A DNA stretch of 62,774 nt, the filler included, from Dimargaris cristalligena (lineage: Eukaryota): NCBI GenBank assembly GCA_003614675.1. It is 28 parts of 28 records of this genome, joined end to end, with 100 filler letters (N's around TTAATTAATTAA, not from the genome) between each part and the next. Parts side by side here need not be neighbours in the genome. Positions count along the whole stretch, not along the records: positions 20,363 to 22,514 come from ML004339.1; positions 22,615 to 24,766 come from ML004340.1; 26 more parts are not named here. The stretch is one strand, 5' to 3'. The position numbers and the translations under genes were made by a program. How positions within the stretch are numbered: position 1 is the first letter of the stretch; every line of letters starts with the position of its first letter. The notes beneath the pieces are model-generated. The model made no database searches. It saw only the letters and a program-made list of their open reading frames with translations, and was not told the DNA's origin. Positions 1-62,774 of the stretch are shown here, in pieces.

Positions 1-1814
1 AAGTGGGAGTTTGAGTGGGGGAAGGGAGGAGTAAAAATATTGGATTGGAATGAAGAAGTGAGGTAAATGAATGGGATGCTTGGATATTATTGAGAGTACT
101 GGTGGGCAATTACCATCATTTTATACTGAAATTCTCAGAAGATAGTAACAGGAAATACAAGAACTGGTTGGCCCCAAAAATGGTTGTCCCATCTTTAGTC
201 ACCAGCAATAAATTTACTATGCTTATAATATTGGTATTCCTGGCTGGAATATTGCTTAGGTGCACTATTATCCATTTCACTCAGTACTTTCTAAAGTTAA
301 GTTAGGGGAGTTGACCAAAGTGCTACTCTGCTGGAAGAGATGGGATTTAATGAGACTTCTCTTTCAAAGGTTTCTCATAGAGGCTTTGTATTGCATCCTG
401 TGACTCAGGGTCAGTCCCATCTAATCAATGGGGGAGACTAGTAGTATGTATTGGAATTTCCTGGACTTGGGCCACCTAGGTTGTTGTTACACCCCTTGGA
501 GATTAACAGACTTATTAGTCTTCTTCTTAAAAGCCATAATTCCCTTTGATGGGACTATCCAAGCTAATAGCCATCCTCTTATGTGTTTAAGATATCCTAC
601 TTGACTTCTCGTAAACCATCTTTTCCATGGAGAGGATTAACCAATTGAGGGAACAATACAATGAAGTAAAATAAATTGAGATGGTTAGGATATTCTATAG
701 TGCAATTTATGGCAACCACTTGACTTGAAAAAAGGCCATCATGGATTATTTTTATCCTGCCAGAGGGATGATTAGCCAAAGTCTGATGGATGCTTTAATC
801 AAAATCAAAGGGAAAAGCAAGTGAAGAAGTATATACATCCTCTCCAACAAATCTACAGTCACTTATTGGATTCTGCACCTTTGTTCACAAATAACAAATA
901 TATAAAGATCAGTATGATGGACAGAAGGGTATTGTTTTACTTCACTGCTACAGCCTTATGGCCAAGGGAGAAGGGGGAGAATGTGTTTATTTACATCTTC
1001 TTGCAAAGGTCTGGATGGTGGTGACCCGGATTGACTAGCCATAGTGCCCCCATAGTTCTCTAACCTGGGGCGTAGGTTTTTACTACTCATTAAACATGGA
1101 GGCTGGCTATCCTCAGCTCAGTGGCTCACTTGTATAGGTGGGGGTGCACCATAAATTATTGCAGGACTAACTTTGTAGCCTTGCTTCATGGTAGCTTAGC
1201 AGTTTTGGTCTGTTACAGGATGGCTTATATTATTAGTTGGAGGGAGGATATGACTTTCCACCAGTTAAGTGCTGTATACATGTTTGCCCCTAAATAACTA
1301 GCTATACAGGTTAATATGTATATATATATATATATATATTTAAAGGGATTCTAGTAGGGCTCATTTTCTAAGCTACGCAAACCAAACAGGGGAATTATGG
1401 GGTTAAGCAACAGGGTGGTCTGGTAGGCAGTTCAATAGTAGGGATTCCAGGACCCATTCCAATTTGTCATTTCTTATAAAGCTGTCAATCTAAACTGTGT
1501 CATTATTGAGGGTGGGAAAGAACTGAATTTACAATATAGCCCAACTTCTCACTGTAATGCTATGTTGTATTGACTGTGCTGAAGCTATGCCTTTATTGCA
1601 GGGGTGTATAATTAGCTGAAGAGTGAAAAAGTAGGTAGTTGAGGAATTAGCTGATTGTCCCCTGCCAACCTCAATAAATTAACATATAGTAGAGCATAGT
1701 CTGGATAGTGTTTTGTTGTTGAGTGACTAGAGAAATACACAATAAACTGGCCACTAAGGAGTGGTAGCTCATTAACCTTCTGGCCACTCTAATATAAAAT
1801 ACTGGTATCTGCCC

Positions 1815-2163
1815 TATCAACCCTCCTAATCTGACAATCTAAACCTAATAATTTACCATCCTTATTAGGCCTTATAGTGCCATACTAACCCCCCCCCCCT
1901 ATAGTCACCCCTGGTACTATGGGGTCATCAGTTATTATATAACTCTACTCATTCCAACTCCAATACTTTGCACCCCAAAACACTCAACTTACCAATCCAA
2001 GTCTCTTCCAGTTCCCATGAGAGTCTTCCCAATGTGAAGCCATCCAGTCAGATTCTTTACCTATCCATACCTTAACCTTAGTAGTATTTCCCTTGGGACC
2101 TCCCTCTGGAGCTGTCCCCACATATATATAACCAGGCCCCACTGGGACTGGTTCAATTCCTTA
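1815..2163 (+). mobile_element. LTR family A, partial copy (5' portion)
   Basis: Starts TATCAACCCTCCTAATCTG and shares the core GGACCTCCCTCTGGAGCTGTCCCCACATATATATAACCAGGCCCCACTGGGACTGG with copies at 7080, 12810, 13702 and 17542. Confidence 0.85.
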
Positions 2164-2171
2164 CCTGACGT

Positions 2172-2271
2172 NNNNNNNNNNNNNNNNNNNNNNNNNNNNN
2201 NNNNNNNNNNNNNNNTTAATTAATTAANNNNNNNNNNNNNNNNNNNNNNNNNNNNNNNNNNNNNNNNNNNN
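2172..2271. other. Artificial contig linker N44-TTAATTAATTAA-N44 (first of 27; last at 60559..60658)
   Basis: Identical 100-nt spacer every ~2.2-2.3 kb; the 12-mer gives stops in all six frames; fragment lengths fall from 2171 to 2116 nt. Confidence 0.99.
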
Positions 2272-2804
2272 AGTCCAGTCTGGGTAGCGCCAGGAAGCAC
2301 ATTCATCAGGCTGACAAGGTGAAGCGAAGTTAAGAGAGTTTCCATAATCCGACTGGATTCTTCGGGAGATAAGGGCGCTACATAGTCGTTGGAATCGGTA
2401 TTGTATAATGGGGTTCCAATTGGGTTGGTTGAAGAATACTGGGGGCCGGCCGTGGTCGGAATTTGGTTGTAATGGCCACTGTAATATTGGCTGTAGGGCA
2501 TTCCGCTAACCCAACTGCCCGGGCTGTTCGAACCGGATGAGGTAGAGGTCGGTCCGGCCTGGCTAGCGATGGGATAGGAGTCTCCCAAGGACTGAGCGGG
2601 GGAAGTAGCGGAGCTTGGATACTGCGGTACGAAACCCGAGGTTGGCGCCATTGACTGGCCGAAAGTATAGCCAGTATAGTCAACCTGGGCATTATTAGGG
2701 GAAAAGTAGTCGGGGTAGTTGGTATTAGGTAGAGTCGGGCCAGTCGCGGGGGCTCCGCACACCGACCCTAACAAAAATAATCCAACCAGGCCAGCACTAA
2801 GCAT
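2272..2804 (-). CDS. Secreted Ser/Thr/Pro/Tyr-rich protein, 3'-truncated by contig end
   Basis: ATG at 2804; signal-peptide-like MLSAGLVGLFLLGSVCG-AP; open to the contig edge; TATA-like TATATAAA ~190 nt upstream. Confidence 0.75.
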
Positions 2805-4542
2805 GTCGAGGTAAAAGTCGCTGGGATGTAGGGGGGAAGGGACGGGGTTGGGGGCAAAAATAAAGGCAGTATTAAGCTAATATAAGGAAAAGTTGGTGGG
2901 GGTACGCCACTAAAGTTGAAGAGTCGGGTAAAGAGGGTAGTTTGCAAAAGAAATACAAATGTGGGCGGCTTCAAGGGATTACTTCCATGGTTTATATATG
3001 CAGAAACCGACTTCCTCTCCTAAAGGAAAAATACGAAGCGATATAACCATGTTCATAAATTAACTGGGACAGGTTATAGGGCTTTATGGATATATACTAA
3101 ATGAGACTAGAGTACAGTTAACCGTACCCCCGAATAGAATTTCGTAGGCTCCGTTAACCAGAATTCTGGAACCTCTATGGTTGGTGTAGCAAAACGATTG
3201 TCATGTGATGTACGTTGAATCAAAGCGGGAGGGGGTGGTTGTAGGACATACTGTTCGAACTATCGGATAGAGGGATTAATCTGTCAATGAGAGGGGGAAG
3301 GGTCGCAGTCCCCTAGCACAGCCTGGAGTGCGTCGGTCGCTTTAATATTATTTCGTCGTGGTCAAGTGGCTACTTCCCCCGGTTATTTCCATTCACCATC
3401 GCCCATTATATTGAAGCTATTGCGGTTTTCATCCAGCTAGTTTGATAGTTTTATTTCGTGAGGTCCATTGCTTTGGCAAGAAAATTTGGGATTTACCGCC
3501 ATGTACCAATAATACTAAATAGAGGGCTATGTGAGCATTGTGCAATTCATCCAAAACTAATGGCTTTTACACTTAAGTAACGCTCAAGAGACGTCCCGTT
3601 TTGTCTAATGCGAGAGTGGGTGTGTCCTTACTAAGGGGGTGTACCAGTCTCCGACGTCTACTAGCAACACTAGCGCTTCGTGCATTTGTGCATGTGTGTG
3701 TGGAAGAGGAGGGGGAGGGCGGGTGCTTCTCATTCACGTATTTTTCGTCAAAGTGGCTATTCCAGCTATATTTAGCAGCCACAAAAATCAACATGGGCTA
3801 GGGCTACCTTCCCCACTATTCCCCTCTCTTGAGGCTATAGTTCATTTTCGGATACGTGGACATAGGGCAGCAGGGAGTAAATGAAAATTCTTGCTTTACG
3901 TTCTTAAACGACTTGAACCAATATTCAATATCCGGAACTTATCGACCGGGGAAGTTCCAAAACAGGATTTAAACGATTATATTGTATCTCTCCAACCCTC
4001 TTGGAATCACTGTTGCCGTTTCGCCTACATTTGGCTACGATAAAATACGCCAGCCAAAAAAGTGCATTCCTGGAAAAAACGCCCTTGTAGGGCTCTGCCC
4101 CGGTAAAAATATACGGTGGATAATCATGTGGCCAGTGGAGTGTTGGATGAGGAGCCCTAGTAACAAGATATGACCAAAATTTGGGCGGTTTTCCCCAGAT
4201 AAATATGGGCACAAATGCTTTGCACACTAAAGTAATACCCATAGAGTCGATCATATTCACAATAAGTCCCGTTTAAAGGCCACTGGTCAGATTGATGAGA
4301 ACGGTGCCGGTGAATGTCTGCAAGGCTGGTGCCAAGAAACATAGTAACTAATGTATTCAGGTAAGAAGTTCACCCCGTTTACCGCTTTGTTCGGAGTTGA
4401 TATTTCTTGTAACCGTAAAACTGTGCTTATATGAATGGTGTGNNNNNNNNNNNNNNNNNNNNNNNNNNNNNNNNNNNNNNNNNNNNTTAATTAATTAANN
4501 NNNNNNNNNNNNNNNNNNNNNNNNNNNNNNNNNNNNNNNNNN

Positions 4543-4979
4543 ATAATGGAGAAAGGGAGAGAAGGTCCCAGAACATTGGATGACTAAGCAGAGGGAAAGG
4601 GAAGGGAGTTCCCAGACAATAATATGGGTCATCACAAAGGATAGGTAATACTCAGGTAACCAATAAATTCAATGTGGAATAATAGAAGGGAAAAAAGGAA
4701 AGGGAGAATGCTATTATTAGCTATTCTTTGAACAGGGGTGCAGTTGGGCCAGGGGTAGTGTGAATACAGGGGTATTGTCCAGTCAGGGGCAGGGGTGCAT
4801 CACAGTTAAAGGTATAAAATATAATAATAGGAAAAATAATATAATAATAAAAATGGTGGGAAAATGACTATACTTGTCAGGGGCAGGGGCTCATTCACTT
4901 GCCAGAGGCGTACATCCAATATGTGTGAAAAATGGATTAAAAATTAAAGTAGGTAAAAAAATGTGGTAAGTTCACCACA
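4543..4979 (-). mobile_element. LTR family B, 5' part (begins TGTGGTGAACT), inserted in a gag-like ORF
   Basis: Last ~100 nt match 13601..13701; both copies end at ...GTTCACCACA with different flanks; interrupts the minus-strand ORF at 4980. Confidence 0.75.
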
Positions 4980-5833
4980 CCTGACCCAGTAGATTTAGGT
5001 AGACAAGCCTCTAACTCAGCAATTCTTTTGAGCAGTTGGTTATATTTACAAGTGGCTCTGGGGGGGTTAGCTTTAGGGGCTTGTTCAGTGGCCTGGGGTG
5101 CAGGGGCAACCATTTGGGGCAGATTGGTTGTGACTGGGGCTAAGGGGGTGCATTGATGGTTATGCCCCAGTGCATTTCTCAGCAGTTCTACTCTGGCCTG
5201 GCTGGCTAAGACTTCCTTTTCAATGTCTTCCAGGCATGTCCCTAGGGTAGTAATATTGACCATGTCTGTGTCCCAGATATAGTTGGGGGCTAAGGTGAGC
5301 TGGTCACTGAACTTGGCCAGTAGTGTAGTGATGACTTTGGTGCACCACATATTAATCTTGCCCAGTTGGACCACTGCTTCCTTAGCCCGTGCTTTGGCCC
5401 GATGGATATCTAGTCCCTTGAATAAGGTGCCATTGTGGAGGGCTGTTGTGAAGTGCCTTGCCTAAAGCTTCTTTGGGTAGCAGGATCTCATGTACTTTTC
5501 AAATGTCTTGCAGTCACTGATTGGTGAACTGAATAGGGCTTTCTTGATGTCCGGGTGAAGGAGGGTGGTCATTATTCAGAAACAGGTCAGCCTTGGGCAG
5601 TGGGGCAATAGATCACAGATGAGGTTTTCTACTGTGTTCACCCAGTGTTCCCAGGATGGGCCATCTAGTTTTCTGTAGAAGATGGGGGCCAGGTGTTGGA
5701 TCTCATCAATGATATTGGAGTTCATTAGATTGTATTGCACTGTGGGGGGCTCAATAGACATTGGACTCAGGGCTGCACTGGATGTCTCCAGGTTGAGAGA
5801 GTCAGTTTGGATGTTGAGGGGATTGGTATCCAT
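4980..5833 (-). pseudogene. Degenerate gag-like ORF of an LTR retrotransposon
   Basis: ORF-track pieces 5576..5962 and 4937..5374 share one frame from ATG 5833 (MDTNPLN...), broken by TGA (5576) and TAG (~5462). It lies just downstream of an LTR-like end. Gag identity is inferred from position and the PIFYRKLDGPSWEHWVNTVE-type segment. Confidence 0.55.
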
Positions 5834-5895
5834 AGTGCTTGGGGGTGGATGGATGGATAGATGGATGGTTTTAAAGAAGTTTCGATTTATAGTTC

Positions 5896-6710
5896 TGTAA
5901 CGGTTTGGGTTGAGTGGGACCAATGGGTTAACCGAGTTTCCAAAAGGAGTAAGGATTGACAAAATAACCAGGTACCGAGCTAGGCAAAGAAAAGATTCTA
6001 AAGAGTTATTTATTGATTATTAAATCGAAACTTAAGGAGTTGAGATTAGACCATGTCCTTTTGTTATATACTATTCGGTTGGTTGCCTCGCTGGCTTAGG
6101 CGGCTACTGCTCACTACTTGCCCGGTGGGGGCGGATATAGGGGGAAGAATGAGCTGGACGATTTCATTGGTTGCATGCTCTAATTGCTCTATAGTTGGGT
6201 GATCCGCCTCGCCCTGCGGTTGCACTGTCCCATATTGATACCTGCCCTCCTAGTGCCCCTCCCTCACACAGTAAAATAGGGCCATCTCTCTCCCTCCTGC
6301 CGTCTCTGCCAATATTATTACACTTCTCTTCTCTACCTTCGACTTCCATAATCTACCGGATTCCTGGCTCAAGTATCTAATCCATTCGACTCCCTCACTT
6401 CCATTCGCCCCCATCTTTAAGCTATATTCGGTCATTAAGCCCACATCAGGCCAACACCTCTAATCGACCCTGTCGGTCTTTTCTACTCTCAAAAACGACC
6501 CACTATTTTTCTGAAGCACTTTCCGGCTTGCTCGAGTCATCATCTCTTGGTTCACCGGACAATTCATCTCATCGGGATTCCCCCAGCCGCTTTTCGACTC
6601 TAACCCGATAGCCGAATAAGTACTTCAATCACAGTCCACACGAGAAGACACTGCGTTTACTATTTCCGCCCAATACCGACCTTCCTCTTTTCTCCCCAGA
6701 CCTCCCCAGT
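5896..6710 (-). mobile_element. Probable 5' LTR (5' boundary not seen) of the gag-like element
   Basis: On the minus strand: TATATAA (6070-6064), AATAAA (~6013-6008), terminus ...CCGTTACA at 5896, then a short leader and the ATG at 5833. Confidence 0.55.
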
Positions 6711-6810
6711 NNNNNNNNNNNNNNNNNNNNNNNNNNNNNNNNNNNNNNNNNNNNTTAATTAATTAANNNNNNNNNNNNNNNNNNNNNNNNNNNNNNNNNN
6801 NNNNNNNNNN

Positions 6811-6865
6811 ATCTATCTTTTCAAATAAAGTTCAGTTTTCAAGGATTTGATTTCAGTTCTTTACA
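6811..6865 (+). mobile_element. LTR family B, 3' end (...AATAAAGTTCAG...GTTCTTTACA)
   Basis: Near-identical to six other contig-end copies; ends in CA. Confidence 0.85.
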
Positions 6866-7079
6866 GAGACCACATCCTAGTCTAAGTCCCCCATGGACCC
6901 CTATCCCTACAGGCCCCCTTTGAGGACCCCATCTCCATTGAAGGCATCCATGGTGGCAACATGTATACCATTACCCCTGTGGTCCATAATAAATGCCTCC
7001 AACAAGAGTGAATGTCTAGTGACCAGATTATTCTATTTGTCAAAGGCCACAAGGATGAGGCTACAGTAGGAGAGGGTGA
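6866..7079 (+). pseudogene. Decayed Ty3/Gypsy integrase C-terminal (GPY/F-like) tail plus polypurine tract
   Basis: Translates DHILV*VPHGPLSLQAPFEDPISIEGIHGGNMYTI..., resembling the GD-VLV...L-P-F-GP-I...N-Y-I module; AGTAGGAGAGGGTGA directly precedes LTR A. Confidence 0.55.
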
Positions 7080-7664
7080 TATTGGCCCTCCTAATCTAAC
7101 TTAGTCCAGGTTTAGCAATTGTCCATCCTGACTAGGCCATATAGTGCCATATGTAACCTTCCATGGTCACCCCCAGTACTATAGGGTTATTATTTATTAT
7201 ATAACCCTTCTCCTTCTGGCCCCAACACTTTACACTAAAATACTTACCCCGCTGATCCAAGACTCTTCTGGTTCCCATGAGAGTCTTCTAGATATAAAGC
7301 CATCCAGTTGGACTATTTATCTACCTATACCTTAGTTTTAGTAGCATTTCCCTTAGGACCTCCCTATGGAGCTATCCCCATATATATATAACTGGGCCCC
7401 ACTGGGACTGGTTTAATGCCTTAGCTTATTATTTACCCCTTAGTTTACCTTAATAAAACTCTATATATGCTCACCCCCCTTGTACTAACTAGTAAGTGTG
7501 CTTGCTGCATGTCCCTTGCATTTACCTGTACTTATCCTTTATTAGTTAGTACTACAACCCACCCTAATGCTAGCAGTCTGCTTGGCCGAGTCTAAGCCCC
7601 ACCTACTGTTAGAAGCCTATCCTTGGGACTCTTGACTGACTAAGAGTGGATAACACAGGTGACA
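7080..7664 (+). mobile_element. LTR family A, full-length (~585 bp), probably the 3' LTR of a Gypsy element
   Basis: TATTGGCCC...GGTGACA termini, internal TATATATAA box, preceded by a PPT and integrase tail; five copies in the window. Confidence 0.85.
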
Positions 7665-8657
7665 CTCTTTATAGTTGCATTTGAAGGTACTTGCATTTAC
7701 TATTGAAATTATCATTCCAATACTCCTTACCCCATCCTCTATATAGCCCACAGAAGTTGCAACTGGGGTTAACTCAATAATAGCCACTTTGCCTTTTAAT
7801 ATTTCTAATGACACTACATTAAGCTAATTGGGCTGTATTTTAGTCAACTAAAGGAGGCACAGAAGGTGCAGCAAAGCCTATAGTAGATATAAATAAAATC
7901 TCATATAATGCAAATAACCAGTGTCTTTAACTATACTGTTTAAAGACAATATGGGTATGATGGCTGGCTGGCTTAAAAAATATATATTTGGATTAAAAGC
8001 TATCACGATTTCTAGCTATCCAAAGCATAATATTCATAATATTATTGGGTTGGGTCCGGCCAATATCGGAATCAAAACCATTGAAAAAGAATGGTGTTTT
8101 GACTTTGCCACCTCGCTGCACCCACAGCCTGGGCCCAATGTCGAGAGAGGGGGGAAATGTTTCGATGGCTTTGATGCAATGGGCTGCCATCTCGTGGTGA
8201 AAAGTGATTTTGGGGAAATTTGGTCTAATTATAAAAGATTCTAACTGATACAGGTATAGGATAAGTGACTAGTGATATGTTATTCACAAACAGTTATTGC
8301 ATTTTCCAACAATTTTTTTGTTATATAGCCTCGCTAAACTTTAGCCATATGAATTTATAAATTATTATACATGTGAAACTAAAGGCAGAGTGTATAGGTT
8401 AAAGTGGCTATATCCGCCATCAGCAAATTCAATAAGATAATGTTGTGCCTAAACGGGTTACCCAAAATATGGTAGATGGAGCCCACTAAAATGTTAAAGA
8501 CGCTACAACAAATAGGGGATAACTTTAGAAGTATGTGTTACCGTCCGTTCATTAAAGGGAAAGCAGGCTGATTTAAAGTATCGCCTACGATGGGAAAATT
8601 GCACAAATGGGCATACGAAACTCTGCCACTATGGAATTCTATCCCTAACACCCGAAC

Positions 8658-8975
8658 CTAGTGTTGAGCAGAGGCACTATTATTAACCTGGTGCTGATTA
8701 TGGATAGCGATGTCGTTTAAGAGGCCCTCAATGGCGGAAATATCCATGTCGGCCTGGGCCTTATCAGGCGTGCTCATGGTAGCCTGACCTTCCTGACGCT
8801 TGAGTTTCAATAAATCCCGATTCTGCTCGATTTGCCTAATGACCGAGTCACTAATGATTATCTTGTTGGGGTTACCGATGGTCACTTCCCTATACTTATT
8901 CAGCAGGTCGTTGACCTCAGGGCTAGTGGAGTAAGGGCCTTCGGCGGATTCAACGGGGGGACTTGTGGCCGACAG
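8658..8975 (-). CDS. 3' end (105 aa) of an unknown protein, 5'-truncated
   Basis: Frame open from the contig edge (LSATSPPVESAEGPYSTSPEVNDLLNKYREV...SAQH*) with normal CpG content. Confidence 0.55.
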   Translation of the reverse strand: MSATSPPVESAEGPYSTSPEVNDLLNKYREVTIGNPNKIIISDSVIRQIEQNRDLLKLKRQEGQATMSTPDKAQADMDISAIEGLLNDIAIHNQHQVNNSASAQH

Positions 8976-11183
8976 NNNNNNNNNNNNNNNNNNNNNNNNN
9001 NNNNNNNNNNNNNNNNNNNTTAATTAATTAANNNNNNNNNNNNNNNNNNNNNNNNNNNNNNNNNNNNNNNNNNNNTTCTACATAATCTTCCAGGCTTCTG
9101 GGTAGCTTTATTTTCCACCCCCCCCCCACCCCACACCCACTGTCACATTATAAAAAAAACATAATTCTACACTTATATTATCTCCTTGTACTTGAGGCTG
9201 GTCCTGGACCCAGGCATGACCGATAGGGGTAGGTCGTGTGGGGTGGTATAATGTAGATGATGGGGCACATACCACTAAACTAAATTAACCTATCATCGCC
9301 AATCTCATTATGTATTTCCTATGTTTTTCCTTTAGCATACTTTAGCTATACTTGGGCTGACGGGGGTAGGATGTGGGGATCCCCTGACAATTTACATGGA
9401 TTTATATATTTACCCGATGTTTGTTTGTATATTGTCATTTTCCTTTTGGCTAATCTTCGTTGGTAGCTTGGTTAATTTGTTTGTTTTAAGTTGTTTGGCG
9501 TATACGGTGGGGGAGGAGTGTGTTAGTAGGGCATATAGTATTAAACCATAATAAATATATAGTAAAAATGCATTATGCGCACTATTTGGGCTAGATTGGT
9601 TAATACTACATAGGGGAAATTTAAATAGGGGATAGGCTTAATTGCTGGATATTGTGAAGAACACGTGTGAGAAGGCTAGACTAGGCACGCTTTATTGGCG
9701 GCTCTTTGGAAAGGCCAGTGGCGAACCAACAAATGAGAGGTAATTGCTATGGAAATTTTCTGTTGAAGGTGCACTCTTAGCGTGTCGTCATATTTTAGGG
9801 TATTTGTACAGACATAAAGCCAGCTCGTTACAATATAGCCTACCTGTCCCTGTACTAGCCCTAGGGTATATGTTACTATGATTTATCTATTTTAATATAT
9901 ATATATATATATATATATTGTATAATAGGCGATGGTAAGAAATCGTTTAGGAGAAGTACAAACAGATAAAATACATTAGCAAATAGGGGGGCACTTCTCT
10001 CGAATTTGATTTATTGGGTTGGTGATCATATCCCCTCATTATCGGCCGGGATGATCCCAAAATATCCAATAGTTTAACTGGCCCACTGAGGGAGGAGGGG
10101 ATAGGCAGTCTGCCAGCTCACTGTGTGATGCCATGCGAGGGATGTGTCTATTTTAGTATTATTTCTTTATGGTCTGACTGTGAAGCAAGGTGAACGACCT
10201 TTTAGTATATATAAGGGTGTATCATTATCATTCCTTGGTAGTGTACACTAGTTGAGGGCATCCATCCCTGGTGAATTGAGCCAAAAGCAGATTCGTATAA
10301 ATTCATGCCCTGTAACATACGATGTGATGTGATAACGGGTGGTTTATGCCTGTGACCTGTAGTAGTAGTGAATTGCTTGGCATAGGTAGGTAGTGTATAG
10401 TGATATCCTCTTGCCTATCGGCTATTTTTGTGGTTGAAGAACAACGGTCCATTGTTGGGATGTACATTGAAAAATGAGTCACAGTATCCCGTTTTCTAAT
10501 ACTTTGTTTCTATAAAAATACCTAGTCCAATAAAGAAGAGCGGCTGAAGCCCCAACTTCAGCACTATCGGGGGATTCGTCCGTATTTGGGAGGGAAGTGG
10601 GGTGTTCCTTCATTGATGGGAAGGTAGGTAGTTGGATAGGTGATCGCGAATGGATTTTGGGTGTGATGGTGAGTTCGGAAGGGTCGTCGGTAAGAGTGGC
10701 CCGATCTTCCTGTATTCACTTTAGTATCGCGATGCCGACAGTCGACGACGCGCCGGGGCAATCGCAATGCCATTATGGGTTGCGGAAGAATGGTATAGTA
10801 CTAGGAGGAGGAGAGGCTTGCACCATCGAAATACGGGATCATCCGAGACCGATTTATGGAATCCCGTTGAAATGGAAGGGAGCGTTTTGGAACGCTTTTC
10901 CCTCACCCCAACAATCACGTAGGTCGACGGGGTTCTATTGTATATATATATGTATTTATTTATTTAACAGTTGGTAGGAGATACCCCTTCCCTACATACA
11001 GACGACATTGGTTTGGAAGTAGATGTGTTGAAGAATAGGGCCTGGTAAATCAATGGTCAATGGGGCCAGGGGAATAAATGAATGATACTAACGTGGCAGC
11101 ATACCCCGGCCGGTTAGCAAGCGAAGAATGGGCCAAGCCGCAAATAATAGGGCGCGGGCTGCAGCAAGGTGGGCGTGTGCATA

Positions 11184-11185
<2 letters not shown>

Positions 11186-11240
<55 letters not shown>
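11186..11240 (+). repeat. (GA)n microsatellite at contig end
   Basis: About 27 perfect AG units running into the linker. Confidence 0.95.
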
Positions 11241-11340
11241 NNNNNNNNNNNNNNNNNNNNNNNNNNNNNNNNNNNNNNNNNNNNTTAATTAATTAANNNN
11301 NNNNNNNNNNNNNNNNNNNNNNNNNNNNNNNNNNNNNNNN

Positions 11341-11848
11341 AGTCCGCCTTCACGGGGTTGAAAGCCGCCTCCCATTCGTCCATGAACTTGCCCCCACTCA
11401 CATCCTTAGGGAACCCGCCGATGCGTTTGCCCTCGCCAGTAGTTTTAATCGTCTCGATGATGGTAGCGAAAATCTGGGCGTTTTCGGTCGCATCCTTGCC
11501 GCGCCGGAAAACCTGTAAGGGGACTCTCGATGTGACGTCCGCGGAAGGCTGGTTCAGAGCCTCTAGCATCTTACCCTTGTTACTACTGGCCACGAAGTAA
11601 AACTTGGTTGGGGTAATCAGGGTCAGCGTGTTGGGCAATTCGTAGCCGGTGAGCCAACTCTGGAGAGCGGTGGATTTGCGGTAGGGATTGGCGTCCTCGC
11701 CGGCGACGCCCACGGGAACTAGGATCACGTCGGCCTGGTGGTACAGCTCGTCTGGGTCGCCAGCGGCTTTGGTATCCTTCCAATGCCGGAGGATGGCGTT
11801 GGCCCGCTTGTGGAAAGCCTTTGCATCGAATTGCACGGAATCGGCCAT
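11341..11848 (-). CDS. SPT16: FACT complex subunit Spt16, N-terminal lobe (3'-truncated)
   Basis: Motifs FHKR...PYRKSTALQSWLTGYELPNTL...FVASSNKGKMLE...KRIGGFPKD...GKFMDEW match the Spt16 N-lobe. Confidence 0.93.
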
Positions 11849-12809
11849 GGCAGCGACGGTGAGACAGTAACCGATGTAGGGGAGAAAAGCTGGAGAGAGG
11901 TGGTTGGTGACGGATCGACCAAATCAATTATGAGCCGGAGCAAACAGCACTGGCTTTATGAATCGGCGAGTTAACACGTGTATTATACAGTAAAGTATGG
12001 ATCACGGTAGGGGGGACGTAATATAATAGAAATGAACGTGGGGTTGGGAGTTTAGGCATGAGCCAAATGGCAGAAGGGTAATGGTAAATTGAAAACTGAC
12101 GGAGGTAAGTGGGAAAAGGGGGGAGGCGAACAATTAAGAGCAATGTATGAGGATAAGACTCTGCAAAGCCGTCTGTTTTGAAAATCCCTACCGTGGTTAT
12201 TTCAATACAAACAAGCAACCATAAATGTACGGGCCGCTGGTTGGGCTAATCCCCCACTTGAGGGATTTGAAGACTTGAACCGAAAGTGGTGGTGAGTTTA
12301 ACAAGTAACGATGGCCAGTGGGGGCTGAACCACGCCCTGACGTGTAGGTAAGCAATGCATTTTGCCAATGCCCCTCCTCTATGTAACAGTGTGGTGCTAA
12401 TTTGCCCTGGCAATTGAATTCAGCCCTGTCAAAAAAGCTTGGGGTTGTGTAAGAATGCTTCATTGGCAGCAAGCTAGACGGCTGGACAAATGCGCGTGGT
12501 ATGTCCCAATCTTCAGCTCAAAAAAAAAAAGAAAAAACGGGCATTGGCAACTGCCGTTATTGTAATATCAGTTGTAACTCATTTGAAAGGAAACCCAAAG
12601 GCATGAGCCATATAATATAGATTTAAATAGGGCGGGCCACAGGCCCCCAATAAAAAACCTATTGTGGTTTTCCTTCATTTATCAGTACTATTCCTTGTGA
12701 TGTACCATAATGTACTACTATCACTTTATAGAGTCTGGTGAGGCTATGTCTATTACTTACTCTTGCCTAATCAAGGCTACCACATTAACCAATATATTCC
12801 CTTTACTTA

Positions 12810-13382
12810 TATTACCCCACCTAACCATCCTTAATCTGGCCTAGTTAGGCTTGTCAATATATTAGGCCTTATTATACCATATTAGATTTCTAATAGCCAC
12901 ACCTAGCACAATGAGATCATTATATATTATTATAAAATCTCTCCCCTACCTAACCTCTATACCTTTTACACTAATTACTTAAGTGCTAATTAATATCTCT
13001 TCCAGATACCAGTAGCCATCTGGCCAGTTTATCTACCTATACTCTAATCTTGGTAGTATTCCCCCTGGGATCTCCCCTCTCTAGAGTTATCCCCATATAT
13101 ATATAACTAGGCCCCACTGGGACCAGTTAGATAGCTTAGCTTATTCTTACCCCTAGTTTACCCCCAATAAACTCTACATATACTCACCCCCCCATACCAA
13201 CTAGTAAGTATGCCCACTGCATATCCCCTGCTTATACCTGTACTTGGCCTTTATTAGTTAGTACTATACCTATACCTGATGCTAGTAGCCCACTTGGCCA
13301 AGCCTAAGCCCTGCCTACTATTAGAAGCCTATCCTTTACCTTAGGACTCTTGACAGACTAAGAGTAGTTAACCTGGGTAATA
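12810..13382 (+). mobile_element. LTR family A copy, heavily AT-shifted
   Basis: 3' half aligns well with 7330..7664; ends GGGTAATA versus GGTGACA; 5' boundary approximate. Confidence 0.8.
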
Positions 13383-13449
13383 CCCACCTAACCAGAAACA
13401 CATCCAGGATTTTTCTGTTGATGATAATGATAGTGATTTAGATGATGGC

Positions 13450-13500
13450 TGTAAAGAACTGAAATCAAATCCTTGAAAACTGAACTTTATTTGAAAAGAT
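13450..13500 (-). mobile_element. LTR family B, 3' end
   Basis: TGTAAAGAACTGAAATCAAATCCTTGAAAACTGAACTTTATTTGAAAAGAT at contig end. Confidence 0.85.
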
Positions 13501-13600
13501 NNNNNNNNNNNNNNNNNNNNNNNNNNNNNNNNNNNNNNNNNNNNTTAATTAATTAANNNNNNNNNNNNNNNNNNNNNNNNNNNNNNNNNNNNNNNNNNNN

Positions 13601-13701
13601 CAGGGGCAGGGGCTCATTCACTCATCAGGGGCGTACTTCCGATAAGTGCAAAAAATAGATAAAAAATAAAAGTAGGTAAAAAATGTGGTAAGTTCACCAC
13701 A
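13601..13701 (-). mobile_element. LTR family B, 5' end, nested in LTR A
   Basis: Matches 4878..4979; followed directly by ACCCCCAGCACTATGGG from the interior of LTR A. Confidence 0.8.
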
Positions 13702-14192
13702 ACCCCCAGCACTATGGGATCATCCTATATGATATAACTATTCCCTTCCTGGACTCCAGAGTTCCCATTAATCACTCCTGGGCTGATCTAACAACTCTTC
13801 CAGTTCCCAGCAGTCTTCCAAGCCCTCACACCCATCTGGTTAGCTATTTTACCCATCAGTAGTCTTAGTAGTACCTTCCTTCAGGGACCTCCCTTTGGAG
13901 TTGTCCCCCATATATATATAACCAACCCCCACTGGGACTGGTTAGATTCCTTAGCTTATTTCTATCCCTCCATTTATCTCAATAAACCCTATATATGCTC
14001 ACCCCCTTATATTGACCAGTAAGTATGCCTACTGCACACCCCTTGCATAGCAGACTGCATAGGCCTTTATTGGTTAGTATTATACCTGTACCTGATGCTA
14101 GTAGCCTTCTTGGCCAAGTCTAAGCCCCACCTACCATTAGAAGCCTACCCTCAGGACTCTTGACAGACTAAGAGTGGCTAACCCAGGTGACA
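13702..14192 (+). mobile_element. LTR family A copy (3' ~490 bp)
   Basis: Aligns with 7169..7664; ends CCCAGGTGACA. Confidence 0.85.
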
Positions 14193-15856
14193 GTGACCAT
14201 ACTGTTGCAGTTAGATTTGAGATGCTAATTAGAAGATAAGTCTATGGCCATTCAACTGAGGATTTATTAGCCTAAATGATGTCAGTTATAGTGGACCAAG
14301 AGAGGAGGGAGTAGTGACTGGTCATCCCAATTCTTATTAAAAGGGGTGCTGATATCTTTGATACCTTGCCATTTATACAATCATGGTAACAAGGCATTGT
14401 ATTATAAATGTACTCTTGGTGATATTCACCTGGGCATAATGGCCTCACCCTTATATGACAATCTTGGGTTGGACAAGCCACAGAGTGGTTGTTTAGTTGG
14501 AATGGATTTCTGGAAAGAAGTGATTTGAAATTGATGGGAGTGAAGTGTCCGTGGAGTCTCTATGGACTCTTATTGACTTTATGGACACTGCCCTCCCCAG
14601 CCTTAATAGTACAATGACCTTGGCCACAATGTTTAACCAAAGTGGCTGGACCAATAGAAGCGGATACTCTAATCACCAGCATGGTCGATATATATGTAGT
14701 TAGTGAATGGGGGGACAAATTGAAAGGGAAAACGGGCTGGTTTTAGGGTGGTCATGACAGGGTTGGCCACCATGAAGTCCACGTCAGCGATGGACACTAT
14801 GCTCGGCATCAAACAGATCTACAGCCAACATGCGCTGGAAGTATAAGCCAATAGTGTAAAAATTGGTTATAGAAGCGCCTAGGAGTCCTATGCTAGGGGA
14901 TGGGCGGAAGTTGGAGTTATGTGGAACTAAGGTGCCCAATACTAAAACGATTATTATTATTTACAAGATTAGCGTAGTAGACTGGGGAAACCCATTGCTT
15001 TAGTCAGTTGGACAACACATAGGCGCCCATGATTAAACGTCGGGGTTTCAGGCGGAACGAAGCGCTAAGTCGGAACACTGGTACTTCTGGTCTAAGCTGA
15101 AGGTATTTACCGACTAATACAAGTATTTTATAAGCCATGAAGGGTTCCTATAAATGACTTCATTGTTAGCGCCAAATTATTTGCTGGGGGATACTCAAAC
15201 CGGTGGTGGGATAAATATATAACCGCAGGGGGGGAATGGAAAACGTCTAACTTATTACTACCAAGGGGCCGCAAATATTATGGACACGGTTAATTGATGG
15301 GCTGTACAGTACTTTGGGCCGGGGTCGGCTAGTTTGGATGGCGTGGCACCTTTACCTTGAATGAAACAGTAAAGCAAGACGTGTTTGCACTATGTTCCGT
15401 CGGCGGCCTTAATATCGAGAGATATACCTATTTGAGGAATTAAATTTAGATGATGGTGAGTTGCATTGGGAGGCGATAGAATGGGCCACTGGTTTATCAG
15501 ACAAGTGCCCTTGGACATAAGAACTGGGTCAGATGGTTTTGGCATGCGGATTATAAGGCTGATATCCCCAATTGGCCGTATAAAAGGGGCCTACTGGACG
15601 ATGGAATATGAGAGAAGTCCATCCAAACTGTATAACGAAAAATCCATTAGATTCGGCCAATATTACTAGTTAAAACTACATTTCCCATATATTTTCCCAT
15701 ACACGTATAATGAATACTACGGGGATTCGGTGAATATCACCAACTACAGTTTGACTNNNNNNNNNNNNNNNNNNNNNNNNNNNNNNNNNNNNNNNNNNNN
15801 TTAATTAATTAANNNNNNNNNNNNNNNNNNNNNNNNNNNNNNNNNNNNNNNNNNNN

Positions 15857-16150
15857 TTTTTCTGCCTTGGTGGTGACCTTGTCCTGTGGCCCCCCTCCTT
15901 ACTGATAAAAACAACAACCCCTGTCCAGCTAAGTGGGTTGGTTGTCATAAGGGCTTGGTTTCTTCCCAGGGTCTGTTCTTTATTCGACCTCCTGTCTTTT
16001 CCCTCTACATCTGTAGCTCTTGAGGGTTTTTGAGCCATCTATCCTTTAATATGTTCCCTGTGGATAGCAAATTATGACCAAAAGGTCACCTGCCTTAGAT
16101 TTACTTTAAATAAAACTCTACTTCATCTGAGCCAAGCAGGCATTATAAAA
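15857..16150 (-). repeat. Dispersed repeat family D (unclassified)
   Basis: Reverse complement aligns with 53625..53810; GCCTGTTTGGCTCAG also ends the contig at 42702..42716. Confidence 0.75.
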
Positions 16151-17541
16151 ATATAAAGATGGGTACTGAACATACTTAAGCTTTGGTGATGTCACCAATG
16201 ATGTACCTTACAATCATTAATCAAATATGACCTTTTTACTATATTTAGTTTAGTTTATCAATTTAAATACTATATCATATCCATATTTCATTTATCACAT
16301 TATATATCATATTCATATTCATATATCTCTTTATATATCATTTATACCGTCTATTTTTCTTTTATCTTAAGTATACAATAGCAGAACTAGCATAGATATA
16401 ATAATACATTATGTCTACTGCACAATATTTCTAGGGTATAAATACCCCTTCAAATCACAACTTGAATAAAACATCTTGATTTTGTACTTGTTTACTTAGT
16501 ATAGAATTGTATCAGCTTATAGTCCACAGTTCTCCACCTATTTCAGACTATTGATTATTATTTACTAGTGTCTAGGTATTTTTCGCTACTCTATAGCTAT
16601 GGGGACTTTTTATTTATTTTACTTCATCAAGTTTTTCCCATCACTGCACAATAAACATATTTTTGCAGCTTTAAACTACATTTAAGCCTTAATAATGACA
16701 TACCAAATGTTCCTCTTATATTAATATCCAATACCTTCCTGTGTATATTTTAATTTAGTACTTCTCAATTGCCCCATGAGGTCATATTAATTAATCAGAG
16801 GTGCTCTTGAAAAAACCCAAAAAATTATTCAATCTGGAGCTATATAGATAATATTATAAAGTAGTATAAATCCTCCCCCCTTTCCAAATAAAAAGGCAGA
16901 ACCTGAATTGATATCTTTTCTAACTTGTCACTGATAATAAAAACTGATCAGGTAAGTATAGAATGAGGGCTGTCAGCTGATATATACCACTGATTCACAG
17001 TCAAACTGACAAAATAGAAAATTACATCAATCCAAAAGGCCTTTAATGAAGGGAGATTCCCAATAATATTATAGGTTACTTGTTCATGTCAGGAGAGTGA
17101 GCATAAATGAGTAAATAAAAGGGCCAGAAAAGATTGATGGGGCAAATCTGGAAAATGAAGGCAGCTGTAAAATATATAAAATCAATAGAACCAATAACCG
17201 AGAATACTTAGATCAATACCCTTAAAGTCAATAGGAACACACACCACATCAGTTCTGATAGAAAATTTACTCTGACAGGAGGGGTATCCTCTCTTGACCA
17301 GGGTGGTTTAAAGATGATATAGGCACATGGGAATACTACTATTGCAAAAATATGGGATATGTCTTAGTTGAGCAGTATATTCTAGTTAGTCAATAGATGT
17401 GGGGGCTCTAAAGGGGTATAACCTGAGATAGAAACAAACCCCCTATTGGCAAACCCCCTTAACTAATGGATAGCTTCTTTACCCTCTAATCTAGGGGATA
17501 TGTACTGCACTACATTCAGGTTATTAGTGTAATAACAATAG

Positions 17542-17902
17542 TATCAGCCCTCCTAATCTGACTTAATCTGGACCTAATGATTGTCCATCCTTATTAGATC
17601 TTATAGTGCCATATTAACCCTCCCATAGTCACCCCCAGTACTATGGGGTCCTCACTTATTATATAACCCTTCTCCTTCCAGCCCCAATGCTTTGCACGCT
17701 AAACACTCAACTTGCTGATCTAAGACTATTCCAGTTCCCATAACAGTCTTCCCAATGTGACACCATTTGGTTGGATTCTCATCTACCTATACCTTAGTCT
17801 TAGTAGTATTTTCCTTAGGACCTCCCTCTGGAGTTACCCTTGTATATATATAACCAGGCCCCACTGGGACTGGTTCAATTCTTTAGCTTATTCATATCCC
17901 CT
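17542..17902 (+). mobile_element. LTR family A copy interrupted by LTR B
   Basis: Starts TATCAGCCCTCCTAATCTG; homology stops at 17902 where LTR B begins. Confidence 0.85.
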
Positions 17903-18006
17903 TGTGAAAAACTGAGCTCAAATCCTTGAAAACTGAACTTTATTTGAAAAGATAGGTGATAAAAAGGGAAAGGTGATGATAGACTTGCTGTTCCAAGAGG
18001 TGGCAG
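17903..18006 (-). mobile_element. LTR family B, 3' end
   Basis: TGTGAAAAACTGAGCTCAAATCCTTG...CCAAGAGGTGGCAG matches 26892.. and 53992..54156. Confidence 0.85.
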
Positions 18007-18110
18007 GCTGNNNNNNNNNNNNNNNNNNNNNNNNNNNNNNNNNNNNNNNNNNNNTTAATTAATTAANNNNNNNNNNNNNNNNNNNNNNNNNNNNNNNNNN
18101 NNNNNNNNNN

Positions 18111-18891
18111 GAGGCCCAATACCCTCGGTATTTTCGACGGAATTGCCTATAGGAGCCGGCTCCAATGCGGTGGCCTGAGTCGCAGGCAAGTCGGCCATGA
18201 CAATATCGCCGTCATTAGTTTCCAATATGGATAGCGAGGTGCCAGCACTAACAGAATCCAAATCTGAAGAAATAAAAAGTGATTCAGCGAAATACCTCGC
18301 AAGCTGGTCAATTGTATCATCACAATCTTCGGGCTTGCTGGTTAATATGTTAGTCAGAGCCGGCTCTGACACAACAACCGGAGCTGGGGCGGGCTGGACT
18401 ACAGCTATATCATTCACCAGGGCATTATCCGGAGATATCCTAATGATGTTATTAGCTAAATGGGGCCGCGAGTAAATGACCGGTGCACATGTGTTATAAT
18501 GGGAATACTGATAGATGGGCTTAGTTATAAGGGGCAAGGTATCAGGTAACCTGGCCGAGGCCTTTGAAGGATTTCTCCATGGCCTAGTACATTGGCTCCT
18601 ATATGGTATCTTAAAGTAAGGAGATGATGAATAAGATGAACTATAATTATTATTTAAATTAATTGGAATGGAAATATATTCATCTGTAGAATGGGGCTTG
18701 GTGCAACTCACCAAGCCCGTGGTTGAATAAGTAATCACTGGGGCACTATATAGCCCATATATCAGCCTAGAAAGGCTGATAATGGCCCAAATGGCCCCAG
18801 TTAAAAAAGTAAAAAAGCCATCTAAGGCTGTATAAAGGGAATCAAATACCCATAAACTAAGTATGGGGTAGTAAAAACATGTGGGCAACAT
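18111..18891 (-). CDS. Hypothetical protein with hydrophobic N-terminus, 3'-truncated
   Basis: About 260 open codons from ATG 18891 to the contig edge; no recognisable domain. Confidence 0.55.
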
Positions 18892-19283
18892 TTTTAATTT
18901 TAATAATTGTAATAAAAAAAACTAATAGTATTAGATTTATTGGGTGGAATTTGGCCCCTTTTTATTCTTTCTAGGGTGCTTTAGAGATATATTAGTATAC
19001 TATATTAGTTAGAGATATTCTATACTAAGTAATATCCCCTATTCCTTCCCTTTGTAAGTATGGCTTAAACTGATGCAAAATAATGCATCCTGTCTCTAAT
19101 TGACTCTTCACTCCATATTTTTACTATACTTTCCCATATAGTTTTTATTATAATTGATGCCTTTATTTTATCTGCACTATCTTCTCACTCCATTTAGAAA
19201 CTTATACTGGTTTTTATTTATGCTATTTAGAATATATTTTGTATCTATCACTTTGTTGGGCCATACTACTCATACCTAATACT

Positions 19284-19901
19284 ATGGTTAACCCTGCCAC
19301 CTATGACACCTGGTCTCTTATTGCTGTTGCTCTTGTTGGACTGAGTCAGTCAGCCCCTATGCACAACAACAATAACAATACTGCAAACCACAGAACTGGG
19401 AACTACTATCCTAACTGAAGCAGCTCTTCCAGCAACGACAGCATGGGCCAAAACAGCACCAATGACAACTCCCGCATCCAGCCCCTTTCACTGTCCCGCA
19501 GCGCAGCGGGAATGGGCCCAGAACTTACTAATGGGCAGCTTAATTAATTTCTCCTTGGGGATTTAGATTTGATTCTGGAGCGGATCGCAAGTGCACCGGT
19601 TATCCCCCGCGGGGTCCAAGGACCCGCCGAATTTAAGGACTTCCTCGATCTGAAGGCTTATTTCCAGACGATGAGCGTGGCCCAGTTCCAACAGCACGCT
19701 ACTATCGTGGACTCGATGTTCGATAGATACCTCCTAAGCAACAGCCGGAGGAAGGGTATGATGTTGGTGTACCTCAGTGAAAAACAAAAACGGGGCGTCT
19801 CATTCTGCGAACGAGATATAATGGCCTTGCCGATTTTAAGTGAATGGCTTGCCCAGGTTCAGAGCCTGCTGAACAGGCAGCCGTCCGCCCATACCACTTA
19901 G
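19284..19901 (+). pseudogene. Secreted-protein pseudogene
   Basis: MVNPATYDTWSLIAVALVGLSQSAP... is in frame with ORF 19569..19901 but has in-frame TGA (19416) and TAA (19545). Confidence 0.65.
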
Positions 19902-20362
19902 CAATAGCCCGGTTAACTTTTTCACAGTGCCCAGGCGCGCCTTTTCACTGGCGGGGATCAGTTTTTATAATAAACAGGTTTACCATCGATAATAAAACTG
20001 TATATACAGTGGTATGGACTGAGGTTCACTACATGTTCGGCATGTCCAATGTGAAGCGGTGGTCAGTATGGAAGACAGTTGGGCCATGCTGGTTTTTAAA
20101 AGGAATGACGGATATGCAACTAATATGCGTTAAACACTGAGGACTCCCCTGCTCTAAGATTTTCGGCGCCTTCCGCTGGCAACCTCCTACCTTCCCTCGG
20201 GTCAATTCAGGACAATCAAATGTAATGTGGGCAGATTGTGGCAGGGAGGGTACGACGGGGACNNNNNNNNNNNNNNNNNNNNNNNNNNNNNNNNNNNNNN
20301 NNNNNNTTAATTAATTAANNNNNNNNNNNNNNNNNNNNNNNNNNNNNNNNNNNNNNNNNNNN

Positions 20363-22514
20363 TCTGGGAGCATCTGGTTCAGTGGCCGGTAGTCATGGCA
20401 TGGTCGGATGTCGGTGAGATTTCCTTGGGCATCCTTTTTGGGGATGATGAACATGGGAGTGTTGAATGCACAGTCGACTGGTGCAATCCCAATGATACCG
20501 TCAGTGAGCCACTGGTCAATCAGCTTGTTCACCTCGGGCTGGAGCTTGTGTGGAATCGGATACTGACATCTGTATGTTGCTTGTCCTGGTGGTGTGGGAA
20601 GACTAATCTCGGCCTCGGGAATCGGACAGGGCTCATGAGGGCTGATAGCCTTGTTCTCATCAAGGAGTTCTTGCAGGTTAGCTAGGATGGATTCCTTGGC
20701 TCTCATGTAGTCAATGTGCTCATCATCAAATGACCGGGTCTGGAGTTCATTGGGGACAACAAGTGGGGTTACCTCATCCAAAATCTGAGGGTGTGCTGCT
20801 GGATAAGTGTGGGGAAGACCGGTGATGTTGATCCCTAAGTGTTGAAAGCTATCTCTCCCAATAATAATGGGAGATCCTTCAAAGTCCTGGAGAACTTCGA
20901 ATGAAACACTGGCAGTGTGTGAGCCACACTTAACCTCAATGGGGTCTGTAATACCAATTCGGGGTTGAGTCATGGCCATAGTGAAACCCTGGATAACACC
21001 AGTCGCAGGTGTAACTGGGATGCAATGTTCATGGCAGAAGGCCTCAAGAATAACAGACTTTGAGGCACCAGTATCCAAGAAGCCAAAAGTTTGGACATCT
21101 CGGACAATAATAGGCATCTCAATGATCTGGTTCTCCTCAATAGAGCCGACTTCATTGACCACTTGCAAAACTCGAATGTTGGCAGCTGGGGTGTATGGTG
21201 TCTTGGGGGCATTCTTCTTAGGACAACTTGATGCATAGTGGCCTTGCGTCTGACACTTGAAGCATGTGACCACAGGACTGGGGGTTCCTGGCTCGTCTGG
21301 TGAACTCGGTGATCTCGCCTGAGAGTTGTTTGGACGTCTGGTCAGGCCTCGGCACTCCTGGGTGGAGTGTGAACTAGACTTGTGGTTGCTGCACCAAGTC
21401 TTTTTGAAAGGAGAGGGAGTAGACGTACTCCTCTGTGGTGTCATCGGTGATGCAATATCCGAATATTGCAGTGCATAGTGGCTGATCGATGCCACTGTCA
21501 CCGGGGAAATAGAGCCATTGTGAATGGCTGTCTCGACATGGAACTTGACCTGTGGTGGAATGGCCCGCAGGAATCGTCTCGCTGCAGTATAGTCAGAAGG
21601 CTCGGTGCCTGCTCTGGACATGAGTACTTGGTACCGTTTGGTGAAGTCACTCAAAGACTCCTTCTGGTGCATGGTGGTGGTCAACAGCTCATCCAGTGCC
21701 TGGTCCTGACTAGCTGGGTCGCCAAACTCTCTAATAAAGAACTCACAGAAGTGTTGGTAAGGCATGTCAAGGTCGACACACTGGATTAACCAACGACTAT
21801 CTTGTAGGTTCAAGCATAGGGGGAGTAAGCGGGCCCAGTGATCATCAAGGACTAATGCACTGGCCCTCAAGGTTAATTCAAACCTATGGAGGAAATTGTC
21901 GGGGTTCGATTCGGTGTTCGCGCCATCTCGGAATCGCGGCAGGTCTCTCGGAACCTGGGTAGAACGCTCGGTGCAGTGGCTATTCTTTTGTTTCTCAGTC
22001 GGAGTCTTCAAAATCGCATTGAAGATCTGGACAGCTGTAGCCTGCGTATCTCGGAGAGTTTCCAAGTCAGCAGTACAATCATCTCGGAGGTCACACCAGT
22101 TTTCCATTTTAGCTTGGTGTTCCTTGCGTCTGTCCCCCTGGTGCATTGGTGTGTCGAACTTGAGTTGAATGTACTGGCTAATCTTATCATTAGCTGCTGT
22201 GATACGGCGGCTGAGTCGTCCAATCAGCTCCTCCGTAGTTTGTGTTGTCGTCGTGGATTGGGTCTGACTAGCTGATGGGCTAGGTCTTTCATCGGCAAAG
22301 TGGACAGATGACAGAGTGGGTTGGGTGTGTAAAAGAGAGGATAATAAAAGAAAGAAACTTAGTACTCCAGTGTATAGGTTGTATCTTACGGCTAATACAA
22401 CCAAATACAAATATGTAAATAGGTAAGAAAAGAATAATCAAAAGTGAGAAAGGGTTTGGTGGGCATACCCCCGATTACTCAGCGTCTTATCAGCAGCCCA
22501 ATCAATACAGGATT
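20363..22514 (-). mobile_element. Ty3/Gypsy gag-protease-start of RT, copy 1 (uninterrupted frame)
   Basis: Gag core, knuckles CSNHKSSSHSTQEC and CFKCQTQGHYASSC, protease FLDTGAS, RT start FNTPMFIIPKK...RPCHDYRPLN. Confidence 0.95.
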
Positions 22515-22614
22515 NNNNNNNNNNNNNNNNNNNNNNNNNNNNNNNNNNNNNNNNNNNNTTAATTAATTAANNNNNNNNNNNNNNNNNNNNNNNNNNNNNN
22601 NNNNNNNNNNNNNN

Positions 22615-24766
22615 TCTGGGAGCATCTGGTTCAGTGGCCGGTAGTCATGGCATGGTCGGATGTCGGTGAGATTTCCTTGGGCATCCTTTTTGGGGATGAT
22701 GAACATGGGAGTGTTGAATGCACAGTCGACTGGTGCAATCCCAATGATACCGTCAGTGAGCCACTGGTCAATCAGCTTGTTCACCTCGGGCTGGAGCTTG
22801 TGTGGAATCGGATACTGACGTCTGTATGTTGCTTGTCCTGGTGGTGTGGGAAGACTAATCTCGGCCTCGGGAATCGGACAGGGCTCATGAGGGCTGATAG
22901 CCTTGTTCTCATCAAGGAGTTCTTGCAGGTTAGCTAGGATGGATTCCTTGGCTCTCATGTAGTCAATGTGCTCATCATCAAATGACCGGGTCTGGAGTTC
23001 ATTGGGGGAAACAAGTGGGGTTACCTCATCCAAAATCTGAGGGTGTGCTGCTGGATAAGTGTGGGGAAGACCGGTGATGTTGATCCCTAAGTGTTGAAAG
23101 CTATCTCTCCCAATAATAATGGGAGATCCTTTAAAGTCCTGGAGAACTTCGAATGAAACACTAGCAGTGTGTGAGCCACACTTAACCTCAATGGGGTCTG
23201 TAATACCAATTCGGGGTTGAGTCATGGCCATAGTGAAACCCTGGATAATACCAGTCGCAGGTGTAACTGGGATGCAATGTTCATGGCAGAAGGCCTCAAG
23301 AATAACAGACTTTGAGGTACCAGTATCCAAGAAGCCAAAAGTTTAGATATCTCGGATGATAATAGGCATCTCAATGATCTGGTTCTCCTCAATAGAGCCG
23401 ACTTCATTGACCACTTGCAAAACTCAAATGTTGGCAGCTGGGGTATATGGTGTCTTGGGGGCATTCTTCTTAGGACAACTTGATGCATAGTGGCCTTGCG
23501 TCTGACACTTGAAGCATGTGACCACAGGACTGGGGGTTCCTGGCTCATCTGGTGAACTCGGTGATCTTGCCTGAGAGTTGTTTGGACATCTGGTTAGGCC
23601 TCGGCACTCCTGGGTAGAGTGTGAACTAGACTTGTGGTTGCTGCACCAAGTCTTCTTGAAAGGAGAGGGAGTAGACGTACTCCTCTGTGGTATCATTGGT
23701 GATGCAATATCTGAATATTGCAGTGCATAGTGGCTGATCGATGCCACTGTCACCGGGGAAATAGAGCCATTGTGAATGGCTGTCTCGACATGGAACTTGA
23801 CCTGTGGTGGAATGGCCCACAGGAATCGTCTCGCTGCAGTATAGTCAGAAGGCTCGGTGCCTGCTCTGGACATGAGTACTTGGTACCGTTTGGTGAAGTC
23901 ACTCAAAGACTCCTTCTGGTGCATGGTGGTGGTCAACAGCTCATCCAGTGCCTGGTCCTGACTAGCTGGGTCGCCAAACTCTCTAATAAAGAACTCACAG
24001 AAGTGTTGGTAAGGCATGTCAAGGTCGACACACTGGATTAACCAACGATTATCTTGTAGGTTTAAGCATAGGGGGAGTAAGCGGGCCCAGTGATCATCAA
24101 GGATTAAAGCACTGGCCCTCAAGGTTAATTCAAACCTATGGAGGAAATTGTCAGGGTTCGATTCGGTGTTCACGCCATCTCGGAATCGCAGCAGGTCTCT
24201 CGGAACCTGGGTAGAACGCTCGGTGCAGTGGCTATTCTTTTGTTTCTCGGTCGGAGTCTTCAAAATCGCATTGAAGATCTGGACAGCTGTAGCCTGCGTA
24301 TCTCGGAGAGTTTCCAAGTCAGCAGTACAATCATCTCGGAAGCCACACCAGTTTTCCAGTTTAGCTTGGAGTTCCTTGCGTCGCTCCTCCTGGTGCATTG
24401 GTGTGTCCAACTTGAGTTGAATGTACTGGCTAATCTTATCATTAGCTGCTGTGATACGGCGGCTGAGTCGTCCAATCAGCTCCTCCGTAGTTTGTGTTGT
24501 CGTCGTGGATTGGGTCTGACTAGCTGACGAGCTAGGTCTTTCATCGGCAAAGTGGACAGATGACATAGTTGGTGGGGTATGTAAAAGAGAGGATAATAAA
24601 AGAAAGAAACTTAGTACTCCAGTGTATAGGTTGTATCTTACGGCTAATACAACCAAATACAAATATGTAAATAGGTAAGAAAAGAATAATCAAAAGTGAG
24701 AAAGGGTTTGGTGGGCATACCCCCGATTACTCAGCGTCTTATCAGCAGCCCAATCAATACAGGATT
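22615..24766 (-). mobile_element. Ty3/Gypsy gag-protease-start of RT, copy 2 (nonsense mutation)
   Basis: Collinear with copy 1, same 2152-nt length and end points; ATG at 24566; CGA->TGA stop at 23424..23426. Confidence 0.95.
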
Positions 24767-25665
24767 NNNNNNNNNNNNNNNNNNNNNNNNNNNNNNNNNN
24801 NNNNNNNNNNTTAATTAATTAANNNNNNNNNNNNNNNNNNNNNNNNNNNNNNNNNNNNNNNNNNNNTATTTCATTTAAACTTTTATTTTCACTATTTACA
24901 TTGCCCAAAAATATAACAACAATTGTTGTGGTAGGACCTGAGACTACTTAGTTAACCCCAGTATTCCTTTATTAATCAGTTCCCATTATTATATCCTTTT
25001 ATCAGCAAAGTCACGATTTATTATTTTATAGCCTTGCAATATCATAGCAAGTGAGAGATACATCAAATATTACTCACATTTATATTTGATATCATCATTA
25101 ACCAGATATATTCATAAACTCCTCATTATTTATTAATTCAAGCAGTAATACTATGTAGGTTGGACTTCAACCACTTCCTAAGTATAATACCTTCAAGAAT
25201 CGCAGCTCTTAATAAAATATCTCTTTTTTCATTCTTCTGAACTGTACCGGCAGTTTTGCCTACAGTTGTTTTAGTTATCTCAAAGGTTTGATTTTACTAT
25301 CTCTTTAATTATAAGGCATTCACACCTATTATTTTATAGTCGCTCTGCCATACCACAACATATTATTATGCAACAGTAGGAAAATAGTGAAAATAAAAGT
25401 TTAAATAGTAATAAATATATGGTAAAAATTGGCAAAAGAATTGGTTATCTCAAAGGTAAGAAACAGGGCATCAAAAGTCTGGTTTATTAAAGGTGGGTGA
25501 TTACCCCTTATTTATATCAGGAAATAATTTAAGGGGTTAGATTATTCAGTGGCAGTGGAAAGTAGTAGTTGGTCTTGAAACTATTGTTGGGATAACCACC
25601 AGTGGTCCTGGGTCACTTGATGTAGTTGGCTGGGAATGTTGGGGACGTTGGTGGTATTGCTGGTT

Positions 25666-26890
25666 TCAATTGAGTTCTGAATGAGTTTGTTCTAATAAAC
25701 TCAGTGGCTTAGCTACTGGGGAGGTCATGGGAATATTTGGTACTTGCGGGTTGGGGATCCTTGCAGGACGACTGGGGAAATCACCAGACCAGTCCTGAGG
25801 ACATCCTGGTGACCTGGGCCTGGGAATTAGTGCTGCTGAAGTTTGTAATTCTTGGGGAGGTGGCACAACACTCTCCTCCCCTAAGACCCAAGTATACCTA
25901 CAAGGGAGATGCCAGGCCTGAAGATTCACAGTAGTTACAGTAGCCTTCTTCAAATGACTAGCATAGACTGGTGTGGGGACGATTTCTGCAGATGGTGTCA
26001 TTAGAATATAGGTATTATATCTCAAGATTCAGTGGATGCAAAATGGACTAAACCATTTTAGCTGAAGACTACAGGCAGTGGGGTTGCAGACAAGAACAGC
26101 TTCATCAACTGAATAATGAGGGGACAAGGGAAATTTCAGTTTGAATTTTGCTAATACCTGTTTTACAATTTGCTGGAAAATATTATAAACTTGCTGTCAA
26201 TGCCATTGCAACTACTGGAGGTGTGGCTTAGGTTCTTGATGGAGGGCTATATTGACATCTGGTCTTTGTACTGGTATGCTATCACCAGGTAGGTAGGGTT
26301 GAACCCCATATAATAAAAAAAATAGTGATGTGCCAGTTATGTGGGATATGCATGTGCAGTATGAGAACAGTGCAGCCTGCAGGTGGATGTCCCAGTCCCA
26401 ATGTGGGACTCTAACTGACCTTAAAAGGATACCTTTAAGTTCCTGATGGAACCTTTCCAGTTGACCGTTTGATTGTAGATGATATAAAGAAGTCCTTAAA
26501 TAGTGTAGGCACTAGTGGTTGGTGAAATCAGCTAAAACTTGGCTCATAAATTGGGAACTATAATCAGATAAAATTTCTTTTGGGGCACCAAATATTGTAA
26601 TAATGTCTTCATAGAGAAAGGCCACTAAAGTGGGTGCTGTAGTCTCTGGAACAGCCTGGCAGATTTGGAAACCTGTGATATGATCTATGGCTATGATAAT
26701 ATACTGGTTTCCCCATGGTATTTTTGCTAATAGACCTACAAAATCAACAACCCACTGTTCAAATGGAGCAATGCCTGGGGTGGGTATGGTGGGTTCTACT
26801 GGTGTATTAGGGTATGCCCTTCAAGTGACCTGGCATTTAGGACATTCCTTTATGTATTATCAAACATCAGCATTCCATTTTGGCCACTAG
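25666..26890 (-). pseudogene. Degenerate Ty3/Gypsy integrase (different family)
   Basis: Minus strand reads ..CPKC..PFEQWVVDFVG..IAIDHITGF..FGAPKEILSDYSSQFMS..YHLQSNGQLERFHQEL..WDIHLQAALFSY..LKWFSPF, with several stops. Confidence 0.9.
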
Positions 26891-26891
26891 G

Positions 26892-27015
26892 TGTATAGAA
26901 CTGAACTCAAATCCTTGAAAACTGAACTCTATTCAAAAAGATAGGTGATAAAAGGGAAAGGTGATGATAGACTTACTGTTCCAAGAGGTGGCAGCAAGGG
27001 GGAGTATTTATACTT
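26892..27015 (-). mobile_element. LTR family B, 3' end, nested in the integrase
   Basis: TGTATAGAACTGAACTCAAATCC...GGAGTATTTATACT. Confidence 0.85.
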
Positions 27016-27671
27016 NNNNNNNNNNNNNNNNNNNNNNNNNNNNNNNNNNNNNNNNNNNNTTAATTAATTAANNNNNNNNNNNNNNNNNNNNNNNNNNNNN
27101 NNNNNNNNNNNNNNNTGAGGTCCAAGAAGATACGAACATGATCAGCAGCAATCCTAAGCCACCTTTTGAATAGTGAATGCCTTATCCATTTTCCGGGCGG
27201 GGTATATGGATATCTCCGCTGCATGGACTTATTATCACTTGGGTGGGAAAATACCGATGGGGTTCGATGGGTTCGACGGACATTCCTAGACACAGGTAGA
27301 TGTGGGTAGTCCGGGGCCAGGATGTTCGAGTGGCTGACTATTCACCCTTCTCGAATTGACGACAAGGCGTACTACCTCCGTGGAATGAGCGAAGTCCAGC
27401 TGGATTTATCCACTTGCTATGTCACTAGTCAAAGGTTAGAATATAAAGAGACGAGGATATGCCCACCGTTTACACCCATTATCAGCTCATTTCAACCACC
27501 GTTATCTGACTACTTATACCACCAAGTCTCTCGCTCTATCAATCGCTCTAAGCAAAATCCGCCAGTGCATTTTGGATTTCAACTCTATCATTTTCAAAGT
27601 TTCCAATATTCATATCTTTCAGCAAACGCCCGCTCGTTTTCAAGAACCCTGCCCGCTTTTACCGACCAACC

Positions 27672-28916
27672 ATGTCTTCAACCTCGAGCACCCCATTCCT
27701 CACCGTCCCCAACGCCAATGAGACCGAAACCCGCCAGCTTCGCCGTACATTCTGGGTCCGCCTAAACCGATATGCCCGGAACGAGGACATCCTGGCATTG
27801 GCGTCCACCAACCGGGCCCATGCTGAGGCCCTACGCCCCCACTGCTTCAAAAAGGTGTGCGTATCCACCGCAACCCATTCAGCTCAAGACACTTACCGGA
27901 CCCTAGTCAACCACCGGGCCTCGATTGAGCGTCTGAGGCTGGTTTTGGAAAGTCGGGGCGTTCAAGACGTACTTTTTGGTGGGTTATTCGGGATGATGAT
28001 GGGTTGCTTGGGCAGTCTACAATGCCTGACTATCGAGGTCCATCATCTCGAATTGTTGAATTGGGTGGGGCGGCTGTTGCAAAGCACTGTCCGATTTATC
28101 AGACAGCTGCGCATTATTTGCCCGGCCGACGTCCCATTTCGGCTACTCTTGCCACCTTGCCTGGTTCCCTATAATATGCCCAGAACAGCGGGCATTAATA
28201 TGATCCAGAGGATCGTCCTGGGAGGTGGAGTCGACTGTGATGGCATTAATTGGGCTACATTTTTACATGTATTCCCCGAGCTCCAGTCCCTGACATTCCA
28301 GGACATGGTAATCCATAATCCCTTTGGCCTCTTGCGTACCATTTGCCGTGGTGGTTTGAGGAAGGTGGTTATGAAGGGCGTGTTTGCATACCACTCAGTG
28401 GTATCGGCCGCCAGCTCTCACACCGGTTTCAGTTACTTGAACACTGAAATGCCAAGCCTACTCACTAGCCTCATTTTTAACGAAGTGGGCCTTGGTGGCG
28501 GTTTGCTCAAGAGTATTGTGGATCTCCTAGGGCTCTCTCTTCGTAAGTTGCAACTGATTAATTGCATCTGCGATGAGAAGGAGATCCAGTATGCCCTGGG
28601 CCGGTGTCCCCGGTTGACTCACTTTGATTTGTGTCACCGGGATGAAGTGTTCACTAGGGCTCTTTTCCCTAGTGAATTCGCTTCTCAAAATCTTTTATTC
28701 ATGCGGCTCGCTATTAACTTTGTAGCCTTTGCATGGTTCCAATCGGCACTATGTAAGCTACATCGGCTAAGGCAGCTTAGCATTTACAAGCGCTTGAGGC
28801 CCCAGCTCCCGGGGATCCGCAGAGCGCTTCCTCGGTTGGTGATACATTATATCACCACTGAAGAGTTCAACAACCTCGTTAATCGAGAATATGTTGAACG
28901 GGTAGCTGACGGGTAG
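27672..28916 (+). CDS. 414-aa leucine-rich-repeat (RNI-like / F-box-LRR-like) protein
   Basis: Complete intronless ORF with recurring LxxLxL/I units (LQCLTI, LQSLTF, LTSLIF, LRKLQLINC, CPRLTHFDL, LRQLSI); AATAAA downstream. Confidence 0.7.
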   Translation: MSSTSSTPFLTVPNANETETRQLRRTFWVRLNRYARNEDILALASTNRAHAEALRPHCFKKVCVSTATHSAQDTYRTLVNHRASIERLRLVLESRGVQDVLFGGLFGMMMGCLGSLQCLTIEVHHLELLNWVGRLLQSTVRFIRQLRIICPADVPFRLLLPPCLVPYNMPRTAGINMIQRIVLGGGVDCDGINWATFLHVFPELQSLTFQDMVIHNPFGLLRTICRGGLRKVVMKGVFAYHSVVSAASSHTGFSYLNTEMPSLLTSLIFNEVGLGGGLLKSIVDLLGLSLRKLQLINCICDEKEIQYALGRCPRLTHFDLCHRDEVFTRALFPSEFASQNLLFMRLAINFVAFAWFQSALCKLHRLRQLSIYKRLRPQLPGIRRALPRLVIHYITTEEFNNLVNREYVERVADG

Positions 28917-29382
28917 TTGGCTACCCTTTAGTATATATAATTATTAATAAATGTTTATTTTAGTTTGACTTGTAAAGATTGGAATGGTAGAAAGTATTTA
29001 TACCCGGGGTTGAAAAATGAACAAGTGTGAGAAGGCGATGTGTTTGGTAGTATTTTGGAAGCAACTGTCGCTTTTAGTGACACAGTTTGAACAAACATAA
29101 AAGGCTATTCAACAATGAGAATGGCTACTGGGTGTCATCGGCAATACAATGCGTTGTGGTAGGTGATATAATGAGCCACCCTATTGGCGCCAATTGGAAA
29201 GTCCGCCCATCAGGTGGGTGGACTATTTGGTTTGGCTTAAAAGTCGATATCATTCCGTTAACCGCNNNNNNNNNNNNNNNNNNNNNNNNNNNNNNNNNNN
29301 NNNNNNNNNTTAATTAATTAANNNNNNNNNNNNNNNNNNNNNNNNNNNNNNNNNNNNNNNNNNNNCCTCTAGGTGGTTAGTT

Positions 29383-29724
29383 TTATTGAACTGTAATTTT
29401 CTGTAGGGTGAAATATAAGTGGCTAATATGAATGATCTCATAATAGCAGAATAAACTAACATAATTGGATGAAAATAGGATAGGATAAAGAGCACGTAGG
29501 AACATCTTCTTCAACATATTGTTAGAACCAGCATCTTGAATAGTAGGCTTGTTTTTGGTGGACACACTCTGCTTACTGGGATTTACCTGTAGATTAGTGT
29601 TGGCACTGATGAACTGTTTGGGGATTTGGGGGGTAGTCTGTAAAGTACTGACAGTAGTGATGGTCATAACAGTAATAGCACAGAAGGCACCCAGAATCAA
29701 AACCTTAGTAATGATCTAAGCCAT
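29383..29724 (-). pseudogene. Probable secreted-protein pseudogene (stop at codon 3)
   Basis: ATG GCT TAG ATC ATT ACT AAG GTT TTG ATT CTG... gives MA*IITKVLILGAFCAITVMT, signal-peptide-like, in CpG-poor DNA. Confidence 0.45.
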
Positions 29725-32700
29725 AGTAAGGTAAATGGGATAAGATGAGATGGAATGAAAGATTGGAGTATGTTAATAGCCCAGCTATCTAGTAGGGATG
29801 CTAATATGTATATGAGTTGAAATTGGGAAATGAGGAATGTGATGGCAATGTTGATAATGTTTTTAGAGAGGGTGGCTCTTACTCTTCTTATACCCAAACC
29901 CACCAATCCCTTGACAAGGCTCTATGCTAATGCAGGGCTATGGCTTTAAGCTACCTGGGGCATTTTTTTGGTCAAGAAAAATTAATTAACACATCCCTAA
30001 GGGAAGGCTCGTGTCCCTATACCCATATATCTAGCCAATCCTAATAGTTTGATCTCTGATGGGTTCACTCTCGACACCCAAGCCCTCCACTTTTTACATT
30101 CCCCTTGTCCATATTTACGCCTGGTATTCTAAATTTTAATGTACGAGTAATACCATCAGTGATAGACCTGCTGTTGGAAATAAATGACTTGAAAATGAAC
30201 AAGGGCTATTCCCACCCAAATCACCATCATCTCCGGTCTACTCATTTTTAATATCTACAGGTAGGATATTGGGCCATGCAATCCCTTTTATGCTATTTAT
30301 ATTACTCCAACTCAGTGTCTAAGCCTAGCGCAGATTATCCCAAGTATAAAGAGTATATACTAGATGGCAAATTGGCTATATTACGGTATTGGTGGTAGAT
30401 AATGCCTTGAGGAAATTGTATATTAATCTACTGCCTTTACCCACATGTGGACCATCGGGCAGACTAGTAGAATGGGCTCTGTGTGAGTTGGGGATTGTCT
30501 TTCCATGGTAAAATTTGGCCATCTTAGAAATTTTGGCCACTCTCTAGTGACTTATCGTCTATCACAGGCATTACATACTCATCCCTTTACTAGTATATGG
30601 TAAATATTAACTCTAGTTGGTTTACCATTCACTGACCAGTGGAAGACAATGGGAGTCGAACATCTGGAGTAGTTTCATCCCAACTACTACGGGTAACAAA
30701 ATCCAAAAAAATAAATTAATAATGCTAACTTAATTTATAAAATCCATCACAATTGCACTAGGGCAATTATCAGCAATTTCCGGGCCATCTGCAGCTACAT
30801 AATACATCATTAAAGGTTGGAAGGCTTCACCTTTCCGATTAGGAGCACGGCTTTGGGCATTGTCCAAAATATAGTTAAACTGCGACCATTTGATCAGCAG
30901 CCCAGCTAGTCGAGCGAAGTACAACTAGATCCATCACCGTTACATTGTATTGACTGGCCAGGATCCACCACCCCAAAATAAGGCATGCAGCCATTTCCAC
31001 CACATGGTCGAATGGTCTTTATCGGGATAATTATCTAAGTGTAAAAACGTACCCGGTATTGTAGGGTGCTTTAATGAATTGTTCTTCGCAAATAGGAATT
31101 GTTGTAGAAAAGATCGCCCGCCAAAAAACCCCGGCTATGGGCGTATCCCACGATCGGGCTCCGTAAGTAGGGGATTTGGGCTGAAGTATTAATACGTTGT
31201 GCCTAATTATACACCCGTGCCTAGTTTTATTGCCAAATGACTTATGGCTGGCTTCCATGTTGTAATATGAACTGTCAACAAAGGGAATGGGTGGACATGA
31301 ATACAACCCCTCGTCCCATTGCTAATACCCATTAGCAACTAGGTCATTGTGTCCCCATATAAGTCTATGGAATAGAACTAGAATCATACTTTATTTTGAT
31401 GGGAGTAGTGGGGCCGCCCTATCCAGCACTTGATTAATAAAACCTTAGCTCAAGTTCTGTATAAAAAGCAGACCAAAGTCCTGCCCAAATATACACTCAT
31501 CATTAGTGATCANNNNNNNNNNNNNNNNNNNNNNNNNNNNNNNNNNNNNNNNNNNNTTAATTAATTAANNNNNNNNNNNNNNNNNNNNNNNNNNNNNNNN
31601 NNNNNNNNNNNNCACATATTTATCAACCGCATTGGCCCAACTTTTTCTAAACAGCTGTATCTCCTTGATAGTCCACGAATCGTAAAAAATTACACGGCTG
31701 AGAAAACATAAACAAGAGAATATCTGACACATCACCAACAGCCAAACTGGGACTCCGCGAATCAACCTTGTAAACTCGGTTAAGCGCATCGGCAACCTTG
31801 GAACCCGTCTCCATCCACGCGTCTGTCTGCCCGATATGCCTGTCCTAAACAACATGCAAGTGGCGGAGAGCAGGCAGTTTATGAGGATTCCCCATTAGAA
31901 ATTGCTAAATTTAATCGTTGCGAAAGAAATATACTCATGCAAATGCCGAATTCAATATTGGCATTGCACATGATGCCAAAGGGCCTTGAACAGGCTGGTG
32001 GACACTATACAGCGGGATAGTTGCGGATGGGGAGTCGGCTGCAGACTTGTCCCACGAATTCCTAAATGAAACCAGCATCTAATCCGAGAGCTGGAATTGC
32101 AATTTTAGAGGATAGTATAAAACCCCACAAATTAAGATCGCCAAAACCACGGGGCCTGCGATTGCCACTACAGTGCCTCCAGGGTACACTTCATGAACTG
32201 CCACTCCTCCGAGTTGGTTGCACAGTGGTGCTCCTGCCTATTTGGTTAGTCGGTGGTGAAAATGAAAAGGAGTGGTGTGAGCATCCAATCAAGAGTACAC
32301 TCCCTGGTGGGCACTTTGAATCCGTGGAGGTTTAGGAAAAGCCAAAGTGTAGACGCCGGGATAGATGGTTGGCATTTCCATAATGGTGCGGGTTGGGTCA
32401 AAAGTATGCGGTGGGAGTTGTCCCACCAAGCGGACCGCAAAAGGTAACGAAATGTTGAGAAGGCTGGATTGTTTACCATAATTTGGATGCCAGGCAACTA
32501 CAGTGATGGAGTAGCAAATTGGTTCGAACTACCTTCAAAAGCGGCCAAAAACATGATATTGAACGCCCACATGAGTTTACCGAAAGTTACTGTTGATGCG
32601 ATTGCAGCCTGATTACCGACACCTACCCAATAATGCATTTCTAGGTGTCTTTGTTCCCAGATTGCCATGTAATTACAGAATGCGCACTCGGAGAGAATTT

Positions 32701-33857
32701 GGATGCAGGGAAAAGTACCATTACAGTGCTACCCATGTTCTTGATCCCTTCATTCCAGCGGGGTTCTCAGTCGTTGACGTATGGTTGAACTATACAGAAC
32801 CCCAAGGGAACCACCTATCCGTAAATATCAACGCAATCGACCTGTGGGAAACCCGGTTGCTACCCAATTGAGGTAACTGATGAACAAATGATTGCGGATT
32901 CCTGAAATGACTTACAGTCCCCAGAATAGCCTGGACAGCAACATCCGCTTCAGCATCTAGAGCTGACAAATTGCACTTTTGCAATTGACTAAAATTAGGA
33001 GATACATAATTGGCCATCCCGTTTTAATTCGGATGATCTTGGGGGACTTCCTGGGAGTAAGCCAAAGTCGCAAAGGCACCAATTCCCACCACCAACGCCG
33101 GATTTGGGGGTTGAATCTTCAAATAAATATTCTGCCCACCTTGAATTCCTGGATTTTACCTGGGAAATGCAATAGACGCAACACGGCAACAGATTAGAAT
33201 GGTGAAACGTAGCAGTCCATAAACCATCCAATAATTTATTTCTCTACCGCGACTCGACCATTGGCCCCCACACCGATTGTCAGTGCCAGCTCGTTCAGTG
33301 TATCGGGCCAGGTGGCCATTCAGCCAGGGCTATTGCTTCGAGGGGTTCCAACAGTCATTGGATGTCGGATTGCTGAACGACGTGGCAAGTCAATGGTTTT
33401 TACAGTCTAAAAGAACATCCCTTACCTAGCGTGTAGCGACACATACAGTGCTGATCATCCCCCCCATGAACTATGAGCTCAGTAAATCCGTGGATTGAGT
33501 CCAAAAGCAGACGTTGAGAAATACGGACAACTAGGTTGAATTGCTCAAAAAGGACGACCAAAAGTGGATGTAAGATTTAAATAAGTAAAAAGAGAAAAAT
33601 AACGGAATAGCATAATCATGTTTCTAGCCAGGTTGATCCATCCTTCCCAATGCGCCAGTGGTAATTCTGCAACCTTTCTAGACCCCAGCAGCACTTTGGA
33701 TCGGATAGCAGTACTTTAGATGCAGACTTACCCGATGGTGACTGCAGCACATTCAGCNNNNNNNNNNNNNNNNNNNNNNNNNNNNNNNNNNNNNNNNNNN
33801 NTTAATTAATTAANNNNNNNNNNNNNNNNNNNNNNNNNNNNNNNNNNNNNNNNNNNN

Positions 33858-34958
33858 TTGTTTGAAATACAAACTTCACAATTTAAATAAGTAAAAAGAG
33901 AATTTTGGTCAACATTTATGATGCCATTTTTAGCAGCCTGCTTGAGGGTATCGAAATTAATATGGCCAAGAGAATAATGGACCTCCAAAAGGGAAGGAGG
34001 TTTAGGAATTTCAATAGCTAAATTTGCCATTGAAGTATGAGGATATTTAACTGAAAAAGGGTATGAAGAGTGTATTTTGTTGACTTGGAGAAGGGGAGTA
34101 TTCCCCTCTTGAATGGTACAACGGCCTTGATGGAAGGTGAATTTAATTCCCCTCTCATCACTGGCTGGTACAGAAAGTAGATTATAACCCAAAGTGGGGC
34201 AGTGGCCCATATTATATAGGGTTAATCGGTGAGTATTATTGGATGGATCTAGGATGTCAAGCTTGACTGTCCCATAACCCAAGATTGATAACTCTTTTCC
34301 ATCTGCCAATATTAAATGGCGAGTTTCTTGTACATAATTATCAAATAAAGTACAATCAGGGCAATAGTGGTAGGATGCACCTGAGTCAATAAACCAAGTT
34401 GACTTCGGATATTTGCCATCCTTCACTTTGAGTGCATGTTCAGGAATTTTAAGTACTAGTTGGGCTTGTTCAGCCTGGCTTTCCTTTTTCCCTTTATGCA
34501 GGGGGTTTCGAAAACATTCATCAGTGGAGTGTCCACTAGTTTTATGAATAGCACAGTATGAGGCATCACCCTCTTTGTGTGTTTTTAACCCCCTTACTCT
34601 TACCCTTCTTACCTTTAAACTTGCCCAGGTTAGTTTTTACAGTCATGGCGGACTCGAACATTGTTTTCGGTGTCGCCTCCCGATTGGCCAGGAATTGTTC
34701 TGCCTCAATAAATGATTGAACTACACTGTCGAAAACGAAAGAGTCCAGGTCCCGGGTATGCCATTGGCTGACTGTCAAGTGGAATCTTTCATCCACTGCC
34801 TGTAGAAATAGGAGAGTCAGTTGTTAGTCACTCGTAAGGTCGTATTTCTTGAGTTCCGCATCGAGAGATTGAATCTTCATGGCCAGTTGATGGATGGATT
34901 GGTTTCCCTGATGGATTCGATATAACTCAGAGTATAGAGTTAGGACTTTGGCCGTAGG
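33858..34958 (-). mobile_element. Ty1/Copia gag - Zn knuckle - protease - pre-integrase fragment
   Basis: CAIHKTSGHSTDEC, WFIDSGASYH, NLLSV, HYSLGHINF...CEVC; one stop (~34825) and a frameshift near 34570. Confidence 0.92.
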
Positions 34959-35998
34959 TGGTTTGGCCAACAAGCCTATTTAGACCATTTTCAAAAATTT
35001 GGGTCTCCTGCTCTGGTTATGGTTCCTAAAAACCAATGTGGTAAACTTGACTGTATTACCCAACAAATGTTGTATCTTGGTCCTTCCTCTACTGAGGGTA
35101 CCAACAAATACTATAATCCTATTACAAAACGTGTAATACAAAGTAGGGATGCAAAATTTATTGAGGATAATCTATTTCCAGATGTCCGGGAGCAGCTTGA
35201 TACCTGTCTCCATAACTTGTATATCTCTACTACTATATCTCCTATTCCCCCCACCCAGTCCGCAGACATACCAACCACCATTACAAATAATACTAAGGTA
35301 GTGGAAGTTGTTGATCACGTCGCCGACAGTCCTGATTATCTATCTGATCAAGGGGAATTTACGGATGCCACTGACGATGGCCCTAATCCATCCACAAACC
35401 TAGGCCAACTGGTATCTTCAAATATATCACCTCTGGAATTAAATAATCGTCCATGTCGTATAGCTGCCACTAAGGCTCTCAATGGCATCTGAAATACCAT
35501 ATTACCATGCCCTTATCATAGGAACCAAACTCGGGATCAGGTACTACTTGCTATCAATGGCCCGAGTTCCTACCATGCTGCCATCACCAGTGACGACCAG
35601 ATTGAATGGCAGGCTGCCATAAATCGTGAACTCCAATCTATGGAGGATAACAAGGTCTGGGAACTTGTTCCACGTCCCACTGGTCACAAAGTAATCCCCT
35701 GTCGATGGGTTTTTGTTACCAAACTACACCCTGATGGGTCTGTAGATCGCTATAAGGGCCACCTAGTAGTAAAAGGTTTTTATCAAAGGGAGGGGATAGA
35801 CTACCATAATACCTACGCACCTGTAGTTAGATATCCAACCATTCGTATGGTATTGGCCTTAACAGCCTATTACCATATGGACATCCATCAAATGGATGTC
35901 AAGACTGCTTTCCTCTATGGTGATTTGGAGGAAACAGTTTATATGGAACCACCTGAAGGTTTAAACTTACCTGAAGGGAACTTAGTTTGTACAATCAT
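34959..35998 (+). mobile_element. Ty1/Copia post-integrase SH3 region and reverse transcriptase fragment
   Basis: WFGQQAYLDHFQKFGS..KLD..YLG..SRDAKFIE; VWELVPRP..RWVF..RYKGHLVVKGFYQREGIDY..DVKTAFLYGDLEETVYMEPPEG; TGA at 35490. Confidence 0.93.
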
Positions 35999-37331
35999 NN
36001 NNNNNNNNNNNNNNNNNNNNNNNNNNNNNNNNNNNNNNNNNNTTAATTAATTAANNNNNNNNNNNNNNNNNNNNNNNNNNNNNNNNNNNNNNNNNNNNTC
36101 TATCATAGTCTTGCAATTCGGGTATAAAAACCCGCCTATTTTGCTCCCTAATTTGGAGAGAAAATCCAGCAGAAAAAACCTATCTATATCGTTATAAAAA
36201 CCTTAAAAACCATCCTTATTATTAAATAAAAACTTCTCCTATAAAATCTAATCTATTAACTAATTAATTTTACAAGGCCGTCGAAGAGCGAAGGAAAAGT
36301 AGCCATGGTCCTTAAGTTCGATTTACATATATATATATATTATTTCATTTAAAATATGTTCCACTCGAAGCGTCAGTTCACTGAGAGCCCAGAGGCGTCT
36401 CCTCCGCCCTCACCATCCCGTCCCCGCTCTCCACTTGAATGGTTGTTTCCGGCTTCCTCTTCACGGTCTGGTGCCCTTCAACCCGATAGGGCCACGTTGA
36501 ACCCTCCCGGATCCCCGGGCCGTGTTACTACACTATTAGCATCAGGCCATAAGAAGCAAAAAGGTAGTTAGAGTATCACGAATATAAATCAGACTATTTC
36601 TTTTAAAATATGACATCAGCTTCTAGTAAATGAATATTGGTGTTGCGTTATGATTTTAAGAATAAATGCCCACTATACCTTCATGCAGATGTTCGTTTAA
36701 GACAAATCAGTATCCTATTAATCCTTAGGTAATACAATATTTAAGACAGGCATGTTAAACAGTGAGATGCCTGGTGAATGGTGCTTCTTTTCTTCAGAAA
36801 TTATAGGGAATAGCTAACATCTACAGTTAGGGTAGAGAATCGCTCTATTGGAGATCATTGAATATAGCCAAATACAGGCAGCCCATCCCGCTCATTTCGG
36901 CCTATATCTCAAAATGGGTATTTGATAATCCATTCAGACCATAAGTTCGGCTAAAAAAAATCTCCAATAGATAGCCTATAAATATAAATATGGTAGTCGT
37001 TTTAAAATGCAGATGCACCAATTTATTGATAAAGCAGTCACCGGGTGGGGACGAACACAAATGGATCGAAGCCTCAAATAATGAATCGTGGACTCGTGGG
37101 GACACATAAATATATAAGATGATCATGATTGGATGCATTTAAATGAAGCGGGTATGTTAAGAAGCATTCTATAATAAAACTGGAAAATGGACGTGATAGA
37201 TGCATTGGATTCTACTGACCCTTAAGGCGGCTTATCAAATGAACGCCCGCTAAAAAGGGATCGCTAGATTGGTCGAATTGCTGTCAAGGAGTTGGAATTC
37301 CCGGGACCTTTTTTCCATGGGGTCGGCGGTT

Positions 37332-38078
37332 TTACCAAATTTTGCTCTTAACAGCATTTGCAGCACCAGTGACTGAGTTCTTAACGGCATTGGCGGCACC
37401 GGCGCCCATTTTATAGGCAGAATTTGCGGCACCAGTAACCGTGTTCTTGGCGGTATTGACGGCACCGGCGCCCATTTTATAGGCAGTATTTGCGGCATTT
37501 CTGCCCGTATTTACCACAGCCATGGTGGCTTGGCCGACTTTTCCTACCGCGTTAGTAGCGATTTGACCGGCCTTTCCCGCCATGGTCACAGGTTTATTTA
37601 CCTTCACCACAGCAGCGGGGTTTTTCACCGTCACGGCTGATTTGGCACTATGTTCGTTCAGTGCGGCTGCGCTTGCAGCGGTGCCAGTGCTCTTCGAGGG
37701 CGTGGGCTTAACACTATCTTGTTTCTTGGCGGGTTCGAGCGAACTTTTCCTCACGGTGCTTGCGAGCATAGATTGCGTAGGGGGGGATATAGGCGTATTT
37801 TGTTTTGCGACGGGTTTGGATGAGCTGGGGAGGAGAGGCTTAACGGAGTTTTTCGAACTATTTTTAATGTTTGCCGCGGTGGCTTTGACGTCATTGGCCG
37901 CATTTCGAGCGCCTGTTTTGAGGTTATGGGCGGTTTGTTTTACGGCGGATGTAGTTTTTTTGAAAATAGTTGACACTGATTCCCTGGTAGCAGGATATGG
38001 CTGTGGTGTGGGGGAGGCCGCCACAAGGATGGCACCGATCAGGGTGATGGAGACGAGCAGTTGTCTAAAGTTAACCAT
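37332..38078 (-). CDS. 248-aa secreted Ala/Lys/Thr-rich protein with LEA-like 11/22-aa repeats
   Basis: Signal-peptide-like MVNFRQLLVSITLIGAILVAA-SP; C-terminal AANTAYKMGAGAVNTAKNTVTG / AANSAYKMGAGAANAVKNSVTG (66-bp duplication). Confidence 0.8.
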   Translation of the reverse strand: MVNFRQLLVSITLIGAILVAASPTPQPYPATRESVSTIFKKTTSAVKQTAHNLKTGARNAANDVKATAANIKNSSKNSVKPLLPSSSKPVAKQNTPISPPTQSMLASTVRKSSLEPAKKQDSVKPTPSKSTGTAASAAALNEHSAKSAVTVKNPAAVVKVNKPVTMAGKAGQIATNAVGKVGQATMAVVNTGRNAANTAYKMGAGAVNTAKNTVTGAANSAYKMGAGAANAVKNSVTGAANAVKSKIW

Positions 38079-38338
38079 GTTGACAGCAGTGGAGGAGATG
38101 AGGGATGTTGTGCAGCGATGGGAAAAACTTAATAAAGCGGAATGAATAATAAGTCCCGACGGCTATAGAAATAGCGAAAATTGCCTAAACACTAGTTAAT
38201 AATAATCAATAATCTGAAATAGTCAAAGAACTGCAGACNNNNNNNNNNNNNNNNNNNNNNNNNNNNNNNNNNNNNNNNNNNNTTAATTAATTAANNNNNN
38301 NNNNNNNNNNNNNNNNNNNNNNNNNNNNNNNNNNNNNN

Positions 38339-40477
38339 AGTCGACTTGCCATGTCCGCTTATACCTACGATGGCAGTGATGCGTCCGGCTGGAATGGTAA
38401 AGCTGATCCCTTGCAAGATTGGCCCAGCGTCGTCGTATGCAAATGCCACATTCCGAAATTCGATACTACTCCCACTCTTGAGATTAAGCGGAGGTGCCTC
38501 AAAGTCGTCCCGGAGGTCCGGGGGTTGACTGATTACCTTAACGGTATTCGCTTCAGTTCTCGAGGGCCTAAAGCGGGAAATAAAATACAATGAGAGCTCA
38601 TTGGCACGCTCGGAGATTGGCATATACGCGTTGATGGCAAAGAGACATTCGACATGGGTTATGTCAGCGGCGTGCAGTTTCCAGACGCACAGAGTCACCC
38701 ACGGATAAAATAGGGCGCTATAAAGTAGATTGGTATAGGCAGACGAGATGGCAGTCACACCGGTTTCTGAGTATCGAAGGGCACCCGTTAGACTCTTGGC
38801 AATTTGGGTATACTCATACCTCTCGCTGTTAAGATACCTGAATGAGACAAATCTCCGAACACGGTCAATCATCCCCCATCTAAAACCTAAGTGGGCAAGC
38901 AACGTGTCAATATCGACCCTATCATTGATGAGGCGACGACAATAGTGCGCTAGACTACTCAAAAACAGGTACGTTAATCCAAAGAGTACGGCCTCAGGTC
39001 CAACGGAATCCCACATACCAATTAGAAGAAACACCGACCCTACCAAACACCCAACAAATTTAAACGCCCGGTCTTGGAAATCGATCGCTAGTCCCACATA
39101 ACTATACAATATACAATCAGGGCTGTCGATGGGTTTGCTTGACTCCCGATGAAGGTTGTGGATTTGAGTGTACACCTGGCATTTCCACTGAGCACGCATA
39201 TTTCGATTGGCCTTGGCTTGTAAGTGTGAAAAAAACATGGGTCCAACTTGACTGATCATCTGGCTCGGGAAATAATAGAGGCACAGAAAGCCTGCGATAG
39301 TCGCAGTTTGGGTAACCAAACTATCCTGGAAGTTGCGATGAAGCTGAGCCTGGGCGTACTTTATGACCTCCTTACTCAGTACCAGAGTTAGTAAAAAAAG
39401 AGTATTAGAATACACCTTCCTATCACGAAAAAGTCGAGAGAGAACCACTCTATACGTTTTGATTTCGCGAGTGATAAACACAGGTTCAAAAGCACTACCA
39501 TCGGCCTCGGCCTCGGTCTCGATGACATCCTCGTCTAGATAATACGCAGCGGCCGGTACACTAATATATAGTAGATCTATCAAGCCTTTCTTAGTCTCGT
39601 CGCGCTTAATTTCTTGCATTAAGGAAATTGAATCGCTCCAATATAGTCCCCAGGGTTGGTTCTCATTGACAAGTAATGCTGGACGGTGGGTACGATCCAG
39701 GACTCCTAGGCCCGGGCAATGGCAAAAAACCCTTTGAGTAACTCGTGATGGGGCATGGGCCACCAACCAAACGATGCTTCCGCCGAGAATAGGGACCATT
39801 TGCTGGCGATGGAATCGAAGTTGATACCCGGCTACGCAGATCAATACTATAGCATTTATAGACGCTGGGCCCAGTGTCCAAGCCAACGTAGGAAATTGAT
39901 TCTGGTAGAGTCCGTGCTGTAGGGCCAAAATGACTAGCTCGGCCATGGCAAGCCGGACATGGACCAACCAAAATTCAAGATACATCGAGCTGCGCAAGCT
40001 TAAACGGTACAACCAAAGGGATTGGTCACGGTGGGTAGCCGGTCGAGAACTCCGGCGCTGGTTCAGGAAATACAGCCAAGCTGCCATTAAAATTAAGCAG
40101 TGAAAAACCCCCCAAAATACCGGAGATAATGTGGTCGCAGTGTGGCCCTCCCTCTTTAGCCATGCCAGAGCCGTTGCTAGGGAGAATGCTACGATGGTAT
40201 GTACGCCGATAACGACGGCGATGGCTACACGCTGGAATGTCTCTAAACGAACGTTAGTGGATAGTTGCTGGTCTCGCGTTACCGAAGGATAGGGTAAGGC
40301 GCTAAATCCATCTGGGGTACTTGCGGCGGGTTTATAGGCCGGGCTTTGCTGGAAACGTAAAAATCGGATCAAATAGGTCAGAGTGGCGATAACCGTGACA
40401 CTAGACCATATATTTATGGCTTGATATGGGAGTAGTTCAACAAGGCTGTATAACGAAAAATCCATTTGATGAGGCAA
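38339..40477 (-). CDS. Divergent ABCB-type half transporter (HMT1/ATM1-like architecture), truncated at Walker A
   Basis: Many TM segments, then IEFRNVAFAY...ILQGISFTIPAGRITAIVGISGHGKST. Confidence 0.85.
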
Positions 40478-43400
40478 ANNNNNNNNNNNNNNNNNNNNNN
40501 NNNNNNNNNNNNNNNNNNNNNNTTAATTAATTAANNNNNNNNNNNNNNNNNNNNNNNNNNNNNNNNNNNNNNNNNNNNTTTGGTTCAGGTTTCGAATGGT
40601 AAAGTTTAAGTTAGGGATATGGTAACTAAAGGGGGCTTCCACTACCGACTTATATAGGGAAATCTATTAGGAGGCAAAATACCTCAAACGGGCGAAATTG
40701 ACGCAGTCATTGGAATGCCAAGTTAATGAAGGCGGCCCTAGTAACGGGAAATCCCATACTTGCAGTTATGTATTTTGCAATCAGACTATTAATAGATGTC
40801 ATACATGGGTTAATAAGGGAGATGGAAGTGTCTTTTCCGAATTTTGGCATAAGTAGTCTGTGTAGTTGTGCTGCTTTCTATTACTGTTTAGCTAAGTAAA
40901 ACATTGGGCCGGGCGGGCATTTGATTGTAAATTGCGATTGAATCCCTGGATTAGTCGACTTGGTATTTGTCATAAGGGCTCTCCTCGGCTTACTAAGCCC
41001 AACTCAAATAGGTTTTATCCCTTTTGCCACTATGCAGCCATCCTACAAAGGGAAAGCGTACATCATCAGCCTATTTGGTTCCCCTAATAGTATAGCCTAA
41101 AATCTCCGACCAATGCACGTGCCTGCTGATTACTAAACCCATTAGTAACTTACAAATTAGGTTCTATTCAATATTTATCAACCACCCGATTTCGGGACCT
41201 TTATCCTAACTATAATTGGATAGGAATGGCGAAATTGGCCGCGTAACTGTGCTGGCAGCATAAGTCGGGAAGGCCCAAGCTACCATTGTCCATTTTGTTA
41301 CTTTAACAAATTGTACGTTTACAGGTTTCCCTCAGTAATTAATAATCCGTGGTCACCACCGATTACAGCTAACAGAAGTTTCCTGGCCTGGATTTTGTCA
41401 TTAGGAAAAATAAGACCAGGGCTGACAAATTTCCGGGATTCGGCTGAGCTACCTTCCTTGCCCTTTCAATTATAACTGCTGACTCCTCTAAAAGTGTTTA
41501 AATGAGAGCAGCCCTGTCAGTTTTGTGAGAATAATTAGGTACTTTCTCTATATATTTCAAATGTGCGATATTGCAAGCCGGCTCGAGCCAACCTTGTATA
41601 CCCACCCTTGTCCACGGGTATAATTCCTATAGATGCTAACCAGTGGCGCAAATTCGACTGTTTAACAGGGTTATTAGGGCCTCTCCACTATAGGCACTAA
41701 TTATTTCGCATAGTTCGCTGTACTCATGTGAATACGAAACTACAAAAAACCTCCAACTACCCGTTATTTTTATTAGACACCTTACGCACCTGTTAGAGAC
41801 AAGTTCAACTCCCGAAATCTCAACCATTTTACTATAGAGCCAATCCTCCCTCAGTATGAACGAGCTGTCTAGAGTAAGCCAGCATCATCTATAACAATAA
41901 CAAATATTGCTAGACCTCGACCCAGCGATCTACTGCACAATACCTGAATAGCTAGGCTTGCGTTTAAATAGGTATGTAGATTAGAGTATGCCATTAAAAA
42001 AACAACCGTTAATCAAAAGAGGTTTTGATTTAATTTTCAGCTTCGGCTTGGAGTGCCGGTTTCCCCAAGATCTTCCAACTCATAGGCTTTCACTTTTTTA
42101 TGTTATTAATTAATGAAGATGCAAACAATATAACATCGCCTATCTACTTCATTTTGATGATATTAAATTCCCATTCTGAACTTCTCCAATTGGAGGTTGT
42201 TTATTATACAAATTCCTTCACCATCTTCATACCCCTCTTCATCAATGGAATGTATGGCTAATTATTCCTATTCCGCTGCAACCACTGAGTCCAAAATTTG
42301 TGACACATAATATATAGAAGCAGGGGTTGGCATTGACCTCTGGATTACACTTCTGAGCCAATATTGATAGCACACGAGATGACTAGGTCTACAAATACCT
42401 TGACCAAGGCGGCAATCATTTTGGCAAATGTTTCAGATTGTTCCCAGTAATGGATTCAGCTCACCAAAAATAGTAGAACAGCTGATAATAATAACGAAAG
42501 TATTAAAGCAGGCATATGAGGTAAATAAAAAGCATAAGACCCGTTTATATTTGCTGGTAAATTTGTTGAATAGCCCCCATGTTTACCCCCCTTCAGGGGC
42601 ATATTGGAACATATTTTTCGAATTGGTGGGGGAAATTGGCTTCTGAATCACTAAAGATAGTATGAATAAAATGCTGTATAAACTAAAATTTTATATCAGT
42701 CGCCTGTTTGGCTCAGNNNNNNNNNNNNNNNNNNNNNNNNNNNNNNNNNNNNNNNNNNNNTTAATTAATTAANNNNNNNNNNNNNNNNNNNNNNNNNNNN
42801 NNNNNNNNNNNNNNNNTGGTACCCATCATATTGCAATAGTCCACCCAGCTAATAACAGGGTTAGTATAACAAGTAGCAGAATGGGTAGATGCACCCTCAT
42901 TGGTTATTTTCAGAACTAACGGTCCCTACCTCCCATAGTTCTGGGTAGTTTCTATATTATTACTATGTTATAAGCCATTTATACTCTATCCAATTTAATT
43001 CCTATTAGCACACAACACTATAAAACCACTTTTTACTGGGCTTTACCTTCAAATTAATATTTAATTGGCCTAGAATAACACTAAAAACTCTTTAATTACT
43101 GAAGTGTTATATTGGTAAAAACACCCCGGGTGCAAAAATGCTATATTTGGTCACATGCACTGCATAGTATAATATCCATCAATACATCTGTATTAGCTGT
43201 AGGTAGCATGGTAAAGCTTTATATTGTGCATAAAGTAATCCAATAGGGCTACTCAAGGAGCCCTTAGTTAGGCCCATATACACTTATCAAAGCTGGTGAG
43301 AATGGGTAATGTGTTTTGAAAACCAGCAGGAAGTAGTTCTTAGAAGAGCATACCCTCTTTCTCATCTTAAGCAATATATTTCTTAGCCTTGCCACCATTT

Positions 43401-44269
43401 ATGGAGTTCCTATTTGTACTACCTGGGAAGTCTGGGCTATTGCCAGTGGCCTTTGGGTTTTGCAAGGAGGCAGTGGCCTCCTTATCAGCATGGCCAAAAG
43501 TTGTGGTAGCCAGCTCCCTGCCTATTGAAGATGAGAGGTTCACGGAGTTAGAGGAGACAGGGGCAGAGGTATGTGTCATTATGTTGGGGTTACAGAGGGG
43601 TGAATGGTTAGTAAACCAGATGGGGAACAGGGGGATAAATGAGGAGTGTCAAAGTTTATTGAGAAACAATAAAAACAAGGGAGTTGATAATTAATAATCA
43701 ATAAAAGGTCGTCATTGAGTTCAAGGAATATTGAAAATGAGTTTGAAATTTAAATGAGTGATGATTGTTGTCCCAAACAAGTGGGAATTTACTGGTTACT
43801 TATGTAACCATCCTGTGGGCCTTAGGGGCCGCTGGATACAAGGGAAGGTACATAGAAAAAGGGTCAAGAATGGAATGACAAGAAATCCACTGAAAAATAG
43901 GTTAGACTTTTAAATGCAAGGAAGAATGGCAGACTTTTTTAATGCAAACTGTGAGTATAAAGAAATAAATAATATTTTGTTAGTTTTTTGTATATGCCAC
44001 AGTATAGGTGGTTTTTTTTTGTGGGTAAATGACAGGAATGATACCACCATTGCATATCATGGCACATTCCACCCTCTGACAATGAGGACTGGCTGTCTAT
44101 AGTCTGGGGATAAGTATCAACTTCCAGATGGCACTACATATTCATGTATTTGAATCAGTCATTGGGCCTCTTTAGTTATTACATATTATTATTCTCACAA
44201 GAAATAGGTTATTTTAGGACCAGTTGTTTTAACATTACTTAATGAACTGGATAAAATAATTTAATTGTA

Positions 44270-44462
44270 CTATGTATTAGTGGGGAGTATCATATGTCTA
44301 GATACATCATATGCCAGTGTGACACCTGCCTTCCCTGTCATAGTCACTACAGGTTTATTGATCTTCATGGTAAGAGTGTCATTTTTGACAGCCAGAGGTG
44401 GCTTGGTGCTATCTTTTTTTGGCAGAGCTGTGGCAGTATGTCTCTTCACGGAGACTAAGGCT
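44270..44462 (-). pseudogene. Decayed paralog fragment of the 37332..38078 secreted protein
   Basis: KKDSTKPPLAVKNDTLTMKINKPVVTMTGKAG versus KQDSVKP...VTVKNPAAVVKVNKPVTMAGKAG; DNA 44325..44393 aligns with 37567..37633. Confidence 0.6.
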
Positions 44463-44898
44463 TGAGTGTATTAAAGTCAAGTATGAATTAGTAAGAGTAT
44501 ATAATAAGTAATATTTTAAGCAGTTTATTGATAATAGTAAGTTGGGGGAAATGAATAACTGATGAGCATCTAATAATATTAAATTGAGTAGCAGTATAGT
44601 CATCTGTGGTATCAGGTTTGAACAGGGCTCACTGGCAATGAGCATAATGCCGCAATAATCAGATTATTCACATCAGTACCCCTAGAGTATCCTTAAAACG
44701 TGCCAAGGGTCAGGGTGTAATAAGTGCCTGTGGTGGCCTGGTCAGTTGCCTGGCTATATGGGTCACCTGGTTGGTATTGGGCACCCCCAGTGGCATAGTA
44801 GCAACAACTGCTCAAATAATTCCCCAGTAATTTTTCCAAATGTGTTTATACCATAGCTTCTAGCCTAGATTTTTTCTTGGTGATCCAGTGGTTCTGGT

Positions 44899-44953
44899 TG
44901 TAAAGAACTGAAATCAAATCCTTGAAAACTGAACTTTATTTGAAAAGATAGAT
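44899..44953 (-). mobile_element. LTR family B, 3' end
   Basis: Reverse complement of 6811..6865. Confidence 0.85.
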
Positions 44954-46170
44954 NNNNNNNNNNNNNNNNNNNNNNNNNNNNNNNNNNNNNNNNNNNNTTA
45001 ATTAATTAANNNNNNNNNNNNNNNNNNNNNNNNNNNNNNNNNNNNNNNNNNNNAAAAAAACGTGAGAGAATATGGTCACGTGATGAGATCCGGGCGACCG
45101 TCTAAGCCCAACAAGGCACACTACAGCTACCATTGTTTCGGGCCCTCGCCCAGCTGGCCAAGTCGTATTGAAAAGGGGTCGTTAATCTTACGGAGTAGTG
45201 GATTGGCCCATGTGCTAAATTAAAGGTCCAGTCCCGGAATTCTACTGGGAAAAGGGTATCCTGGGACGGTATACCCCATAGGGCCAGAGACTTCGGGCCT
45301 GTCTCTCCGGTTCGGTGGGATCTCGTTTAATAAATCCACCCGTTTGCTCTCAATTGGGGACCGTCGAGTCCCCATACCATTCTAATCGTTGGCAATATAA
45401 TCAAAAGCAATAGCACCAACCAACCGTATCGGCAATCCACCCTTATCCGCGGCAACGGAAAGGCCTTAATTCCGGTCTGTATGAAACGGGTCTAGTCAGC
45501 CATTCACAAGGATCAGAGGCAACGGACCTTGGCAGGTTTCCCCGGCCCCTTCTTATCGCCGATTACATGCCAATCCGGACTCGTAGTATATGGTTTGGTC
45601 ATGTAGCCAGATGGGGCGGGGGCCAAACGAGCGGGCTAATGCCTACTCGTCGTGGTCCCATCTAATAAACAACATTAATCCCCCACCAACCCTCTAAGAA
45701 AGCCGATGGTAGCTCCAGCTCTAGGGATTTTATGTAGGTAGAGAAACGGATCGTAGCGGTCTCTCCTGGCTTTCTCAAATCACGTGCCTCTATATAGGCC
45801 AATCTAGGTGGGTTTGCGCTAGGGACATTCGAACGATCATTGGTGGTGATTCCAGGAGCACCGGGTAGATGGAATAGGTGAGCGGGCCACACTACAAAAA
45901 AACCACCGTTGAGTTAAAAAAAGAAAAAAATAAAGCGAAAGGAAGAAGTGGTGTAAGGTATACCGAGAGGTCGCAGCCCTGGGCCGATTTCTAGACCGTA
46001 CCGTGGCTAATGTAAAGGACCGCTCACCCGCCCGACACCTCACTCCAGCCCCAGTCGTGACCCTCTATCCCTTCCTTATTATAGTGCATTTCGGCATTCT
46101 ATTGCATTGCCCTACCACCTCTCCAAAGTCCAATTTGGCCCTCACTTTCCCGCTTACCAGAGACATAACC

Positions 46171-47189
46171 ATGGTGCGCAAAGCCATTGACTCGCGTATC
46201 CACACCCTCATTAAGAATGGCGTTGAGAACCGGCACCGCTCCTTCTTTGTCATTGTCGGCGACCGCGGCAAGGATCAGGTAAGTTTGCTCAGGCAGGGCA
46301 GTAGCCCCCCTTTTTTTTCAAGCACGTACCCGGTGCTTCCCAACGGGCCCGCCCTCGCGTTGGGGGTGCCCTTACCAACTCGCGGCTATATCTCGCCCCG
46401 GCCAATGCCGCCGCGCTGGCCTCTGCCCTATATACCCCGCGCCGATGACCCTCTAACTCATTTTTAAAATGTCTCTGGAATGTATCAATCAATGAATCCC
46501 TCTAGGTGGTAAATCTGCACTGGATCCTATCCCAGGCCCAGGTGGCGTCGCGGCCCTCGGTGCTCTGGTGCTACAAGAAGGAGCTGGGCTTTACCTCCCA
46601 CCGCAAGAAGCGGGAGGCCAAGATCAAGAGCGACATCAAAAAGGGTATCCGCAAGGCCAACGACGAGGACCCCTTCGAACTCTTCATCTCCGTCACTGAC
46701 ATTCGCTACACTTACTACAAGGAGACCCAGAATATCCTGGGTACCACCTTTGGCATGTGCGTGCTGCAGGACTTTGAGGCCCTGACCCCCAACCTGTTGG
46801 CCCGTACCGTCGAAACCGTCGAGGGGGGCGGTTTGGTGGTGCTGCTGCTCAAGACCATGAACTCCCTCAAGCAGCTATACACCATGACCATGGACGTGCA
46901 CAGCCGGTACCGGACCGAAGCCCACCAGGACGTCGTGGCCCGCTTCAACGAACGCTTCATTCTGTCCCTGGGTTCCTGCGACAGTTGCCTCGTGGTGGAC
47001 GACGAGCTCAACGTCCTGCCCATCTCCATGGGTAAGAACACCAAGCCCCTCCCGACCCGGGCCCCGGAGGACCGCGTGTCCGACAAGGACCGGCAGCTGG
47101 CCGACCTCAAGGCCTCCCTGGCCGGCACTCAGCCCATCGGCAGCCTCGTGGCCAAGGCGCGCACCCTCGATCAGGCCCAGGCCGTCCCG
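46171..47189 (+). CDS. KRE33: 18S rRNA/tRNA cytidine acetyltransferase Kre33/NAT10, 5' part; exon 1 46171..46278, intron 46279..46505, exon 2 46506..>47189
   Basis: MVRKAIDSRIHTLIKNGV..HRSFFVIVGDRGKDQ|VVNLHWIL..SVLWCYKKELGF..LQDFEALTPNLLARTVETVEGGG; GTAAGT donor, CTAAC branch (~46453), TAG acceptor. Confidence 0.97.
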
Positions 47190-47289
47190 NNNNNNNNNNN
47201 NNNNNNNNNNNNNNNNNNNNNNNNNNNNNNNNNTTAATTAATTAANNNNNNNNNNNNNNNNNNNNNNNNNNNNNNNNNNNNNNNNNNNN

Positions 47290-49110
47290 ATGTTCCAAAA
47301 GGCTATGATGGCTATCCCTATTGTCTACCAGCAAACTCCGTCGGCTCGTCGAGCCAGCCCTGCCGAAGCCACCTCTGCCCAATCTCGCTCACCCCAGGCA
47401 GCCATGGACTTCCAAAAAACTCTTCAACATCAACATCAACATCCCCAACCACAACCCGCCTCGTCTATAGCAACTGTTACCAACCCCAATTTATTCATAG
47501 GAGACTCCACCCCCAGCAAGAACAAGCCCGTGGGGGTCTCCGATTCACCCGCTCCGCTCCTATACGCTGGTCGGCCCGACCCGCGACCCAGCCTGGACAG
47601 CCGTCCCGACATGGCAGAATCGATCCCCGAACCCCCTGCTTTCCCTCCGGCCCTAAAGCGGCGCATCAAGAAATCGCAGTCGTCATCCTCAGACTTGGGT
47701 ACGACCGGCCGGCTCGGCGATCCTTACTACCAATCATCCCTGGAGCGTGATTCATGTGGCTTCTGCTTCGGTTTGTGGATGTTTATTGCCGTTATTTCGG
47801 CGATTGTACTGAGTGGGGTCGTTTGGCACCGGCAGGAGTCGTTCCGGGTCGGCTACTGTGCCGAACAAGATCCTAGCACGCCCTGTCTGTCAATGGGCCA
47901 CTGGGGCCGGCTCACCCTCGAAGACTTCACCCACCGACCCCAAAATTGGACTAAACTGTGGGAAACGGTGCAACCCAGCTGCGTGCCTTGCCCCCATCGG
48001 GCCCGGTGTTCCAGTGGGAATATCACCAGCTGTGACGATGGCTTCATGGTCCGACCCCACCCCTTGGCCAACCCCGTGTTCCCCTTCCCCGACCAATGCA
48101 TCCCCGACACGGTCAAGCTGGCTAAAGTGGAGCAGGTGAGCGACGAAATCTTCCGGGTTCTGAGTGACCGCCTCGGCCAACTCCAGTGTAACTGGCGTCA
48201 GTACAACCGTCTCATCCGGGACCAGGATGAAGTGGCCCTCGTGGAGGCGAGCGGTCTTTCGGAGCCCCTGTTGTTCGCCCAGATCTATGCCCTAAAGGAA
48301 CCGGATGTGTCGGATTCGGAATTTCAGGAGGTGTGGCAGTTGGCCCTTCGGAACATTAAACAGTGGGACGACCGCCTCGAATACGTGCTAATCGAAACCG
48401 GCCCGGACGAAGAAACCCTCTTCCTGGTGTCGCGGATTGCCAATTTGCCCATTCTGTGCCAGGTGAAGAACGGTGTCTTTTACCTCCTATCGACGTACCT
48501 ACGTGAATTTCTGGGCACGATGGTGGCCCTGGCGGTAGGCTTGTTTATTCGCGCGCGGTACCGTCGGTACATTCGCGAAAGTCAGCTGGTGGCCGAATTG
48601 GTCGAAGCGTCGTTCCAACGGCTGGTCCAGCAGGAGCATCTACACTGCATCGATCCCGTCCAGCACCCTTCCAACGCTCTTTCAGTTACCCAGCTCCGTG
48701 ATGTCCTCGTGACCCCCCAATTTGCGACTGGGGCCGGCGCGCGCCACCGCTTGTGGGAACAGGTCCGGAAACGGGTGGAGCACAATGCGAATGTGCGTGT
48801 CCGCATGACACAGGTAAAAGGGGAGCCACACCGGGTGTGGGAATGGATCGGAACGGCCCCATCTTTTAATGGCGGTGGTGCGGGAGTGTCGGTGAATCAG
48901 GGATCTAATGCCCCGGCCCGTGCGGACGGCCCATCCACCCCGGGTGGGGCCGGTAATAGCCCCATCGTAACTCCGACAGTCGGTGACTATCGCCCCGCCG
49001 GGGGGGACTCCGACGCCCCGGAACATAATGGTGGTCTCTCGGATATGGCCCAGCGTGGACGGCCAGACTATTTGCTGGCGGCCGGAGGGGCTGATGGATC
49101 TAGAGGATAG
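47290..49110 (+). CDS. Inner nuclear membrane Src1/Heh/MAN1-family protein (MSC domain), probably 5'-truncated
   Basis: Disordered N-part, TM1, luminal GYC...CVPCPHRARC...CDDGF...HPL...CIPD, TM2, C-terminal LRD...LWEQVRKRVEHNANVR...GEPHRVWEWIG. Confidence 0.9.
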   Translation: MFQKAMMAIPIVYQQTPSARRASPAEATSAQSRSPQAAMDFQKTLQHQHQHPQPQPASSIATVTNPNLFIGDSTPSKNKPVGVSDSPAPLLYAGRPDPRPSLDSRPDMAESIPEPPAFPPALKRRIKKSQSSSSDLGTTGRLGDPYYQSSLERDSCGFCFGLWMFIAVISAIVLSGVVWHRQESFRVGYCAEQDPSTPCLSMGHWGRLTLEDFTHRPQNWTKLWETVQPSCVPCPHRARCSSGNITSCDDGFMVRPHPLANPVFPFPDQCIPDTVKLAKVEQVSDEIFRVLSDRLGQLQCNWRQYNRLIRDQDEVALVEASGLSEPLLFAQIYALKEPDVSDSEFQEVWQLALRNIKQWDDRLEYVLIETGPDEETLFLVSRIANLPILCQVKNGVFYLLSTYLREFLGTMVALAVGLFIRARYRRYIRESQLVAELVEASFQRLVQQEHLHCIDPVQHPSNALSVTQLRDVLVTPQFATGAGARHRLWEQVRKRVEHNANVRVRMTQVKGEPHRVWEWIGTAPSFNGGGAGVSVNQGSNAPARADGPSTPGGAGNSPIVTPTVGDYRPAGGDSDAPEHNGGLSDMAQRGRPDYLLAAGGADGSRG

Positions 49111-49525
49111 GGATTTTAGAGCCCTCTTCCCCAGAATGGGGGGTGACTGTCCATTGTGCATGGCTCTTTATAAATCACTTCATGGGTTTCTAATATTTTC
49201 GTAATAGACCACCATTGGTGTGGGGTATTCTCATTTCCCTTGACTTGTCATTAATATAAGTTTACCACCCATCGCCCTTACCCATTGCCTTCGAGTCCTG
49301 CTTTTGCTATATCCCCCCCTCCCCGTATCACCAACCTCAATTCTCTTCGTTCTTTTTTTATTTTATTATTATTATATACATATTGGTATTCCTATCTAAT
49401 CTTTATTTTCGCTTTGCGCATATCANNNNNNNNNNNNNNNNNNNNNNNNNNNNNNNNNNNNNNNNNNNNTTAATTAATTAANNNNNNNNNNNNNNNNNNN
49501 NNNNNNNNNNNNNNNNNNNNNNNNN

Positions 49526-51655
49526 TGTTGTTAGCCTCGGAAACAGGGAAAGGGCCAGCCAAGTCAATGGCAATATGATCGAAAGGTTTGGTTGCTGTGA
49601 TGGACTTGGTAGCTTCTTGAATTGTTCGGTGGTTGTTGAATCGAAGGCAGAGCAAACACTGTTTGAGTGCATTGGCAACATCTGATCGCAGATTGGGCCA
49701 GTCAAAACCATCTTGATGAATAGCTGCAACAGTTGCAGTAATACCAAAGTGGCCTCGTAAGTGGTTTCGCTCAATGATGCCAGGTCGGAGGTGCTCATCA
49801 GGTAAGATGAGGGCTACAGTCTCGGTTGTAGGCTTGTTGGAAACAGTCAGGGTTCGAATGGTAGGCAGAGCCTCACCCCCCTCTGAAGAGGTAAAAAATC
49901 TAGACAAGTGGTCAGGGAGGATATTCTCAATACCAGGTCGATGGATAACAGCAAAATCATAATCAAAGAGAATCTCAGACCAGGAGATCAACATAGGGTT
50001 CAAAACCTTCTGGGAGTGGAGGTATCTCAGAGCCTTGTGATCAGTGAACAAAGTGAAGTGGGTGCCCCAGACATAATGATGAAAATTTCAAAGAGCAAAG
50101 ATGACAGCCAGGAGTTCATATCGTGTGACACTATAATTTCTCTCAGAGGCAGTGAGACTTCTTGCTTGAAAGGAATTGAACTTGATGTCTGTGGAATTGG
50201 GGTCACTATCAGCTGTCTGGTACAAGACAGCACCAATACCTTCATTCGATGCATCCATGGCAATGCAGAAGGGCTTCGAAAAGTTGGGAAAGGTCAGTGA
50301 AGGGTCAAATACAAGATGGCCTTGAGCTGCTCGAATACTGCACTATGTTCTGGGGTCCAAACTGCCTTGAGGTTATCACTGGTTTGCAGGGTGTCAAGTG
50401 GAGCTGTGAGCTTGGAAATCATGGGTATGTGTTGCCTGAAGTAGTTGAAGAAACCCAAATAATGTTGGAGCTGTTTAGTGGTCATCGGAGTGGGCCAGTC
50501 CCTGACATTACTGATCTTGCCAGGGTCAACATGCACACCTTGCACATTGATTCGAAAGCCTAGGAGCTTGATCTCAGTCTTGACAAAGTGATACTTGGAC
50601 ATGTTGAGAATGAGCTGTGCCTCATTGAGTTTGTTGAGTACTTACAACAGGTGGTCTTGGTGGTCTTTGAGGGTCAGTGAAAATACCATAATGTCATCCA
50701 TAAATGGAATAGCAAAAGGTAAATCATACAAAAGCCATTGGATCACTCACTGGAATTTAGACAGAAGGCTCTTGAGGCCAAATGGGGCTCGGTGGAAGAT
50801 ATACTGGATACCATTCCAGGTAAAAGCAGTCTTGTGCTGGTCGGCTGGGACAATTGGGAACCGGTAGTAGGCTGACTTGAGATCAAGGATTGAGAAGTAG
50901 GCTGCCCCTGATAAAGAGTTGAAAATATCTGCAATGAGGGACAGGGGAAAGGAATCATCTGGGAGCATCTGGTTCAGTGGCCGGTAGTCATGGCATGGTC
51001 AGATGTCAGTAAGATTACCTTGGGCATCCTTTTTGGGGATGATGAATATGGGAGTATTGAATGCACAGTCAACTGGTGCTATTCCAATGATACTATCAGT
51101 GAGCCACTGGTCAATCAACTTGTTCACCTTGGGCTGGAGCTTGTGGGGAATTGGATACTGATGTCTGTATGTTGTTTATCCTGGTGGTATGGGAAGACTA
51201 ATCTTGGCCTCGGGAATTGGACAGGGCTTATGAGGGCTGATAGCCTTGTTCTCATCAAGGAGTTCTTGCAGGTTAGCTAGGATGGATTCCTTGGCTCTCA
51301 TGTAGTCAATGTGCTCATCATCAAATAACTGGGTCTGGAGTTCATTGGGGGAAACAAGTGGGGTTACCTCATCCAAAATCTGAGGGTGTGCTACTGGATA
51401 AGTGTGGGGAAGACCGGTGATGTTGATCCCTAAGTGTTGAAAGCTATCTCTCCCAATAATAATGGGAGATCCTTCAAAGTCCTGGAGAACTTCAAATGAA
51501 ATACTGGCAGTGTATGAGCCACACTTAACCTCAATGGGGTCTGTAATACTAATTCGGGGTTGAGTCATGGCCATAGTGAAACCCTGGATAATACCAGTCA
51601 CAGGTGTAACTGGGATGCAATGTTCATGGCAGAAGGCCTCAAGAATAACAGACTC
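49526..51655 (-). mobile_element. Ty3/Gypsy pol (protease-RT-RNase H-integrase start), copy 3 of the 20363 family, degenerate
   Basis: 50958..51655 aligns with 20363..21060; LDLKSAY, KTAF, PFGL, FMDD, DASNEGIGAVL, TDHKAL, H-H-C-C, IDLAGP; several stops and a frameshift near 50300. Confidence 0.95.
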
Positions 51656-53624
51656 TCAACNNNNNNNNNNNNNNNNNNNNNNNNNNNNNNNNNNNNNNNN
51701 NNNNTTAATTAATTAANNNNNNNNNNNNNNNNNNNNNNNNNNNNNNNNNNNNNNNNNNNNAGGACATTGTCTGTCACAGAAGCTCCCCTGTTTATCAATA
51801 CTTGTCACTATATTACGCAGACCCCTAGGACCAACCTTGCATGCTGTATAGTCAGCTATGTCGAATTTGCAAGTTGCCAGTAGCAGATCCTCTTTATTGA
51901 AGAATATGTTCCCGCGTATTTTTTATCCTATCCTGTTTCACCCAATTATGTTAGTTTATTCTACTATCATAAGACTATTCATGTTAGCTACTTATGTTTT
52001 ACCCCATTGAAATTACAGTTTAATAAGACGTACCACCTAGAGGCACCTACTATCCTCTAGCTGCTTTCTTCCCTTACTTCCAGTTTTATTTTCTTTATGT
52101 CCTTAGTATTCCAACACTCTTTACGGATTAGTTATTTTTTATAAAATAATAGAAAAGAAAAAGTAGTAAATTATAAGTTTGGTATTCCAATCGCAATAGG
52201 ATTTTTATTAAGTATTCAATATTGGACTATTAAAGCACCTTATTTTTTTGATGTACATTTTCTATACTAAGCTCACTGTGATTGTGTGGTGCTGCAGAGC
52301 ATGGGTAGCTGAAAAGATTAATTAATTAACTGGTTCATTTACTAATTACAAACCATTTATCTCTGTTGTCGTGCTTAATAATCTAAAGGATTAAAGCCGA
52401 CTAACTATGAAGGATTAGGTGTCATCATCACCTAGTTCTATCAAGGAGGCGCGGGAATTCGGCCTTGTTGAAGGATCAGCATCCTTCAGCCATTCCCGCC
52501 ACTCGATTCACATATTCTATATATCACCTTCATTATATACCTGTCTATTATTAGTTATCATTTATATTACTATCTAGTAGCGTTTTCCAGCATCTTCTAT
52601 ACCGGTTTGATGCCTTTACCATTAGTCTGCTCGGCTATATAAAGCCGAGCCAATTCCTATAGTTACTCTTCAGTTAATTACCATTTATTCTATACCCCCT
52701 TTTATAGTTAACTCAATCTATTAGATATCTCCCTTATTCTTATCTATAAAGCGCCCTTCGCATCAACTGCCTGTGTGTTAGCTCTTGTAAACTTGTCCGA
52801 AGCGTAGCCATTTAGCATATTGTGGAATTTAGCCTACAACATCTGTAGATCGCAGTTTAATTAATCAAATATCTCCATTTAAATATGTAAAAACAACTAT
52901 CTATCATATCCTCTTCATTTTATATCAAATTCCTGACAATATTTTCAATATCCATCAATTAATGGAAATAAATCCAGCCAAATTTACTATGCCGTCAGCA
53001 TGGTTACCAATGATTTGTATCACTGTTTATTTTGGTATTTTATCATTATATATATATATTCTTCACTTCTTAGCTTTGGCTATTACCAATTGACTTAGAT
53101 ATATTGAAGTTTTGATTTCTATAAATGAATTGCCTCACCATCAATGATTATTTTAAGCCCAATTGAGAGACTGTTTTGTACTTCTCCATAAATGCTGCTA
53201 CTCCCTTTTCATCAGGTATTTAAACCTCAAGTACTGGCCAAACCAGGAGAAGTCAAGGAAAGCAAGCCAGGTCTAAGTGAAGTGTGATGAAGCAAGTTAT
53301 ACCTCCACCCAGTCATTTACAATTCTATTCCATAAATATTTATTATTCTTATAAACCCCAAATTAGCCTATTTATAATCCTTGCACATTATTTCAATTCT
53401 CTTATATTTTATCTAGTCTATTGTTTTTCATATCACTCAAATCTTTTTGTAAATAAATTTATAAAGAACTACAATATCCTTCTTACTGTAAAGTGCCTCT
53501 ACAACCCCACCATTGGTCCAACTACAACCTGCTAATAGTGGTGTCCCTAATAGTAGTTCAAACCTCCTGCCAAGTTTCCTGGCTTTGCCCCTTAATGATG
53601 TAATATAATTTGAATAGCAGATTG

Positions 53625-53810
53625 TTTTTTATATTGCCTGTTTAGTTCAATGGAGTAGAGTTTTATTTAAAGTGAATCTAAGGCAGGCAACCTTTTGGCC
53701 ATAATTTGCCATCTACAGGGAACATAATAATAGATAATTTAGTCAAAAACCTTCAAAAGCTACAGATGTAGAGGGAAAAGACAGGAGGTAGAATAATGAA
53801 CAGACCCTGG
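53625..53810 (+). repeat. Dispersed repeat family D, interrupted by LTR B
   Basis: Aligns with the reverse complement of 15966..16150. Confidence 0.75.
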
Positions 53811-53891
53811 TGTAAAGAACTGAACTCAAATCCTTGAAAACTGAACTTTATTTGAAAAGATAGGTGATAAAAAGGGAAAGGTGATGATAGA
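53811..53891 (-). mobile_element. LTR family B, 3' end
   Basis: TGTAAAGAACTGAACTCAAATCC... at contig end. Confidence 0.85.
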
Positions 53892-53991
53892 NNNNNNNNN
53901 NNNNNNNNNNNNNNNNNNNNNNNNNNNNNNNNNNNTTAATTAATTAANNNNNNNNNNNNNNNNNNNNNNNNNNNNNNNNNNNNNNNNNNNN

Positions 53992-54156
53992 CTCTATTAT
54001 TCATCTATCTTTTCATTTAGGCTTCCTCTTTTGAGTATAAATACTCCCCCTTGCTGCCACCTCTTGGAACAGCAAGTCTATTATCACCTTTCCCTTTTAT
54101 TATCTATTTTTTCAAATAAAGTTCAGTTTTCAAGGATTTGAGTTCAGTTCTTTACA
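53992..54156 (+). mobile_element. LTR family B, longest 3' segment (TATA box, poly(A) signal, CA end)
   Basis: TATAAATA (~54035), AATAAA (~54115), ...GTTCTTTACA (54156). Confidence 0.85.
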
Positions 54157-55152
54157 GAGGGAAGACCAAACTACCTTATTATAGTATTTGGCAGATTAGA
54201 AGTAGTCTACTATAGATAAAATAATATTAAAAAAAGGGGATACCCTAACTAACCTAGCAAACAGGGCCTTCCCAGAGCTGGTTTTCATTAAAAAAGAAGA
54301 AAAGAGATCAAAAAGGTCATCTTCCCCTACCAGATTCCTAGATAACTCAGAAAATTTCTTAAGCATAGCCCCTCATTGGCCAGTTTTCTGCTGTGAAAAG
54401 GGTTTACTTAATTTATGATGCAGCCAGTGTAGATTGTGTGTATTCATTATTTAGAATTATTAGTTTGGTGATGAATTGCCAAAGGAAAGGGGGCACGGGT
54501 AATCTTAGAAGCTCAAAGGTTTGGTAGGATTGGTGGTTATTTGTATTTTTATGGATTAGTAAGAAATTTTAAAGTATTGGAAGGGTAGTTTAATTAATAA
54601 AACACAGTTCTATATACTAACTGTAAGATTATATATAAAAGAAAGTTAGGGTTTATTATAATTTAATTTAGGATAGGAATAATCTTTTAAAAATTAGTAA
54701 AAAGTAGCTTAAAATTATTGAAAAATAGTGGAAAGTAGTTAAAGAAAGCTAATTTACCACCTAGTCTGGTTGCCAAACATCAATTTACATAGTATAGTTT
54801 TTTTTTGGGCTTTCCTAAGTCATTATTCATAGATTTATTATAGGGTTAGTGATTATTCATCCCTTGTTTTTAAAAAAAGTCCCATCAATGTACCTATCTT
54901 CCATTTCAATAAAAAAATAGTACCACTACACTAATTGGAACTTTCATCCAAATTATTATATAGTTATATTGAACTTTACCCATATCCTTCTTTACCCGGG
55001 ACTTCATCCTAATCATTAAAACTGCTATTATCCTACTCAATAAAACCTACTGCGGGCATTTAGCCTTATCACTTGTAGTTCTTTCTCTCTTCTTTAAATC
55101 TTTATAGTTGCAATTAAAGGTACTTGCATTTACCTTTGAATTTATATTTCCA

Positions 55153-56116
55153 ACAGCCAATTCCTACTAGGCCCTCAGTGCCTGCTATTTACCCAAGGCC
55201 CAATAGGTGTACAAGGTTGTGCTGGCCCTAAACTCCGACTCCCTGCTGGCACAACTGGGACTCGCCATGGTCCTAAACTCCCAGGGCCAGTTTGCCTAAT
55301 TAGTTGCACTACTACAAACCATCACAGAGTAGAATTCAGATAATCATTTGGCCCTAGACAAACTCAGGTAGGTCCATTTCCAAAACCAGGCCTGGGAAGA
55401 GGCCAAGGGGTTGATCAAATGTGCCATCACCCTTCAGCCCCGCACCACAGAGTATTATTTCCAGCTTGGATACATCTATTGGGATCAGGGCAGGACTTAC
55501 CAGAGTGACAAGCTCCTAACCCTCAAGGCCTGGTTGCAAGCCACCTACCTTAATCCCCAGCTAGATATGGCCTTCTTTTGGTCAGGTTGGTTCTACAAAT
55601 GGGAAGCCCAGGCGAATTCCAATCACCCGGCCCTGGCTCTGGTCTAGTGGGCCCTCAAATGCTACCAATGGGCTTTTGAACTCAATCCCCGGAACAACAG
55701 TGACACCACCTAGTAGTTGATCCAGTTGTATGTGGCTGAGCACCAGTGGACTCTAGTAGCCTGTGTTACCCAAATGGTCATGCAGGTAAATCCCTGGTCC
55801 TGCCGGTTCATTGCAATGGACTATTTGCACCAGACTGGCCAATAGTCAAAGGCTATTATGGCCTTCCAACAGGCTATGAAAACTATGTCTAGTACTTCCA
55901 AAAATACCGAGTCCTCAGCCCCCAAGGGTGGGAGCAACACGGGAGTAGTGGCTTGGGAGGGACTGGGTGAGGCTTACTTCCATGACGGATGGTACAATAC
56001 GGCCCAGTGGGCACTCCAGTGCACCCTGGAATTAGTGGAGCCTAAGGCAGAGCCGAATTTGCCCTCACCCTTGGCCGTGTCTATCCACTGGCTGTTGGGT
56101 TGGGTATTCCGGATAA
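55153..56116 (+). pseudogene. TPR-protein pseudogene resembling superkiller Ski3/TTC37 (internal fragment)
   Basis: One frame with 9 stops: YYFQLGYIYW..DK..KAWLQATYLNP..AFFWSGWFY..ALKCYQWAFELNP..AFQQAMK..AWEGLGEAYFHDGWY; TPR spacing like fungal Ski3. Confidence 0.7.
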
Positions 56117-58084
56117 NNNNNNNNNNNNNNNNNNNNNNNNNNNNNNNNNNNNNNNNNNNNTTAATTAATTAANNNNNNNNNNNNNNNNNNNNNNNNNNNN
56201 NNNNNNNNNNNNNNNNTTGTGAGTAAAGAGGATTGGATAGGGTCAGGGTTTTATATTGTTACTAGGAAAGATAATCACCACAGCACAGTTTTATTAGACC
56301 GGGTAACCTCATGCATGGTGATGAGGAATATGTATCTACTTCTACTGTGCGCCTTAAGGCCCTTCCCCCAACTTGTGAATCATGGCCAGTTTTCCACAGT
56401 AAAATTTCATCTAGATAGGGGAACCACCAAGCTACCCTATACTCCCAGCACCAACTTCAATACAAAGCCTGGCTTTACAGCTTGTGAGTTGTGACCCAGA
56501 TCGCCCATCTGTTCGAGGCTAATTCTTTACCCCGGCGGATCTATTTCCGATTAACTATTGCTAATTAGGACATGGATTGCCAGTAGGTCCGTAGAGAGGA
56601 ACAGGTACGTTCAGTTAGTTTCCTGAGCTTAGCCATGTATGGGGATAGAGAGGCTGTACTTCATGATCTTACAACTTCCTTTTACCCCCGAAGTCGGTAG
56701 GATCTTCGCCTAAATAGCTATACCACTTTTATCCGTGGTTTTCATCATTACCGACCTGTGAATCATTAGCCTTGATTCCGTTTTTGATGGTGGATTTACC
56801 TGAAGTTCAAGGGATCCTTCCACCAGTCGACTAACTGCATTGATTGGGGCCACTCTAGAGCGATAGTCCGGGATCTTACGGGGTGAGATGGGGGACTATT
56901 ATCTACCAATTTAAATAGTATGATATACTGCTTTAATTGCCTAGTGTAATGCGTCGAATACAAGAAAGGGTTGAGTATGACCATGGTTTAAATGAAGAAC
57001 AGCATAAACTAGTCTATAGGGGGGATGAATCTTGCTTGATTGGGATGTCGAAGGGATCGCATGTTGGCTCGAGCGATTGCCTATAGTTTCCCTTAATAGC
57101 AAGATATGGCAACCTATTCCTACCTGTCGAACCCCTCGCCCCACTGGGCACCTTCAGCAAATATTGTCGTTGTGATGTTTTTCCAGTTGAGAGATATCCA
57201 TTGAACTAAATCCAGCGAAGGGAAATTACAATTATATGTTCATCTATGATTATAGAGCCATACTAATACGACATCAACGCCCATCCATAGATGTGACTTT
57301 AAATGGCGCAAGCATAGTTGTTACTTGGTCGTAGTGTACACGATTGTCGACCTGGTCGTCTGTATCGATTCACGTACAGCACGTCAATCCGAGCTACGCT
57401 ATTAGATTATCCAATATAAATTGATATTCCGCAATTTCCTGTCAAAATGCCCTGATGGTGAACGATCAAAATCGATTTTAATTATAGTCCTACTAAAAGC
57501 GGTGTGGACACATTAAGCGCGTACAACGTTCATTAAGTGGGAAAAGTAACAGCGTTGGCCTTACACAAACAGGGTTTGGGTGGGCATAGACACCAAAATG
57601 CATTATCCATTGTCACTTAGACACATGTGCTCAATGATATAAACAGGTTTATAGAGTATACGTTTTATAACTCATCATTATTTGTATTGAGAGTTCCAAC
57701 TAAATACATATACACTAATAGGTTTTGGTAATGGTAACAATTGCATTGTTACATACATTTTGCTGTCAGTTAAGAATCTACATCCCGATACGTAAGATTT
57801 GGTCAATTTGAATCTTACAAACCGACTGTCATTAAAATATTGGCAACTCCAAGGTTTATTGGTGTATTATATTGGAACCGTGGTAGTAAGGCAGCATAAT
57901 GGGGACATAAGGAATAAGTATAAATATATGGTAAGGGTTCCCTGGGGGTAAACGTATGGGTTATTAGTTTCATAAATAGGGCCCTAAAGTCGGGGTGATA
58001 TACGAGAGATACCCTAGTGCTAATAGACCGCGACGTCCCTTTAACGAAATGAATGTCAGAAAGGAAGTCTCGTCAAGTTGATAG

Positions 58085-58339
58085 CTAGGATAAGACGGGA
58101 GGCACTTCGGCCTCGGTTGATCCTGCGAACCAGTTGCTGTTTCGGGTGTTGGTCCTTTCACGTTGCCGGGTTTGACGGTAGTCCCGGTCCGTTGATTGGC
58201 ACGGAGGGTTGGTGCAGGTGCCATTTCCAGCATTGGTCTCAATCACGGGGTCCGTTTCGGTAGCGGGTTTGGGACACGTCGTGGCATAGTCAATGTTGGG
58301 GTCACAGAAAATTCTAGGGCGAGCGGGGTTTCTTTCCCC
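58085..58339 (-). CDS. Possible 3' end (84 aa) of an unknown gene
   Basis: Frame open from the contig edge (GERNPARPRIFCDPNIDY...VPPVLS*) in GC/CpG-rich DNA. Confidence 0.3.
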   Translation of the reverse strand, partial: GERNPARPRIFCDPNIDYATTCPKPATETDPVIETNAGNGTCTNPPCQSTDRDYRQTRQRERTNTRNSNWFAGSTEAEVPPVLS

Positions 58340-60658
58340 NNNNNNNNNNNNNNNNNNNNNNNNNNNNNNNNNNNNNNNNNNNNTTAATTAATTAANNNNN
58401 NNNNNNNNNNNNNNNNNNNNNNNNNNNNNNNNNNNNNNNGCTGCGAGTATCACTTTAGTGTCGCTCCCAAGGATTATCCATGTTATAGTGTTTCTCCAAG
58501 TATCACTAGTGTTTTTAGTATCCCCCAAGTCTATTGATTATCGAATATTTATCATTGTACCCCTATATCCCCAGTGACACGAAACCCTTCAGCCATTCCC
58601 ATCCTGTATTCAAATACCTAGTGCACCCTGATATTCATGCCGTCTATACTATTAATCATCCCTATTTCCTGCGCGACTCCATTATACCAATTTTGAAACA
58701 CTTTTAAGAGAACTAATAGACTGACCACATCGATGTTGGTAAAATAATAAACAAATAAAAGGGCAGGAATGGGAAAAGAGGCCCCGTGTGCAGCTAATGT
58801 GGAATGTCGGCGCGGAGTACAAGGAGAGGGTGAGAGAATTGCAACCAAAAAATGAAGAAAAGACCAGGGGCAAATATATTGCCATCAGGGCTGAGTCTTA
58901 TAGTACAAGGTTTGGTGATGTTGATCAAATATAAAGAAATCAAGGCGAAATTGGATATAGTAAAATTTGAAACAGTTGAAAACATTTACCTACAATGAGA
59001 AACATATGCCGTTTTAACAACTATATTATGGGCGAAGTTCAACAAGGCTGTAAAGCGAACAATTCAGCCGATGGGGTGATTGATACTGCTGGTAATATCA
59101 AGGAATATCCGACCTACTACTAAATACATATACTTCGTAAACTGTATAAAGTTGGGCCGAATTTTGCCCATATTGATTTTATAAGCAACAATTTCAGGAG
59201 TGGTATAGAATCATAAACGATTATAAAATCAATAATCAGAGCGCGTTCGTCTGTTTCGAGCAGGGTACTCTTTGAACCAGTGCTGTGACGTAATTAATAT
59301 TCTTAATCCAAATTCCATTTGATAATTATTCGGGGCAGATGCCTCCCGAAAGTATGAAAAACCTTACTGTATTTGTCAAATATTTTACAAGAACCATTGT
59401 TCTCGTCCGAAATAATCACCAATCGACAAATGAATCTTAATATTAACCGGCTGAGCTGGTGGCCGAGGATCAACGCTTGACTATAGGCCGTCTGGCGGTA
59501 CTACATAAATTCAAACACGATATCATCGGAAAATTCCTCAAACATCTGTCCGTCAGGGTCAGTCATTTCCATGATATTGGCAGTTGGGTGCGTACCGGTG
59601 AATTGGGATTCGAACGTATCGGCGATGGGAGAATTGAGATACCAATATCTAATCCATTCTAGACGCCCGAGATTATATCAAGGCGCAGATCAACGAATAT
59701 TTAGTGAGTTGTCTATACATATATGGCACTCGCCCAAATAGTATTGGCACCCTCATTTTTCACTCAATGTTTTTTGCCAGCCCAGTAAGTATAATATGTT
59801 AATATAGAGGGTTTCAAAACTGGCTATGGAGGATAGGGGCAGAATAAAGAGACAGGGCCTTCAGACCGTAATATCTGCGTCTGCAGTATTCGCAATATAA
59901 TAATAGTTTATACTGACTTACGGCCGAGAGGTACTTCCATCATTACGCCGGTAACGTGCTGAGCCTCCATGTTTCTTTGATTTTCGGCCATGGTTCTGGC
60001 TAATGGGCAGTGTACGGCTAAGTGAGATGGTGAAATATTGAAATAAAACGGAAAATTCAAATTTAAGAAGGTCAATAAGAATTCCTGGCCAAAACAGTAG
60101 ATGGTATGGATGGGGCTGCTAATGGACTCGTTTCTGCGGGGCGGTGGTGCGAGTTATATACGATAAACCGAAGGTTAGTAGGGAATACTAAACCCCCCGT
60201 ACAGTATGGCAGACAGGGTAAAACATCTAATTTTAATCAACAATTGATCTATCGTTCCTAATATTCAATGCGATTGAAAGTCGTTCTCGTTGAAATGTAT
60301 TAACCGTTTCGACCTCCATTTATACTTGGAAACTTGGTTACGGTCCGCAGTATGCATGTCCAATTGCATTAGACATGGGCCCACCCTAGTCGACACTGGT
60401 TTATTCCTGTTTATTTTGTCTCCCAAATTGACGTCAGAATCCTGATGGTTCCGCCCATTCGATGATTCTTAGCGCTACGGCAATTCGTCCTCGAACCCGC
60501 CATACCCAACTTCTGGTCTATACTGCAAATTTGCCATCATTGGCTATTCGTCCTATGCNNNNNNNNNNNNNNNNNNNNNNNNNNNNNNNNNNNNNNNNNN
60601 NNTTAATTAATTAANNNNNNNNNNNNNNNNNNNNNNNNNNNNNNNNNNNNNNNNNNNN

Positions 60659-61193
60659 AAGGTCTTTCAACGGAGACACTGTCTAGCCATTTAGCAACAA
60701 CCCAAGAAGGGAGTGTGTGGTTCTTGTTAAGTTTTTGAAAGGGGAAATTAATTCCCTTGATATCGATAATATCGAGCCAAGGTTCGGCTTCGATGAGAAG
60801 AGGTTGCCAAGTGCAAAAACAAAGGTGATTGGTGGAGAGGAGATCACGAGGAGCGAACCAGTGAACTTGATAGCGAAGGTCGGAGCAAATTTCTTTGATT
60901 TGGGCGACCCAAGGAGTGTTGTCAGGGTAGGGGGGTGCTGTCGGAGAAGATGAAACCTGGTTGTGCGAAGCAGACAACAAACCAATATAGTTTGATCTTG
61001 TTGGCGAGTACCTTTTCACCTGGTTGACGGGAACGGGGGCCGACACGTACGTCTGTGTTGATGCATCGGTGAAGAGTTTCCAAGGTGGCATGAAGACGTT
61101 GGATACGTGGGTCGAATTGAAGGTGGGTGGTCCTCCTTTATACCTTTTGAATCCATCCTTTATCGATAAATCATTTCGAGATTCGACTTCCAA
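60659..61193 (-). CDS. Probable coding exon of an unknown protein, 3'-truncated
   Basis: About 178 open codons with strong C/T third-position bias; no ATG start, but TTTTCAG (61200-61194) lies immediately upstream. Confidence 0.5.
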
Positions 61194-61394
61194 CTGAAAA
61201 CGAAATTATTAACATTCATCATTTCGAATCTTTTCCATTCAACATATTCAACATATTCAGCATCTTTTGAAAAACTTTATCGCTAAACTATTCATCTTTC
61301 TCCTCTCTTTCTTGGGAATCAACATTCAACATCTTCAACATTCAATATTCAAAATTCAACATTCAATATTACGAATCTTTTTTATCGATAGATG

Positions 61395-61575
61395 ACATTC
61401 GAATAACAAAATTATGATCATGATCGTTTTCGAATAACAAAATAACAAAATAACATAATTATGACCACCATCACATTCGAATTACAAAATAACAAAATTA
61501 TGATCATTATCACATGCACATAACAAAATTATGAACATATTCGATTCACAAAATTATGATCTTTATCACGTATTC
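61395..61575 (+). repeat. Degenerate tandem array of the 31-40 bp unit
   Basis: About 5 units of CATTCGAATAACAAAA(TAACAAAA)TTATGATCATGATC. Confidence 0.85.
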
Positions 61576-62272
61576 GATGAACATAATACAATCATCATTC
61601 CTGAAGAGATGACAAAATCAAGAAGAAGTTTATCGATACCGAATTATTGCAACAAAATAGTACAACAATTACAGTAGTATATGTGTTTATTGAGGCGAAT
61701 GACTGTCTGCATGTTTATGACATTGCGAACATATGAAAGAAGACATTCACATCTTTTGCACTAGAAGACGCCTTCTCGCCTTCTTGTTCTTATTCAGTCC
61801 AAGCCTCATTGCACATAACAAAAACACTCTTGACCTTTCTCACAACTAACTCTTATGTTGATAATAACAATGAGGCGTAAGACGTATCAATTTATTGCAA
61901 AATAAATAATTTGTGATATTTTTATGGAAGGCTGTTGGAGTGCATATCTGTTTTTTTTCACGATCAATAAATTCAGAGGCAATAAACGTCTTATCGCGTC
62001 TTATTGCCTCATTCTTCACGATTGATAATTAGGACCATACATAGACTTCCCACACCTGCCAACATCTGGTCCCAGTTATCGTCTTCCCGCCTTCTTGTTC
62101 TTCTTTAGTTAAGCACCCTCTTTCATAACAAAACTCACACTCCTTCTCCCATTTCTATCTAAGCTCGATAAGAACCATAAGGCAGAAGACACTTCAAGTT
62201 ATTTTCATCTTCAAGAAATACGCAAAAGTTTGTAGAGCCTTGATGGATGGTATGTATGTTTTTTTTCATATT

Positions 62273-62380
62273 AAACACCTATGGAGAAGTGTGACCGTTT
62301 CACCGCATCTTATTGCCTTCTTTGTAAAACACCTATGGAGAAGTGTGACAGTCTCACCCCATCTTATTGCCTTCTTCGTA
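62273..62380 (+). repeat. 54-bp tandem duplication
   Basis: AAACACCTATGGAGAAGTGTGAC...CATCTTATTGCCTTCTTYGTA twice. Confidence 0.95.
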
Positions 62381-62774
62381 AAACAAAATAACAAAATTGT
62401 GATCGTGATCGCACTCATATAACAAATTAACAAACTTATGTTCATGATCACATTCGAATAACAAAATAACAAAATTATGAACATGATCGCATTCGAATAA
62501 CAAAATTATGTTCACGATCATGATCATGATCATGATAGCATTCGAACAACAAAATAACAAAATTGTGATTATGATCGCATTCGAATAACAAAATTCTCAT
62601 CATGATCACCTTCGAATAACAAAATAGTCATCATGATCGCATTCGAATAACAAAAATAACAAAGTTGTAATCATGATCACATTCAAATAACAAAAATAAC
62701 AAAATAGTCATCATGATAGCATTCGAATAACAAAAATAACAAAATTGTCATCATGATCACATTCGAATAACAAA
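62381..62774 (+). repeat. Tandem minisatellite, 31/39/40-bp units, runs off the window end
   Basis: TTCGAA core at 62453, 62492, 62541, 62580, 62611, 62642, (62682 TTCAAA), 62722, 62762. Confidence 0.95.

What the first reader, a model, noticed from the sequence alone, without database searches (positions are those of the whole stretch)
20363..24766. RIP-like C->T hypermutation at CpG AND CpA, restricted to repeats, shown by three copies of one Gypsy element
Seen: copies at 20363, 22615 and 50958 differ almost only by C->T/G->A. CpG examples are CTCGAA/CTCAAA (creates the stop at 23424), TCTCGCC/TCTTGCC, and GGACAAT/GGATGAT (reciprocal decay of one CG). CpA/TpG examples are GGCACC/GGTACC, ACTGGC/ACTAGC, GTGTAT/GTATAT, CTCATG/CTTATG. 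Older repeats are nearly CG-free and TA-rich, while KRE33, SPT16 and the MAN1-family gene are CG-rich. Known: Neurospora-type RIP favours CpA->TpA and is documented mainly in Dikarya; CpG methyl-deamination alone does not give the CpA component. Inference: a homology-directed mutagenic defence, or strong CG+CA methylation-coupled decay, is active here. If the host is an early-diverging fungus this would be a poorly described system.
Basis: partly seen in the sequence, partly recalled or inferred. Interest (0 to 1): 0.82.

Follow-up and report, generated by a model that had tools for sequence, protein, structure and literature searches.

The report
C-to-T decay of fungal retrotransposon copies
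Three separately assembled copies of one Gypsy retrotransposon from the early-diverging fungus Dimargaris cristalligena differ mainly by C-to-T changes at CG and CA sites, which points to methylation-linked or RIP-like decay of repeats in a lineage where this is barely described, although the evidence is small.

Summary
The window is not contiguous DNA. It is 28 contigs of about 2.1 kb joined by artificial 100-nt spacers. The finding spans two contigs, A (20363-22514) and B (22615-24766). Copy C (49526-51660) overlaps them for only 703 nt.

The observation largely holds. Polarised on an inferred ancestor, B and C each carry 27 C>T/G>A changes. Pooled rates are CpG 24/170, CpA 22/474 and CpT+CpC 8/759. 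CpA versus CpY gives OR 4.6 (95% CI 2.0-10.3, p=1.7e-4). The changes are strand-symmetric and look neutral.

"Almost only" is overstated for A-B, where 28 of 45 differences are C>T in one direction.

The host is Dimargaris cristalligena (Zoopagomycota). Contig B carries the gene model RKP33136.1.

CpG is hit harder than CpA, and the Gypsy copies fail the Neurospora-type RIP indices. An older repeat family shows only a 1.2-2.3-fold CpA excess.

Dependence on homology, the DNMT repertoire and the baseline in single-copy DNA could not be tested. The best reading is methylation-coupled decay at CG and, more weakly, CA. A true RIP-like process is not excluded. Index-based hints of RIP in Zoopagomycota are already published (PMC11105155).

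The parts
20363..22514 (-). Contig A: the least-decayed copy of a Ty3/Gypsy element. It holds a 691-codon open frame (gag, zf-CCHC, aspartyl protease, start of RT) that runs off the contig. It lacks the ATG that B's gene model uses.
   Evidence: open frame; Pfam RVP, zf-CCHC, Retrotrans_gag; only 3 own C>T changes; CTG where B has ATG.
22515..22614 (.). Artificial 100-nt spacer (N44 + TTAATTAATTAA + N44). It is one of 27 identical spacers that join the 28 contigs.
22615..24766 (-). Contig B: a copy of the same length, colinear with A. It has 27 C>T/G>A, 4 T>C and 9 transversions relative to the inferred ancestor. It carries the NCBI gene model RKP33136.1 of D. cristalligena.
23424..23426 (-). 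Stop in B created by CGA>TGA (CpG class).
23343..23345 (-). Second stop in B, created by CAA>TAA (CpA class).
49526..51660 (-). Contig C: the most decayed copy (protease, RT, RNase H, integrase zinc-binding domain). It has 7 in-frame stops (5 TGA, 2 TAA) and one frameshift. Whole-contig CpG o/e is 0.22.
   Evidence: In one search, two TGA stops align with Arg in 10 of 11 and 11 of 11 distant relatives.
50958..51660 (-). The 703-nt overlap of C with A and B. It holds 27 C>T/G>A changes (CpG 13/32, CpA 11/124, CpT 2/86, CpC 1/104), 1 T>C and 4 transversions.
12998..13500 (.). A copy of an older LTR-like repeat on the same contig as SPT16. CpG o/e is 0.00, TpA o/e 1.7-2.0 and TpG/CpA o/e 0.66-0.69. 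The SPT16 part (11341-11940) has CpG o/e of about 1.0.
7085..7664 (.). Another copy of the old LTR-like repeat. Further copies lie at 1815-2171, 13702-14192 and 17542-17903. Pairwise identity is 74-82%.
47290..49107 (+). MAN1/Src1-type inner nuclear membrane protein gene (CpG o/e 0.90). It was used to place the host.
   Evidence: PF09402; Dimargaritales hits, and 36 of 36 residues identical to a partial D. cristalligena protein.

Best explanation
Contigs A, B and C are three separately assembled, non-adjacent copies (or graph paths through copies) of one Ty3/Gypsy LTR retrotransposon of Dimargaris cristalligena.

Shown:
- The dead copies B and C have accumulated C>T changes at the DNA level, on both strands equally.
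- These changes are concentrated at CpG (about 15 times the CpT/CpC rate) and, less strongly, at CpA (about 4.6 times). ACAC/GTGT looks like a hot spot.
- The changes look selectively neutral.

Inferred:
- Silenced repeat copies carry 5-methylcytosine, mainly in CG context with a weaker CA component.
- Methylated cytosines deaminate faster than they are repaired, so copies drift from CG to TG/CA and on to TA, while unmethylated genes keep their CpG.
- This is slow methylation-coupled decay of the kind proposed for CpG signatures in basidiomycete TEs. It is not a burst-like Neurospora-type RIP.
For: Rates and symmetry:
- CpG is the top class in both copies: 11/138 in B and 13/32 in C. CpA is second: 11/350 and 11/124. 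CpT+CpC is at background: 5/569 and 3/190.
- C>T versus G>A is 12 vs 15 in B and 13 vs 14 in C, and a runs test shows no clustering by strand.
- The synonymous share of the C>T changes matches the neutral expectation: CpG 11/24 vs 33%, CpA 8/22 vs 31%.

Composition:
- CG-poor contigs keep a TpG/CpA excess (o/e 1.03-1.41 where CpG o/e is 0.06-0.22), which is the classic deamination footprint.
- On contig c06, CpG o/e falls from about 1.0 in SPT16 to 0.00 in the repeat. In between lies a zone with TpG/CpA o/e of 1.30-1.32.
- At 19 inferred ancestral CpG sites of the old repeat family, the states are CG 1, TG 27, CA 33 and TA 10.

Literature:
- 5mC almost exclusively in repeats is reported for the related Linderina pennispora (PMC11258239, passage).
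- CpG-only TE signatures go with Masc2/DNMT1-type enzymes (PMC4352252, section 12).
Against: - CG-maintenance methylation alone does not explain the CpA excess or the ACAC hot spot (7/39 vs 15/435, p=0.001, a post hoc test).
- CA methylation in this lineage is assumed, not known.
- No methylation data and no DNMT inventory for D. cristalligena could be obtained. Three literature searches found no paper with either; one search did list 13 papers holding both terms.
- Some copies of the old LTR-like repeat show TpA/ApT of 1.6-1.9 with CpA/TpG depletion. That looks more like RIP than like plain CpG decay.
- The sample is one TE family with 54 polarised C>T events.
Confidence: 0.5

Rival explanations
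1. A true RIP-like genome defence. An enzyme-driven, repeat-triggered C>T mutator (a DNMT1-superfamily protein such as a DIM-2-like or RID-like enzyme) acts on duplicated DNA in D. cristalligena, with the preference CpG > (A)CpA(C).
For: - The CpA>TpA excess appears in two copies independently and, more weakly, in a second repeat family (singletons 13/156 vs 24/634, OR 2.3, p=0.03).
- C has lost 41% of its CpG at only about 0.7% background divergence.
- Inside the old LTR-like repeat on c06, TpA/ApT is 1.93 and (CpA+TpG)/(ApC+GpT) is 0.74. The flank shows only CpG decay.
- CpA signatures in fungal TEs were found only in species with RID/Masc1 (PMC4352252).
- A dual CpA+CpG signature is known in Tuber (same paper).
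- Index-based RIP hints and proteins with RID-like architecture are reported in Entomophthorales (PMC11105155).
- RID-type methyltransferases are reported in Glomeromycotina, citing Bewick 2019 (PMC8298701, passage).
Against: - CpG, not CpA, is the main target.
- The Gypsy copies have a composite RIP index of -0.63 to -1.00.
- A is almost untouched although 98%-identical B exists.
- Background changes are not negligible: 13 of 40 in B.
- In the old family, TA-creating variable sites (33) barely exceed AT-creating ones (27), and YpA vs YpY polymorphism gives OR 1.3, not significant.
- A kingdom-wide k-mer screen found RIP-like signatures only in Ascomycota, although it dropped scaffolds under 50 kb (PMC12543289, abstract and section 9).
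- No dependence on homology was shown.
Confidence: 0.28
2. No targeted system at all. This is the ordinary neutral mutation spectrum of the fungus (AT-biased, CpG-hypermutable, with a sequence-context effect at CpA) acting on any unconstrained DNA. Genes keep CpG through selection.
For: - The lower confidence bound of the CpA/CpY ratio is 2.0.
- The old repeats give 1.2-2.3. As I recall it, that is within the range of context effects seen in other eukaryotes; this was not checked here.
- The C>T changes behave neutrally.
- No single-copy neutral baseline could be measured.
Against: - Non-coding DNA next to genes keeps CpG. The KRE33 contig upstream region 45054-46453 has CpG o/e of 0.81-0.95, so CpG loss is not general to non-coding DNA.
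- Non-CpG C>T (30/1233 G/C sites) is far above T>C (5 events over the compared A/T sites).
Confidence: 0.15
3. An artefact or a misattribution. The contigs could be mosaic graph paths or amplification chimeras from a single-cell co-assembly. Alternatively, the Gypsy contigs could belong to the culture host rather than to Dimargaris.
For: - A and B have identical ends and lengths, and C ends exactly where B starts to diverge from A.
- B's C>T changes are uneven: 2 of 27 lie in the first 703 nt (p=0.003).
- Several contig ends share exact 52-55-nt overlaps.
- The assembly is a co-assembly of amplified single-cell libraries (PMC6784888, passages).
- Dimargaritales are grown with host fungi (PMC9866270, passages).
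- No contig links the Gypsy family to a Dimargaris gene.
Against: - Divergence of 2-5% with a CpG>CpA>CpY hierarchy, stop codons and 13 non-C>T changes is far beyond what I recall of amplification error.
- Mosaicism would blur which copy carries a change. It would not blur the mutation spectrum.
- The depositors kept contig B in the D. cristalligena record with a gene model.
- The old repeat family with the same CpG loss is physically linked to SPT16 on c06.
Confidence: 0.05
4. APOBEC-like editing of retrotransposon cDNA during reverse transcription.
For: The element is a retrotransposon, and the changes are C>T/G>A.
Against: cDNA editing gives G>A on one strand only. Here both strands are hit equally (12 vs 15 and 13 vs 14) and the two kinds are interleaved. 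There is also no 5'-T or 5'-C preference overall.
Confidence: 0.02

Closest known systems
Neurospora-type RIP (RID- and DIM-2-dependent, premeiotic)
   Same: Differences between repeat copies are C>T/G>A on both strands, stop codons are created, and there is a real CpA>TpA component.
   Different: CpG is hit three times harder than CpA. The affected Gypsy copies fail the RIP indices. The damage is mild (2-5%) and comes with sizeable background changes. The host lies outside Dikarya. Enzyme, timing and dependence on homology are unknown.
Dual CpA + CpG signature in Tuber melanosporum TEs (Amselem et al. 2015, PMC4352252)
   Same: Two dinucleotide signatures occur in the same TE copies, which that paper reads as two mechanisms (RID-type and Masc2/DNMT1-type).
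   Different: Tuber is a Pezizomycotina species with a RID/Masc1-like gene. In Dimargaris no such gene has been looked for.
TpCpG hypermutation in Pucciniomycotina (Horns et al. 2012, PMC3318451)
   Same: CpG-centred, RIP-like C>T decay of Gypsy/Copia copies outside Ascomycota.
   Different: There is no 5'-T preference here: TCG 9/67, ACG 3/21, CCG 7/57, GCG 3/19. There is an added CpA component.
Index-based RIP signal in Entomophthorales (Zoopagomycota), eLife 2024 (PMC11105155)
   Same: The same phylum, and the same suggestion that RIP may exist outside Dikarya. By that paper's kind of criterion (composite index above 0), 36 of 196 windows of 500 nt qualify here.
   Different: That work used composition indices only. 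Here the evidence is alignment-based, polarised and context-normalised, but it comes from a tiny sample. Gene-bearing windows also pass the index test, so that criterion is lenient.
Repeat-confined 5mC in Linderina pennispora (Kickxellomycotina), reported via PMC11258239
   Same: A related lineage with cytosine methylation limited to repeats. It is the likely substrate for CpG decay.
   Different: Only a citing passage was read. The context of 5mC there (CG versus CA) was not seen, and nothing is known for Dimargaris.

Membership tests
Canonical RIP (Neurospora type) | Differences between repeat copies are overwhelmingly C>T/G>A. | tested here: met
   27 of 40 changes in B and 27 of 32 in C are C>T/G>A. 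Direction asymmetry is 28 vs 7 and 29 vs 3. The dominance is weaker than in classic RIP.
Canonical RIP (Neurospora type) | CpA is the preferred target dinucleotide. | tested here: not met
   CpG 24/170 (14.1%) vs CpA 22/474 (4.6%), OR 3.4, p=1.7e-4.
Canonical RIP (Neurospora type) | RIP indices in the affected DNA: TpA/ApT high and (CpA+TpG)/(ApC+GpT) low. The thresholds 0.89 and 1.03 are recalled, not taken from a call. | tested here: not met
   Gypsy A, B and C give 0.64/1.31, 0.69/1.32 and 0.57/1.57. Only some old LTR-like copies pass: c06 1.93/0.74 and c04 1.62/0.90.
Canonical RIP (Neurospora type) | Duplicated DNA is hit and unique DNA is spared. | tested here: inconclusive
   CpG o/e is about 1.0 in gene DNA and 0.00-0.22 in repeats. 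The CpA bias could not be measured in single-copy DNA.
Canonical RIP (Neurospora type) | A RID/Masc1 orthologue is present, and the process is premeiotic. | not testable with these tools
   No genome or proteome is held. Bewick et al. 2019 is not held.
5mC deamination decay of CG-methylated repeats (DNMT1/DNMT5 type) | CpG>TpG/CpA is the dominant change, with CpG depletion and a reciprocal TpG/CpA excess in repeats only. | tested here: met
5mC deamination decay of CG-methylated repeats (DNMT1/DNMT5 type) | No excess of C>T outside CpG. | tested here: not met
   CpA vs CpY gives OR 4.6 (CI 2.0-10.3). Without ACAC the OR is still 3.4, p=0.007.
5mC deamination decay of CG-methylated repeats (DNMT1/DNMT5 type) | 5mC is actually present on these repeats. 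| not testable with these tools
No methylome paper for Dimargaris turned up.
Pucciniomycotina TpCpG hypermutation | 5'-T preference at mutated CpG. | tested here: not met
   Pooled rates are TCG 0.134, ACG 0.143, CCG 0.123 and GCG 0.158.
APOBEC-type cDNA editing | Strand-asymmetric G>A on the element's sense strand. | tested here: not met
   12 C vs 15 G in B and 13 vs 14 in C. Runs-test z is 0.66 and 0.20.
Ty3/Gypsy LTR retrotransposon (the element itself) | gag with a zinc knuckle and an aspartyl protease, and RNase H before the integrase. | tested here: met
   RVP, zf-CCHC and Retrotrans_gag (below its cut-off) on A. RT_RNaseH is followed by Integrase_H2C2 on C. 1155 relatives at E<=0.001. 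LTRs were not identified.

The most novel reading that the evidence does not exclude
Dimargaris cristalligena has a repeat-triggered C>T mutator with the preference CpG > (A)CpA(C). It would work without a Pezizomycotina-type RID. This would be the first alignment-based, context-normalised evidence for a RIP-like genome defence outside Dikarya. It would imply either that such mutators predate the Dikarya or that they arose more than once.
Probability: 0.22. Interest if true: 0.75.

Novelty: new member of a known kind. Interest (0 to 1): 0.45.

Why it matters
RIP and RIP-like hypermutation shape genome size, gene duplication and effector evolution in fungi. They are generally treated as a Dikarya trait, mostly an ascomycete one, and a 2025 kingdom-wide screen reached that conclusion after dropping fragmented assemblies.

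A polarised CpG-plus-CpA C>T signature in a kickxellomycotine mycoparasite suggests that repeat-directed cytosine damage reaches deeper into the fungal tree. It also suggests that non-CG cytosine methylation, or a related deaminating activity, may exist in Zoopagomycota. That lineage is usually described as 6mA-rich and 5mC-poor.

The question can be tested directly with public D. cristalligena assemblies and a methylome. At present the evidence rests on three 2-kb contigs.

Tried and rejected
- Whole-genome search: no genome is held.
- Earlier findings of this scan: nothing found by place, words or sequence.
- More copies of the element:
  - The word-based protein searches, 'longer' and 'near', found no close copy.
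  - The metagenome scans by protein and by an exact 34-mer found nothing.
  - The HMMER representative search found only the gene model on contig B, plus relatives at 30-34% identity.
- The ESM Atlas gave only generic retroelement clusters and no taxonomic help.
- tRNA and Rfam scans of the window found nothing.
- Parsimony polarisation in the old repeat family is unreliable. Apparent T>C singletons (72) outnumber C>T singletons (47) because of saturation.
- Aligning distant polyproteins to C's stops resolved only two of them, both Arg, read as CGA>TGA.
- APOBEC-type editing was rejected on strand symmetry.
- A TpCpG preference was rejected.
- Bewick et al. 2019, with its DNMT genotypes by lineage, is not held.
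- Supplementary tables that may list RID/DNMT counts or RIP scores for D. cristalligena could not be opened. These belong to PMC5751038, PMC12543289 and PMC6784888.


Full report
**What the window is**

The 62,774 bases are not one stretch of a chromosome.
- They are 28 contigs of 2171 down to 2116 nt, in order of falling length.
- The contigs are joined by 27 identical 100-nt spacers (N44, TTAATTAATTAA, N44).
- Several contig ends share exact 52-55-nt overlaps, as expected for the ends of a de Bruijn graph assembly.

The finding's span, 20363-24766, is therefore two unlinked contigs and a spacer.
- Contig A is 20363-22514 and contig B is 22615-24766. Both are 2152 nt.
- The third copy, C, is contig 49526-51660. 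It overlaps A and B over only 703 nt (50958-51660 against 20363-21065).

**Host**

- The MAN1/Src1 gene on contig 47290-49425 finds its best relatives in Dimargaritales: Tieghemiomyces 67%, Dimargaris xerosporica 62%, Dispira 57-58%.
- Its first 36 residues are identical to the end of a partial D. cristalligena protein.
- A full HMMER search with A's open frame found one close hit (94%). It is RKP33136.1, 'hypothetical protein BJ085DRAFT_34727 [Dimargaris cristalligena]', on a contig of 2152 nt.
- tblastn maps that protein onto contig B as a gene model spliced around the stops.
- The window therefore comes from a D. cristalligena assembly. I infer it is the co-assembly of amplified single-cell libraries (PMC6784888, passages read), because the BJ085DRAFT locus tag matches my recollection of that project.
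- The host is a kickxellomycotine zoopagomycete and not a Dikarya species.

**The element**

- A carries a 691-codon open frame on the minus strand, with Retrotrans_gag (below its cut-off), zf-CCHC and RVP.
- C carries RT_RNaseH followed by Integrase_H2C2. That order is typical of Ty3/Gypsy.
- B has two stops: CGA>TGA at 23424-6 and CAA>TAA at 23343-5.
- C has seven in-frame stops and one frameshift.
- A lacks the ATG that B's gene model starts from, so A is not a proven master copy. It is only the least decayed copy.

**The observation**

- A and B differ at 45 of 2152 sites with no indel: 13 C>T and 15 G>A (A to B), 7 reverse transitions and 10 transversions.
- A and C differ at 38 of 703 sites, 29 of them C>T/G>A.
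- I inferred the ancestor as A, except at five sites. At those sites either B and C agree against A, or a reciprocal CA/TG pair implies an ancestral CG.

| Lineage | C>T/G>A total | CpG | CpA | CpT | CpC | T>C | Transversions |
|---|---|---|---|---|---|---|---|
| B (2152 nt) | 27 | 11/138 | 11/350 | 3/289 | 2/280 | 4 | 9 |
| C (703 nt) | 27 | 13/32 | 11/124 | 2/86 | 1/104 | 1 | 4 |
| A | 3 | – | – | – | – | – | – |

Pooled over B and C:

| Context | Events/sites | Rate |
|---|---|---|
| CpG | 24/170 | 14.1% |
| CpA | 22/474 | 4.6% |
| CpT+CpC | 8/759 | 1.05% |

| Comparison | OR | 95% CI | p |
|---|---|---|---|
| CpA vs CpY | 4.6 | 2.0-10.3 | 1.7e-4 |
| CpG vs CpA | 3.4 | 1.8-6.2 | 1.7e-4 |

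- The CpA excess is significant in each copy alone: B p=0.017, C p=0.004.
- Within CpA, ACAC/GTGT stands out at 7/39 against 15/435 (p=0.001). This is a post hoc test.
- Without ACAC, CpA still exceeds CpY (OR 3.4, p=0.007).
- No 5'-T preference exists at CpG.

**Nature of the process**

- C>T and G>A are balanced and interleaved: 12 vs 15 in B and 13 vs 14 in C, with runs-test z of 0.66 and 0.20. This excludes single-strand cDNA editing.
- The synonymous share of the C>T changes equals the share expected if every such site were equally mutable: CpG 11/24 vs 33%, CpA 8/22 vs 31%, CpY 3/9 vs 37%. The changes are therefore neutral decay of dead copies and not divergence of active lineages.
- Polarity is supported by the 28:7 and 29:3 direction asymmetries and by the open frame in A.

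**Caveats on the 'copies'**

- A and B share exactly the same ends.
- C ends at 21065, exactly where B begins to diverge from A.
- Only 2 of B's 27 C>T changes lie in the first 703 nt (p=0.003).
- The contigs may be mosaic graph paths through more than three genomic copies. This does not alter the spectrum, but it forbids statements about individual loci.
- No contig links the Gypsy family to a Dimargaris gene, and Dimargaritales are grown with host fungi (PMC9866270, passages). Host origin cannot be formally excluded, although the depositors kept contig B in the record.

**Repeats versus genes**

- Whole-contig CpG o/e is 0.85-0.90 for the KRE33 and MAN1 contigs. It is 0.06-0.12 for four CG-poor contigs, one of which holds an integrase-core relic.
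- On contig c06, CpG o/e is about 1.0 over SPT16. It falls through a zone with a TpG/CpA excess (1.30-1.32) to 0.00 inside an old LTR-like repeat. There TpA o/e reaches 1.7-2.0 and TpG/CpA o/e is 0.66-0.69.
- Non-coding DNA upstream of KRE33 keeps CpG o/e at 0.81-0.95. CpG loss is therefore not a general property of non-coding DNA.

**Older repeats**

Five copies of the LTR-like family (74-82% identical) were aligned.
- At 19 inferred ancestral CpG sites, the 71 states are CG 1, TG 27, CA 33 and TA 10.
- Pyrimidine polymorphism next to an invariant 3' base is YpA 23/106 against YpT+YpC 28/160 (OR 1.3, p=0.43).
- Singleton C>T changes give CpA 13/156 against CpY 24/634 (OR 2.3, p=0.03). Parsimony is unreliable here, however.
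- TA-creating variable sites (33) barely exceed AT-creating ones (27).
- Pooled old pairs give YpA 16.2%, YpT 11.1% and YpC 9.6%, but these pairs are not independent.
- The CpA excess is thus modest, 1.2- to 2.3-fold, outside the young Gypsy family.

**RIP indices**

- The Gypsy copies score TpA/ApT of 0.57-0.69 and (CpA+TpG)/(ApC+GpT) of 1.31-1.57, giving a composite index of -0.63 to -1.00. That is far from RIP.
- Of 196 windows of 500 nt, 36 have a composite index above 0. Several of those are gene-bearing windows.
- Only the c06 copy of the old repeat passes stricter limits, with 1.93 and 0.74. The limits are recalled from the literature and come from no call.

**Literature**

- CpA signatures in fungal TEs were found only in species with RID/Masc1. 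CpG-only signatures were found in basidiomycetes with a Masc2-type enzyme. Tuber shows both (PMC4352252, abstract and section 12).
- Pucciniomycotina show TpCpG hypermutation (PMC3318451, abstract).
- A 2025 kingdom-wide k-mer screen found RIP-like signatures only in Ascomycota, but it used scaffolds over 50 kb only (PMC12543289, abstract and section 9).
- In Entomophthorales (Zoopagomycota), composite-index analysis suggested RIP outside Dikarya, with stated caveats, and found proteins with RID-like architecture (PMC11105155, passages).
- RID-type enzymes are said to occur in Glomeromycotina (PMC8298701, passage citing Bewick 2019).
- 5mC confined to repeats is reported for Linderina pennispora (PMC11258239, passage).
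- A search for Kickxellomycotina together with repeat-induced point mutation and three searches on Dimargaris and methylation or methyltransferases found no paper describing RIP, 5mC or DNMTs in Dimargaris.
- Supplementary tables that might hold such data could not be opened.

**Verdict**

The pattern is real. It is statistically supported in two copies, and it lies in an early-diverging fungus.

It is best read as DNA-level, methylation-linked C>T decay of silenced repeats, dominated by CpG with a genuine but smaller CpA component (confidence 0.5). A true repeat-triggered RIP-like mutator remains possible (0.28). An untargeted mutation spectrum (0.15) and an artefact or misattribution (0.05) are less likely.

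The finding does not meet the defining features of Neurospora-type RIP that could be tested. It also does not fit pure CG-methylation decay.

The evidence base is small: one family, 54 polarised events. The decisive analyses are a genome-wide polarised spectrum, a neutral baseline, a DNMT inventory and a methylome. All are simple with the public genome but were not possible with the tools available here.

Noticed in passing
window 2172-2271 and 26 further sites every ~2.25 kb: There are 27 identical 100-nt spacers (N44 + TTAATTAATTAA + N44) between 28 contigs sorted by falling length. Any inference from adjacency in this window is void.
   Followed up: yes
contig ends, e.g. 6811-6865 vs 44899-44953, and 6815-6866 vs 13449-13500: Several contig ends share exact 52-55-nt overlaps, often in reverse orientation. 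This looks like de Bruijn graph junctions at a short terminal repeat of an element found on contigs c04, c06, c08, c12, c20, c24 and c25.
   Followed up: partly
20363-22514 vs 22615-24766 and 50958-51660: Among CpA sites, the tetranucleotide ACAC/GTGT is hit at 7/39 against 15/435 for other CpA (p=0.001, post hoc). That rate is as high as for CpG. It alternates purine and pyrimidine, as CpG runs do.
   Followed up: partly
22314 / 24566: B has an ATG (used by the NCBI gene model RKP33136.1) where A has CTG, so the 'intact' copy A lacks that start codon. The 22089-22327 region holds clustered multi-base differences unlike the rest of the contig. It may derive from another sublineage or from gene conversion.
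   Followed up: partly
33858-35998: This is a Copia-type contig. Pol_BBD and gag_pre-integrs lie on the minus strand (33860-34636). SH3_retrovirus and RVT_2 lie on the plus strand (34944-35996). The parts face opposite ways. This could be two nested copies or an inverted chimera of the kind that whole-genome amplification produces.
   Followed up: no
26515-26820: A fragment of an integrase core (rve, E 9e-9) lies in a contig with CpG o/e of 0.12. The CG-poor contigs are at least partly retrotransposon relics.
   Followed up: partly
60659-62774: This contig holds many internal direct repeats of about 130-260 nt at 70-83% identity. CpG o/e is normal (1.06) and TpA o/e is low (0.60). It is repetitive DNA that has not lost its CpG, unlike the TE relics.
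   Followed up: no
38339-40477: A 713-codon open frame fills a whole contig and ends in the first 26 residues of an ABC_tran domain. It is probably the N-terminal membrane part of an ABC transporter. CpG o/e is 0.98.
   Followed up: no
37335-38162: A 276-codon frame, rich in Ala, Ser, Thr, Asn and Lys, has an internal 66-nt-period repeat (87.5% identity) and no Pfam match. The opposite strand is also open for 192 codons.
   Followed up: no
12141-12740: Between SPT16 and the old repeat lies a zone with intermediate CpG o/e (0.41-0.56) and a TpG/CpA excess (1.30-1.32) but low TpA. This is CpG decay without the TpA gain seen inside the repeat. It could be methylation spreading into the flank, or an unrecognised part of the element.
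   Followed up: partly
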